In this document: piece after piece, positions 1 to 37,517 of the stretch | Position numbering within the stretch: the stretch's first letter is position 1 | Layout of the letters: every line of letters starts with the position of its first letter | Source: a virus | Lineage: Duplodnaviria; Caudoviricetes | DNA length: 37,517 bases | IMG/VR virus record: IMGVR_UViG_3300037043_000397 | Coordinates: 1-37,517 of that record | Reading direction: 5' to 3' (one strand) | The notes under the pieces: generated by a model | What the model was told of the DNA's origin: nothing | Seen by the model: only the letters and a program-made list of their open reading frames with translations | The model's database searches: none | Translations under genes and position numbers: made by a program

Positions 1-1047
1 TCAGGCCATAGCGTCGAGCGGGCTGCGGACGCCCTCACCGGCGTCGCCCATGACGTGCAGGTAGATCATGGTCGTCTCGATGTTGGCGTGGCCCAGCAGC
101 TGCTGGATCTTGCGCACGTCGTGGCCGGCCTGCAGCAAGTGGGTGGCGAAGCTGTGCCGCAACGTGTGGCAGCTGGCGGGCTTGATGATGCCGGCGGCCT
201 TGACGGCGCGGCCCATCATGCGCTGCACGCCATCTTCGTGCAGGTGGTGCCGCCGGATGGCGCCGGTGCGCGGACAGGTGACGTAGGTGTCCGTGGCAAA
301 GACCCACTGCCAGCCGATGGCGCGCGCATAGCCCGGGTATTTCTGCGCCAATGCGTGCGGCAGCTCGACGTCGGCCTTGCCGCGCGCCATGTCGTCGACG
401 TGCCACTGGGTGCGCTGGGCCACCAGGTCGCGCAGTGGCTGCTGCAGCCGCTTGGGCAGCATCACCACGCGGTCCTTGTTGCCCTTGCCCTCGCGCACGG
501 TGATCTTGAGGCCGTCGAGATCGAGATCCTTGATGCGCAGGCGCAGGCCTTCCATCAGCCGCAGGCCGCTGCCGTAGAGCAGCTGCAGGACCAGGCCGCG
601 TGTGCCCGTGACGTGCGGCCATAGGCGCTGCACCTCGGCCTGCGTCAGCACGCACGGCAAGCGCCGGGCCTGTTTGGCGCGCGGGATCTCGTCGATCCAC
701 GGTAGCTCGATCTGCAGCACCTGCTTGTACAAGAACAGCAGCGCGGCCAGCGCCTGGCGCTGGGTGCTGGCGGCGACGTCGCGCTCGGTCGCCAGCCAGG
801 TCAGGAACTGCCGGATCTCGGGCGCACCCAGTTCCACCGGATGCCGCTTGCCAGACCACAGCACAAACATCTTCACCCAGTGCCAGTAGGCCTGCTCGGT
901 GCGCCGGCTGTAGTTCAGGGTGCGGATGGCCTCAACCACCTGGCGCTGCAGATCGCCCGGCTTGGGGCCGGCATCCGCGGTGCGGTGTAACGCGGCCTCG
1001 GCTGCGGCCGTAACGGGCTGCACGGTGGGTGGCGCGAGGGATGCCAT
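1..1047 (-). CDS. intI: Integron integrase (tyrosine recombinase, IntI family)
   Basis: N-terminal YSRRTEQAY...HP...VAASTQRQALAALLFLY. Catalytic R (GLR), K (GKGNKDR), HTLRHSFATH, LLGH and TTMIY are present. Carries the IntI-specific insertion ELPHALAQKYP..WQWVF and C-terminal VRSPLD. Exact start uncertain. Confidence 0.96.
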   Translation of the reverse strand: MASLAPPTVQPVTAAAEAALHRTADAGPKPGDLQRQVVEAIRTLNYSRRTEQAYWHWVKMFVLWSGKRHPVELGAPEIRQFLTWLATERDVAASTQRQALAALLFLYKQVLQIELPWIDEIPRAKQARRLPCVLTQAEVQRLWPHVTGTRGLVLQLLYGSGLRLMEGLRLRIKDLDLDGLKITVREGKGNKDRVVMLPKRLQQPLRDLVAQRTQWHVDDMARGKADVELPHALAQKYPGYARAIGWQWVFATDTYVTCPRTGAIRRHHLHEDGVQRMMGRAVKAAGIIKPASCHTLRHSFATHLLQAGHDVRKIQQLLGHANIETTMIYLHVMGDAGEGVRSPLDAMA

Positions 1048-1060
1048 GGTCTGGTGGTGT

Positions 1061-1099
1061 TGTTACGCCGCAGGGTCTGCGGTCGAATTCCTGTTAGCC
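1061..1099 (+). other. attI: attI-like recombination site (core GTTAGCC 1093-1099, crossover G1093/T1094)
   Basis: GTTRRRY-type core 46 bp from the intI start; it is the exact complement of the attC R'' box. Upstream TGTTACGCCGCAGGG resembles the attI1 direct-repeat region (TGTTACGCAGCAGGG, recalled from memory) at a similar distance from the core. Confidence 0.75.
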
Positions 1100-1558
1100 C
1101 TCTTGCGCCAGGCTCGCATGCACGTTGTCCCAGAACATCCGGTCATCGACGCGCAGCAGAAAGCCCTCTTTCATCATGTCGCCGCCAGTGCTGACGATGT
1201 GGGCCGCACAGGTCCAAGCCTTCGCGGTGTCCACGTCGGCCGGCGTGCAACGCTCGATCTTCTCCAGCGCCAGCAGGTGGGGGCACTCGCGCGTCTTCAC
1301 GCCCTTGCAGCACGTCAGGTGGTTGTCCTTCACCGGCACCGGGGCCTGCATGCTGCACTGCTGGTGCGTCTGCGGCAGCGCGTTCTCGCGCTCCTGGCGG
1401 AACAGCATCACCATGCGCGGCACCTCGTCGGCCATGCTCTTGGCTTCGTACATGAAGCGCATGTCGCCCCATTCCTTGTCGGCCTTGCGCCATTCGTCGC
1501 TGTGCCTGTTCACGGCAACGTGCCATTCGTGGCTCAGCGGGTACTGCAACCGTTCCAT
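1094..1558 (-). CDS. Cassette-encoded Cys/His-rich hypothetical protein (154 aa)
   Basis: ATG preceded by GGAGAAAGC, normal amino-acid composition, and TAA stop inside the attI/R' core. Confidence 0.8.
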   Translation of the reverse strand: MERLQYPLSHEWHVAVNRHSDEWRKADKEWGDMRFMYEAKSMADEVPRMVMLFRQERENALPQTHQQCSMQAPVPVKDNHLTCCKGVKTRECPHLLALEKIERCTPADVDTAKAWTCAAHIVSTGGDMMKEGFLLRVDDRMFWDNVHASLAQEG

Positions 1559-1669
1559 GCTTTCTCCACCGGAGGGCTAACCCCTCGCTCAAGCAGACCG
1601 CGAACGGCGGTCACGTTTTCTCGCTCCGTCCAGGCCAGCAGCGCCGTTCACGGCTGCTTAGCTCGAACG
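1094..1669 (+). mobile_element. Integron gene cassette (576 bp) with inverted ORF
   Basis: Bounded by G|TTAGCC (1093) and G|TTGAAC (1669). Circularisation would regenerate a fully complementary R''/R' pair, GGCTAAC/GTTAGCC. Confidence 0.88.
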
Positions 1670-1675
1670 TTGAAC
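1575..1675 (+). other. attC: attC site (101 bp)
   Basis: R'' GGCTAAC 1575-1581, 5-bp spacer, L'' GCTCAAGC 1587-1594, L' GCTTAGC 1656-1662, 6-bp spacer, R' GTTGAAC 1669-1675. The arms pair with unpaired C1590 and A1597 (extrahelical G and T on the bottom strand) and one bottom-strand G-T wobble. Confidence 0.95.
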
Positions 1676-1676
1676 A

Positions 1677-1949
1677 TCACCCCGCCACCGCCCGCGCACC
1701 CACGCGCCGCCGCCCCGTGTTCTCCGGCGGCAACTGCGAGCTCTCCGGCCTGGCCAGACCCCACGCGCGCAGCTCGTCGACCAGCCAGCCCGTGCGCCGG
1801 CCACTGAGGGCGCGGCAGCGGGGGAAGGTCTTGTCCTCGCGCGTCAGCCGCTCGAAGGTGCTGACGCTCAGCGCCAGGTACGCGGCGGCCTGGTCGCGCT
1901 CCAGGTACAGCGGCGTCAGCTGCACCACGGTGGACGTGTTCAGTGCCAT
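1677..1949 (-). CDS. AlpA/excisionase-like HTH DNA-binding protein
   Basis: YLERDQAAAYLALSVSTFERL...FPR.RALSGRRTGWLVDELRAW pattern; GAGAGG SD; last gene of the leftward early arm. Confidence 0.85.
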   Translation of the reverse strand: MALNTSTVVQLTPLYLERDQAAAYLALSVSTFERLTREDKTFPRCRALSGRRTGWLVDELRAWGLARPESSQLPPENTGRRRVGARAVAG

Positions 1950-1957
1950 GCGCCCTC

Positions 1958-2209
1958 TCAGATCAGCCCATCGCCGTCGACGGCGATGTGCACGGGCGGG
2001 TGGGTGTCGCCCAGCACCACCAGGCGCACGGCCAGGCCGGCCTGCAGGCGCTTGAGCTCCTCGGGTGTGGGCATCCAGAAGCTGGCCACGCCACGGGTGC
2101 CGCACTCGTACTGCAACCGCGTCACGGGCAGCGCGCTGCATTGCTCGATGGGCATGCCTTGTGGCGCGCCCAGCACGGCGTTGTTGCTGGGGTAGTGGTG
2201 GCGGTTCAT
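1958..2209 (-). CDS. Phage hypothetical protein (83 aa)
   Basis: C-x-x-LPV...SFWMPTPEEL..L..G..V.L...G..HPPV motif seen in small phage proteins; ATGA overlap with the upstream gene. Confidence 0.7.
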   Translation of the reverse strand: MNRHHYPSNNAVLGAPQGMPIEQCSALPVTRLQYECGTRGVASFWMPTPEELKRLQAGLAVRLVVLGDTHPPVHIAVDGDGLI

Positions 2210-2454
2210 GGTTCGCCTCCAGGCAGCGGCGGGAAGCGTTCCAGCCGCAGCATGAACTGCACCTGGGCGATGCGTTTGGCAACTGGGTCGCCAGGGTCCG
2301 CTTCCAGTACGAGTCGGCCGCCGCAGTCGACGGCGTGCATGAACAGCTCCAGCTGTGGCGCTTTGCCAGCCTCCAGCGTCAGCACGGCCTTGTGCGTGTG
2401 CTTCGGCAGGCCGAGCGCCTTGCTCAGGTCGCGGGTGAGTTCTCGGGCGCTCAT
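2206..2454 (-). CDS. Hypothetical protein (82 aa)
   Basis: ATGA translational coupling on both sides. Confidence 0.65.
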   Translation of the reverse strand: MSARELTRDLSKALGLPKHTHKAVLTLEAGKAPQLELFMHAVDCGGRLVLEADPGDPVAKRIAQVQFMLRLERFPPLPGGEP

Positions 2455-4271
2455 GGATGCGCGCTCTCGAACATGTCCACGGTGTTCGGATCGCGATCAA
2501 GCTCGCGTGCGCCGGCGCAGCCGGCTTCGTCCTTCACTTCCTGCGCCGCAGGCGCGGTCTCCAGCTCGGCCAGGGTGCCGCCCGCGGCCAGGTGGGCCTT
2601 CACCCAGGCGGGTTGCAGCCCGCGGCCAGACCACGTTTGCAGCGTGGCCGCGCAGCGGTACTTCGCGCCCTTGGTGCCCGCCCCTTTCGCCGCCCGCGCA
2701 GCGCTGGAAGGGGTAGATGCACCTTCGGGCGCAGGCGTCTGTACGGGTTCGGCACGTGCCTGGTCGACGTCGATGCCGTACAGCCGGGCCATGCTGGCCA
2801 GCGCGTCGGGTGTGCCCCTCTCCCGGTAGCTGCACACCACGTTGCGCACCAGCACCAGGTCCAGCAGCAGCAGGCCCAGCTGGTCCGGCGTCAGGCCGGG
2901 CAGGCGCGCGATGAGGGCATCGCAGTGGTCCACGCCGTGGGCTTGGCACAGGGTGGGCCAGGCCTCGCTGTCTTCGCTGTCGGTGATCAGGTGCTCCAGC
3001 ACCAGCCGCAGCTCGTCGGCGGTACGGGGCCGGCTGGCAGCCGCGCCGCGCACGGCGGCCAGCAGCCGCTTGTTGGCGGCGGTGTCGGCCGCGGCCTGTT
3101 GCTCGCGCTGCTCGCGGTCGCGCCGGTAGGCCTCGTGGTCGTAGCCCCCGCTCTTCTTCTTCGGCTCGGCCTGGGCCACGCCGGCGGCCTTCAGGTCCGC
3201 GGCGGCCACGGCCTCGAAGGTCTTGCCGGTGCGCGGGTCCTGGATCACCACGGTGGCGGGCTTGGGGCCGGCCACCTTCTTCAGCTCGGCGCGCACGTCC
3301 TTCAGGGCCACATAGGCGCCCTTCACCTCGCCGACTGCGCTGACGGCCTGGCGCGCCTTGTTTCCGGTGATCACGGTCTTGCCCTGGGCCTGCAGCGCAT
3401 CGGCCTGGCGGGCCAGCTGTGCGCGCTTCTTGGCGTCGAAGCACTCGGGGTCGGTGCAGAGCTTGGGGTCACCGCGGTGCACGTAGCCGTGGTACGGGCC
3501 CGGGGTGTCTTGCACCAGGTCGGCAAACTCCGGTGCGTTGGCGCTGAGCTTGGGGCAGCTGCTGCAGGGGCCGGCCAGGGTCAGGGTGGCGTCTTCGGGG
3601 TCGAAGAAGGTGCGGCTCACGTGCAGGGTGAACTTGTCCTTCAGCAGCTCCTTGATCTGGCGGTAGCTCTTGGTGCCGCCGTCCTTCATGTCCAGGTACC
3701 TGCCCTGGATGGCGGCCAGCGCCTTGGCCTGCAGCTTGGCGTGGCCGACGCGGGCCACCAGCAGCGCCACCTCGCTGCCGATCTCGCCCTTGAGGCACGC
3801 ATCGCGCACCTGGGGGCAGGCCTGCAGCAGCTTGAGCCGGCTGTAGACGTAGCTGCGGCTCTTGCCTACGGTCTCGGCCAGCTCGTCGGCGCTCAGGCCG
3901 TCGGCCAGCATGGCCTGCATGCCCTCGGCCTCCTCGATGGGGTGCACGTCGGCGCGCTGCAGGTTCTCGGCGATCTGCGCGCTGCGGGCCTCGGCATCGC
4001 TCATGGCGCGCACCATGCAGGGCACGCTGGCCAGGCCGGCGGCCTCGGCCGCGCGCAGGCGGCGGTGGCCGAAGATCACCTCGAAGCCGTCGTTCACGTC
4101 GTCACGCAGCGGGTTGATCAGGCGCGGGCGCACCAGCAGGGGCTGGTGCACGCGGCCCTCGGCGCGGATGTTGGCGGCCAGCTCGTCGATGCCGGTGAAG
4201 GTGCGGCGCGGGTTGAAGGGGCTCTCGTGCAGCTGCTCGAGCGGGATCTGGGTGATCTGTTCGTTGCTCAT
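2451..4271 (-). CDS. ParB/RepB/Spo0J-family protein with C-terminal H-NS-like DNA-binding domain
   Basis: SPFNPRR, EVIFGHRRLRAA, ENLQRADVHPIEEA and HTH LAETVGKSRSYVYSRLKLL; CxxC..CxDPxC cluster; C-terminal KYRC...TWSGRGLQPAWV. Start at 4271 or 4289. Confidence 0.9.
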   Translation of the reverse strand: MSNEQITQIPLEQLHESPFNPRRTFTGIDELAANIRAEGRVHQPLLVRPRLINPLRDDVNDGFEVIFGHRRLRAAEAAGLASVPCMVRAMSDAEARSAQIAENLQRADVHPIEEAEGMQAMLADGLSADELAETVGKSRSYVYSRLKLLQACPQVRDACLKGEIGSEVALLVARVGHAKLQAKALAAIQGRYLDMKDGGTKSYRQIKELLKDKFTLHVSRTFFDPEDATLTLAGPCSSCPKLSANAPEFADLVQDTPGPYHGYVHRGDPKLCTDPECFDAKKRAQLARQADALQAQGKTVITGNKARQAVSAVGEVKGAYVALKDVRAELKKVAGPKPATVVIQDPRTGKTFEAVAAADLKAAGVAQAEPKKKSGGYDHEAYRRDREQREQQAAADTAANKRLLAAVRGAAASRPRTADELRLVLEHLITDSEDSEAWPTLCQAHGVDHCDALIARLPGLTPDQLGLLLLDLVLVRNVVCSYRERGTPDALASMARLYGIDVDQARAEPVQTPAPEGASTPSSAARAAKGAGTKGAKYRCAATLQTWSGRGLQPAWVKAHLAAGGTLAELETAPAAQEVKDEAGCAGARELDRDPNTVDMFESAHP

Positions 4272-4285
4272 GGTGGTGGCGGTCC

Positions 4286-4681
4286 TCATGCGTTGCGCCA
4301 GATGGCGGTGGTGTCGGCATCGAGCTTGCGCACGCTGACGTCGCAGCCGTTCTTCTTGGCCCAGCTGCTGAAGCTCTTGGCCTGCGCGGCGGTGAGGTCC
4401 ACGCTGTGGCCGGGCTGCAGGCGGGCCCACAGGCCGGCCCAGAATTCGCCGACGCGGCTGCTGTGGAGGCGCTGCACCATCGGCCTGTCGGTGCGGATGA
4501 CCAGCTGCTCGAGCGCGGGCAGCTGCACGCGGGTGCGCTGGCGCTCGGGCGCGGGCGGGGCGGCGGTAGCGGCGCTGCGGCCCAGCGCGAACACGCTGTT
4601 GGCGGGCACGGTGCGCTGCACCATCTTGTCGGGCAGGTCGCCCTGCAGCTTGGGCAGGGGGACGGTGTTCGTCTTGCTCAT
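4286..4681 (-). CDS. Hypothetical protein (131 aa)
   Basis: ATG start, coupled to the downstream gene, phage-like codon usage. Confidence 0.65.
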   Translation of the reverse strand: MSKTNTVPLPKLQGDLPDKMVQRTVPANSVFALGRSAATAAPPAPERQRTRVQLPALEQLVIRTDRPMVQRLHSSRVGEFWAGLWARLQPGHSVDLTAAQAKSFSSWAKKNGCDVSVRKLDADTTAIWRNA

Positions 4682-4693
4682 GGCGGTCTCGGG

Positions 4694-5281
4694 TTAGCGG
4701 ATGGGGGCGGCCCGCAGGCCGTGCATCAGCAGGTCCAGCTGGTCGTACAGGGCGATGCGGCTGCCGTTGTTGGGCAGGGTGGTGTCGACCACCAGGGCGT
4801 CGGCATGGGCCTCGCTTTCGTGCGGGCGCACGGCGGTGGCATCGGCGCGCTGCAGGCGCACCAGCACGCCGCCCTGGGCAGTGAGCCAGTCGGCCTCGTT
4901 CGGGAATCGCACGTCGCTGATGACGACGTTGTCGCCCGTGCGCAGCAGCTCGCGCACACGCAGGGTGGCCACCCGCAGCCAGAAGTCGGGCGCCACGGTG
5001 TTGCGGCCCCACTCGGTGCCCAGGGTCTGCGCCAGGTGGCGGTAGCTGAAGCCCAGCGTGGTGGGCTGCTCTTTCAGCGCGCGCTCGGCCATCCAGGCGC
5101 CGTCGATGCCGGCGGTGTTGAAGAGCGCGCCGATCATGTCGACGATGGGGTCGGCAAAGGCGATGTGCGCGAAGCCGTACTGGTCTTCCAGGTACGCAGC
5201 GGCGGTGCTCTTGCCGCTGCCGGCGCGGCCCGTCAGGCCGATCAGCAGCGGGGGGTTGAGGGGGGGCAGATCCAGCTGCAT
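4694..5281 (-). CDS. Deoxynucleoside monophosphate kinase (phage type)
   Basis: LIGLTGRAGSGKSTAA P-loop, FADP, QTLGTEWGR, VVISDVRFPNEA, HESE motifs. Confidence 0.9.
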   Translation of the reverse strand: MQLDLPPLNPPLLIGLTGRAGSGKSTAAAYLEDQYGFAHIAFADPIVDMIGALFNTAGIDGAWMAERALKEQPTTLGFSYRHLAQTLGTEWGRNTVAPDFWLRVATLRVRELLRTGDNVVISDVRFPNEADWLTAQGGVLVRLQRADATAVRPHESEAHADALVVDTTLPNNGSRIALYDQLDLLMHGLRAAPIR

Positions 5282-5619
5282 CACGCCACCGCCTGCAAGG
5301 CCTGCCGCGCCTGCACGTCGGCCAGCTGCTCGCCCACGCTGTGCGCCGCGGCCTTGAACTCGCCGGCCGTGCGGTAGCGGTGGCGCAGGGTGTAGAAGAC
5401 CAGGCCCACCAGGTCGCGCGGCAGCGCGCGCGGGATGTCCTCGGCCAGGCTGGGCGCCAGGTGGCGCAGGTCCACCAACACGGGCTGCAGGTCGGGCCCG
5501 GGCACGGCGCGCAGGTACTTGTGGGGCGCGCCGTTTACCTGCACGGGCTGCAGGCCGATGGCGCTGCCGTCGCGCCAGATCACCTCGTGGCGCGCGGGCA
5601 GGATGGTCACTTGGCACAT
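5281..5619 (-). CDS. Hypothetical protein (112 aa)
   Basis: AGGAGA SD; TGATG overlap with the kinase gene. Confidence 0.65.
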   Translation of the reverse strand: MCQVTILPARHEVIWRDGSAIGLQPVQVNGAPHKYLRAVPGPDLQPVLVDLRHLAPSLAEDIPRALPRDLVGLVFYTLRHRYRTAGEFKAAAHSVGEQLADVQARQALQAVA

Positions 5620-6020
5620 GGATCGTTCTCCTGGACTTGCGCGGCCGTGCTGGCCGGCGCGTGGGTGATGACGCCGGTGCACTCCTCGAGCACCAGCACT
5701 GCGTGGCCGTGGTCGGTGCGCAGGCGCAGCCAGCTGCCGGTGGCGCTGACCAGTGCGCCGCGGCGCAGGCCGACGGCGCGTGCCTCGGCCTGCATGTGGT
5801 CGGTGGGGTCGGTGCCCAGGTCTTGCAGCACCTGGTAGCGCAGCCCGCGCGGGGGCACGATCTCCAGCACCACCCAGGCGCGCGGGTTGGCGCCGGCGCT
5901 GTAGCGCACATGGGCGTCGTACTCCAGCACGCCGGTGATGCGCACCAGGTCCACGCGCTGCAGGTCTGCCTGGCGCGGGGGCGGGCGCAGCAGGCTGGGG
6001 TAGGTGGCGGCGGCGCTCAT
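5607..6020 (-). CDS. Hypothetical protein, possible SSB/PriB-like OB fold
   Basis: ITGVLEYDAHVR...LRRGALVSATG pattern resembles SSB beta strands; fold call is tentative. Confidence 0.5.
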   Translation of the reverse strand: MSAAATYPSLLRPPPRQADLQRVDLVRITGVLEYDAHVRYSAGANPRAWVVLEIVPPRGLRYQVLQDLGTDPTDHMQAEARAVGLRRGALVSATGSWLRLRTDHGHAVLVLEECTGVITHAPASTAAQVQENDPCAK

Positions 6021-6373
6021 GGCTGGCGGCCCAGGTGGTGCAGGGCGCGCTGGATCTCGGCCACGCGGTCTTCAGCGTTCAGGCGGGCGGCGGCATCCTC
6101 CAGCTGCAGGGTCTTCCAATGCCGCACGCTGTGCTGCGCGTGGTCCAGCCGGCGCTGCAGCCAGCGGCGGTGCAGGCGTCTGTACCGCACGGCCCACCAC
6201 TCGCGCAGGTGCCGCCAGCGCGGCATGGCCGTGGCGCCCATGCACAGGGCGGTGCCGGTGGCCTGGCTGCAGGCCATCCAGTGCACGGCCAGCAGCGTCA
6301 GGCCGATGGTGATGAGCAGGCCCAACACGATGCTGAGCACCTGCTGCGTGGTGGTGGGGCGGCCGGAGCTCAC
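6017..6373 (-). CDS. Small membrane-anchored hypothetical protein
   Basis: GTG start with GGAGG SD and GTGA overlap; hydrophobic segment VLSIVLGLLITIGLTLLAVHW. Confidence 0.55.
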   Translation of the reverse strand: MSSGRPTTTQQVLSIVLGLLITIGLTLLAVHWMACSQATGTALCMGATAMPRWRHLREWWAVRYRRLHRRWLQRRLDHAQHSVRHWKTLQLEDAAARLNAEDRVAEIQRALHHLGRQP

Positions 6374-6903
6374 GCAGCCTCCGCGACGGCGTGAAGCGAC
6401 TCGATGTGCTGGGCCGCATCGGACATGACTGCGGACACGCGGCGCAGCTGCGCGGCGTAGTCCAGGAGGTCCGGGTTGACGGCTGAAGGACTGAAGGGCT
6501 GAACGCTGAATCTGCGGACAGCGCGGGCGCGGGCCCCGTACGACTTGCCGTTGCTGTACTGGCTGCCGTTGTCGAAGCCCTGGCTCCAGGCGCCGAGGCG
6601 GCTGTACTGCGTGCTGGTCCAGTACCAGTCGCCGGTCTGGATGCTGTCTCGCAAGTTGGCGTACAGCAGTGCGCTCTCGTCGCGCGTGGGCACGTGCCAG
6701 TCGCTGAAGCCGTCGGTCCGCAGCGCAGCAGCCCAGTCCAGGGCGGCCTGCCACTTCAGGCTGGCGGGCGGCAGATCCGCGGCCAGGATCAAGTGCTGGT
6801 CAGACTCGCCGTCCTGGCCGCGCACGACGCCGGCGTAGAGCCCGCCCATGCCAGGCCAGGGCTGGCCGATGCGCGGGGGCGTCAGCAGAGGGGTGGGCAT
6901 CAT
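6370..6903 (-). CDS. DUF1566 (Lcl C-terminal / CLec-like) protein
   Basis: IGQPWPGMGGLYAG, W..A..WA, DWHVPTRDE..LLY, WYWTSTQ..AW.Q.F..G.Q....K....ARAVRR. Confidence 0.88.
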   Translation of the reverse strand: MMPTPLLTPPRIGQPWPGMGGLYAGVVRGQDGESDQHLILAADLPPASLKWQAALDWAAALRTDGFSDWHVPTRDESALLYANLRDSIQTGDWYWTSTQYSRLGAWSQGFDNGSQYSNGKSYGARARAVRRFSVQPFSPSAVNPDLLDYAAQLRRVSAVMSDAAQHIESLHAVAEAA

Positions 6904-7349
6904 GCGGCCCTCCGCGCACGCGGCAGGCGGGCCTGGGCCAGCTGCCGGCCCAGGGCCAGGAACTCGCGGTCGTTCTCGCGCCGCGCGAAGTAACCGCGCA
7001 GCAGGTCCACGGCGGCCTCGAAGTGCTCGGCGTCGGCGTTGGCCAGCAGGTTGTCCAGCGCCACCGGGGCCTTCTGGCGCCAGTCGTGGCTGTTGTAGAG
7101 GTTGAGCACCAGGGCCTGCAGGCGCAGCGCGGTGCCGTGGTCGCCCACGATCTTGCTGCGGTGCACGGCGAACGGGCTCTCGCCGGCGGCGATGCGGGCC
7201 CGCGCGGTGGCCGCGGCGGCGTGATGCTGCGCCTCCTGCCCGGCCAGCTCGGCCTGCAGGTCAGCCAGCGTGAAGTCGCGGGCCAGGTTGCGCGGGGCCA
7301 GCGGCGGCGCCGCTACGGGGTGTCCAGATGTCTGCACTCTCGCCTCCAT
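6900..7349 (-). CDS. Hypothetical protein, first gene of the leftward early operon
   Basis: ATGA overlap with the DUF1566 gene; lies just downstream of the PL-like promoter. Confidence 0.65.
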   Translation of the reverse strand: MEARVQTSGHPVAAPPLAPRNLARDFTLADLQAELAGQEAQHHAAAATARARIAAGESPFAVHRSKIVGDHGTALRLQALVLNLYNSHDWRQKAPVALDNLLANADAEHFEAAVDLLRGYFARRENDREFLALGRQLAQARLPRARRAA

Positions 7350-7377
7350 GCAGCCCGGGGTGGGCTGATGGGAGTGA

Positions 7378-7420
7378 AATGTAGCTTGGTGCTAGAACAG
7401 TCGTCAATAGCACCAAGCTA
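7378..7420 (-). promoter_or_regulatory. PL-like promoter with two operator copies
   Basis: Minus strand -35 TTGACG (7407-7402) and -10 TACATT (7383-7378). Perfect 13-bp inverted pair TAGCTTGGTGCTA (7382-7394) / TAGCACCAAGCTA (7408-7420). Confidence 0.75.
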
Positions 7421-7476
7421 GATTCTGCAAACATCGTGGCATGCGCACTCTCCTACCATGTTGGTTTGGAGGTGCT

Positions 7477-8022
7477 ATGCGGCGTCGATTTCTTCTGTTG
7501 GTGGTCTTGCTGGGTGCTGGTCAGGCTGGTGCGGCTGGTGCGCTGCTTTTCGGCATACCGTGGGGCGAGCCAATCAGCTTGCGGGCCTGCCCAAGATTGT
7601 TCCTGCAGTCTGATCGGCCATGTTGGCTCGGGGAGCCGTTCGTTGCAGGAAGCGGATCAAAGCTGGGCCATGTTTGGTTGCCCGATGCATCTGTGAGGCC
7701 GGCGTGGGCAGAGCACGCGACCTTCAAACTGACGGTCGACAAGCTCAACAGAGTGCAAGAGATCCAAGTCAAGACGGTCACCGATTTGGGGCGCTTTGAG
7801 GTCGCTGAATCCATCAGTGCGCGTTTCGGCATGCCTGCGAGAAACAACCTGAGCGCCTTCGACATACGCAGTGCCAGTTGGCGCAGCGCCGAGGGGACTG
7901 TGGAGATGCTCTGCAAGGATTCTTGCTGGATCACCTTCAGGACGTTGGCCAAACAAGCGGCACTCGATGCGGAGCTGGCAGAGCGCCGCCGCCGCACCGA
8001 GGAGAAGCCGAAAGCACCGTAG
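7477..8022 (+). CDS. Exported/periplasmic hypothetical protein in the immunity region
   Basis: GGAGG SD, signal peptide MRRRFLLLVVLLGAGQAGA, atypical codon usage, convergent with cI. Confidence 0.7.
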   Translation: MRRRFLLLVVLLGAGQAGAAGALLFGIPWGEPISLRACPRLFLQSDRPCWLGEPFVAGSGSKLGHVWLPDASVRPAWAEHATFKLTVDKLNRVQEIQVKTVTDLGRFEVAESISARFGMPARNNLSAFDIRSASWRSAEGTVEMLCKDSCWITFRTLAKQAALDAELAERRRRTEEKPKAP

Positions 8023-8024
8023 GG

Positions 8025-8666
8025 CTAGCGGGTCGAGCGGCGGCCTCTCATCCCATCAAACACAGCGATCACAACCAACGATTCCTTGTCGCTGTACATC
8101 GGAAGGAATGCTCTGTTGATCGCGTGGGCCTCCCAGTGGCCGGGCCTGACCAGGCGGAATTCTCGACAGTGAACGTTGCCGCTGCTGTCTCGTAGGAGCA
8201 CCCAGTCGCCTGGTTCTGGTTGAACACCCACCAAGAAGATGCACCGTGTTCCTCGGGGTGCCTCCGGGGACATCGCACTATCTGGCAGCTCGGTTTCAAA
8301 CTCACGGGGCAAATCGTCGCATTCCATTAAGGCCTCCCAGCCGATCTTTGGAGGCGACATGCTGCGAATTAGCGGTCTCACGTGCTGAGACTGCCCCGAG
8401 TCTGCGGGGGTGATCGTTTGTCCAGTATCGCCATAGGCAACGGGTGGCTCAGAAACCACGCCAAGATGCATCCAGCCTGGGTAATGCTCCTCGAGGCGCT
8501 CGCGCAGTTTGCGGCCGACCCCGCGCTTGCGACCGGATGAAGTTACGCGGTCCGTGATGATCTGATAGACCGTCTGGGGATTCACTTCCAAGGTGAGGCC
8601 GACGGCCTTGTAGCCGCCCTCACGCTCGCAGAGCCGCTTCAGAGCATAGATGGCAGGATCGCTCAT
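8025..8666 (-). CDS. cI: CI-like repressor (HTH plus degenerate S24 peptidase domain)
   Basis: N-terminal HTH (GGYKAVGLTLEVNPQTVYQI); C-terminal S24-like MSP...G....PEPGDWV...N; divergent from cro. Confidence 0.85.
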   Translation of the reverse strand: MSDPAIYALKRLCEREGGYKAVGLTLEVNPQTVYQIITDRVTSSGRKRGVGRKLRERLEEHYPGWMHLGVVSEPPVAYGDTGQTITPADSGQSQHVRPLIRSMSPPKIGWEALMECDDLPREFETELPDSAMSPEAPRGTRCIFLVGVQPEPGDWVLLRDSSGNVHCREFRLVRPGHWEAHAINRAFLPMYSDKESLVVIAVFDGMRGRRSTR

Positions 8667-8757
8667 AGTTCTATTGCACCACTAGAACCGTGCAGCAATC
8701 GAACCCAGTTCGAGCGCACTGCTTGATTAGTTCTAGCTTGGTGATAGCATGCCGGCC
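8667..8757. promoter_or_regulatory. OR/PR immunity control region
   Basis: Operator copy TAGCTTGGTGATA 8734-8746 (12/13 match to the PL operator). TTGATT 8723-8728 and extended -10 TGaTAGCAT 8742-8750. Palindrome TCGAAC-CCA-GTTCGA 8699-8713. Confidence 0.7.
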
Positions 8758-9015
8758 ATGTCTATCACGCCAAGAGACCGCCGCGAGCTGGCCGCCCTGG
8801 TGGGCTGCAATGAGCAGTACCTCTACCAGTGCCTCACCGGCCGCAACGCCATGCAGCCCCTGGATGCCGTGCGAGCGGAGCGCCGTACAGGTGGGCGCTT
8901 GCGCCGCTGGCACGTCAGGACGCGTGACTGGCACCTGATCTGGCCCGAGCTGATCGGCGCCGACGGTGCGCCGGCCGTGCCCGCTGCGGCCGATGAGGTG
9001 CGCGATGCAGCGTGA
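8758..9015 (+). CDS. cro: Cro/YdaS-family HTH protein
   Basis: RRELAALVGCNEQYLYQ HTH and DWHLIWPEL motif. ATG lies just after the -10 box, so the mRNA is probably leaderless. Confidence 0.85.
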   Translation: MSITPRDRRELAALVGCNEQYLYQCLTGRNAMQPLDAVRAERRTGGRLRRWHVRTRDWHLIWPELIGADGAPAVPAAADEVRDAA

Positions 9016-9451
9016 TCGCGAGACGCAACGCATGGTGGATGCGATCGGCCGGGCGACGAACGTGACCCTTGCTGCGCGGAAAGCAAGCGAATCCGAAGAG
9101 GTCGCGCGCCTACTGGCTGCACTCAAGGCTGCCAGCGCCGGCCGCCCCAGCGCTATCGAGCTGTTTGAAGAGCATGTTGCGCAGCTTCGATCGCAGCGTC
9201 GAAGTAGCGACGTGTTCGTGTACGACTGGAGCGAGCTGCAGCGGCACCAGGTCAAGGGCCCGGCGGCGCGCTGCCGGGAGCGGCTGGCGGCGCACAGGCG
9301 GCGCAAAGCACGTTCCACAGTGCCAGTGCGTCGGCGTCCACCTCGGGTGGGTTCTGGCGCCTGGCCTGCGCAGTCCTCTGGGCCAGATCTGATTTCGCTG
9401 TATGCAGAGCTTTCCAGAAAAGCGGATGCGCAGGGGGAGCCTCCACGATGA
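9005..9451 (+). CDS. Hypothetical protein (3' part uncertain)
   Basis: GAGGTG SD and overlap with the cro end; the 3' 200 bp overlap an opposite-strand ORF. Confidence 0.35.
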   Translation: MQRDRETQRMVDAIGRATNVTLAARKASESEEVARLLAALKAASAGRPSAIELFEEHVAQLRSQRRSSDVFVYDWSELQRHQVKGPAARCRERLAAHRRRKARSTVPVRRRPPRVGSGAWPAQSSGPDLISLYAELSRKADAQGEPPR

Positions 9452-9557
9452 GCGCTCTGACGATGCACTCCAGCATTTCCTGCCTGGCCTGCAGTCTTGC
9501 CATGCCGCGCAATGCCTGGCCAAGAACTTCGGGTATCTGTTGGGCTGGGACTTTCAT
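9252..9557 (-). CDS. Hypothetical protein antisense to the rightward operon (101 aa)
   Basis: AGGAGG SD and a helical-looking protein sequence. Confidence 0.5.
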   Translation of the reverse strand: MKVPAQQIPEVLGQALRGMARLQARQEMLECIVRALIVEAPPAHPLFWKALHTAKSDLAQRTAQARRQNPPEVDADALALWNVLCAACAPPAAPGSAPPGP

Positions 9558-9821
9558 GGGCGCCCTCCTGGGGCTGGTGCGTGTAGGAGCCGCCAGCGTA
9601 GCGCAGGCGGGGCGCCCACCCCTCACGGCAACTCGCAGTTGTCTCCCGCCCGCGCTGGTGCCGGCCTATCCGGCTGCAGCCGTCTCCTCCCTGTGGCTGT
9701 GCGGGCGTTCGTCCCGGCGCTTCGGCGTCGGGACTTCTTTCTTCCGCTGCGGGCGGCTGCGTGGTGGTTCGCATGCGGTCAGCTTCGTCCAGATTCAACT
9801 GGTAGTTCAACCGGGGTGCCC

Positions 9822-10187
9822 ATGAAAGTTGCCTATGACCCGCTGACCCTACCGCTGCCGCTGTTCGGTGGCGTGGTCCAGGCGCAGCGCCTGGTGGTGC
9901 CGCCGCAGGTGGTGATGGGCATCAAGAGCTGGCGCCACGCCTGCCGCCTGGCCTGGAAGCTGCGCCATCCGCGCATCACGCAGCGCACCTTCGCCGAGCT
10001 CTCGGGCTGCTACGCCAGCCATGTGTCGGACTACTTCAGCGTGCACGCGCACCGGCGCGAGCTGCCGGCCGCGAAGGCGGGCATGGCCTGCCTGGTGCTG
10101 GGCAACACGGTGATGGTGCAGTGGCTGGCTCAGGAGGCGCACGTGACGCTGCTCGAGGAGATGCAGGCCACGCGGAGGGCAGCATGA
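9822..10187 (+). CDS. CII-like/XRE HTH regulator
   Basis: TQRTFAELSGCYASHVSDYF HTH and GNT...QWLA; located between cro and the replication gene. Direct repeat TTCAACYGG at 9794 and 9806 upstream. Confidence 0.75.
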   Translation: MKVAYDPLTLPLPLFGGVVQAQRLVVPPQVVMGIKSWRHACRLAWKLRHPRITQRTFAELSGCYASHVSDYFSVHAHRRELPAAKAGMACLVLGNTVMVQWLAQEAHVTLLEEMQATRRAA

Positions 10188-10417
10188 GGGACCGCTACCA
10201 GCCCGGCTACATCCTGGTGCTGCCCTCTGGCCGCCGCGTCGTCATCCAGCACGTGCGCCCGCAGCAGCTGGTGTGCAAGTACGAGACACCGCGCCACGGC
10301 GACCGGCGGCACGGCGTGCTGGCCTCGGATGCCGATCTGCTGCTGGCCCGCTTGTTCTGTGACAGGCACATGCACCTGGTGCCGGTGCTGCAGCCTGAAC
10401 TGGAGACCATGCCATGA
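10184..10417 (+). CDS. Hypothetical protein (77 aa)
   Basis: GGAGG SD; ATGA overlaps at both ends. Confidence 0.6.
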   Translation: MRDRYQPGYILVLPSGRRVVIQHVRPQQLVCKYETPRHGDRRHGVLASDADLLLARLFCDRHMHLVPVLQPELETMP

Positions 10418-10734
10418 GACCAATGGGCGAGATCTCGCTTGCAATGCTCAGCATGGCCGCGCAGCAGCCCGGCACGGTGCGCGACCTGGCCATGCGCGCC
10501 CAGGTGGGTTACGACGTGGCGCGCTACACGGCCACGCGGCTGGTGGAACGTGGCCAGCTGGTGCGTGTGGCGGACCAGCGCCCCGCGGTGCTGGGCGTGG
10601 CCCCGCCGCAGCCGCCAGGTGGTGAGAGCCTGGGCCTGGCGCTGCAGCAGCTCAGCCGCAGCTTCTGGGAGTCGGACGGGGATGATGACTCGGGCCCCTG
10701 CAGCCTGACGCCGGAAGCCTTTGCTTGCCTGTAG
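10414..10734 (+). CDS. Winged-HTH-like hypothetical protein
   Basis: TVRDLAMRAQVGYDVARYTATRLVERGQL; GGAG SD. Confidence 0.6.
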   Translation: MRPMGEISLAMLSMAAQQPGTVRDLAMRAQVGYDVARYTATRLVERGQLVRVADQRPAVLGVAPPQPPGGESLGLALQQLSRSFWESDGDDDSGPCSLTPEAFACL

Positions 10735-13418
10735 GCGATAGCGGCGGCGGGCCCCGGCTCGCACCCATCAACTTTGTGTCGCTCAACGATGCGCTGCTGA
10801 ACCGCGCGCACCTGCTGCTGCCCGACTGGTTGCCGGGTGGTGACTGGCGAGGGCACGAATACGTGTGCGCCGACCTGTCGGGCGGCGAGGGCAGCAGCCT
10901 CAGCGTCAACAGCAAGACGGGGGTGTGGGCGGACTTCAGTGGTGACGACAAGGGCTCCGACCTGGTCAGCCTGTACGCCGCCATCCACAACCTGGGCCAG
11001 GCCGCCGCGGCGCGCGAGCTGATGCAGATGCTGGGCTGGGAGCAAGAGCAGGCGTCTGCACACCGGCCGTCGCCGTCGGCGGCGCCCAAGCCGGCGGCCC
11101 CTGCTCCTGAGCTTGCAGACAAGGCGCGCCGCAAGAGCTTGTGGCGTGCCATCGTGCCGGTGCCCGGCCATGCGCCCATGCCCAAGTTCCGCTGGGGCTA
11201 CAAGGACAAGACCACGGGAGAGTGGCACGAGCTGCTGGCGGTGGACTTCTGGGAGTACGCCTTCGAGCAGCAGCGCCTGGGCTACGTGGCGCGCTTCCAC
11301 CGCACCAACAGCAAGGGCGAGCCCGAGAAAGAGACCATCCCCTTCACCTGGTGCGTGGACGAGAGCGACGGCCGCGGCACGATGAAGTGGCACCCCAAGC
11401 AGTGGGAGGCACCGCGCCCGCTGTATGTGCCAGCTGCGGCCCTGGGTGACCCGGCGCGCAAGCCCGTGGTGCTGGTGGAAGGCGAGAAGTGCGCTCGTGC
11501 TGGCCACGATCTGCTGGGGGCAGAGTTCGACTTCGTCACCTGGCCAGGCGGCACCAAGGCCTGGGCCCTGGCGCACTGGGGCTGGCTGATGGGCCGCACG
11601 GTGATCATGTGGCCCGATGCGGATGCCAAGCGCGCCAGGCTCACCGCCGCGGAGCGTGAAGCCGGCGTCGACCCCGCCACCAAGCCGCTGCTGCCCCCGG
11701 TCAAGCAGCCCGGCCTGCAGGCCATGCTGGGCATCGGCCAGCTGCTGCAGGCCAAGCAGGCTTGCACCGTGCATCTGGTGGCCATGCTGCCCCCGGGCGA
11801 GCGCCCGGACGGCTGGGACATTGCAGACGCGATCGCGGACGGATGGGATGCCGCGCGCGTGCGTGACTACATCCGCGCGGCCACGCCCTTCATCGCGCCT
11901 GAAGACGCGGTGCGCGCAGCCACCGGCAGCGCTTCTACCCCTTCAAGGGCTGCCGCGGGGGGTGGGGAGGATGCAGACGACGACGGCACGCCCGGGTGGA
12001 TGCGTTACCTGCTGTCCAGCGCCACTGGCACGGTGCGGCCTGTGCGGGAGAACATCGTGCTCGCCCTGGATGGCTGGCCAGACCGGGGTGTGCCGGGCAT
12101 CCCGGCCTGCCAGGGGCTGATCCGCTTCAACGAGTTCAGCAACAACGTCGAGAAGTCCGGGCCCACGCCCTGGGGCACGCCGGCGGGCGACTGGCTGGAA
12201 GCCGATGAGCTGCTGATGGGCGACTGGCTGGTGCGGCAGCACCAGATGCCCAGCTTCCCGCGCCAGCAGCTGGAAGAGGCGGTGATCATCGTGGCCAGGC
12301 GCCACGGATTCCACCCCATGCGCGAGAAGCTCGTGGGCCTGCGCGGCCGCTGGGACCGCACCAACCGCCTGGACACCTGGCTGCGCCGCTGCTGCCTGGA
12401 AGAAGACGAGTGGGGCGACGCTGACCCGCTGCAGCGCTACCTGACGCTGGTGGGCCGTTGGTTCGTGATGGGCATGTGTGCCCGCGTGCTGCCCGAGGTG
12501 CGGCAAGGCGGCCGCGTGGTCATCGGGCCGGGCACCAAGTTCGACTACATGCTGGTGTTCGAGGGGCCGCAGGGCTGGGGCAAGAGCAGCCTGGCCGCGG
12601 TGCTGGGCGGCGACTACTTTGCCGACACCGGCCTGGACATCAACAACAAAGACTCGCTGATGAACATCCAGGGCATCCTGGTGTACGAATGGAGCGAGCT
12701 GGAGAACCTGAACAAGCAGGAGGTGGGCGCCGTCAAGCGCTTCATCTCGTCGCCGTCTGACCGCTTCCGTGCCACCTTTGACCGGCGGCCCGCCAAGTAC
12801 CCGCGCCAGGTGGTCTTCGTGGGCACCACGAACGAGAGCCACTACCTGACGGACCCCACCGGCAACCGGCGCTTCTGGCCCGTGCGTGTGACGCAGGCGC
12901 CAGACCTGGCCTGGCTGCGGGAGAACCTGGAGCAGCTGCTCGCCGAGGCCGTGCACCGCGTGGAAGCCGGTGAGCGCTTCTGGCCTGACCGCGATGAGCA
13001 GCGCGATCTTTTCGACCCGCAGCAGCTGGCCCGCACGGTGGAGAGCTCGCTGGAGTCGTCCATCGTGGACTATCTCTACAACGAGCAGCAGAAGGTGCCG
13101 ATGGGCCAGTCCAACGGCTCGCTGCTGCCGCACATCACCATGGTCGACCTGCTCAGCCGCGTGGGCTACACGCTGGACAAGCAGACCGACGCCGTGGTCA
13201 AGAAGGCCGGCGCCATCCTGCACAAGCTGGGCTGGGAGCCCAGCAAGCGCCTGGCGTCCAACGACGAAGGCCGGCGGCCGCGCGCCTACGTGCGCCCGCC
13301 GCCGGGTCGATCAAGGCAGGGTGCCGGCGCGAGCCAGGCATCGGCCGACAGCAACACCAACCGCCCGACGCAGGGCAAGCCACCAGCAGGGGCCGACGAT
13401 GACGACTGCCCGTTCTGA
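10725..13418 (+). CDS. Primase-helicase fusion: primase-type N-terminus, TOPRIM domain and VirE/VapE P-loop ATPase
   Basis: TGVWADF..DDKGSDLVSLY; VLVEGEKCA, WPDAD, GWDIAD; Walker A GPQGWGKS; FVGTTN..YLTDPTGNRRFWPV. Start uncertain. Confidence 0.9.
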   Translation: MPVGDSGGGPRLAPINFVSLNDALLNRAHLLLPDWLPGGDWRGHEYVCADLSGGEGSSLSVNSKTGVWADFSGDDKGSDLVSLYAAIHNLGQAAAARELMQMLGWEQEQASAHRPSPSAAPKPAAPAPELADKARRKSLWRAIVPVPGHAPMPKFRWGYKDKTTGEWHELLAVDFWEYAFEQQRLGYVARFHRTNSKGEPEKETIPFTWCVDESDGRGTMKWHPKQWEAPRPLYVPAAALGDPARKPVVLVEGEKCARAGHDLLGAEFDFVTWPGGTKAWALAHWGWLMGRTVIMWPDADAKRARLTAAEREAGVDPATKPLLPPVKQPGLQAMLGIGQLLQAKQACTVHLVAMLPPGERPDGWDIADAIADGWDAARVRDYIRAATPFIAPEDAVRAATGSASTPSRAAAGGGEDADDDGTPGWMRYLLSSATGTVRPVRENIVLALDGWPDRGVPGIPACQGLIRFNEFSNNVEKSGPTPWGTPAGDWLEADELLMGDWLVRQHQMPSFPRQQLEEAVIIVARRHGFHPMREKLVGLRGRWDRTNRLDTWLRRCCLEEDEWGDADPLQRYLTLVGRWFVMGMCARVLPEVRQGGRVVIGPGTKFDYMLVFEGPQGWGKSSLAAVLGGDYFADTGLDINNKDSLMNIQGILVYEWSELENLNKQEVGAVKRFISSPSDRFRATFDRRPAKYPRQVVFVGTTNESHYLTDPTGNRRFWPVRVTQAPDLAWLRENLEQLLAEAVHRVEAGERFWPDRDEQRDLFDPQQLARTVESSLESSIVDYLYNEQQKVPMGQSNGSLLPHITMVDLLSRVGYTLDKQTDAVVKKAGAILHKLGWEPSKRLASNDEGRRPRAYVRPPPGRSRQGAGASQASADSNTNRPTQGKPPAGADDDDCPF

Positions 13419-13511
13419 CCAGCGATCGCGGGGCGCCGCGGAAAAGGTCGGGGGCGTCGAGGCACCGCCTATGTGATCGCCCGCGACCCGGCGCACCGGG
13501 ACCCCTGCAGC

Positions 13512-13712
13512 GTGTCCGCGTGTCCGCGTTCATCTACGGGACTCCTGGCTCTTGGTTCAAGCCAAGCCAGTGAGCCCCCAGCGGAGCTCACGCCAGCTGT
13601 GTCCAGGGGGCCGGGTGCCAGCGCAGGGGCGCATGTGCAGGCGCCTGCGAGCGCGCGCGCCGGGAGCGTGTCCCTACATCAACATCTAAGGAGGTACTTG
13701 GACACATGGACA
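13512..13712. repeat. GTGTCC/GGACAC short repeats, candidate replication-origin iterons
   Basis: GTGTCC at 13512, 13520, 13599 and 13668; inverted GGACAC at 13700 and GGACA at 13708; intergenic, right after the primase-helicase. Confidence 0.5.
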
Positions 13713-14002
13713 GGAGAGAAAGTCAGTCTGAAGGCGGCAGGCCCTGGGCCTGGATGCCGGTGGCCATGCCGCGTACGGCGGTGATCCTGGCCGACAAGAA
13801 GCGGCTGCTCGGGAAGGCCCATGTGGCCGAGTGCTTCCGGCGCGGCATGGCGGGGGAACCAGGCTGGTTCTTTGCGAGGGAAGGCCCGCTGGCCATCGGT
13901 ACGCCCTGGGACCAGTGGGCCGATCTGCTGCAGGTCTTCAGCCCGACCGCGGGCCAGGCGCTGGTGATCCTGAAGGACCCGGAGCCACCTCATGGGCCGT
14001 GA
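13706..14002 (+). CDS. Phage hypothetical protein (98 aa)
   Basis: AGGAGG SD; MP...G..HV.EC.RRG.AGEPGWFFAREG..AIGTP. Confidence 0.75.
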   Translation: MDRRESQSEGGRPWAWMPVAMPRTAVILADKKRLLGKAHVAECFRRGMAGEPGWFFAREGPLAIGTPWDQWADLLQVFSPTAGQALVILKDPEPPHGP

Positions 14003-14351
14003 CGTGGGGATCGAGGCCCGCCTGCAGCGCTGGGCCGATTGGGTGACCGTTGGTGATGGGTCGGGCTACTCCGGTGTGTGCACCCTGCACGAGAACTGGT
14101 CGCCGCCGACGGCCGGCCAGGCGCCCACGCTCAAGGTGGCGGACTCGGTCGATGTGATGGACACGCACCGTGCCATCGGCCGCCTGAACCTCAAGCTGCG
14201 GAACGCGGTGGTGGTGCGCTACATCTACGGCGGGACCATCGCAGAGCAGGCCGACCGCCTGGGCTGTGCACCTGAGACGGTGCGGGACCGGGTGGAGCGG
14301 GCGCACGCTGCCCTGCTCGTGGAGTTATGCAACAACCCGGTGTTGGGGTAG
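13992..14351 (+). CDS. Q-like late antiterminator (sigma70 region-4-like HTH)
   Basis: IEARLQRWADW N-terminus; C-terminal HTH QADRLGCAPETVRDRVERAH; last gene before the late operon. Confidence 0.75.
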   Translation: MGRDVGIEARLQRWADWVTVGDGSGYSGVCTLHENWSPPTAGQAPTLKVADSVDVMDTHRAIGRLNLKLRNAVVVRYIYGGTIAEQADRLGCAPETVRDRVERAHAALLVELCNNPVLG

Positions 14352-14368
14352 ATTCAGGCACTCTGACC

Positions 14369-14406
14369 GAAGCCCGCCCCGAGCAATCGCGGCGGGCTTC
14401 TGCATT
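14369..14406 (+). terminator. tR'-like hairpin downstream of the putative late promoter
   Basis: 10-bp stem GAAGCCCGCC/GGCGGGCTTC with a weak T tail; -10-like TAGATT at 14349-14354. Confidence 0.55.
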
Positions 14407-14408
14407 CA

Positions 14409-14867
14409 ATGCCCACCTCAGCACCCAAGCCCTGCATGATCTGCAGCACCCTCGTCCACGATGGCGGCATGCGCTGCCCTGCGCACCAGCGCAAGGTGTG
14501 GAGCAAGTACGCCGACGCGCCGCAGCGCATCACCGGCCGGCGCCTGCAGAAGATGCGCGAGTCGCTCTTCGCGCGTGAGCCGCTGTGCCGCCTGTGCATG
14601 CAGCAGGGCCACACCACGCTGGCCACCATCCGCGACCACATCGTGCCGCTGGCCGAAGGCGGCACCGACGACGACGAGAACATCCAGCCCATCTGCGCCG
14701 ACTGCGACGACGTCAAGTCGAAGGCCGAACGCCTGCGCGGCCGCGGCCTGGCCCTCCCCACCCCGGCGGCCGCCGGGGGGAGGGGGGGTCAAATCTCCAC
14801 CACCCCCGCCCCGGAAACCGAACGGTTCGGTGGATTTTCTTGCGCGCAGGTTTTGGGGATTTTTTAA
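14409..14867 (+). CDS. HNH endonuclease (terminase-associated, HK97 gp74-like)
   Basis: PLCRLC, DHIVPLAEGGTD..NIQPICADC; directly before terS. Confidence 0.88.
   Translation: MPTSAPKPCMICSTLVHDGGMRCPAHQRKVWSKYADAPQRITGRRLQKMRESLFAREPLCRLCMQQGHTTLATIRDHIVPLAEGGTDDDENIQPICADCDDVKSKAERLRGRGLALPTPAAAGGRGGQISTTPAPETERFGGFSCAQVLGIF
14752..14866. other. Putative cos/packaging region
   Basis: Perfect 18-bp palindrome CCCCGGCGGCCGCCGGGG 14761-14778, then a G-run GGGGGGGTCAAATCTC and T-tracts, between the HNH domain and terS. Confidence 0.5.
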
Positions 14868-14873
14868 CTGGCC

Positions 14874-15407
14874 ATGGGAGCTCGGGGACCCAAACCGCTG
14901 CCGGCGAATGTGCGTGCTTTCACGGGCACGGCGCATCGTGCGTTGCGTGCTGCGGACCTGGCGGACGGCGTGCACCCCGAGGTCGGCCTGCCGACCGTCC
15001 CGCACCACCTATCGCCCGAGGCCAGCAAGGAGTGGAAGCGCATCACGCCGCTGCTGCTCGAGCTCAACCTGCTCACCAAGATCGACCGCGCCGCGCTCGA
15101 GCTGTACTGCCGTGCCTACGGCCGGCTGCAGCAGGTCGAGCGCGCGCTCACCGCGCGCCAGGCGCAGCTGGTGAAGGACGACAAGGACCCGACCGACGCG
15201 CTTGTGCAGCCCACGCCCACTGGCTTCTTGCGCGAGTCCGCGCTCAGCAAGCTGGCGGCCGAGCTCTCGCAGCAGGTCGACCGCTACCTGGCGTCGTTCG
15301 GCATGTCGCCCAGCAGCCGCAGCCGCGTGACCGCCTCGCGCAACGACGCCCAGTTCCGCCTGCCGGGGATGGAAGACGACAAGCCTACCGGCTTCGGCGC
15401 GCTCTAG
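14874..15407 (+). CDS. terS: Terminase small subunit (P27 family)
   Basis: MGARGPKP, P.HLS.EA.KEWKRI, D.AALE.YC..Y, FGMSPSSRSR. Confidence 0.92.
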   Translation: MGARGPKPLPANVRAFTGTAHRALRAADLADGVHPEVGLPTVPHHLSPEASKEWKRITPLLLELNLLTKIDRAALELYCRAYGRLQQVERALTARQAQLVKDDKDPTDALVQPTPTGFLRESALSKLAAELSQQVDRYLASFGMSPSSRSRVTASRNDAQFRLPGMEDDKPTGFGAL

Positions 15408-15411
15408 CACC

Positions 15412-17175
15412 ATGAAGGACTACGCCGCGATCGCGACCCAGTACGCGAGGGATGTGCACGAGCTGCGCATCCCCGCGTGCCGTTGGGTGCAGCTGGCCGC
15501 CAAGCGCCACCTGGACGACATGGCCCGCCAGGGCGCAGACGACTTCCCCTACGTCTGGAACCCCGAGCTCGTCGACACCAAGGGCAAGGCCTACCAGCCG
15601 GCCAACCGCGTGTGCGGCTTCGCCGAGCTGATGCCGCACATCAAGGGCGACTGGGCCGGCCGCGGCGAGCTGATCCGGCTGGACCCATGGCAGGTGTTCT
15701 TCCTGGCCAGCGTCTTCGGCTGGATTCACCGCGACACCGGCAAGCGCCGCTTCCAGAAGGCCGACCTGGTGGTGCCGCGCAAGAACGCGAAGAGCACCAT
15801 CGCGGCCATCATCGGCAACTACATGCTGGCCTTCGACGGCGAGCACGGTGCCGAGATCTACAGCGGCGCCACCAGCCGCGACCAGGCGCACGAAGTCTTC
15901 CGCCCCGCGCAGCTGATGGCCAAGGCCAACCACGCCTACCGGGCCGCGTTCGGCGTGATGGTCAACGCCTCCAACCTGGCGGTGCTGGACAGCAACAGCA
16001 AGTTCGAGCCGCTGATCGGCAAGCCCGGCGACGGCGCAAGCCCCAGCTGCGCGATCGTGGACGAGTACCACGAGCACGCCACAAGCGAGCTGTACGACAC
16101 CATGTGGACGGGCATGGGCGCCCGCAGCCAGCCGCTGCTGCTCGTGATCACCACCGCCGGCAGCAACATCGGCGGGCCGTGCTTCACGCACCAGGTCGAG
16201 CTGCAGAAGATCCTCGAGGGCGCCGTGCGCGATGCCGCCACCGAGCGCCGCTTCGGGATCATCTACACCATCGACAAGGGCGACGACTGGACGGCCCCGG
16301 CCACGCTCTACAAGGCCAACCCAGGCCTGGGCATCTCGATCGATGCCGAGAAGCTCATCGCCGACCAGGCCGAGGCCGGGCGAGACCCGCGCAAGCAGCC
16401 CGTCTTCAAGACCAAGCACCTGAACGTGTGGGTCAACGCCGCCAGCCCGTGGCTGACGGTGGAGCAGATCTCCAGCAGCGCCGACCCCAGCCTGAGCGAA
16501 GAAGACTTCCGCGGTGAGAGCTGCTTCGACGGCCTGGACCTGGCCAGCAAGAACGACATCGCCAGCAAGGCCAAGCTCTTTCGCCGGCTGGAGGATGGGC
16601 CGCGCGGGCGCGACTGGCACTACTACCTCTTCACCCGCAACTGGCTGCCTGAGGCGACGGTGCAGCGCCCCGAGAACCAGCACTACCAGGCCTGGGTGGA
16701 GCAGGGCGCCATCGTGCAGACGCCTGGAAACATGATCCAGCTGCGGGCCATTCAAGAATCCGTCGAGGCCGATGCCGCGCTGCACCTGGTGGCCGAGGTG
16801 GCCATGGACGCCTGGGGCTCGCGCGAGATCGCGCCCAACCTTCAGGACGGCGGCTTCGTCGTCGTGGATGTGCCCATGAACACCCGCTACCTGAGCGAGC
16901 CGATGAAGCTGATCGCCGCGCTCATCGACGACGGCCGCTTCCACCACGATGGGAACCCGGCAACCGCCTGGATGTTCAGCAACGTCGAGGTGCAGGAAGA
17001 CCGCAACGAAAACATCTTCCCGCGCAAGGCCAAGCCCGAGCTGAAGATCGACGCCGCCGTGGCCGCCATCCTGGCCATGGGCCGCGCCATGTTGGGCGCC
17101 AAGCCGCCGGTCAAGTCGTTCTGGGAAACGGATGACGCCGCCGGCGTCGAGGCAGAAGCCGAGGCCGCCGCATGA
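15412..17175 (+). CDS. terL: Terminase large subunit
   Basis: VPRKNAKST Walker A, IVDEYHEH Walker B, ITTAG, GLDLAS, KIDAAVA. Confidence 0.96.
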   Translation: MKDYAAIATQYARDVHELRIPACRWVQLAAKRHLDDMARQGADDFPYVWNPELVDTKGKAYQPANRVCGFAELMPHIKGDWAGRGELIRLDPWQVFFLASVFGWIHRDTGKRRFQKADLVVPRKNAKSTIAAIIGNYMLAFDGEHGAEIYSGATSRDQAHEVFRPAQLMAKANHAYRAAFGVMVNASNLAVLDSNSKFEPLIGKPGDGASPSCAIVDEYHEHATSELYDTMWTGMGARSQPLLLVITTAGSNIGGPCFTHQVELQKILEGAVRDAATERRFGIIYTIDKGDDWTAPATLYKANPGLGISIDAEKLIADQAEAGRDPRKQPVFKTKHLNVWVNAASPWLTVEQISSSADPSLSEEDFRGESCFDGLDLASKNDIASKAKLFRRLEDGPRGRDWHYYLFTRNWLPEATVQRPENQHYQAWVEQGAIVQTPGNMIQLRAIQESVEADAALHLVAEVAMDAWGSREIAPNLQDGGFVVVDVPMNTRYLSEPMKLIAALIDDGRFHHDGNPATAWMFSNVEVQEDRNENIFPRKAKPELKIDAAVAAILAMGRAMLGAKPPVKSFWETDDAAGVEAEAEAAA

Positions 17176-18422
17176 AGCTCTGGCCCGACCGTTGGCGCCT
17201 GGCCGCCAAGGCCACCACGCCCATGAGCAGCGCCACCCTGGCGCAGCTGCTCAGCAGCGTGTTCGGCGGTGGTGCCACCAAGAGCGGCGCCACCGTCAAC
17301 GTCGACACCGCCCTGCAGGTGACCGCCGTGCTCTGCTGCGTGCGCGTGCTGGCCGAGGGCGTGGCCCAGGTGCCGTGGCAGGTGATGCGCCAGACCACCA
17401 ACGCCGCCGGCCGCGTGACGCGCCTGCCGGCACTGCAGCACCCGCTGTACCGTCTGCTCTGGCGCAAGCCCAACCGCTGGCAGACCAGCTTTGCCCTGCG
17501 CGAGACCATGATGTACCACGTCGTCCTGTGCGGCCGTGCCTACGCCTTCATCAGCCGCGTGGGCAGCGAACAGCGCATCGCCGAGCTGATCGTCATCCCG
17601 CCAGGCCGTGTGCGCACCGATGTGGCCGACGACGGCACGCTGACTTACCACGTCACCGGCCGCAGTGGCAACGTGCGCGTCCTACGCGAAGCCGACCTGT
17701 GGCACTGGCGCGGCCCAAGCTGGGACGGCATCGAAGGCCTGGAGATGGTGCGCGTCGCGCGCGAGGCCATCGGCCTGGCCGCCGCTGCGGAAGAGTCTCA
17801 AGCCAGGCTGCACGCCAACGGTGTGCGCCCGTCCGGGATCTACAGCGTCGAAGGCGCGCTGGACGAAAAGCAGTACGGGCAGCTCAAGGCCTGGGTGATC
17901 AAGGAATTCGGCGGCGCCACGAACGCCGGCGTGCCGCTGATCCTGGACCGCAACGCCAAGTGGCTGCCCAGCGGCATGACCGGCGTGGACGCCCAGCACC
18001 TGGAGACTCGGCGCGAGCAGGTCAACGAGATCTGCCGCGCCTTCCGCGTGCTGCCCGCCATGGCCATGCAGCAGGAGAAGACCGCCAGCTACGCCAGCGC
18101 CGAGCAGATGGCCATCTGGCACGTGGTGCACAGCCTCATGCCCTGGTACGAGCGCATCGAACAAAGCGCCGATTGCCATCTGCTCACTGACGCCGAGCTC
18201 GACCAGGGCTACTACACGCTGCTGGACGGCAAGGGCCTGCTGCGCGGCGCGCTGAAGGACACCGCGGAGTACCTGTCCAAGCTCAGCGAGCGCGGAATCA
18301 TGGTCCGCAACGAAGCGCGCGAGTACCTGGACCTGAACCCCCTGGACGGCCTGGACGAGCCGCTCACGCCCGCCAACCTGCTTACCAGCGCCGAGAACGA
18401 CCCGGCCGGTGCAGACGCCTGA
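17172..18422 (+). CDS. Portal protein (HK97 family)
   Basis: AV..CVRVLAEGVAQVP, HPLY.LL..KPN.WQT, NG.RPSG, NEARE..DLNP. Confidence 0.95.
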   Translation: MKLWPDRWRLAAKATTPMSSATLAQLLSSVFGGGATKSGATVNVDTALQVTAVLCCVRVLAEGVAQVPWQVMRQTTNAAGRVTRLPALQHPLYRLLWRKPNRWQTSFALRETMMYHVVLCGRAYAFISRVGSEQRIAELIVIPPGRVRTDVADDGTLTYHVTGRSGNVRVLREADLWHWRGPSWDGIEGLEMVRVAREAIGLAAAAEESQARLHANGVRPSGIYSVEGALDEKQYGQLKAWVIKEFGGATNAGVPLILDRNAKWLPSGMTGVDAQHLETRREQVNEICRAFRVLPAMAMQQEKTASYASAEQMAIWHVVHSLMPWYERIEQSADCHLLTDAELDQGYYTLLDGKGLLRGALKDTAEYLSKLSERGIMVRNEAREYLDLNPLDGLDEPLTPANLLTSAENDPAGADA

Positions 18423-18440
18423 ACCGCAAGGACACACCCC

Positions 18441-19097
18441 ATGGAACTCAAGTACATCGAGCGCCCCTTCGAGGTGAAAGCCGTCGAGGAAGATGGCACC
18501 TACACCGGGTACGGCAGTGTTTTCGGCAACGTGGACAGCTACGACGAGATCGTGGCGCCCGGCGCCTTCACTGAGAGCCTGGCCGCCTGGAAGGCCAGCG
18601 GCAACCTGCCGCCCGTGCTGTGGCAACACCGCAGCGGCGAGCCCGTCGGCCCGCACCTGGAGATGAGCGAAGACACGCACGGCCTCTTCCTGAAGGGCCA
18701 GCTGCTGGTGGCCGACGTGCAGCGCGCCCGCGAGGCCCGCGCCCTGATGAAGGCCAAGGCCGTGAACGGCCTGAGCATTGGCTTCGTGCCGCGGGAAGAC
18801 AGCTACGACCGCGTCACCGGCATCCGCACGCTCAAGAAAGTCGACTTGTGGGAGGTGTCCATCGTCACCTTCCCCGCCAACCCCCAGGCGCAGATTGCGA
18901 ACGTCAAGTCCGCCATCGACGCGCTGGCAGACCTGGACGCCCTGGAACGCTACCTGTGTGAGGCAGGTGGCTTCAGTCGCGCCCAAAGCAAGGCCGTCCT
19001 GCACCGCATCAAGCACCTCTCCGCTCAGCGCCAGGCTGAGTCGGATCTGGAGCTGCGTGCCGCGCTGGAGCGCCTGCAACAGACCCTGACCACCTGA
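18441..19097 (+). CDS. Prohead maturation protease (HK97 family)
   Basis: GYGSVFGNVDSY, LWQH, GLSIGF, LWEVSIVTFPAN. Confidence 0.95.
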   Translation: MELKYIERPFEVKAVEEDGTYTGYGSVFGNVDSYDEIVAPGAFTESLAAWKASGNLPPVLWQHRSGEPVGPHLEMSEDTHGLFLKGQLLVADVQRAREARALMKAKAVNGLSIGFVPREDSYDRVTGIRTLKKVDLWEVSIVTFPANPQAQIANVKSAIDALADLDALERYLCEAGGFSRAQSKAVLHRIKHLSAQRQAESDLELRAALERLQQTLTT

Positions 19098-19128
19098 ACC
19101 ACCCCACCTGACACAAGGACACACCACC

Positions 19129-20514
19129 ATGAACCGTTCCACTCACTTCCTGGCCGCGATCGCGGCTCTCGCCATCGGCGCGGTGGCCATCGCCGCCGGC
19201 CTGGCCGACCCCTACCTGGCACTCGTCGGCCTGCAGCCGATGGACCTGCTGCCCGGCCTCATCCTCGCCAACGCCGTCGGCGGCCTGGAGCTCAAGACCC
19301 TGGTCGAAGCCGTGCAAAAGGGCTTCGAGGACTTCAAGAAAGTCAACGACGAGCGCCTGGCCCGCCTGGAGAAAGGCGGCGCCACCGGCGACATCGATGC
19401 CAAGCTCGCCCAGGTGCAGGCCGACATAGCCAAGGCGCTGGACCTGAAGAAGGAGATCGATCGCGTCGAAGCCAAGGCCAACCTGCAGGGCCTGCTGGGC
19501 AAGGGCGACGAAGGCAACGCCGACAAGAAGGCCTACAAGGAGGCGTTCATCAACCGCTTCGTGCGCAAGGGCGAAGACAGCGCCGAGCTCAAGGGCCTGA
19601 TGCAGAAGGCCTGGAGCATCGGCACCCCGGCCGATGGCGGCTACGCCATGCCCGAGGAGATCGACCGCGCCATCGAGAAGCTGCTGCGCGACATCAGCCC
19701 CATGCGCAGCGTGTCCAACATCGTGCGCGTCGGCACCAGCGACTACAAGAAGCTCGTCAACGTCAACGGCATCGCCAGCGGCTGGGTGGGTGAAACCGCC
19801 GCCCGCCCCGCCACCAACACCAGCCAGCTGGCCGAGGTGGCGCCGCCCATGGGCGAGGTGTACGCCAACCCGCAGGTGACGCAGCAGGCACTGGACGACG
19901 TGTTCTTCGATGCCGAAGCGGAGCTGATGGACCAGCTGATGGAAGAGCTGGCCGTGGCCGAAGGCGCCGCCTTCACCAGCGGCAACGGCACCAACAAGCC
20001 CAAGGGTTTCCTGGACTACACCACGGCGGCCACGGCCGACAGCAGCCGCGCGTTCGGCACGCTGGAGCACATCGCCACCGGCGTCTCGGCCGACTTCGCG
20101 GCCAGCAACAAGGCCGACGCCTTGTTCTCGGTGGTCGGCGCGCTCAAGAAGGGCTACCGCGCCGGTGCCCTGTGGCAGATGAACAAGGGCCTGCTCTTCG
20201 AGGTGATGCGCATCAAGGACACCACCGGCCAGTACCTGTGGCAGCCATCCATCCAGGACAGCGGCCTGGGCATCAAGCTGCTGGGCTTCAACGTCGAAGA
20301 GAACGAGGACATGCCCGCCAAGGCCGCCAACAGCCTGAGCATCGCCTTCGGCAACTTCAAGCGCGGTTACACCATCGTGGACCGCATGGGCATGCGCATG
20401 CTGCGCGACCCGTACACCAACAAGCCCTACGTGGGCTTCTACACCACCAAGCGCGTGGGCGGCGCCGTGGTCAACAGCCAGGCCATCAAGCTGCTGAAGT
20501 TCAGCGCGGCCTGA
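19129..20514 (+). CDS. Major capsid protein (HK97 fold)
   Basis: DGGYAMPEE, WVGE, G.GTNKPKG, FGNFKRGYTIVDR, RDPYT.KPYV.FY..KRVGG. Confidence 0.96.
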   Translation: MNRSTHFLAAIAALAIGAVAIAAGLADPYLALVGLQPMDLLPGLILANAVGGLELKTLVEAVQKGFEDFKKVNDERLARLEKGGATGDIDAKLAQVQADIAKALDLKKEIDRVEAKANLQGLLGKGDEGNADKKAYKEAFINRFVRKGEDSAELKGLMQKAWSIGTPADGGYAMPEEIDRAIEKLLRDISPMRSVSNIVRVGTSDYKKLVNVNGIASGWVGETAARPATNTSQLAEVAPPMGEVYANPQVTQQALDDVFFDAEAELMDQLMEELAVAEGAAFTSGNGTNKPKGFLDYTTAATADSSRAFGTLEHIATGVSADFAASNKADALFSVVGALKKGYRAGALWQMNKGLLFEVMRIKDTTGQYLWQPSIQDSGLGIKLLGFNVEENEDMPAKAANSLSIAFGNFKRGYTIVDRMGMRMLRDPYTNKPYVGFYTTKRVGGAVVNSQAIKLLKFSAA

Positions 20515-20533
20515 TCAACCACCGGGCCCGCCA

Positions 20534-20570
20534 CCACCGGGGCGCAGGCGTCTGCACTGCGCCCCGGTGG
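20534..20570 (+). other. Strong hairpin after the capsid gene (attenuator or mRNA stabiliser)
   Basis: Perfect 14-bp stem CCACCGGGGCGCAG/CTGCGCCCCGGTGG with a 9-nt loop and no U-tract. Confidence 0.55.
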
Positions 20571-20594
20571 GCCGCCCCAGCACGCGAGGAAAGC

Positions 20595-20840
20595 ATGCCC
20601 GAGATCATCGTCACCAAGCCCTTCAAGTTCGCCCACGGCGGCCACCGGGTCGAAGAGTTCGAACCCGGCAAGAAGCCCGTGGAGACCACCGAAGAGGTGG
20701 CCCAGCTCGCCCTGGCCGAAGGCTGGGCCAGGAAGGCCCACCGGGCCGCCCCGAGGAACAAGGACGCCGCTGGCCAGCGTGACACCAAGGGTGACGAAGC
20801 CGGCACCGGCAATGAATCCGCCGACCAGGCCCGGGCCTGA
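20595..20840 (+). CDS. Small hypothetical protein following the capsid gene
   Basis: GAGGA SD; V.KPFKFA..G...A.LALAEGWA. Confidence 0.7.
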   Translation: MPEIIVTKPFKFAHGGHRVEEFEPGKKPVETTEEVAQLALAEGWARKAHRAAPRNKDAAGQRDTKGDEAGTGNESADQARA

Positions 20841-20866
20841 GCCAGGCTACCCTCGAGGACACCACC

Positions 20867-21217
20867 ATGCCCCAATCTCTCAAGTACATCGGCACCGTTG
20901 AGCCCTTCTTTGAGACGCCCGTCACCGGCCGCGCTACTTCTTGGCGGCGCGGGCAGATTCAGGAGGCCTCAAGCGATGTTGCGGCTGCTCAGCTCTTGGC
21001 CACCGGTCTCTTCCAATGGTCGCAAGCCGAGGTGTCCCACTTTGCCCCCGTTCTCTCTTCGCAGCTTGCCATCCTGCAGGGCGCGATCGGTGAGTCTCGG
21101 CAAATCGCCGATGGGCCGGACGCTGGCGCGCGAGTGGTCTGGTCCGTCCCACAAGGCGCCACAGCCCCCACGTGGTGCTGGTGGCTTTGGCCCCAATCTG
21201 CTTACGAAGGATCTTGA
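20867..21217 (+). CDS. Hypothetical protein (116 aa)
   Basis: GAGGA SD; first gene of the block with atypical codon usage. Confidence 0.65.
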   Translation: MPQSLKYIGTVEPFFETPVTGRATSWRRGQIQEASSDVAAAQLLATGLFQWSQAEVSHFAPVLSSQLAILQGAIGESRQIADGPDAGARVVWSVPQGATAPTWCWWLWPQSAYEGS

Positions 21218-21220
21218 ATC

Positions 21221-21700
21221 ATGAGTGGAATGCCTGTAGTTCCCGGCGTGAACCCGCGTGCCGCTGCCGTCGCGCTGCGCAGCGGCGTACTCACTGCCGA
21301 GATTGCCCTCAACGGGGACCTGACCACAGCCACCGATCAGCCGATCATCGGTCTGCGCATCATTGCCGACCCTGGCGATGACGTAACGGCAGCCAATGCG
21401 CTGCTCACAGGTGCCGGTTGCAAGGTCTTACTGCCCGGCGACTGTCTCACGCTGGAGTTGAGCGCCGGCATCGTGGCGCTGTACATGGTCGGCATTGGGC
21501 GCGCTGCGCTGCCGGCCGACTACACCGGTGGCTCCGGCGTTGTCAGCATCGCGGAGACCGATGTGGCCGATGTCTACGCGCAGATGATCCGCCTGGACTT
21601 CAACAGCCTGGATGACGTGCGCAGCGTGACGCTCAGCCTGTCTGTCTGGGGCAGCGAGCTTGTCGGGCGCGTGTTCTTGGAGGCCAACAGCCATGCGTAA
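21221..21700 (+). CDS. Hypothetical protein (159 aa)
   Basis: Tightly packed co-oriented ORF with AAGGA SD. Confidence 0.65.
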   Translation: MSGMPVVPGVNPRAAAVALRSGVLTAEIALNGDLTTATDQPIIGLRIIADPGDDVTAANALLTGAGCKVLLPGDCLTLELSAGIVALYMVGIGRAALPADYTGGSGVVSIAETDVADVYAQMIRLDFNSLDDVRSVTLSLSVWGSELVGRVFLEANSHA

Positions 21701-22739
21701 CTCCAGACTGTCTGGCGCCAAACAAGTGCGCCCTCTCATCGCATCAGCCGCCGAACTGCCGGTGCTGTGGCGAATGCACCAAGCCGACAACACCGCTCGC
21801 AACTTCGCGGGGTCGAATCCAGTTTCCCCAGGTTATCCGACCGTCGTGACGTTGGGCAGTACGCCGACCTTGATGGCCGGGTCGTTTGTGACCGTCAGCG
21901 GCGTCGTCGGCATGACCCAGCTGAACGGCACCTGGCGCTGCCTGTGGATCAGCGGAAACGCGGTTGCGCTGGATGTCGATAGCGGCGCCTTTGCTGCCTA
22001 CGGCAGCGGCGGAACTGTTACCCCCACGATCCTGCAGGACGAATTCGGCGTGGTGCCGGCGTTGCCGATCCAGGGCACCGTGACTGGCGTTTGGAGCAAC
22101 CCGGTTTTCGGCTTGACCTCGCACGCCAGCGGCACGAACAGTCTGCGCGTGACCGAAGGACTCAGTGCCTTCGATCTCTCTGCGCACACCGGCATGCTGT
22201 TGGTGTCGGTCGATGCGTGGAAGTCTGGCAACCCCAGCGCGAAAGAGCACATTCTGCAGGTGGGCCGCATCCTGCCATCAGGCACGAACACGGCTTGCGG
22301 GGCGGTAACGCTGTCCCTGGCCACCGATGGCCAGATCGAGTTCATCGTGCGCCCTGCTGCCGCAACGGACGCCGCAGCATCGAACACGCAGATCGTGTCC
22401 GGAGCGCTCACGAATAGCGTGCGCTCGAAAGTGGCGCTGCTGCTGGACTGCACGGACCCCGCCGCTCCGGAGGCGCACCTCATCCGTGACGGTGTGCTGA
22501 CGCGCTCGTCGGTGATCACGATGACCGCAGCCATCAGCCTGCCCACGGTGGCAGCGGGCATGTGCATCGGCGCGCAGATCGGGAGCACTTTCACGCTGTC
22601 TGGCCTGCTGGGCGCCGGTGGCAGTGGCGCGTGCGTGGAGAACCTGCTCTGGTGGAAAACGAGCAAGAGTTTCACCACGGTTCTCCGCGCGGCGCAGGAG
22701 TGGCACCGCACCGGCCGGCTCTCGCCGCTCATGGCCTGA
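21693..22739 (+). CDS. Putative virion decoration protein (FCCH-like N-domain, beta-rich lectin-like C-domain)
   Basis: PTVVT...GSFVTVSGVVGMTQLNG FCCH-like motif; Gly/Ser/Thr-rich beta pattern; GGAGG SD. Confidence 0.55.
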   Translation: MRNSRLSGAKQVRPLIASAAELPVLWRMHQADNTARNFAGSNPVSPGYPTVVTLGSTPTLMAGSFVTVSGVVGMTQLNGTWRCLWISGNAVALDVDSGAFAAYGSGGTVTPTILQDEFGVVPALPIQGTVTGVWSNPVFGLTSHASGTNSLRVTEGLSAFDLSAHTGMLLVSVDAWKSGNPSAKEHILQVGRILPSGTNTACGAVTLSLATDGQIEFIVRPAAATDAAASNTQIVSGALTNSVRSKVALLLDCTDPAAPEAHLIRDGVLTRSSVITMTAAISLPTVAAGMCIGAQIGSTFTLSGLLGAGGSGACVENLLWWKTSKSFTTVLRAAQEWHRTGRLSPLMA

Positions 22740-22742
22740 GCC

Positions 22743-24086
22743 ATGGCCAACGTCAACCAGCTCGCGCTGCACCACGCCACGCAGACGGCTGCCGTGGTGT
22801 GGCTGCGCTCGACCTCCAGCGGCGTCCTAACAGTGCAGTGCAACGGGCAGACGTTCACGGGCGACACCATCGACACTGCGGTGGATGATGGCTGTGGAGT
22901 TTGCACGGTCACCGGCTTGGCTGCTGGGACGTCATACCACTACACCGCGTCAGTCGGTGGCGCGGTTGTTGGAAGCGGCACGATCAAGACCCTGCCGGCC
23001 AGCGGTGCAACGCTTGCCATCGGCTTTGGCACTTGCTGCGGCTACACGCGCGATCAAGTGCCGCTGCGCGCATTGGCAGAGCACGCGCCAGACCTCGCGG
23101 GCTTCTGCTGGCTGGGGGACAACATCTACGCCAACGAGCCAGTGTCTGGCGCGACCGCAACCCTGAATGGCGAGACGATCCTGGGCGTCGAGCGCGATGG
23201 TCCGCTGGTCGAAGCGACGACGCTGGCGCAGCTCTACAAGCACTATCGCGCCTACTGGCAGTACCCGTGCACCGCGCGGATGCTCAAGAGCGTGCCCAAC
23301 TGGTTCATCGGTGACGACCACGACCACGGCCCCGGCAACAACTGGGATGGGACACTCACCGCCGCTAATGAGACTTTCACGTGGGCCAGCACCCAGCAGC
23401 AGGTGGACAACATGGGCGCGTGGTGCCGCGCAGCGATGCGGGCGTACTACAAAGGCAACCCCAACGTCGGCAACCCGTGGTACTTCAGCGTTCGGGTGAA
23501 CGACGACCTGGAACTGTTCTTCGTCGATGGCGTGGCTTACCGTGACGCATCCGATGGCAGCGGAACCACGCTGCTGGGCAGCACGCAGAAGGCGTGGCTC
23601 AAGGCTGGCATTCAGAACAGCACCGCCACGTTCAAGGGCGTGATGTGCGGCAAGAACCTCTACGGCGGCGCCGACGACTACAGCAAGTACGCGGCCGAGC
23701 GCGCCGAGATGGAAGACTTCTTCGAGACCTCGGCCTCCTGGGCGAAGCCCGGTGGTGCGATCTGGTGCTCAGGTGACATCCACTACCCTTTCATGAGCGG
23801 CGAGCCCAACGCGCCCATCTTCAACATCTGCGCCAGCCCGCTTGGCACCGGCCACGCTGCGACGGTGGCCAACGGCTTCCAGAACAAGCAACGGTGGAAG
23901 GTCAGCGGCCACGTGAGTTCTGGCGTCGGCGCTGTGGCCGTGCCGCCCGCCGTTGGCTACTTGCGAGTGCACGGTGCGACTCGGATGGATGTCGGTCTGA
24001 TGCGGATTGACGGAGCACTGCTGTGGTCTGGGTATCTGCTGCCTGGGTCGAACGCGATGCGGTACGACGCGCCAAGGGTTGGGTGA
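22743..24086 (+). CDS. PhoD-like metallophosphoesterase
   Basis: Fn3-like N-domain (V.GL..GT.Y.Y), FGTC, LGDNIYA, DDHD, TLLG..Q.AWL, SGDIH. Confidence 0.82.
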   Translation: MANVNQLALHHATQTAAVVWLRSTSSGVLTVQCNGQTFTGDTIDTAVDDGCGVCTVTGLAAGTSYHYTASVGGAVVGSGTIKTLPASGATLAIGFGTCCGYTRDQVPLRALAEHAPDLAGFCWLGDNIYANEPVSGATATLNGETILGVERDGPLVEATTLAQLYKHYRAYWQYPCTARMLKSVPNWFIGDDHDHGPGNNWDGTLTAANETFTWASTQQQVDNMGAWCRAAMRAYYKGNPNVGNPWYFSVRVNDDLELFFVDGVAYRDASDGSGTTLLGSTQKAWLKAGIQNSTATFKGVMCGKNLYGGADDYSKYAAERAEMEDFFETSASWAKPGGAIWCSGDIHYPFMSGEPNAPIFNICASPLGTGHAATVANGFQNKQRWKVSGHVSSGVGAVAVPPAVGYLRVHGATRMDVGLMRIDGALLWSGYLLPGSNAMRYDAPRVG

Positions 24087-24089
24087 GTG

Positions 24090-24653
24090 ATGCAATCCCA
24101 CCTCCTGACCCCCCCCACCGCCGAGCCCGTCAGCGTCTCCGACGCCAAGCTGGCCGCGCGCCTGGACGGCAGCCACTGGGACGCCATCGTCGCCAGCGCG
24201 ATCGCCGCCGCGCGCCAGGTGGCCGAGCACCAGACCGGCCGTCAGTTCATGCAGCAGATCTGGCGCGTCGAGCTCGAGGACTGGCCTGCTGCCGACCAGG
24301 TGCTGCGCTTCTACCGCCCCACCGCCGTGGCGGTCAGCTACTGGGACGGTGCCGCATTCGTCGCCCTCAGCGCGTCCGGCTTCGCCTGGGCCGCGCAAGA
24401 CCCCGGCATCGTGCTGGCGCCTGCACTTGGCACCAGCTGGCCCACGCTGGGCGAGGTGGCGGTCGGCCACCGGGTGTGGGTGGACGTCACCGTGGGTGCC
24501 ACAGACCCCACCGCCGTGCCGCCCGCGGCCGCGTCGTTCGTCAAGGCCATGGTGGCCGTGATGGCCAGTGACCCGTCCCTCACCGCCATGGATGCCCTGG
24601 CCAGCTCGGCCTACCTGCCGCGCATGCTGGACCCGATCCGCTTGTATGGCTGA
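24090..24653 (+). CDS. Head-tail connector protein
   Basis: PPTAEPVSV.DAK...R.D, IAAARQVAEHQTGR, VP......; start at 24087 or 24090. Confidence 0.85.
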   Translation: MQSHLLTPPTAEPVSVSDAKLAARLDGSHWDAIVASAIAAARQVAEHQTGRQFMQQIWRVELEDWPAADQVLRFYRPTAVAVSYWDGAAFVALSASGFAWAAQDPGIVLAPALGTSWPTLGEVAVGHRVWVDVTVGATDPTAVPPAAASFVKAMVAVMASDPSLTAMDALASSAYLPRMLDPIRLYG

Positions 24654-24675
24654 CAACTACGGCTGACAACGCGCC

Positions 24676-25020
24676 ATGAAGACCATGCACCCTGGCGAGC
24701 TCAACCAGCGCATCACCTTCCAGGCCCGCGCGGCCGGGCAGGATTTGATGGGTCAACCCAACGGCGCCTGGGCCAACGTGGCCACCGACCCCGAGGTCTG
24801 GGCCAAGAGCGCCAACGTCAGCAGCCGCGACATCGCCGCCGCCGGCGCGCACCAAAGCAGCCTGGACGCCAAGTTCATCATCCGCTGGCGGGCCGATGTG
24901 CTGGCTACCTGGCGCGTGCTGTGGCGCGGCCAGGCCTTCAAGATCGTGGGTGAACCGGCGGCCCTGTCTGGCGGCACAGAGTGGCTGGAGATCCGCTGCG
25001 TGAGGATGATCTCCGCATGA
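24676..25020 (+). CDS. Head closure protein / head-tail adaptor (SPP1 gp16-like)
   Basis: GELNQRITFQ, VWA, IRWR.DV...WRV.W.G..F.I. Confidence 0.88.
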   Translation: MKTMHPGELNQRITFQARAAGQDLMGQPNGAWANVATDPEVWAKSANVSSRDIAAAGAHQSSLDAKFIIRWRADVLATWRVLWRGQAFKIVGEPAALSGGTEWLEIRCVRMISA

Positions 25021-25562
25021 GCGGCTTCCGCATCGACGTCGACCTGGGCGATCTGGGCATGGACGAACTGGCCGATGGCGCCGAGGCCGCCGTGCGCCCC
25101 GCCGCACAGGCCGGCGCGCAGGTGTTCTACAACCGCGTCAAGGCCAACGTCGCCAAGCTCGGCAAGCGCACCGGCAACCTGGACAAGAGCATCTACCAGG
25201 TCTTCAGCCAGGACAACAGCGCCAAGGGCCGCGCCCAGTACCACATCAGCTGGAACCGCGGCAAGGCACCTCACGGCCACCTGGTGGAATTCGGACACGT
25301 GCAGCGGTACGTGACGTACATCGACAAGCGCGGCCAGTGGAAGACCCTGGTCCGCCCCGAGATGAAGGGCAAGCCAAAACCCAAGCGCAGCGCTCCACTG
25401 GCCGTGAAGGACGCCTATTACGTGCCCCTGAAGGGCGGCCCCAAACTCGTGGGCGCCAAGAGCTTCATCCGCTCGGCCACATCGCCCGACGTGGCGCGCG
25501 CCGCCCGCAACGCCATGGTCGACCGGTTCTGGTTCGAGCTGGAAGGCAAAGGCCTGCTGTGA
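25017..25562 (+). CDS. HK97 gp10-like tail component
   Basis: RPAAQAGAQV, TGNL..SI, APHGHLVEFG, FIR.A. Confidence 0.85.
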   Translation: MSGFRIDVDLGDLGMDELADGAEAAVRPAAQAGAQVFYNRVKANVAKLGKRTGNLDKSIYQVFSQDNSAKGRAQYHISWNRGKAPHGHLVEFGHVQRYVTYIDKRGQWKTLVRPEMKGKPKPKRSAPLAVKDAYYVPLKGGPKLVGAKSFIRSATSPDVARAARNAMVDRFWFELEGKGLL

Positions 25563-25918
25563 GTCTGGAGAGCGATCTCGTCGCCGTGCTGCAGGCCCAG
25601 TGCCCGCGCGTGTTCCCGGGCACCGCGCCGCTGAACACCGCGCGCCCCTTCGTCACGTGGGAGCACATCGGCGGCGATCCTCTGCGCTACATGGACGGCA
25701 CCGCCGCCGTGCAGCGCTGGGCACAGCTGCAGGTGAACACCTGGTGCAACACCAAGGCCGAAGCCGTGGCGCTGGCCCTGGCCATCGAATCAGCGCTGTG
25801 CACCGCCGGTGCGTTCACCGCAGACCCGGTGGGCGCCTTCACCGGCCGGCATGAAGACCAGGTCGAGCCCCCGCTCTACGGCACGCAGCAGGAATTCGCC
25901 GTCCTCGGCACCCGGTAA
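25559..25918 (+). CDS. Tail terminator (DUF3168-like)
   Basis: RVFP..AP....RPFVT, QLQVN.W; GTGA overlap. Confidence 0.8.
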   Translation: MSLESDLVAVLQAQCPRVFPGTAPLNTARPFVTWEHIGGDPLRYMDGTAAVQRWAQLQVNTWCNTKAEAVALALAIESALCTAGAFTADPVGAFTGRHEDQVEPPLYGTQQEFAVLGTR

Positions 25919-25944
25919 CCCCAGAACCACCCAATCCTTCAACG

Positions 25945-25978
25945 AGGCCGCCCCGGGCAACCGGCAGGCGGCCTTTTT
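25945..25978 (+). terminator. Intrinsic terminator-like hairpin before the tail tube gene
   Basis: AGGCCGCC...GGCGGCCT followed by TTTT. Confidence 0.6.
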
Positions 25979-26017
25979 CATGGCCCGCGAGGGCAATCAC
26001 TCTCAGGAGCCCACACC

Positions 26018-26665
26018 ATGGCACAAGTACCCACCGGCACCACGTTCTTCATCGCCAGCGCCATCGCGGCCAGCAAGGCCACCACCGTCGTCACCAACGC
26101 GGCCGAGGCGGTGGTCACCAGCGCTGCGCACGGCTACAGCAACGGCGACATCGTGGAGGTCACCAGCGGCTGGGGCCGGCTCAACCGCCGCTCGTTCCGC
26201 ATCAAGAGCGTCACCACCGACACCTTCGTGCTCGAAGGCGCCGACACCTCCAACACCACCTTCTTCCCGCCCGGCAGCGGCATCGGCTCGGTGCGCAAGA
26301 TCACCACCTTCACGCAGGTCCAGCAGGTGCTGGGCATCCAGTCCAGCGGCGGCGACCCCAAGAACGTCACCTACAAGTACATGGAGGCCGACGTCGAGTT
26401 CAACATCAACGACGGCTTTGCCGCGCAGCAGATGTCGCTGGAGCTGGACGCCGACAGCATCGGCACCCCGGGCTACGCCGCGCTGAAGACGCTGACCGAC
26501 GTGCAGACCGACACCGTGCTGCGCATCAACAGCCGCAACGGCGCCGTGATCTACGTGCCCTGCACCGTGGCGCTGAACGAGGCCGTGCAGCTGCAGGACG
26601 GGCAGATCAACCGCGTGGTGGCGTCCATCAACGCCAACGGCCGCCTGGTGCGCTACGCCTCCTGA
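26018..26665 (+). CDS. Major tail tube protein
   Basis: TNA.EAV.T..AHG...GDIVEVTSGW.RLN.R, F..G.G.GS, SGGD; AGGAG SD. Confidence 0.88.
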   Translation: MAQVPTGTTFFIASAIAASKATTVVTNAAEAVVTSAAHGYSNGDIVEVTSGWGRLNRRSFRIKSVTTDTFVLEGADTSNTTFFPPGSGIGSVRKITTFTQVQQVLGIQSSGGDPKNVTYKYMEADVEFNINDGFAAQQMSLELDADSIGTPGYAALKTLTDVQTDTVLRINSRNGAVIYVPCTVALNEAVQLQDGQINRVVASINANGRLVRYAS

Positions 26666-26667
26666 TC

Positions 26668-27063
26668 ATGGGCAAGATCAAGCTGGGCGCACGGCCCAAG
26701 ACCTTCACGCACACCATCAGCGTGCCCATGCCCGAGGGTGGGCATGCCAGCGTGCAAATGGTGTACGTGTACCGCACGCGCACCGAGTTCGGCGCCTTCG
26801 TCGACGCACTGCTCAAGACCGCCGGCACCGCCCCGCCGGCCAGCCAGCAAGCGGAAGACGTGGCCTTCAGCCTGCGCCAGGCGCTGGAGGCCACGCGCGA
26901 CACCAATGCGGACTACATCCTGCAGATCGCCGAAGGATGGAACCTGGATGAGGACTTCAACCGCGCGAACCTGGTGCAGCTGTGCGACGAACTGCCCGGT
27001 GCGGCCATGGCCATCATCGAGCACTACCGCGCCGCGCTGACCGAAGGCCGCCTGGGAAACTGA
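26668..27063 (+). CDS. Tail assembly chaperone (gpG-like)
   Basis: GWNLDEDFN..N...L....PGA...I...Y..AL..GRLGN; ends in slippery GGGAAAC. Confidence 0.85.
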   Translation: MGKIKLGARPKTFTHTISVPMPEGGHASVQMVYVYRTRTEFGAFVDALLKTAGTAPPASQQAEDVAFSLRQALEATRDTNADYILQIAEGWNLDEDFNRANLVQLCDELPGAAMAIIEHYRAALTEGRLGN

Positions 27064-27368
27064 CGCAGGCCGCCGCCGCGGCCTACGGCAATGCCGAAAC
27101 CGAGTTCTCCGCGTTTGGCCTCGCGCCGGGCGATTACGACGACCACTTCGAGGTCTGGCCTGAGAACTGGCCCGCGTGGCAGCTCTTCGTGCAGATGTCT
27201 GGACAGTGGCGCACCGGCATCGGCGGCGGCTTCGCGCTGGACTACACGCCCCTCTTCATGCGCATGGAGCGCATGCGCCTGCCGGACGAGACCTGGGAAG
27301 AGCTCTTCACCGACGTCCGCGTGCTCGAAGCCGCGGCGCTTGAGCACATGAAGGCCAACAAAACATGA
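27054..27368 (+). CDS. Frameshift extension of the tail chaperone (gpT-like, DUF1799-like)
   Basis: Lies in the -1 frame after GGGAAAC; EVWPENW.A..LF..M..QWR......LDY, VRVLE.AAL. Confidence 0.8.
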   Translation, partial: GKLTQAAAAAYGNAETEFSAFGLAPGDYDDHFEVWPENWPAWQLFVQMSGQWRTGIGGGFALDYTPLFMRMERMRLPDETWEELFTDVRVLEAAALEHMKANKT

Positions 27369-30300
27369 GCAACAGCGACGAGCGCCCCGTCATCATCAAG
27401 CCCACGATGGACGCCACTGGCGTCCGCAAGGGCGCCGAGGATGTCAAGGCCACGGCCCGCGACATGGCGCAGGCCGTGGGCGCCGAAGGGCGCAAGGCCG
27501 GCGAGGGCATGGAGCAGGTGGGCGCCGGCGCCGGCAAGGGCGCCCAGGCGCTGGACCGCGAAACCCGCCGCATGGTGGCCAGCATCCAGCGGGCCCAGGC
27601 CGCGGCACAGGCCGGCGGGCGCAACACGGCGGAGTTCTATGAGGCGATCGCCAAGCAGCGTGGCCTGAGCGGTGATGCACTGCGGCCCTACATCGAAGGC
27701 CTGCGCGCCGCCGAGACTGCGCAGAAAGCCGCCACCGGCTCGCTGGGCACGATGGGCATCTCTGCCAAGCAGACCGCCGCCGCGTTGCGCGGCGTGCCCG
27801 CGCAGTTCACGGACATCTTCACCAGCCTGCAGGGCGGCCAGGCGCCGCTCACCGTCTTCCTGCAGCAAGGCGGGCAGCTCAAGGACATGTTCGGCGGCGC
27901 AGGCGCGGCGGCGCAGGCGCTGGGCGGGTATGTGGCCAGCCTCATCACGCCCTTCACACTGCTGGCGGCAGGTGTGGGTGCGTTGGCAGCCGGCTTCATC
28001 ATTGCCAAGAAAGAAAGTGATGCCTACGCGCAGTCATTGATCCTCAGCGGCAATGCGGCCGGCACCACCGTAGGCAAGCTGTCCGACATGGCCCGAGCCA
28101 TCGCCGAGCTGGGCCCGGCCACGCAGGGCAAGGCCGCCGAGGTGCTCACGCAGCTGGCGGCAGCCGGCGCAGTGGGTGCCACCAACCTGCAGCGTTTCGC
28201 GCAGGCCGCGATCGACCTCGAGCGTGCCGGTGGCCCTGCTGCCGAAGAGACCGCCAAGGCCTTCGCCGCCCTGGCCAAAGAGCCGCTGGCGGCCAGCATC
28301 AAGCTCACCGAAAGCACGCGCTACCTGAGTGCTGCCACGGCAGAGCAGATCCAGCAGCTCGAGCGCCAGGGCAAGACCACCGAGGCCGCGCGCGTGGCGC
28401 AGGAGGCCTACGCCAGTGCGGTGGAACAGCGCGCGCCGGAGATGGCGCAGCGCCTGAACTTGATCCAGGGGGCATGGATCGGGATCAAGGACGCAACCAA
28501 GGGAGCTGGCGATGCCCTGGTCGACATCTTCCGGCAAGACACGCTGACGCAGCAGCTGGCGCTCGCCGAAGCCGCCATCAGCGCCGCCAAGCGCCTGCAG
28601 GAGAACGCGGGCGGCGGCCTCATCGCGGTCTTTGGCCAGCGGCAAGAGCAAAACGCCCGCGCGACGAAGGACCTGCTGCTGGAACAGATCCGGCTCAGTA
28701 CTCGCGCCGCGGAGGCGCAAGGCGAGCGAGTGCGCCAGGAGCAGGCGGGCATTCAGTTCCTGAAAGAGGGCGAGAAGTACCTCTCGCAAGAGGTCAAGTT
28801 TCAGACGGAGATCGTGCGCATCCGCGAGCTGGGGCGTGCTGCGGGGCTCAGCGAGCTGGCGATTGCCGACCGCATCCGCGAAGTCGTGCGCCAGACCTAC
28901 GGCAGCAAGGCCGCCACCGCCGACAACGCCGCCGCCCGCGAGCAAGAGCGCCGGCTGGAAGCGCAGGTGCGGCTGCTGGCCGAGTTGTCGGGCGTCACCG
29001 GCAGCTACGCCTCCGACTTGGCCAGTCTGGACGCTGCGCGCGCTCGCGGCAACATCACCGAAGAGCGCTACGGCGTGCTGGTGCGTGAGCTGGTTGCCCG
29101 CCAGCCCATCGTGCGCCAGAACACGCAGGACATGGCCAAAGCCGCCGAGGAACAGGCCCGCGCGGTGCTGCGCGCCCAGAAGGTGTACGACGGCTACATC
29201 GAGACGCTGAACAACAGCGTCAAGGCCGGTGAGCGCAACCTGCTGCAGCTGCGCGATGAGTACATCGAGCTCACCGCCGGCAAGGCCGTGCGCCAGGAAC
29301 TGCAGCTGCTCGAGCTTGAGCGCCTGGCCATCACCTATGACCAGGCCGCCGCCGTGGCCGAGCTCAACGGCGAAGAACAGGCCCGCTACCAGCGCCTGGC
29401 CGAGCAGGTGCGCCAGGAGATCCGGTGGCGCCGCGACATCGCCAGCGCCACCGATCAGAAGGACGCGCGCGATGCCAACGAAAAGGCCGCCAAGGACGCG
29501 GCAGCAGACTGGAAGCGCAGCGCCGACCAGATCAGCCAGAGCCTGGCCGACGCCATCTTCAGCGGCGGCAAGGGCGCGGGCGATCTGCTGAAGGACTACT
29601 TCCGCACGCTGGTCCTCAAGCCCGTGATCGAGACCGCCATGCGTCCGCTGGCCCTGACCATCAACACAGCGCTCAGTGGCGGCCTGTCCTCAGCCGGCGG
29701 GCTGGCCTCATTGGCCGGTGCCAGCGGCGCGGGCGGTGCCTTGAGCGGCATCGGCCTGCTGGGCACGCTGTCGAGCGTCACCGGCGTGTTCGGCGCCGGC
29801 TTGGCCGCCGGTGTCGGCAACCTCCTGTCAGGCAGCATCGGTGCGGCGCTCTCGGGGTCCGGGGCACTGCTGGGCGGAGGCTCCATCGCCGCAGGTCTTG
29901 GTCTGGGTCTGGGCGCACTGGGTCCGCTGGCCTTGCTGGCAGGCCCGCTCTCGAGTGCACTGTTCGGCCGCAAGCTCAAAGACACCGGTTTCGAGGGCAG
30001 CTTCAGCGCCGGCGGCGACTTCGAGGGCAACAACTACCGCTACTACAAGGGCGGCCTCTTCCGCAGCAACAAGACCAAGCGCAGCGAACTGGACGGTGCG
30101 CTCGAATCCGTGCTCGACGCCGGTGGCCAGGCCGCCCTGGCCCAGGCCAAGGCCTATGCCGAAGTGCTGGGCCTGCCGGTGGAAGCACTGGCCGGCTACA
30201 CCCAGGCCATCAAGGTCAGCCTCAAGGGCCTGAGCGAAGAAGAGGCGCAGGCGGCAGTGGCCAAGTCGGTGGCCGACTTCCAGGAAGGTCTGCTCGGCCG

Positions 30301-30949
30301 CTACAGCCGCCAGCTGGAGCCGCTTCGCCGCACCGGCGAGACGCTGGCCCAGGTGGCCGAGCGGGTCAGCACCCTGCAGGTCTTCACGCGCGGGCTCAAC
30401 GAGCTGGGCGGCGTCTTCGGCCGCGTGGCGGGCCTCAGCATCGACGCGCGCGAGCAACTCATCCAGTTGGCCGGCGGCATGGAGCAGCTCAGCCAGCAGG
30501 CGCTGGGCTTCGTGCAGCAGTACTACAGCCGCGAAGAGATCGCCGGCCTCAAGGCGCGCGAGATCCAGACCGTGCTGGCCGCCGCAGGCATCACGCAGGA
30601 CGTCAACACCCGCGACCAGTTCCGCGGCCTGGTGGACAACACCGATGTCTCCAGCGCCGCCGGCCGTGAGCGCCTGGCTCAGCTGCTGGCCATCGCGGGC
30701 GACTTTGCCAGCGTGGCCGACTACCTGGCCGAGACCGGCGGCACGCTCTCCGCTGCCGCCGCCTTCGCGCCCGCCAGCGGCGTGCTGGCCGACCTGTTCG
30801 CGCAGCCGCAGCAGGCGCAGGTGGACGCCATCAACGTCGTCAACGTGAGCGTGAACATGGTCAATGAGTCGATCAACCGGCTCATCGACGCGGTGCAGTC
30901 GGCCCGCAACGCCGTCTTCACGCCGAGCTGGGAAGTGGGCGGCGCATGA
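27365..30949 (+). CDS. Tail tape measure protein (lambda-type)
   Basis: 1194 aa, Ala-rich helical; PAQFTDI.TSLQGGQ.PLTV.LQQGGQLKDMFGG motif. Confidence 0.94.
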   Translation: MSNSDERPVIIKPTMDATGVRKGAEDVKATARDMAQAVGAEGRKAGEGMEQVGAGAGKGAQALDRETRRMVASIQRAQAAAQAGGRNTAEFYEAIAKQRGLSGDALRPYIEGLRAAETAQKAATGSLGTMGISAKQTAAALRGVPAQFTDIFTSLQGGQAPLTVFLQQGGQLKDMFGGAGAAAQALGGYVASLITPFTLLAAGVGALAAGFIIAKKESDAYAQSLILSGNAAGTTVGKLSDMARAIAELGPATQGKAAEVLTQLAAAGAVGATNLQRFAQAAIDLERAGGPAAEETAKAFAALAKEPLAASIKLTESTRYLSAATAEQIQQLERQGKTTEAARVAQEAYASAVEQRAPEMAQRLNLIQGAWIGIKDATKGAGDALVDIFRQDTLTQQLALAEAAISAAKRLQENAGGGLIAVFGQRQEQNARATKDLLLEQIRLSTRAAEAQGERVRQEQAGIQFLKEGEKYLSQEVKFQTEIVRIRELGRAAGLSELAIADRIREVVRQTYGSKAATADNAAAREQERRLEAQVRLLAELSGVTGSYASDLASLDAARARGNITEERYGVLVRELVARQPIVRQNTQDMAKAAEEQARAVLRAQKVYDGYIETLNNSVKAGERNLLQLRDEYIELTAGKAVRQELQLLELERLAITYDQAAAVAELNGEEQARYQRLAEQVRQEIRWRRDIASATDQKDARDANEKAAKDAAADWKRSADQISQSLADAIFSGGKGAGDLLKDYFRTLVLKPVIETAMRPLALTINTALSGGLSSAGGLASLAGASGAGGALSGIGLLGTLSSVTGVFGAGLAAGVGNLLSGSIGAALSGSGALLGGGSIAAGLGLGLGALGPLALLAGPLSSALFGRKLKDTGFEGSFSAGGDFEGNNYRYYKGGLFRSNKTKRSELDGALESVLDAGGQAALAQAKAYAEVLGLPVEALAGYTQAIKVSLKGLSEEEAQAAVAKSVADFQEGLLGRYSRQLEPLRRTGETLAQVAERVSTLQVFTRGLNELGGVFGRVAGLSIDAREQLIQLAGGMEQLSQQALGFVQQYYSREEIAGLKAREIQTVLAAAGITQDVNTRDQFRGLVDNTDVSSAAGRERLAQLLAIAGDFASVADYLAETGGTLSAAAAFAPASGVLADLFAQPQQAQVDAINVVNVSVNMVNESINRLIDAVQSARNAVFTPSWEVGGA

Positions 30950-31461
30950 AGACCCTGTCCGGCGCGCTCTCCGCCGCGCTCAACGCCCCGGTGCAGAAGC
31001 CCGCCCTGCTGGTGCAGGTGGACTTTGCCAGCACGCGCCGCTGGTCCAGCATGGCCACCGTCAGCTGGAACGGCCACAGCTGGGCGGCCCGCGACATGCG
31101 GCTGGACGGCCTGCTGGTGCAGCCGCTGCGCGTGAGCGGCACCCTGGTGCTGGGCAACGAGGACGACGAGATCGGCACCCTCGTGCTGACCGAGGGCGTG
31201 CAGGACCGCCGCATCGTGGTCTACGGCTACGACGCCGCCGCGCTGGGCGACCCGGCCGACGCCGTGTGGCTGTGCGACGCCGTGGGGGCGTCTGCACAGG
31301 TGAGCACGCGCGAGGTGCGCATCACGCTGCGACACCGGGGCGAGTTCGTGCAGTCGCCTCGCACCTATGTCACCGCCCAGTCCGGCTTCACGCACCTGCT
31401 GCCTGCCGACACCGTGCTGCGCATCAACGGGATCGACATGCGCCTGGAGCGCCGCGGCTGA
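30946..31461 (+). CDS. Minor tail protein
   Basis: ATGA overlap with the TMP gene; position in the tail-tip module. Confidence 0.65.
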   Translation: MKTLSGALSAALNAPVQKPALLVQVDFASTRRWSSMATVSWNGHSWAARDMRLDGLLVQPLRVSGTLVLGNEDDEIGTLVLTEGVQDRRIVVYGYDAAALGDPADAVWLCDAVGASAQVSTREVRITLRHRGEFVQSPRTYVTAQSGFTHLLPADTVLRINGIDMRLERRG

Positions 31462-31463
31462 CC

Positions 31464-31787
31464 ATGGCCAACTACCCCGGCTTCTTCACCCTGGCCGACA
31501 GCACCGCGCTGCCCGAGTCCGGCATCGAACCCGAGCGCGCCACCAATGGTGCCCTGAAGCACCGCCGCCTTTGGCCCGGCGACAAGGTGAGCTTCGAGAT
31601 CGGTCACGTGCTGAACGCGGCCGACCTGGCCACCCTGGTGGCCTTCTATGCCACCAACAAGGACCTGGACGTCACCTACCGCTGGCCCGGTGACGGCCAG
31701 ACCTACACCGTGCGCTTCGCTGCGCCCCCGCGCTACACCAGGCGCACCACGCGCTGGGAAGTGCGCGTGCGCCTGGCCGAGGTCTAG
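31464..31787 (+). CDS. Distal tail-like protein (107 aa)
   Basis: Size, position and L..FY......Y.WP....Y.VRF...P pattern. Confidence 0.6.
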   Translation: MANYPGFFTLADSTALPESGIEPERATNGALKHRRLWPGDKVSFEIGHVLNAADLATLVAFYATNKDLDVTYRWPGDGQTYTVRFAAPPRYTRRTTRWEVRVRLAEV

Positions 31788-31790
31788 CCC

Positions 31791-34700
31791 ATGGCCGTGA
31801 CGAACCTGGTCACCGGCGGGCTGACCATCCCGCCTGCCGCGGCGCTGAACACCGTCGCCCAGCCGCGTGGCCTGGCGGCGGCTGGTGCACGGTCGCTGGT
31901 GCCCGTCACCTACGGCGTCGATCGGCAACCCGCGCTCATCCTCAACGTGTTGCCCAAGGCGGGCGACGCCAACACGCTGCTGGTGCAATGTCTGTGGGGG
32001 CACGCGCTGCATGCGGTCGACGAGTTGCGCCTCAACGACCAGGCGTTGCCCAGCGGCAGCACCGTCACCACCTACACGGGCAGCCAGGGCACCGCGGATG
32101 CAGACCTGGTGGCTGCCTTCGCCGCGCAGGGCATCACCTACACCGACACCCTGGCGGGCTATGCCTACAGCGTGCTGGCCATGCCCACGCGCAGCTTCGA
32201 GGGGCAGCTCAATGTCTCGGCGCGGCTCTACGGACGCCGCCTGTACGACCCGCGCAAGGACAGCACCGCCGGCGGCAGCGGCAGCCACCGGCTGGCCGAC
32301 CCTGCCACCTGGGAGTGGAGCGACTGCCCCAGCCTGGCCCTGGCCGACTGGGCCGGCAACACCCTGTACGGCGCCGGTGAGGGCGTGCTCTGGTCCAGCG
32401 TGCCCGCCGCCGCGGATGCCAACGACGCCACGGTCGGCGCCCCCCCCGAAAAGCGCCGCCTGCTGGGCGTGACGCTGGCGCGTGACGGTGTGAGCCTGGC
32501 CGCCGTGGCCGAGACGTTGCGTGCCTACGCTGGCTGCTGGCTGGTGCCCACCGCCGGCGGTCTGCGCTTGCTGCCCGATGCCGATGCCGCACCCGTGGCC
32601 GCGTACAGCCACGCGGCTGGCCAGATCAAGGCGCTGGAGGCGCTGAACCTGCGTGACCTGGGCAACGTGCCCACCGCGGTGGAGATCCTCTACACCGACA
32701 CCACCCAGGTGCCGTGGCGCGAGATGCCAGCCCTGGCCACGCTGCCCGGCGCCGGCACCACACGGCCCTGGCGCCTGAGCAGCGTGGCCATGCCCGGCGT
32801 GCAGCGCTACAGCCAGGCGTATCGCGAGGCCGTGGAACGGCTGAACAAGCTGAACCTGGGGGACCTGAGCTTCCCGCTCGAGGTCTTCGACCAGGGCATC
32901 GTCCATGACACGGGCGACATCATCGAAGTCACGCACCCCGTGGGCCTGTCGGCCAAGCCCATGCGCGTGACGGACGTGGAGATGGTGGCCCATGGCCGCT
33001 GGCGCCTTGCGGTGACCGAGCACGACCCCGCCGCCTACAGCGACGAGGTGCAGACGGCGCCCAGCATCCCGGACACCAACCGTGTGGCAGCCGGCGGCCC
33101 GGCCAGCCAGGTGGCAGGCTTTGCGGGCACGGTGAGCAAGGGCCGCATCGCCTGGGTCTGGACGCCCTGCACCGATGCCGACTACGGCGCCACGGAACTG
33201 CGGGCGGCAGACGCCGATTGGGGACTGCCCAGCCCCGCCCCAGCCTTTCGCGGTGCGGCCAACACCCATGGCCAGGTGGTCACCGCGCCGGGCACCTACA
33301 CGCTGTATGCCAAGCACTTCGGCGTTCGTGGCAACGCCAGCGCCACGGCTGTGCAGGCGTCTGTGGTGGTTGCGGCCGGCGATCTGGTGCAGGACGGCGC
33401 CGATGGGCCCCCCGGTGCCGATGGTGCGCCCGGCACCGCAGGCGTGGACGGCGCGCCGGGGACGAGCGTGGCCGAGATCAACGTCTACCTGCGCAGCAGC
33501 AGCGCCCCGCCAGCGCCCACGGGCGGAAGCTTCAACTTCGGCTCCCAGGTGCTCACGCCGCCATCGGGCTGGAGCGTGGGCGTGCCGGCGGGCACCGACC
33601 CGGTGTACGTCGCCCGCGGCCTGGCCACCACGGGCACGCCCGGCGCCACCGTCACGCCGACCTGGGGTAGCGCGGCCGCTGCGTTCTCTGACGGCCAGGC
33701 CGTCGATGTGATCTTCCGCCGCAGCGCCGGAGAGCCGGCAACGCCCGGCGCCTCGCCAGGTGTGCCTGCCGGCTGGTACTCGACGGTGGCCGCCGTGCCC
33801 GCAGGGGCAGAGCCGCTGTGGAGCAGCTTTGGCGAACGCACCGCACCTGGCGCCAACTGGGCCTGGCAGGCGCCTGTGCGCGTACAAGGCGTCGACGGCG
33901 CCGCCGGGCCCCAGGGCCCGCAGGGTGTGGCCGGCAGCGCCGGCACCAGCGTCGCCGAGGTGAACGTGTACCTGCGCGCCACCAGCACGCCCACCACGCC
34001 CACGGGCGGCAGTTTCGACTTCAGCTCCCAGGTGCTCACGCCGCCATCGGGCTGGAGCGTGGGCGTGCCGGCGGGCACCGATCCGGTGTACGTGGCGCGC
34101 GGCATCGCGACCACGGCCACACCGGGTGCCACCGTCACGCCGAGCTGGGGCAGCGCAGCGGCGGCCTTTGCGGATGGCCAGGCGGTGGACGCGATCTTCC
34201 GCCGCAGCGCCGGCGAGCCTTCCACACCCGCGCCCTCGTCGGGCACGCCCGCAGGGTGGTACTCGAGCGTGAGCGCCGTGCCCGCGGGAGCAGACCCGTT
34301 GTGGTCCAGCTTCGGCAAGCGTCCAGCGCCGGCCGCCAACTGGACGTGGGAGACACCCGTGCAGGTGCAGGGCCAGGACGGCGCCGCTGGCCCTGCAGGT
34401 GCCCAGGGCCCGCAAGGGCCGCAGGGCGTGGCCGGGACTGCCGGCACCAGCGTGGCCGAGATCAACGTGTACATCCGCAGCAGCAGCGCCCCGCCAGCGC
34501 CCACGGGCGGCACTTTCGATTTCGGCAGCCTGGTGCTCACGCCCCCGGTGGGCTGGAGCGTTGGCGTGCCGGCCGGCACGGACCCGGTGTACGTGGCGCG
34601 CGGCTTCGCGTTCACCGGCACGCCGGGTGCCGCCGTCACGCCCAGCTGGGGCAGCCCGGCCGTGGCCTTTGCGGATGGCCAGGCGGTGGACGTGATCTTC

Positions 34701-35630
34701 AGCCGCAGCAGCACCGAGCCAGCCACACCATCGCCTTCGGCGGGTGTGCCTGCCGGCTGGTATTCCACCGTGTCTGCCGTGCCGGGTGGGGCCGACCCGC
34801 TGTGGTCGAGCTTCGGAGAGCGCGCGTCCATCAGCGCCAACTGGGTGTGGCAGGCGCCTGTGCGCGTGCAGGGTGTGGACGGTGCCGCAGGCGCCACGGG
34901 TGCCACCGGTGCCACGGGCGCCACGGGTGCAGCGGCGGTCTCCGCCGGCGTCGACCGCGTGAGCGTGGTGCTGGCCGCCGACAGCACCGGCCTGGTGAAC
35001 GGCGGCGAACTGCCCGTCACGGTGACGGCCTACGCCAAGCTGGGCGCCACGGTGGACACGACCAACTGGACATGGGTGCGCGGCAGCACCAGCGGCATCA
35101 CCACCACCATCAGCGGCGCCGCAGTGACCATCACGGCAATGGACCCGGCGCTGGACAGTGGCATCGTCACCATCATCGGCAGCAAGGCCGGCCAGGCCGA
35201 CATCGAGCTTGTGGTGCCCGTCACCAAAGCCAAGTCACTGTTGCCGGCCACCGGGCCGCGTGACTTTGGCGGCTACACAAACGCAGTGCGTCTGTTCACG
35301 GGCACGCCGGCCACGGCAGAGCTGCTGCTGACGACTGCCGGGGCCGTGCGGGACCGAGTCAACGGCGGCAGCTACACGACGCGCGGCGTCTGGTATCAGG
35401 GCACGGTCTCGGGCAGCTACAGCGTGCGCGCCGAGCTGACCGGGAGTGCGCTGTCCAGCGGCACGCTGGGCACCTGGCAGGCGCTGTCGTCCGACCGCGC
35501 ATGGGCGATCTCGCAGCCGGCAATGACGGGCGAGAAGGACACGCTGCTGCGGCTGTCGATCCGCAACGACAGCACGGGCGACATCGTCGCGCTCGGCACG
35601 TGGAACCTCAACGCGGTGTACGAAGCGTGA
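31791..35630 (+). CDS. Central tail tip/fibre protein (gpJ-like) with repeated domains and collagen-like linkers
   Basis: VPVTYG, LAGYAY, G.RLYDPR, W.WSD.P.L..AD, GDIIEVTH, EHDPA.Y; internal repeats. Confidence 0.88.
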   Translation: MAVTNLVTGGLTIPPAAALNTVAQPRGLAAAGARSLVPVTYGVDRQPALILNVLPKAGDANTLLVQCLWGHALHAVDELRLNDQALPSGSTVTTYTGSQGTADADLVAAFAAQGITYTDTLAGYAYSVLAMPTRSFEGQLNVSARLYGRRLYDPRKDSTAGGSGSHRLADPATWEWSDCPSLALADWAGNTLYGAGEGVLWSSVPAAADANDATVGAPPEKRRLLGVTLARDGVSLAAVAETLRAYAGCWLVPTAGGLRLLPDADAAPVAAYSHAAGQIKALEALNLRDLGNVPTAVEILYTDTTQVPWREMPALATLPGAGTTRPWRLSSVAMPGVQRYSQAYREAVERLNKLNLGDLSFPLEVFDQGIVHDTGDIIEVTHPVGLSAKPMRVTDVEMVAHGRWRLAVTEHDPAAYSDEVQTAPSIPDTNRVAAGGPASQVAGFAGTVSKGRIAWVWTPCTDADYGATELRAADADWGLPSPAPAFRGAANTHGQVVTAPGTYTLYAKHFGVRGNASATAVQASVVVAAGDLVQDGADGPPGADGAPGTAGVDGAPGTSVAEINVYLRSSSAPPAPTGGSFNFGSQVLTPPSGWSVGVPAGTDPVYVARGLATTGTPGATVTPTWGSAAAAFSDGQAVDVIFRRSAGEPATPGASPGVPAGWYSTVAAVPAGAEPLWSSFGERTAPGANWAWQAPVRVQGVDGAAGPQGPQGVAGSAGTSVAEVNVYLRATSTPTTPTGGSFDFSSQVLTPPSGWSVGVPAGTDPVYVARGIATTATPGATVTPSWGSAAAAFADGQAVDAIFRRSAGEPSTPAPSSGTPAGWYSSVSAVPAGADPLWSSFGKRPAPAANWTWETPVQVQGQDGAAGPAGAQGPQGPQGVAGTAGTSVAEINVYIRSSSAPPAPTGGTFDFGSLVLTPPVGWSVGVPAGTDPVYVARGFAFTGTPGAAVTPSWGSPAVAFADGQAVDVIFSRSSTEPATPSPSAGVPAGWYSTVSAVPGGADPLWSSFGERASISANWVWQAPVRVQGVDGAAGATGATGATGATGAAAVSAGVDRVSVVLAADSTGLVNGGELPVTVTAYAKLGATVDTTNWTWVRGSTSGITTTISGAAVTITAMDPALDSGIVTIIGSKAGQADIELVVPVTKAKSLLPATGPRDFGGYTNAVRLFTGTPATAELLLTTAGAVRDRVNGGSYTTRGVWYQGTVSGSYSVRAELTGSALSSGTLGTWQALSSDRAWAISQPAMTGEKDTLLRLSIRNDSTGDIVALGTWNLNAVYEA
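33459..34874 (+). repeat. Three tandem coding repeats in the tail fibre gene
   Basis: Units start at 33459, 33942 and 34443 (periods 483 and 501 bp), GTSVAE.NVY.R...W.W..PV.VQG, joined by Gly-X-Y runs. Confidence 0.92.
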
Positions 35631-36022
35631 CCGTCAGCACCGCCATCGCGAAGATCCGCGCCCAGCGCGCGATCGACGCCGCCGCCGGCGAGGCGCGCCT
35701 GCGCTACATCACCGACGTGCCCGGCCAGCAGGCCGTGTACCTCGTCAAGCGCGAGCAGGCCGCCGCCTACCTGGCCGCGCATGCGCTGGATGCGCAGGCC
35801 TCGGTGCCGCCCTACATCGCGGCCGAGGCCACAGCGCTCGGCATCACGCCCGCCGTTCTTGCCGCCGAGGTCGTAGCCATCGCCACACTGTGGCAGGACA
35901 CCCTCAGCCCCGCCATCGAGGCCGCACGCATCGGCGGCAAGTCCGCCGTGAGCGCCTCCGAAGACCTGGCCGGCGTGGAAGCCGCGCGCGATGCGGCAGT
36001 GGCGGCCCTGGGCGCGATCTGA
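35627..36022 (+). CDS. Tail-fibre-associated/assembly protein
   Basis: IDAAAGEAR.RYIT..PGQ...Y..K..QA, PYIAAEA, IEA.R..GK; GTGA overlap. Confidence 0.7.
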   Translation: MTVSTAIAKIRAQRAIDAAAGEARLRYITDVPGQQAVYLVKREQAAAYLAAHALDAQASVPPYIAAEATALGITPAVLAAEVVAIATLWQDTLSPAIEAARIGGKSAVSASEDLAGVEAARDAAVAALGAI

Positions 36023-36073
36023 GTGGCCGTGCAGACGCCTGAAGTCGGACCCCATGATTCTCTGGAGAAGCCA

Positions 36074-36517
36074 ATGATCCGCGTCGCGTTCCGATACGGT
36101 GACCCCCACCCGTTCTCGCGCCTGGTCTGTTGGTGGCGCGGTGGCGACACCGCACACTGCGAGGTGGCCGCTTGGTGCGCGCAGGCCGATCGTCCTCACC
36201 TGCACCTGTGCATCTCGGCATCCTGGCACGACGGTGCCGTGCGTCACAAGCTGATCGATCTCGATCCGACGACATGGCGCATCTACGACATGTTCTCGGT
36301 CGGGGTCGAGCCGACTGTATGGCTCATACACCACGACGGCGAGAAGTGCGACCGGCTAGGTCTGCTGGGCTTCGTGATCCGCAGGAACCGCAGGAGGCGC
36401 AAAGCGTGGTTCAGCGCCGAGGTTGCCGCCGACATCTTGGGGTTCTCTGAGCCGCACGCCTTCGATGTGCGCAGGCTCGAACTCATTTGCAAGCGCTACG
36501 GCACGAGGGTTCAGTGA
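36074..36517 (+). CDS. Permuted papain-like (NlpC/P60, YaeF/YiiX-type) protein, possibly inactive
   Basis: HCE motif, S...DG.VR.K.I, G.K.D.LG, and WFSAE where this family usually has WFCSE; GGAG SD. Confidence 0.65.
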   Translation: MIRVAFRYGDPHPFSRLVCWWRGGDTAHCEVAAWCAQADRPHLHLCISASWHDGAVRHKLIDLDPTTWRIYDMFSVGVEPTVWLIHHDGEKCDRLGLLGFVIRRNRRRRKAWFSAEVAADILGFSEPHAFDVRRLELICKRYGTRVQ

Positions 36518-36906
36518 TGCGCCGCCGCGTGATCAGCCTGCTCCTGGCGCTGCAGGCCGCCGCCGCACTGGCGGCCGACAAAGACCCGCTGGATTACCCG
36601 CTGCGGCAGTACGCGGCGTTGCTGGGCGTGGCGTTGCTCGGCGGCCTGGTCAGCTTCTACGCCAAGGTGAAGGCCGGGCACATCGAGCGCTGGAACGTGA
36701 TGCACCTCATCGGTGAGCTGACCACCAGCGCCTTTGCCGGGTTGCTGTGCTTCTGGCTGGCCGAGAGCGCTGGCTTGCCGCAGCTGCTGACGATATGCCT
36801 GGTCGGCGTGGCCGGGCACATGGGCGCGCGCGCCATTGCGCTGTTTGAGGCGTGGGCGCAGCGGCGATTCAACGGCACGACTACATCACAGGGAGAGCAG
36901 CGATGA
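36517..36906 (+). CDS. Holin (LydA-like)
   Basis: DP..Y.......LLGG.VSF, GEL.TSAFAGL, GVAGHMGARAI; several TM segments. Confidence 0.88.
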   Translation: MRRRVISLLLALQAAAALAADKDPLDYPLRQYAALLGVALLGGLVSFYAKVKAGHIERWNVMHLIGELTTSAFAGLLCFWLAESAGLPQLLTICLVGVAGHMGARAIALFEAWAQRRFNGTTTSQGEQR

Positions 36907-37517
36907 TCACTGTGGCCAGACTGATCTCGGCCGGCATCGGCCCGACCCAGGCCCGCATCTTTGCCGAGCCGCTGGCCGCCGCGTGCGCCCGGTTCGCCAT
37001 CCACACGCCGGCGCGGATCGGCGCCTTCCTGGGGCAGTGCGCGCTGGAGTCGGCCGCGTTCACGCGGCTCGAGGAGAACCTGCACTACACCACGCCCGAG
37101 CGCATCCGCGCGGTGTTCCCTTCGCGTGTGAAGAGCCTGGCCGACGCCGCGCGGCTGACGCGCAATCCGCAGGCGCTGGCCAACGTGGTCTACGCGGGCC
37201 GTCTGGGCAATGGCGACGAGCTCAGCGGCGACGGGTGGCGCTATCGCGGTCGCGGCCTGGTGCAGCTGACCGGCAAGGCCAACTACATCGACGCCGCCGA
37301 CGGGCTGGCGCTGCCGCTGGTGACCAACCCCGATCTGGCTGCCTCGCCGGTCACGGCGTGCATGACGGCTGCATGGTACTGGCACACGCACAAGCTCAAC
37401 GTTCTGGCGGACTCCGCGCAGTGGGACTCGATCACCCGCGCCGTCAACGGCCCGGCCATGCTGCATGCCGATGCGCGCCGGCAGTTCATGCAAGAGGCTG
37501 TCGCGGTGTTCGCGTGA
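36903..37517 (+). CDS. Endolysin, glycoside hydrolase family 19
   Basis: AFLGQ..LES, ENL.Y, AN.VY..RLGN, GDGWRYRGRGLVQLTGK.NY, AAWYW, IT..VNG. Confidence 0.93.
   Translation: MITVARLISAGIGPTQARIFAEPLAAACARFAIHTPARIGAFLGQCALESAAFTRLEENLHYTTPERIRAVFPSRVKSLADAARLTRNPQALANVVYAGRLGNGDELSGDGWRYRGRGLVQLTGKANYIDAADGLALPLVTNPDLAASPVTACMTAAWYWHTHKLNVLADSAQWDSITRAVNGPAMLHADARRQFMQEAVAVFA

Follow-up and report, generated by a model that had tools for sequence, protein, structure and literature searches.

Integrons are textbook bacterial devices, and recent work indicates that they stock anti-phage defences. A virus record of 37,517 bp, the whole of which we analysed and refer to as the window, carries an integron at its left end, raising the question of whether such a platform can be resident in a phage or was acquired there from a host chromosome. 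The preliminary description of this DNA argued for a phage-native integron, and the evidence assembled here supports that reading: we consider it probable that the element is an integron housed in a mutS-targeting temperate phage, in the slot between the integrase (int) gene and the likely excisionase (xis) gene, with cassettes that are reshuffled, likely by the phage's integron integrase (IntI), and with genes that lie antisense to attC on the leftward early operon. Because the first base of the record falls on the stop codon of intI and the last on that of the endolysin gene, the window must have been cut at gene boundaries; it represents an HK97-like phage, whose temperate-phage set of head, tail and lysis genes is completed by the integration gene of a second assembly, L001 (Table 1).

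Table 1. Coordinates of the features discussed, in the window unless L001 is named.
Feature	Position	Strand	Remarks
intI, integron integrase, 348 aa	1..1047	-	TIGR02249 419.8 bits, cut-off 265
attI, compact	1060..1099	+	crossover G|TT at 1093|1094
Cassette A	1094..1669	+	576 bp, 64% GC
Cassette A gene, 154 aa	1094..1558	-	antisense to attC, in line with xis and intI
attC of cassette A	1575..1675	+	four canonical boxes
attC R'' GGCTAAC	1575-1581	+	
attC L'' GCTCAAGC	1587-1594	+	
attC L' GCTTAGC	1656-1662	+	
attC R' GTTGAAC	1669-1675	+	
AlpA-type gene, likely xis acting with the phage integrase	1677..1949	-	PF05930 22 bits, cut-off 21
Early genes: ParB-like, dNMP kinase, Lcl-C	1958..7337	-	tightly packed, gaps -13 to +14 nt
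sigma70-like site	7378..7407	-	heads the leftward early row; weak, 0.5 expected by chance
VapE-type primase/helicase, replication module	10776..13418	+	
HNH, terminases, portal, protease, HK97-type capsid, tail, holin, endolysin	14409..37517	+	
Phage integrase, arm-binding tyrosine integrase, 432 aa	L001 2296-3594		convergent with intI, stops overlap

By every structural test the locus is a true integron, with an IntI that has the IntI-specific insertion and the catalytic set RKHRHY, an attI that receives cassettes at G|TT and an attC that folds. The intI gene, the last of the leftward early row, is an open frame without a clear ribosome-binding site, and its product aligns gap-free with IntI1 across 312 aa (54% identity) and also with the VchIntI4 structure 2a3v; its profile score and its six catalytic residues (R163, K188, H294, R297, H320 and Y329) bear out the earlier view that the enzyme is intact. 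The attI-like site, also recognized earlier, is confirmed as the joining point of two different cassettes, A and B, in the window, in L001 and in contigs from sequencing runs; its crossover lies 46 nt from the intI start, and it shows the motif common to the clade described below, TGTTAY..GCGGTCGAATT-N3-GTT. A strict L-box scan of both strands of the 37.5 kb passed a single site, the attC of cassette A, which had already been described as canonical, has an extrahelical base and folds on its bottom strand at -24.2 kcal/mol (z -2.2, 4 of 200 shuffles being equally good). Since GTTAGCC at 1093-1099 is the exact complement of its R'' box, the cassette was defined as 576 bp. The stop codon of the AlpA-type gene, which also matches a PHROG excisionase (E 4e-7), lies one base past the R' box with no IS or host gene between them, as previously stated; this gene was itself considered as a cassette and rejected, as no matching R'' occurs upstream before 9805. 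The locus is neither a class 1 nor a sedentary integron, and its orientation departs from the canonical one: we found neither a near-identical IntI1, a LexA box and a Tn402-type context, nor the flanks of a chromosomal array (they are a phage int and AlpA, and the clade members stand in phage contexts), nor an expression layout with ORFs on the attC top strand and a Pc near attI.

The placement of the integron within the phage emerges from L001 (IMGVR_UViG_3300038679_000135), a second assembly of the same phage that is 100% identical to the window and bridges its two ends with 2.1 kb, in the order endolysin, spanins, att region, integrase, intI, array. The bridging stretch encodes two spanins, followed by an intergenic region with arm-type repeats on either side of a core, and then the integrase. 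An attL between 1675 and 1949 had been named as an outcome that would speak against a phage-native integron; the core lies instead approximately 1.5 kb past the end of intI, beyond the phage integrase, and because the core is past int and int is past intI, the integron is internal to the phage and flanked by int and xis. The core reads AHTPMMAQ, which is the 5' end of mutS with the MutS start motif. Of 151 genomes from a Burkholderiales family, 25 contain the pattern of the core, each a single time, and none contains a control pattern; the eight core-bearing genome loci examined all lead into the same protein start, two scanned ORFs being MutS. The position of the core, in the N-terminal motif of MutS and next to a related integrase, places the phage among the temperate phages that target mutS. 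Two further contigs from run X3 (4915 and 1498 bp) branch at the core, with 30 nt in common only, and the contig that holds the core is about twice as deep as either, which fits an integrated prophage; in L001, the attP join may have arisen because the assembler ran through the attL and attR of a lysogen. The complete genome would measure approximately 39.6 kb with cassette A and 40.1 kb with A and B. As a separate observation, a short substitute for the N-terminus of MutS is encoded at L001:3712-3840, in frame with the att core, so that host mismatch repair would come under a start supplied by the phage once integration has taken place.

Relatives of the phage integrase show what else can occupy this position. 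A convergent AlpA homologue follows int in 34 of 36 such relatives, at a distance of at most 60 bp in 20 and after 0.4-3.8 kb of other cargo in 14, the remaining two having no AlpA; none of the 36 has intI in its 5-kb flank. As the int-AlpA interval of the relatives is empty or holds other cargo, the integron fills a cargo slot between int and xis. Elements and prophages that target mutS are known to integrate in the HTPMMQQ motif and to supply a new mutS start (Chu et al., 2017, PMC5296598), so that the insertion site itself was already known; the accessible part of that paper, which describes both features shared with our phage, makes no mention of an integron.

The count of one cassette in the preliminary description holds for the window, and L001 and the sequencing runs add a second, cassette B (523 bp), with its own attC and two inverted ORFs that have zero Pfam or PHROG matches. 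The L001 array reads attI-B-A-B before the contig ends. In run X1, contigs were found for all six possible junctions among attI, A, B and xis, at depths (contig means, not copy numbers) of 9.3 for attI|A, 6.4 for attI|B, 12.5 for B|A, 6.1 for A|B, 12.6 for A|xis and 4.6 for B|xis, compared with 17-24 for the long pieces. Run X4 has five of the six, B|xis not being among those listed; attI|A is not among the junctions listed for run X3, and coverage of run X2 is thin. In a search for expression, no RNA data set was listed as containing the locus, and run X5 gave too little coverage. Cassette A also stands alone as a 580-bp contig in X1 and X4, and neither an empty attI|xis site nor a cassette-circle joint is among the listed run contigs, which prove presence, not absence. 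All four runs are from groundwater of 2020, perhaps from one campaign, and X1-X3 may be the source samples. Every junction variant breaks at G|TT in contigs that are otherwise letter-identical, and the variants are therefore very recent, in the relative sense that contigs, which cannot phase whole arrays or date events, allow; the recombining partners have just 3-5 nt in common, so homologous recombination is unlikely. We conclude that arrays are reordered within single samples, a direct sign of reshuffling at the locus. The earlier proposal that the phage swaps cassettes by IntI recombination thus stands as to the reordering, with the phage's own IntI as its likely catalyst, and the single cassette of the window probably reflects one route that the assembler took through a mixed population. 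The second ORF of cassette B (L001:993-1244) has no stop codon within the cassette and its C-terminus is set by the neighbour, attI or attC_A, so shuffling alters the tail of the protein; the first ORF may start within attC_B.

A phylogeny of this IntI against chromosomal IntIs had been suggested earlier. Searches returned 23 and 80 viral loci plus 79 genome loci, from which 130 sequences remained after removal of duplicates, of sequences under 250 aa and of those under 36% identity and were placed in a first tree; 88 of these were re-treed with IQ-TREE. Forty-four distinct IntIs (40 from viral contigs, 4 from MAG contigs) are separated from the others by a branch with an SH-aLRT of 96, in a tree that was sampled by similarity to the query, on which the clade was also defined, and for which SH-aLRT is the support measure in place of a bootstrap. 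The neighbours of the clade are class 1-like betaproteobacterial IntIs, from which its remote origin is probably bacterial. The best 29 chromosomal IntIs of the Burkholderiales family and three more all fall outside the clade, and among the family matches listed only a prophage-context IntI reaches 65% identity, the others being at most 57%. A phage integrase lies within two genes of intI in 39 of 41 informative members (35 tyrosine, 4 serine; L003 was used in place of L002, which has an identical IntI); of the remaining members three end too soon, one runs on into head genes and one lies in a transposase-bearing phage. In at least 19 of the 44 loci, lysis or tail genes come next; this attP-joined arrangement may represent free phage DNA or else a path taken by the assembler. 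Synteny with a host integron was sought as well, and the close relatives of this IntI were found in phage contexts. The clade thus appears to be restricted to phages, its members occupying viral or prophage loci apart from the sampled chromosomal IntIs.

Clade members also share features of the enzyme and its site. The matched region is stop-free in all 44, the six catalytic residues are present in 43, and dN/dS ranges from 0.03 to 0.26 across 12 chosen pairs; judged by reading frames and substitution rates, the clade's IntIs are intact and under purifying selection. The attI motif GAATT-N3-GTT occurs at 33 of 39 clade loci and at none of 31 chromosomal loci. LexA boxes near intI were found at 2 of the 39 clade loci, both GC-rich, and at 6 of the 31 chromosomal loci, all in the class 1-like sister group; absence of the box was rejected as a clade marker, a weak one given that 25 of the 31 chromosomal controls also have none. 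In the transposase-bearing (Mu-like) phages L013, L144 and L155, intI and inverted cassettes lie in the early region, and two of these three IntIs fall outside the clade. In L011 (874-2103), intI meets a convergent relative of the phage integrase and each gene is cut short at the meeting point, an arrangement that looks like a deletion joining the two 3' ends.

The orientation of the cassette genes sets these loci apart from bacterial arrays. From 90 chained entries we retained 62 distinct cassettes with full R/R'' complementarity at 26 loci, with none contributed by four loci at which the attI pattern failed or by loci without upstream DNA, and called orientation by the longest ORF and by Pfam matches. 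The longest ORF is antisense to attC in 57 of the 62 cassettes, compared with 14 of 52 control cassettes from 23 loci, among which are two inverted MAG contigs of unchecked context (Fisher p 2e-13). Pfam matches were obtained for 11 of the 62 antisense ORFs (two doubtful; six are DNA methyltransferases) versus none of the 62 sense ORFs. Stop codons are concentrated in two places, the G|TTA core (12) and a point 8 nt inside it (13), the mirror image of bacterial cassettes. Viral IntIs outside the clade are accompanied by inverted cassettes as well (18 of 20, at 10 loci), and cassette B recurs in three other clade phages, with 93-96% identity across a stretch of 69 residues in its first protein. 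Genes placed in this way would be read from the phage early operon.

Several other explanations were weighed against residence in the phage with reshuffling by its own enzyme. That the platform is phage-resident and yet rearranged in trans by a host chromosomal IntI, or that the variants are old differences between sister prophages, is unlikely in our judgement: the phage IntI is intact, with purifying selection across its clade and a conserved attI of its own 46 nt away, and the contigs are identical to the letter elsewhere. This alternative draws on the frequency of IntI in the Burkholderiales family sampled (176 of 401 genomes at E<=1e-60), on the five viral loci that hold homologues of cassette A as cassettes with no intI in the stretch examined, and on the inability of contigs to phase molecules. 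Recent acquisition of a host chromosomal integron at the prophage edge, in the manner that Qi et al. (2023) describe for Vibrio and Shewanella, has a published precedent (PMC9892861), a window that begins exactly at the intI stop and class 1-like betaproteobacterial tree neighbours to recommend it; it is largely refuted and seems to us very improbable, given an att core beyond the phage integrase, host-family matches that among those listed reach 65% only in a prophage-context copy, cassette genes that are inverted here, unlike those of most controls, and a clade that spans phages with different tyrosine and serine integrases.

The remaining two alternatives concern the nature of the locus itself, and we give them next to no credence. 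Were IntI the phage's own integration enzyme and attC/attI its attachment site, one could understand why the window holds no other integrase and why intI occupies the place where int comes after xis in lambdoid phages; the L001 extension refutes this idea by revealing a separate arm-binding integrase and an arm-repeat-flanked mutS core after intI, and a second integrase accompanies intI in nearly all informative clade members. A chimeric assembly joining a bacterial integron to phage DNA is scarcely credible either, since independent assemblies of four runs contain intI and array, attI-intI-int (contigs of 2610 and 2637 bp) and attC-xis are each covered without a break, and the layout recurs in dozens of other contigs, even if the record is a metagenomic contig, cassette-end repeats confuse assemblers and the arrays of the window and L001 disagree.

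The gene of cassette A is preceded by GGAG at 1564-1567, and its stop codon TAA is the complement of the TTA of the G|TTA core. The protein has conserved Cys/His residues and is a member of a real family (281 homologues among 287 candidates), with zero matches in Pfam, PHROG and NCBIfam, no usable match in the ESM Atlas and none in the phage or plasmid collections searched. Its structural model is confident (pLDDT 89.8); Foldseek, run against PDB and BFVD, returned no match at E<=0.001, and the highest VIA Z, 5.4, covered 43 residues, an absence of fold matches that does not show a new fold for the modelled protein. Homologues occur at nine other viral loci, as cassettes at five (L025-L027, L029 and L031) and without an upstream attC at four (L028, L030, L032 and L033), and these pairs are candidate gene-to-cassette transitions.

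Among known systems, the class 1 platform is the closest in build. Window positions 1061-1075 match, at 14 of 15 nt and a near-equal distance from the crossover, the TGTTACGCAGCAGGG stretch upstream of intI1, which we take to be the DR1 repeat. Compared with a class 1 control (L114, AB571791), the window has the same IntI-specific insertion in an enzyme 54% identical, the same G|TT crossover and canonical attC boxes, and an intI divergent from the attC top strand; it differs in lying in a phage early operon without a transposon, in cassette genes antisense to attC, in the short distance from intI start to crossover, in having no resistance genes that we could see and in lacking the LexA box that all three class 1 controls possess. 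Phage-borne integrons are themselves on record, which qualifies the earlier premise that integrons are normally chromosomal or carried on transposons and plasmids: 3 complete integrons and 1 In0 were found among 10,705 phages, all traceable to bacterial integrons, namely pieces of chromosomal integrons of Vibrio, class 1 integrons on P1 and, in a cryptic prophage, an IntI of the Shewanella type (Qi et al., 2023, PMC9892861). These integrons and CALINs resemble ours in placing integron parts, and methyltransferase cassettes, in phage genomes; the main text of that study reports no phage-specific IntI clade, systematic inversion or in situ reshuffling (PMC9892861). Inverted-integrase integrons, as described in the available portion of PMC13323075, likewise have intI and cassette genes in the same direction; there intI and attC share a strand, whereas the window keeps the regular intI-attI-attC geometry and its genes alone are flipped. 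Searching 50,697 phage records by tblastn with IntI gave 9 matches at E<=1e-40, none above 55%. Neither a literature search with thin coverage of subscription journals nor the available portions of PMC13366799, PMC13323075 and two 2024 preprints described inverted cassettes in phages or an IntI clade specific to them. Captured bacterial integrons in phages are known, and a phage-resident integron clade, inverted cassettes and reshuffling at the locus appear to be new; the preliminary description overlooked the inverted gene orientation, the second cassette and the published phage-borne integrons. One phage record, L113 (KX853513, Virus Rctr41k), carries at 4680-10101 an IntI annotated as xerD and approximately six downstream attC sites on the same strand, with mostly canonical genes; it is an inverted-integrase-type array and is not among the four of Qi et al. 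(2023).

We propose the following working of the element. Upon induction or infection, an early transcript would run from xis through the cassettes to intI without a promoter of the integron; the site at the head of the early row is the single sigma70-like one within 1-10800, the + strand of that interval has no promoter-like site, and read-through into cassettes and intI is inferred because the early genes are packed as far as xis. The attC hairpins may block such read-through. IntI would be made just before replication, tying it to the phage cycle, with excision by attC x attC and reinsertion or capture by attC x attI; new cassettes would enter at attI, the end most distant from the promoter, which is opposite to the gradient of bacterial integrons. 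The preference of IntI for the attC bottom strand fixes insertion polarity, and placing that strand on the lagging template raises recombination, according to the part of Loot (2017, PMC5371416) available. If the origin lies near the primase/helicase, a leftward fork would expose the attC bottom strand on the lagging template and move co-directionally with the genes, and these two effects may explain the gene inversion. The likely purpose would be the sampling of small accessory and counter-defence genes, for example DNA methyltransferases.

The same machinery is here housed by phages; its gene layout is mirrored, its cassette pool is common to several of them, and it would give phages combinatorial variation of accessory and counter-defence genes. 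The locus offers a view, seldom available in nature, of reshuffling within a genome that is otherwise identical, its platform is minimal (an attI of approximately 45 bp and intI), and the pairs of gene and cassette bear on the origin of cassettes. More tentatively, and with doubts that slightly outweigh our confidence, we envisage a phage integron economy in which several IntI lineages were domesticated independently, cassettes turned backward convergently under operon expression and exposure of the attC strand, phages such as this one supply the enzyme to inverted arrays without an integrase in other phages, and early genes became cassettes, the last step being suggested by the existence of cassette A homologues with and without attC. 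If this is true, cassette genesis, an open question, would be directly observable.

Minor observations concern arrays elsewhere and the rest of the window. Duplicated or near-duplicated cassettes occur inside single arrays at L152 (two 653-bp copies), L121 and L016. An Rfam scan of the window returned zero families. The low-GC region at 7400-9800 is presumably the immunity region; profile searches with Pfam, PHROG and NCBIfam named no repressor in 7.4-9.8 kb, and a weak HTH match was found at 8749-9015. A PhoD-like phosphatase gene lies at 22743-24086 amid the head-tail joining genes, and the tail fibre gene at 33390-34904 contains internal repeats of approximately 500 bp (78% alike) and a collagen-like stretch.

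What the first reader, a model, noticed from the sequence alone, without database searches (positions are those of the whole stretch)
1093..1675. Cassette gene is inverted relative to attC and wired to the phage leftward transcript
Seen: attC polarity (the longer L'' box and the extrahelical bases) points along the + strand, yet the credible gene is on the - strand. Its TAA lies in the reverse complement of the R' core (1094-1096) and its SD follows R'' on the bottom strand, a mirror image of ordinary cassettes, whose stop often falls in R''. The ends form a perfect 10-bp inverted repeat, GTTAGCCCTC (1093-1102) / GAGGGCTAAC (1572-1581). Inference: the cassette was made for expression from the far side of the array (phage PL, read through xis) rather than from a Pc promoter in intI. 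It would be silent in a host integron or in the lysogen and switched on at induction, which points to a phage-specific cassette pool.
Basis: partly seen in the sequence, partly recalled or inferred. Interest (0 to 1): 0.85.

Follow-up and report, generated by a model that had tools for sequence, protein, structure and literature searches.

The report
Phage integron with backward-facing gene cassettes
A temperate phage carries its own gene-shuffling device (an integron) whose gene cassettes face the opposite way to those of bacterial integrons, a layout shared by dozens of other phages, so that the cassettes and the shuffling enzyme are likely read from the phage's early promoter rather than from the usual integron promoter.

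Summary
Observation confirmed. The window is a 37.5-kb temperate phage with a genuine intI, attI and attC. attC polarity is canonical, but the real cassette gene (154 aa, 281 homologues) lies on the intI strand. This is general: 119 of 149 cassettes beside viral intI genes are inverted (2 canonical, 28 uncalled), whereas host arrays are canonical (longest ORF on the attC strand in 68 of 73). The cargo is phage-type genes. A second isolate of the same phage has another array (attI-B-A-B), and one sequencing run holds all six junctions between intI, cassettes A and B, and xis, with no sequence variants: cassettes are being rearranged, and the window's one-cassette array may be a minority form. 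Cassette and intI close a tightly packed leftward operon that starts at an operator-flanked promoter, so read-through expression under phage repressor control is likely but untested (no RNA data). The 10-bp end repeat is ordinary for cassettes. The pool leaks: one host integron holds inverted cassettes. Eight literature searches found no description; this scan noted the same layout before on other phages (e1-5359259, e1-6291051, e1-8293564). New variant of a known kind.

The parts
1..1047 (-). intI, integron integrase (348 aa from the first ATG; a second ATG at 1023 is possible); last gene of the leftward run
   Evidence: TIGR02249 419.8 bits, cut-off 265; R163, K188, H294, R297, H320, Y329 and the IntI-specific insertion (about 225-250) present and invariant in 13 aligned IntI
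1048..1099 (+). attI; crossover G1093|T1094; GTTACGC at 1062-1068, 31 nt before the crossover (32 in attI1); only 45 nt between crossover and intI ATG; no CTGT-N8-ACAG box
   Evidence: Sequence constant up to G|TT between window and L011; comparison with class 1 attI of L125; motif AAC-N3-AATT in 36 of 52 inverted loci
1094..1558 (-). Cassette A gene, 154-aa Cys/His-rich protein of no named family; stop codon inside the reverse complement of the R' core
   Evidence: 281 homologues, 148 clusters at 50%, codon score, model pLDDT 92, no Pfam, NCBIfam, PHROG or PADLOC hit
1564..1567 (-). Shine-Dalgarno-like GGAG, 5 nt before the ATG, just inside R''
   Evidence: similar leaders 14-29 nt from R'' in homologous cassettes
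1575..1675 (+). attC of cassette A, canonical polarity, lying at the 5' end of the gene; the mRNA strand is the bottom strand
1677..1949 (-). AlpA/excisionase-like gene; its stop lies 1 nt beyond the final R'
   Evidence: PF05930 E 1.5e-4; phrog_66 E 4e-7
1958..7337 (-). Rest of the leftward early run (ParB-like, dNMP kinase, Lcl domain and others); junction gaps -13 to +14 nt
7378..7420 (-). Candidate PL (TTGACG-18-TACATT) overlapped by two operator-like 14-mers (7382-7395, 7407-7420)
   Evidence: only promoter-like site in 1-10800 (shuffles mean 0.5); 3 motif copies, 0.25 expected
8025..9015 (.). Immunity region: CI-like 8025-8666 (-), third operator-like copy 8734-8747, Cro-like 8749-9015 (+)
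   Evidence: 4 of 23 homologues of 8025-8666 carry HTH_3 and/or Peptidase_S24 (the protein itself has no Pfam or PHROG hit); phrog_35 E 3e-5 for 8749-9015

Best explanation
This is a phage-resident integron whose cassette genes are coded on the intI strand, opposite to their attC sites, and whose array differs in content and order between copies of the same phage; cassettes and intI are likely transcribed together as the tail of the phage's repressor-controlled early operon. Shown: canonical IntI/attI/attC chemistry signatures, inverted genes with mirror-image stop and ribosome-binding geometry, phage-type cargo, rearranged arrays. Inferred: RNA from PL (about 7378) runs through xis, each attC hairpin and its gene, attI and intI; CI would keep this off in the lysogen; induction or infection would switch on cargo and integrase together, so that progeny leave with reshuffled, duplicated or newly captured cassettes. 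The inversion would be what lets a promoter-less intI and promoter-less cassettes share one phage transcript while recombination still uses the attC bottom strand. The phage integrates with a separate integrase, not IntI.
For: Viral intI loci: 119 inverted, 2 canonical, 28 uncalled of 149 non-duplicate cassettes; 51 of 57 loci inverted, 1 canonical (a class 1 integron), 5 undecided. Host loci: longest ORF on the attC strand in 68 of 73; Pfam hits 18 of 70 attC-strand against 0 of 51 opposite-strand ORFs. Viral arrays: PHROG hits 40 of 127 intI-strand against 0 of 102 attC-strand ORFs, e.g. DNA methyltransferases, DHH phosphoesterase, PAPS reductase, Lar-like. Last stop codon in or within 12 nt of the R' complement in 46 of 65 internal cassettes; first start inside attC or within 45 nt of it in 73 of 119. 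Isolate L011 has an identical intI and the array attI-B-A-B. Run X1 holds six junctions (A|attI depth 9.3, B|attI 6.4, xis|A 12.6, xis|B 4.6, both A/B orders 12.5 and 6.1) with no other letters listed. Leftward run without gaps over 14 nt from 7337 to xis, no terminator-like site on - between 7378 and 1094, operator-like repeats at PL and cI/cro. 45 nt between attI and intI; LexA-like box in 2 of 52 inverted against 6 of 14 canonical loci. An excisionase gene starts at the intI stop in 8 of 18 such downstream genes tested. A convergent 432-aa phage integrase follows intI in L011.
Against: No transcript, start site or protein evidence. PL lies 5.8 kb upstream and rests on one 9-of-12 consensus match; simple scans miss Rho-dependent terminators and real promoters (class 1 Pc missed). 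The codon model was trained largely on phage genes; the model-free longest-ORF test is uninformative in the GC-rich viral cassettes (58 against 44 of 103) and PHROG favours phage genes. Some intI genes of this type sit in other operons (before a late activator in L023/L104, before holin/RusA in L059-L062), so 'early, CI-controlled' is not universal. Host integron L141, beside cobalamin genes, holds two inverted cassettes. Phage TJE1 has three canonical attC sites. Junction variety comes from contig graphs; X1-X3 may be the source samples and could mix near-identical strains or excised circles.
Confidence: 0.7

Rival explanations
1. The cassettes are inverted because each carries its own promoter (in attC or its leader), like reversed toxin-antitoxin cassettes of Vibrio arrays, and intI has a compact promoter in attI; no read-through is needed.
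For: Cassette-borne and antisense promoters exist and were not predictable in silico (bioRxiv 10.1101/2023.11.21.568050, passages). The attI region has conserved motifs and a small hairpin.
Against: Promoter-like sites on the gene strand of attC plus leader in 1 of 149 viral cassettes, shuffles 2.7; starts lie 14-29 nt from R'' behind unrelated attC loops of 55-102 nt; the conserved attI motif matches the position of the attI1 upstream repeat; self-promoted cassettes would not need one fixed direction (88 of 88 attC, 79 of 79 genes).
Confidence: 0.12
2. The orientation is driven by replication, not transcription: inversion keeps genes co-directional with a leftward fork while putting the recombinogenic attC bottom strand on the lagging-strand template, which raises shuffling. 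Read-through expression would then be a by-product.
For: Lagging-template placement of the bottom strand raises recombination (PMC5371416, abstract and passages). The replication gene (VapE-like, 10725-13418) lies to the right of the array, and arrays are visibly unstable.
Against: The origin and fork direction of this phage are unknown; it does not explain the missing intI promoter room or the intI-xis overlaps. It is compatible with the best explanation and may add to it.
Confidence: 0.12
3. An ordinary cassette went in backwards through top-strand recombination, or attC polarity is misread.
For: Top-strand recombination gives backward insertion at low rates (PMC5027507, passages); attC is nearly symmetric.
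Against: Backward insertion would also flip attC towards intI, but attC lies distal with canonical polarity; crossovers map to G|TT on +; forward register beats reverse in 103 of 103 viral and 73 of 73 host sites (partly by construction); 0 of 61 homologue loci have a canonical attC.
Confidence: 0.03
4. The + strand ORF 1125-1580 is the cassette gene and the arrangement is canonical.
For: It is open for 151 codons and its stop falls in R'', as in ordinary cassettes.
Against: TTG start, codon score -5.4, GC1/GC2 0.41/0.61 (reverse of real genes), broken in 28 of 47 homologues; it shares third positions with the - gene, a typical GC-rich shadow frame.
Confidence: 0.02

Closest known systems
Class 1 integron platform (IntI1, attI1, attC, Pc, LexA-controlled Pint)
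   Same: IntI family (54% to IntI1), G|TT crossover, similar upstream GTTACGC repeat, same attC architecture; the main phage IntI clade is sister to the class 1/Betaproteobacteria group in my tree.
   Different: Genes on the intI strand; attC at the 5' end of its gene; no room for Pint and no LexA-like box; newest cassette is farthest from the presumed promoter; cargo is phage genes.
Phage-borne integrons and CALINs of Qi et al. 2023 (PMC9892861; main text to the references and supplement part 1 of 2 read; figures and Dryad file not seen)
   Same: IntI or attC sites in phage genomes; methyltransferase cargo; attC sites recombine by the bottom strand.
   Different: Their complete integrons are captured host or class 1 integrons; the text does not report gene inversion. 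One of their CALINs (MW202573) is inverted by my test (4 attC on -, annotated genes on +) while TJE1 is canonical; their Figure 2D may draw this without comment.
Inverted-integrase integrons (Treponema and others; PMC4889954, passages)
   Same: intI and cassette genes end up co-directional.
   Different: There intI has the same orientation as attC; here intI and attC are canonical and the genes are flipped inside the cassettes.
Reversed self-promoted cassettes in Vibrio arrays (e.g. parD/E3; bioRxiv 10.1101/2023.11.21.568050, passages)
   Same: Gene opposite to the array direction.
   Different: Those are scattered exceptions with their own promoters; here inversion is the rule across whole arrays and no promoter enrichment is seen.

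Membership tests
Integron | IntI tyrosine recombinase with the IntI-specific insertion and intact catalytic residues | tested here: met
   TIGR02249 419.8 bits
Integron | attI next to the intI 5' end with a G|TT crossover | tested here: met
   Window and L011 diverge right after G|TT; contig graph breaks at 1093-1095
Integron | attC with R''/L''/L'/R' boxes and extrahelical bases on the bottom strand | tested here: met
   9 of 14 pairs with changes on both sides in 22 sites (sites were picked for pairing, so this leans towards the structure)
Integron | Cassettes move as units | tested here: met
   Arrays A and B-A-B in two isolates; six junctions in one run
Integron | IntI catalyses the recombination, using the bottom strand | not testable with these tools
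   Needs a recombination assay; inferred from the junctions
Canonical integron layout (class 1, Vibrio type) | Cassette gene on the attC top strand, attC 3' of the gene | tested here: not met
Canonical integron layout (class 1, Vibrio type) | Pc promoter in intI/attI driving the array | tested here: inconclusive
   None found but the scan misses class 1 Pc as well
Canonical integron layout (class 1, Vibrio type) | LexA box at Pint | tested here: not met
   No CTGT-N8-ACAG-like box (pattern recalled) in 1-1800; found in control L125
Inverted-integrase integron group | intI on the same strand as attC | tested here: not met
   intI on -, attC on +
Phage integration module using IntI | IntI is the phage's only integrase | tested here: not met
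   L011 has a separate 432-aa integrase, phrog_1 E 2e-39; it lies outside the window

The most novel reading that the evidence does not exclude
Temperate phages run their own branch of the integron system: a widespread pool of mirror-image cassettes built from phage accessory genes (methyltransferases, anti-restriction and nucleotide enzymes), used by several unrelated IntI lineages, expressed and reshuffled by the phage's lytic programme so that one clonal phage yields progeny with different arrays. Because the same gene family occurs both as a plain phage gene and as an inverted cassette at 85-90% identity, the pool offers near before-and-after pairs for the open question of how cassettes are made.
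Probability: 0.55. Interest if true: 0.9.

Novelty: new variant of a known kind. Interest (0 to 1): 0.8.

Why it matters
Integrons are treated as bacterial devices in which attC strand bias exists to face genes away from Pc (PMC5027507). A large phage-resident class that keeps the strand bias but flips the genes shows a second wiring, gives phages a modular way to vary anti-host genes, and means that many attC-linked 'hypothetical' cassette genes in metagenomes are phage genes that a host Pc would not express. Any model of cassette genesis, described as largely unknown (PMC5371416, passage), must account for both orientations.

Tried and rejected
Function of the cassette A protein: no Pfam, NCBIfam, PHROG or PADLOC family, no solved-structure relative, no usable ESM Atlas hit, no Foldseek match at E 0.001 in PDB or BFVD, best VIA Z 5.5 over 41 residues of a helical hairpin only; its invariant Cys and His residues suggest metal binding, untested. 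No match among cultured phages; closest IntI there are class 1 and host types at 54% or less. No RNA holder listed. No Rfam match in 1-10000. Longest-ORF test uninformative for viral cassettes. Promoter scan failed its positive control. The relaxed attC detector gave noise on AT-rich P12002L, so that phage was not scored. A fit of array types to X1 depths (A 1.9, B 4.3, AB 3.8, ABA 8.3; residual 3.6) is noisy and not unique. IntI as phage integrase: rejected. The 10-bp repeat as a special feature: rejected. Literature: eight answered searches plus one bioRxiv-only search listed no paper on inverted cassette genes in phage integrons; subscription papers, figures and bioRxiv supplements are not covered.

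Full report
What the window is. The window is its own one-contig genome: a 37.5-kb siphovirus-type temperate phage running from intI to the endolysin, with terminase, portal, capsid, tail and lysis genes on + and an early run on -. ORF 1-1047 (-) is an integron integrase (TIGR02249, 419.8 bits) with all catalytic residues and the IntI insertion. A second isolate, L011, has a 100% identical intI and shows what lies beyond position 1: a convergent 432-aa phage integrase (phrog_1, E 2e-39) followed by the lysis end. IntI is therefore not the integration enzyme; the integron sits between xis and int.

The observation. attC 1575-1675 has canonical + polarity and folds better than all 200 shuffles. 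My detector, with 1 and 3 false hits in 206 and 517 kb of Markov sequence, and a covariance model built from 22 such sites assign the expected strand to a class 1 aadA cassette and to the TJE1 sites tested by Qi et al.. Independent of folding, window and L011 diverge right after G|TT at both ends. The - strand ORF is the gene (281 homologues; codon score +49.1 against -5.4; + frame broken in 28 of 47 homologues). The 10-bp end repeat is ordinary: 33 of 98 viral and 26 of 72 host cassettes have 10 bp or more.

It is a class, not an accident. I fetched 23 and then the best 80 of 568 IntI relatives from viral contigs (7 overlapped) and the best 80 of 601 from one sixty-fourth of the genome collection; both samples are biased to similarity with this IntI. 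Cassettes of 150-1500 bp were kept and duplicates dropped. A self-trained codon model called 119 inverted, 2 canonical and 28 undecided of 149 viral cassettes, and 4 inverted, 32 canonical and 57 undecided of 93 host cassettes (a first, stricter pass with duplicates gave 110, 3, 12 of 125 and 11, 28, 47 of 86). The model suits AT-rich host cassettes poorly, so I added model-free tests. Longest ORF: canonical in 68 of 73 host cassettes, but uninformative in viral ones (58 inverted, 44 canonical of 103). Family hits: 18 of 70 attC-strand and 0 of 51 opposite-strand host ORFs in Pfam; 40 of 127 intI-strand and 0 of 102 attC-strand viral ORFs in PHROGs (the 127 are 123 of 128 model-called genes, five left out, plus four longest ORFs; the 102 are the longest attC-strand ORFs of 102 of 103 cassettes; PHROGs favours phage genes and also missed the class 1 gene of L093). 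Geometry is mirrored: last stop in or within 12 nt of the R' complement in 46 of 65, first start inside attC in 15 and within 45 nt in 58 of 119. On a midpoint-rooted FastTree of 155 IntI, the window's enzyme falls in a clade of 61 (58 viral, support 0.998) with 36 inverted and no canonical loci, sister to the class 1 group; 11 more inverted loci lie elsewhere, so several IntI lineages use the same layout (no outgroup, sparse host sample).

Cassette A family. Among 61 non-duplicate homologue loci with enough flank, 18 have a detected inverted attC directly upstream and none a canonical one; many others look like plain phage genes with no attC, though the detector misses some sites. In the 33 homologue loci with any attC, 88 of 88 sites oppose the gene and 79 of 79 called array genes share its strand. 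The protein folds confidently (pLDDT 92) but matches nothing known.

The array moves. L011 carries attI-B-A-B, B being a two-ORF inverted cassette whose first start and ribosome-binding site lie inside the attC loop. In public run X1 the contig graph breaks exactly at the cassette ends and holds six junctions: A|attI (depth 9.3), B|attI (6.4), xis|A (12.6), xis|B (4.6) and both A/B orders (12.5, 6.1), with A at 23.5, B at 16.9 and flanks at 18.8 and 19.7; no other letters or indels are listed. X4 shows A|attI, B|attI, both orders and xis|A; X3 lists no A|attI joint (6 records not shown). X1-X3 may be the source of the DNA and all four are 2020 groundwater runs, possibly one campaign. Rearrangement by IntI in a near-clonal population is the simplest reading; mixed near-identical strains or excised circles are not excluded. 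The window's single-cassette array may be a minority form or an assembler's short path.

How it is likely expressed (inferred). Ten junctions from 7337 to xis have gaps of -13 to +14 nt. The only promoter-like site in 1-10800 is TTGACG-18-TACATT at 7407-7378 on -, and no terminator-like site lies on - between it and the cassette. A 14-mer occurs twice over this promoter and once between the CI-like and Cro-like genes (3 copies, 0.25 expected); 4 of 23 homologues of the CI-like protein carry HTH and/or S24 domains. intI starts 45 nt from the crossover; the window has no LexA-like box, nor do 50 of 52 inverted loci, against 6 of 14 canonical loci that have one. In 8 related phages an excisionase gene starts at the intI stop (8 of 18 tested), in 2 of 53 the gene beyond the array is an excisionase. 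Against: nothing here measures RNA; the scan misses class 1 Pc; some such intI genes sit in other operons.

Limits of 'phage-specific'. Host integron L141, beside cobalamin genes and with a class 1-like IntI, holds two inverted cassettes, one a D12 methyltransferase. TJE1's CALIN is canonical. So the pool leaks to hosts, and phages also hold canonical cassettes.

Literature. Qi et al. 2023 (PMC9892861; parts 1-4 of 7, i.e. main text, and supplement part 1 of 2) report phage integrons and CALINs without stating gene inversion; their MW202573 CALIN is inverted by my test, and their figures and Dryad file, which I could not see, may show it. PMC5027507, PMC4889954, PMC5371416, PMC8946536, PMC11551772, PMC13492144, PMC13323075, bioRxiv 10.1101/2022.02.06.479319 and 10.1101/2023.11.21.568050 were seen as keyword passages only. 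Nine answered searches listed no description. Box names, the LexA pattern and the CI/Cro/PL labels follow general knowledge. Earlier notes of this scan describe the same layout on other phages; my reading was recorded before I saw them.

Verdict. Real, general and apparently undescribed in print: a new variant of the integron. Confidence 0.95 in the inverted class, about 0.85 that IntI is shuffling this array, 0.7 in read-through from the phage early promoter. Interest 0.8.

Noticed in passing
L011:685-778 and 730-996: Cassette B's first gene has its ribosome-binding site and ATG inside the attC loop, so attC arm sequence encodes the N-terminus; a start inside attC was called in 15 of 119 inverted cassettes.
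   Followed up: partly
L011:2296-2306: The 3' ends of intI and the convergent phage integrase overlap by 11 nt; read-through from the leftward operon would be antisense to int.
   Followed up: no
window:1066-1084: Small hairpin in attI (CCGCAG-ACC-CTGCGG) kept in shape among related phage attI sites with changed letters; role unexplained.
   Followed up: partly
L002-L008, L187-L265: Many inverted cassettes and arrays lie in phage contigs with no intI in the fetched flank, and near-identical alleles of gene A occur with no attC.
   Followed up: partly
L141:571-1824: Host chromosomal integron with a LexA-like box holding two phage-type inverted cassettes.
   Followed up: yes
L266 (KX853513) 8415-8545: Virus Rctr41k has an IntI-like gene with an attC-like site downstream of it, opposite to the genes (pattern hit only; not found by the covariance model).
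   Followed up: no
L037:4889-5290: Gene just beyond an inverted array hits phrog_1423, labelled reverse transcriptase; of interest for cassette genesis.
   Followed up: no
window:2451-4271: ParB-like protein fused to an H-NS C-terminal DNA-binding domain in the early run.
   Followed up: no
window:7441-8022 and 22743-24086: A moron-like secreted protein between PL and cI, and a PhoD-like phosphatase among the structural genes.
   Followed up: no
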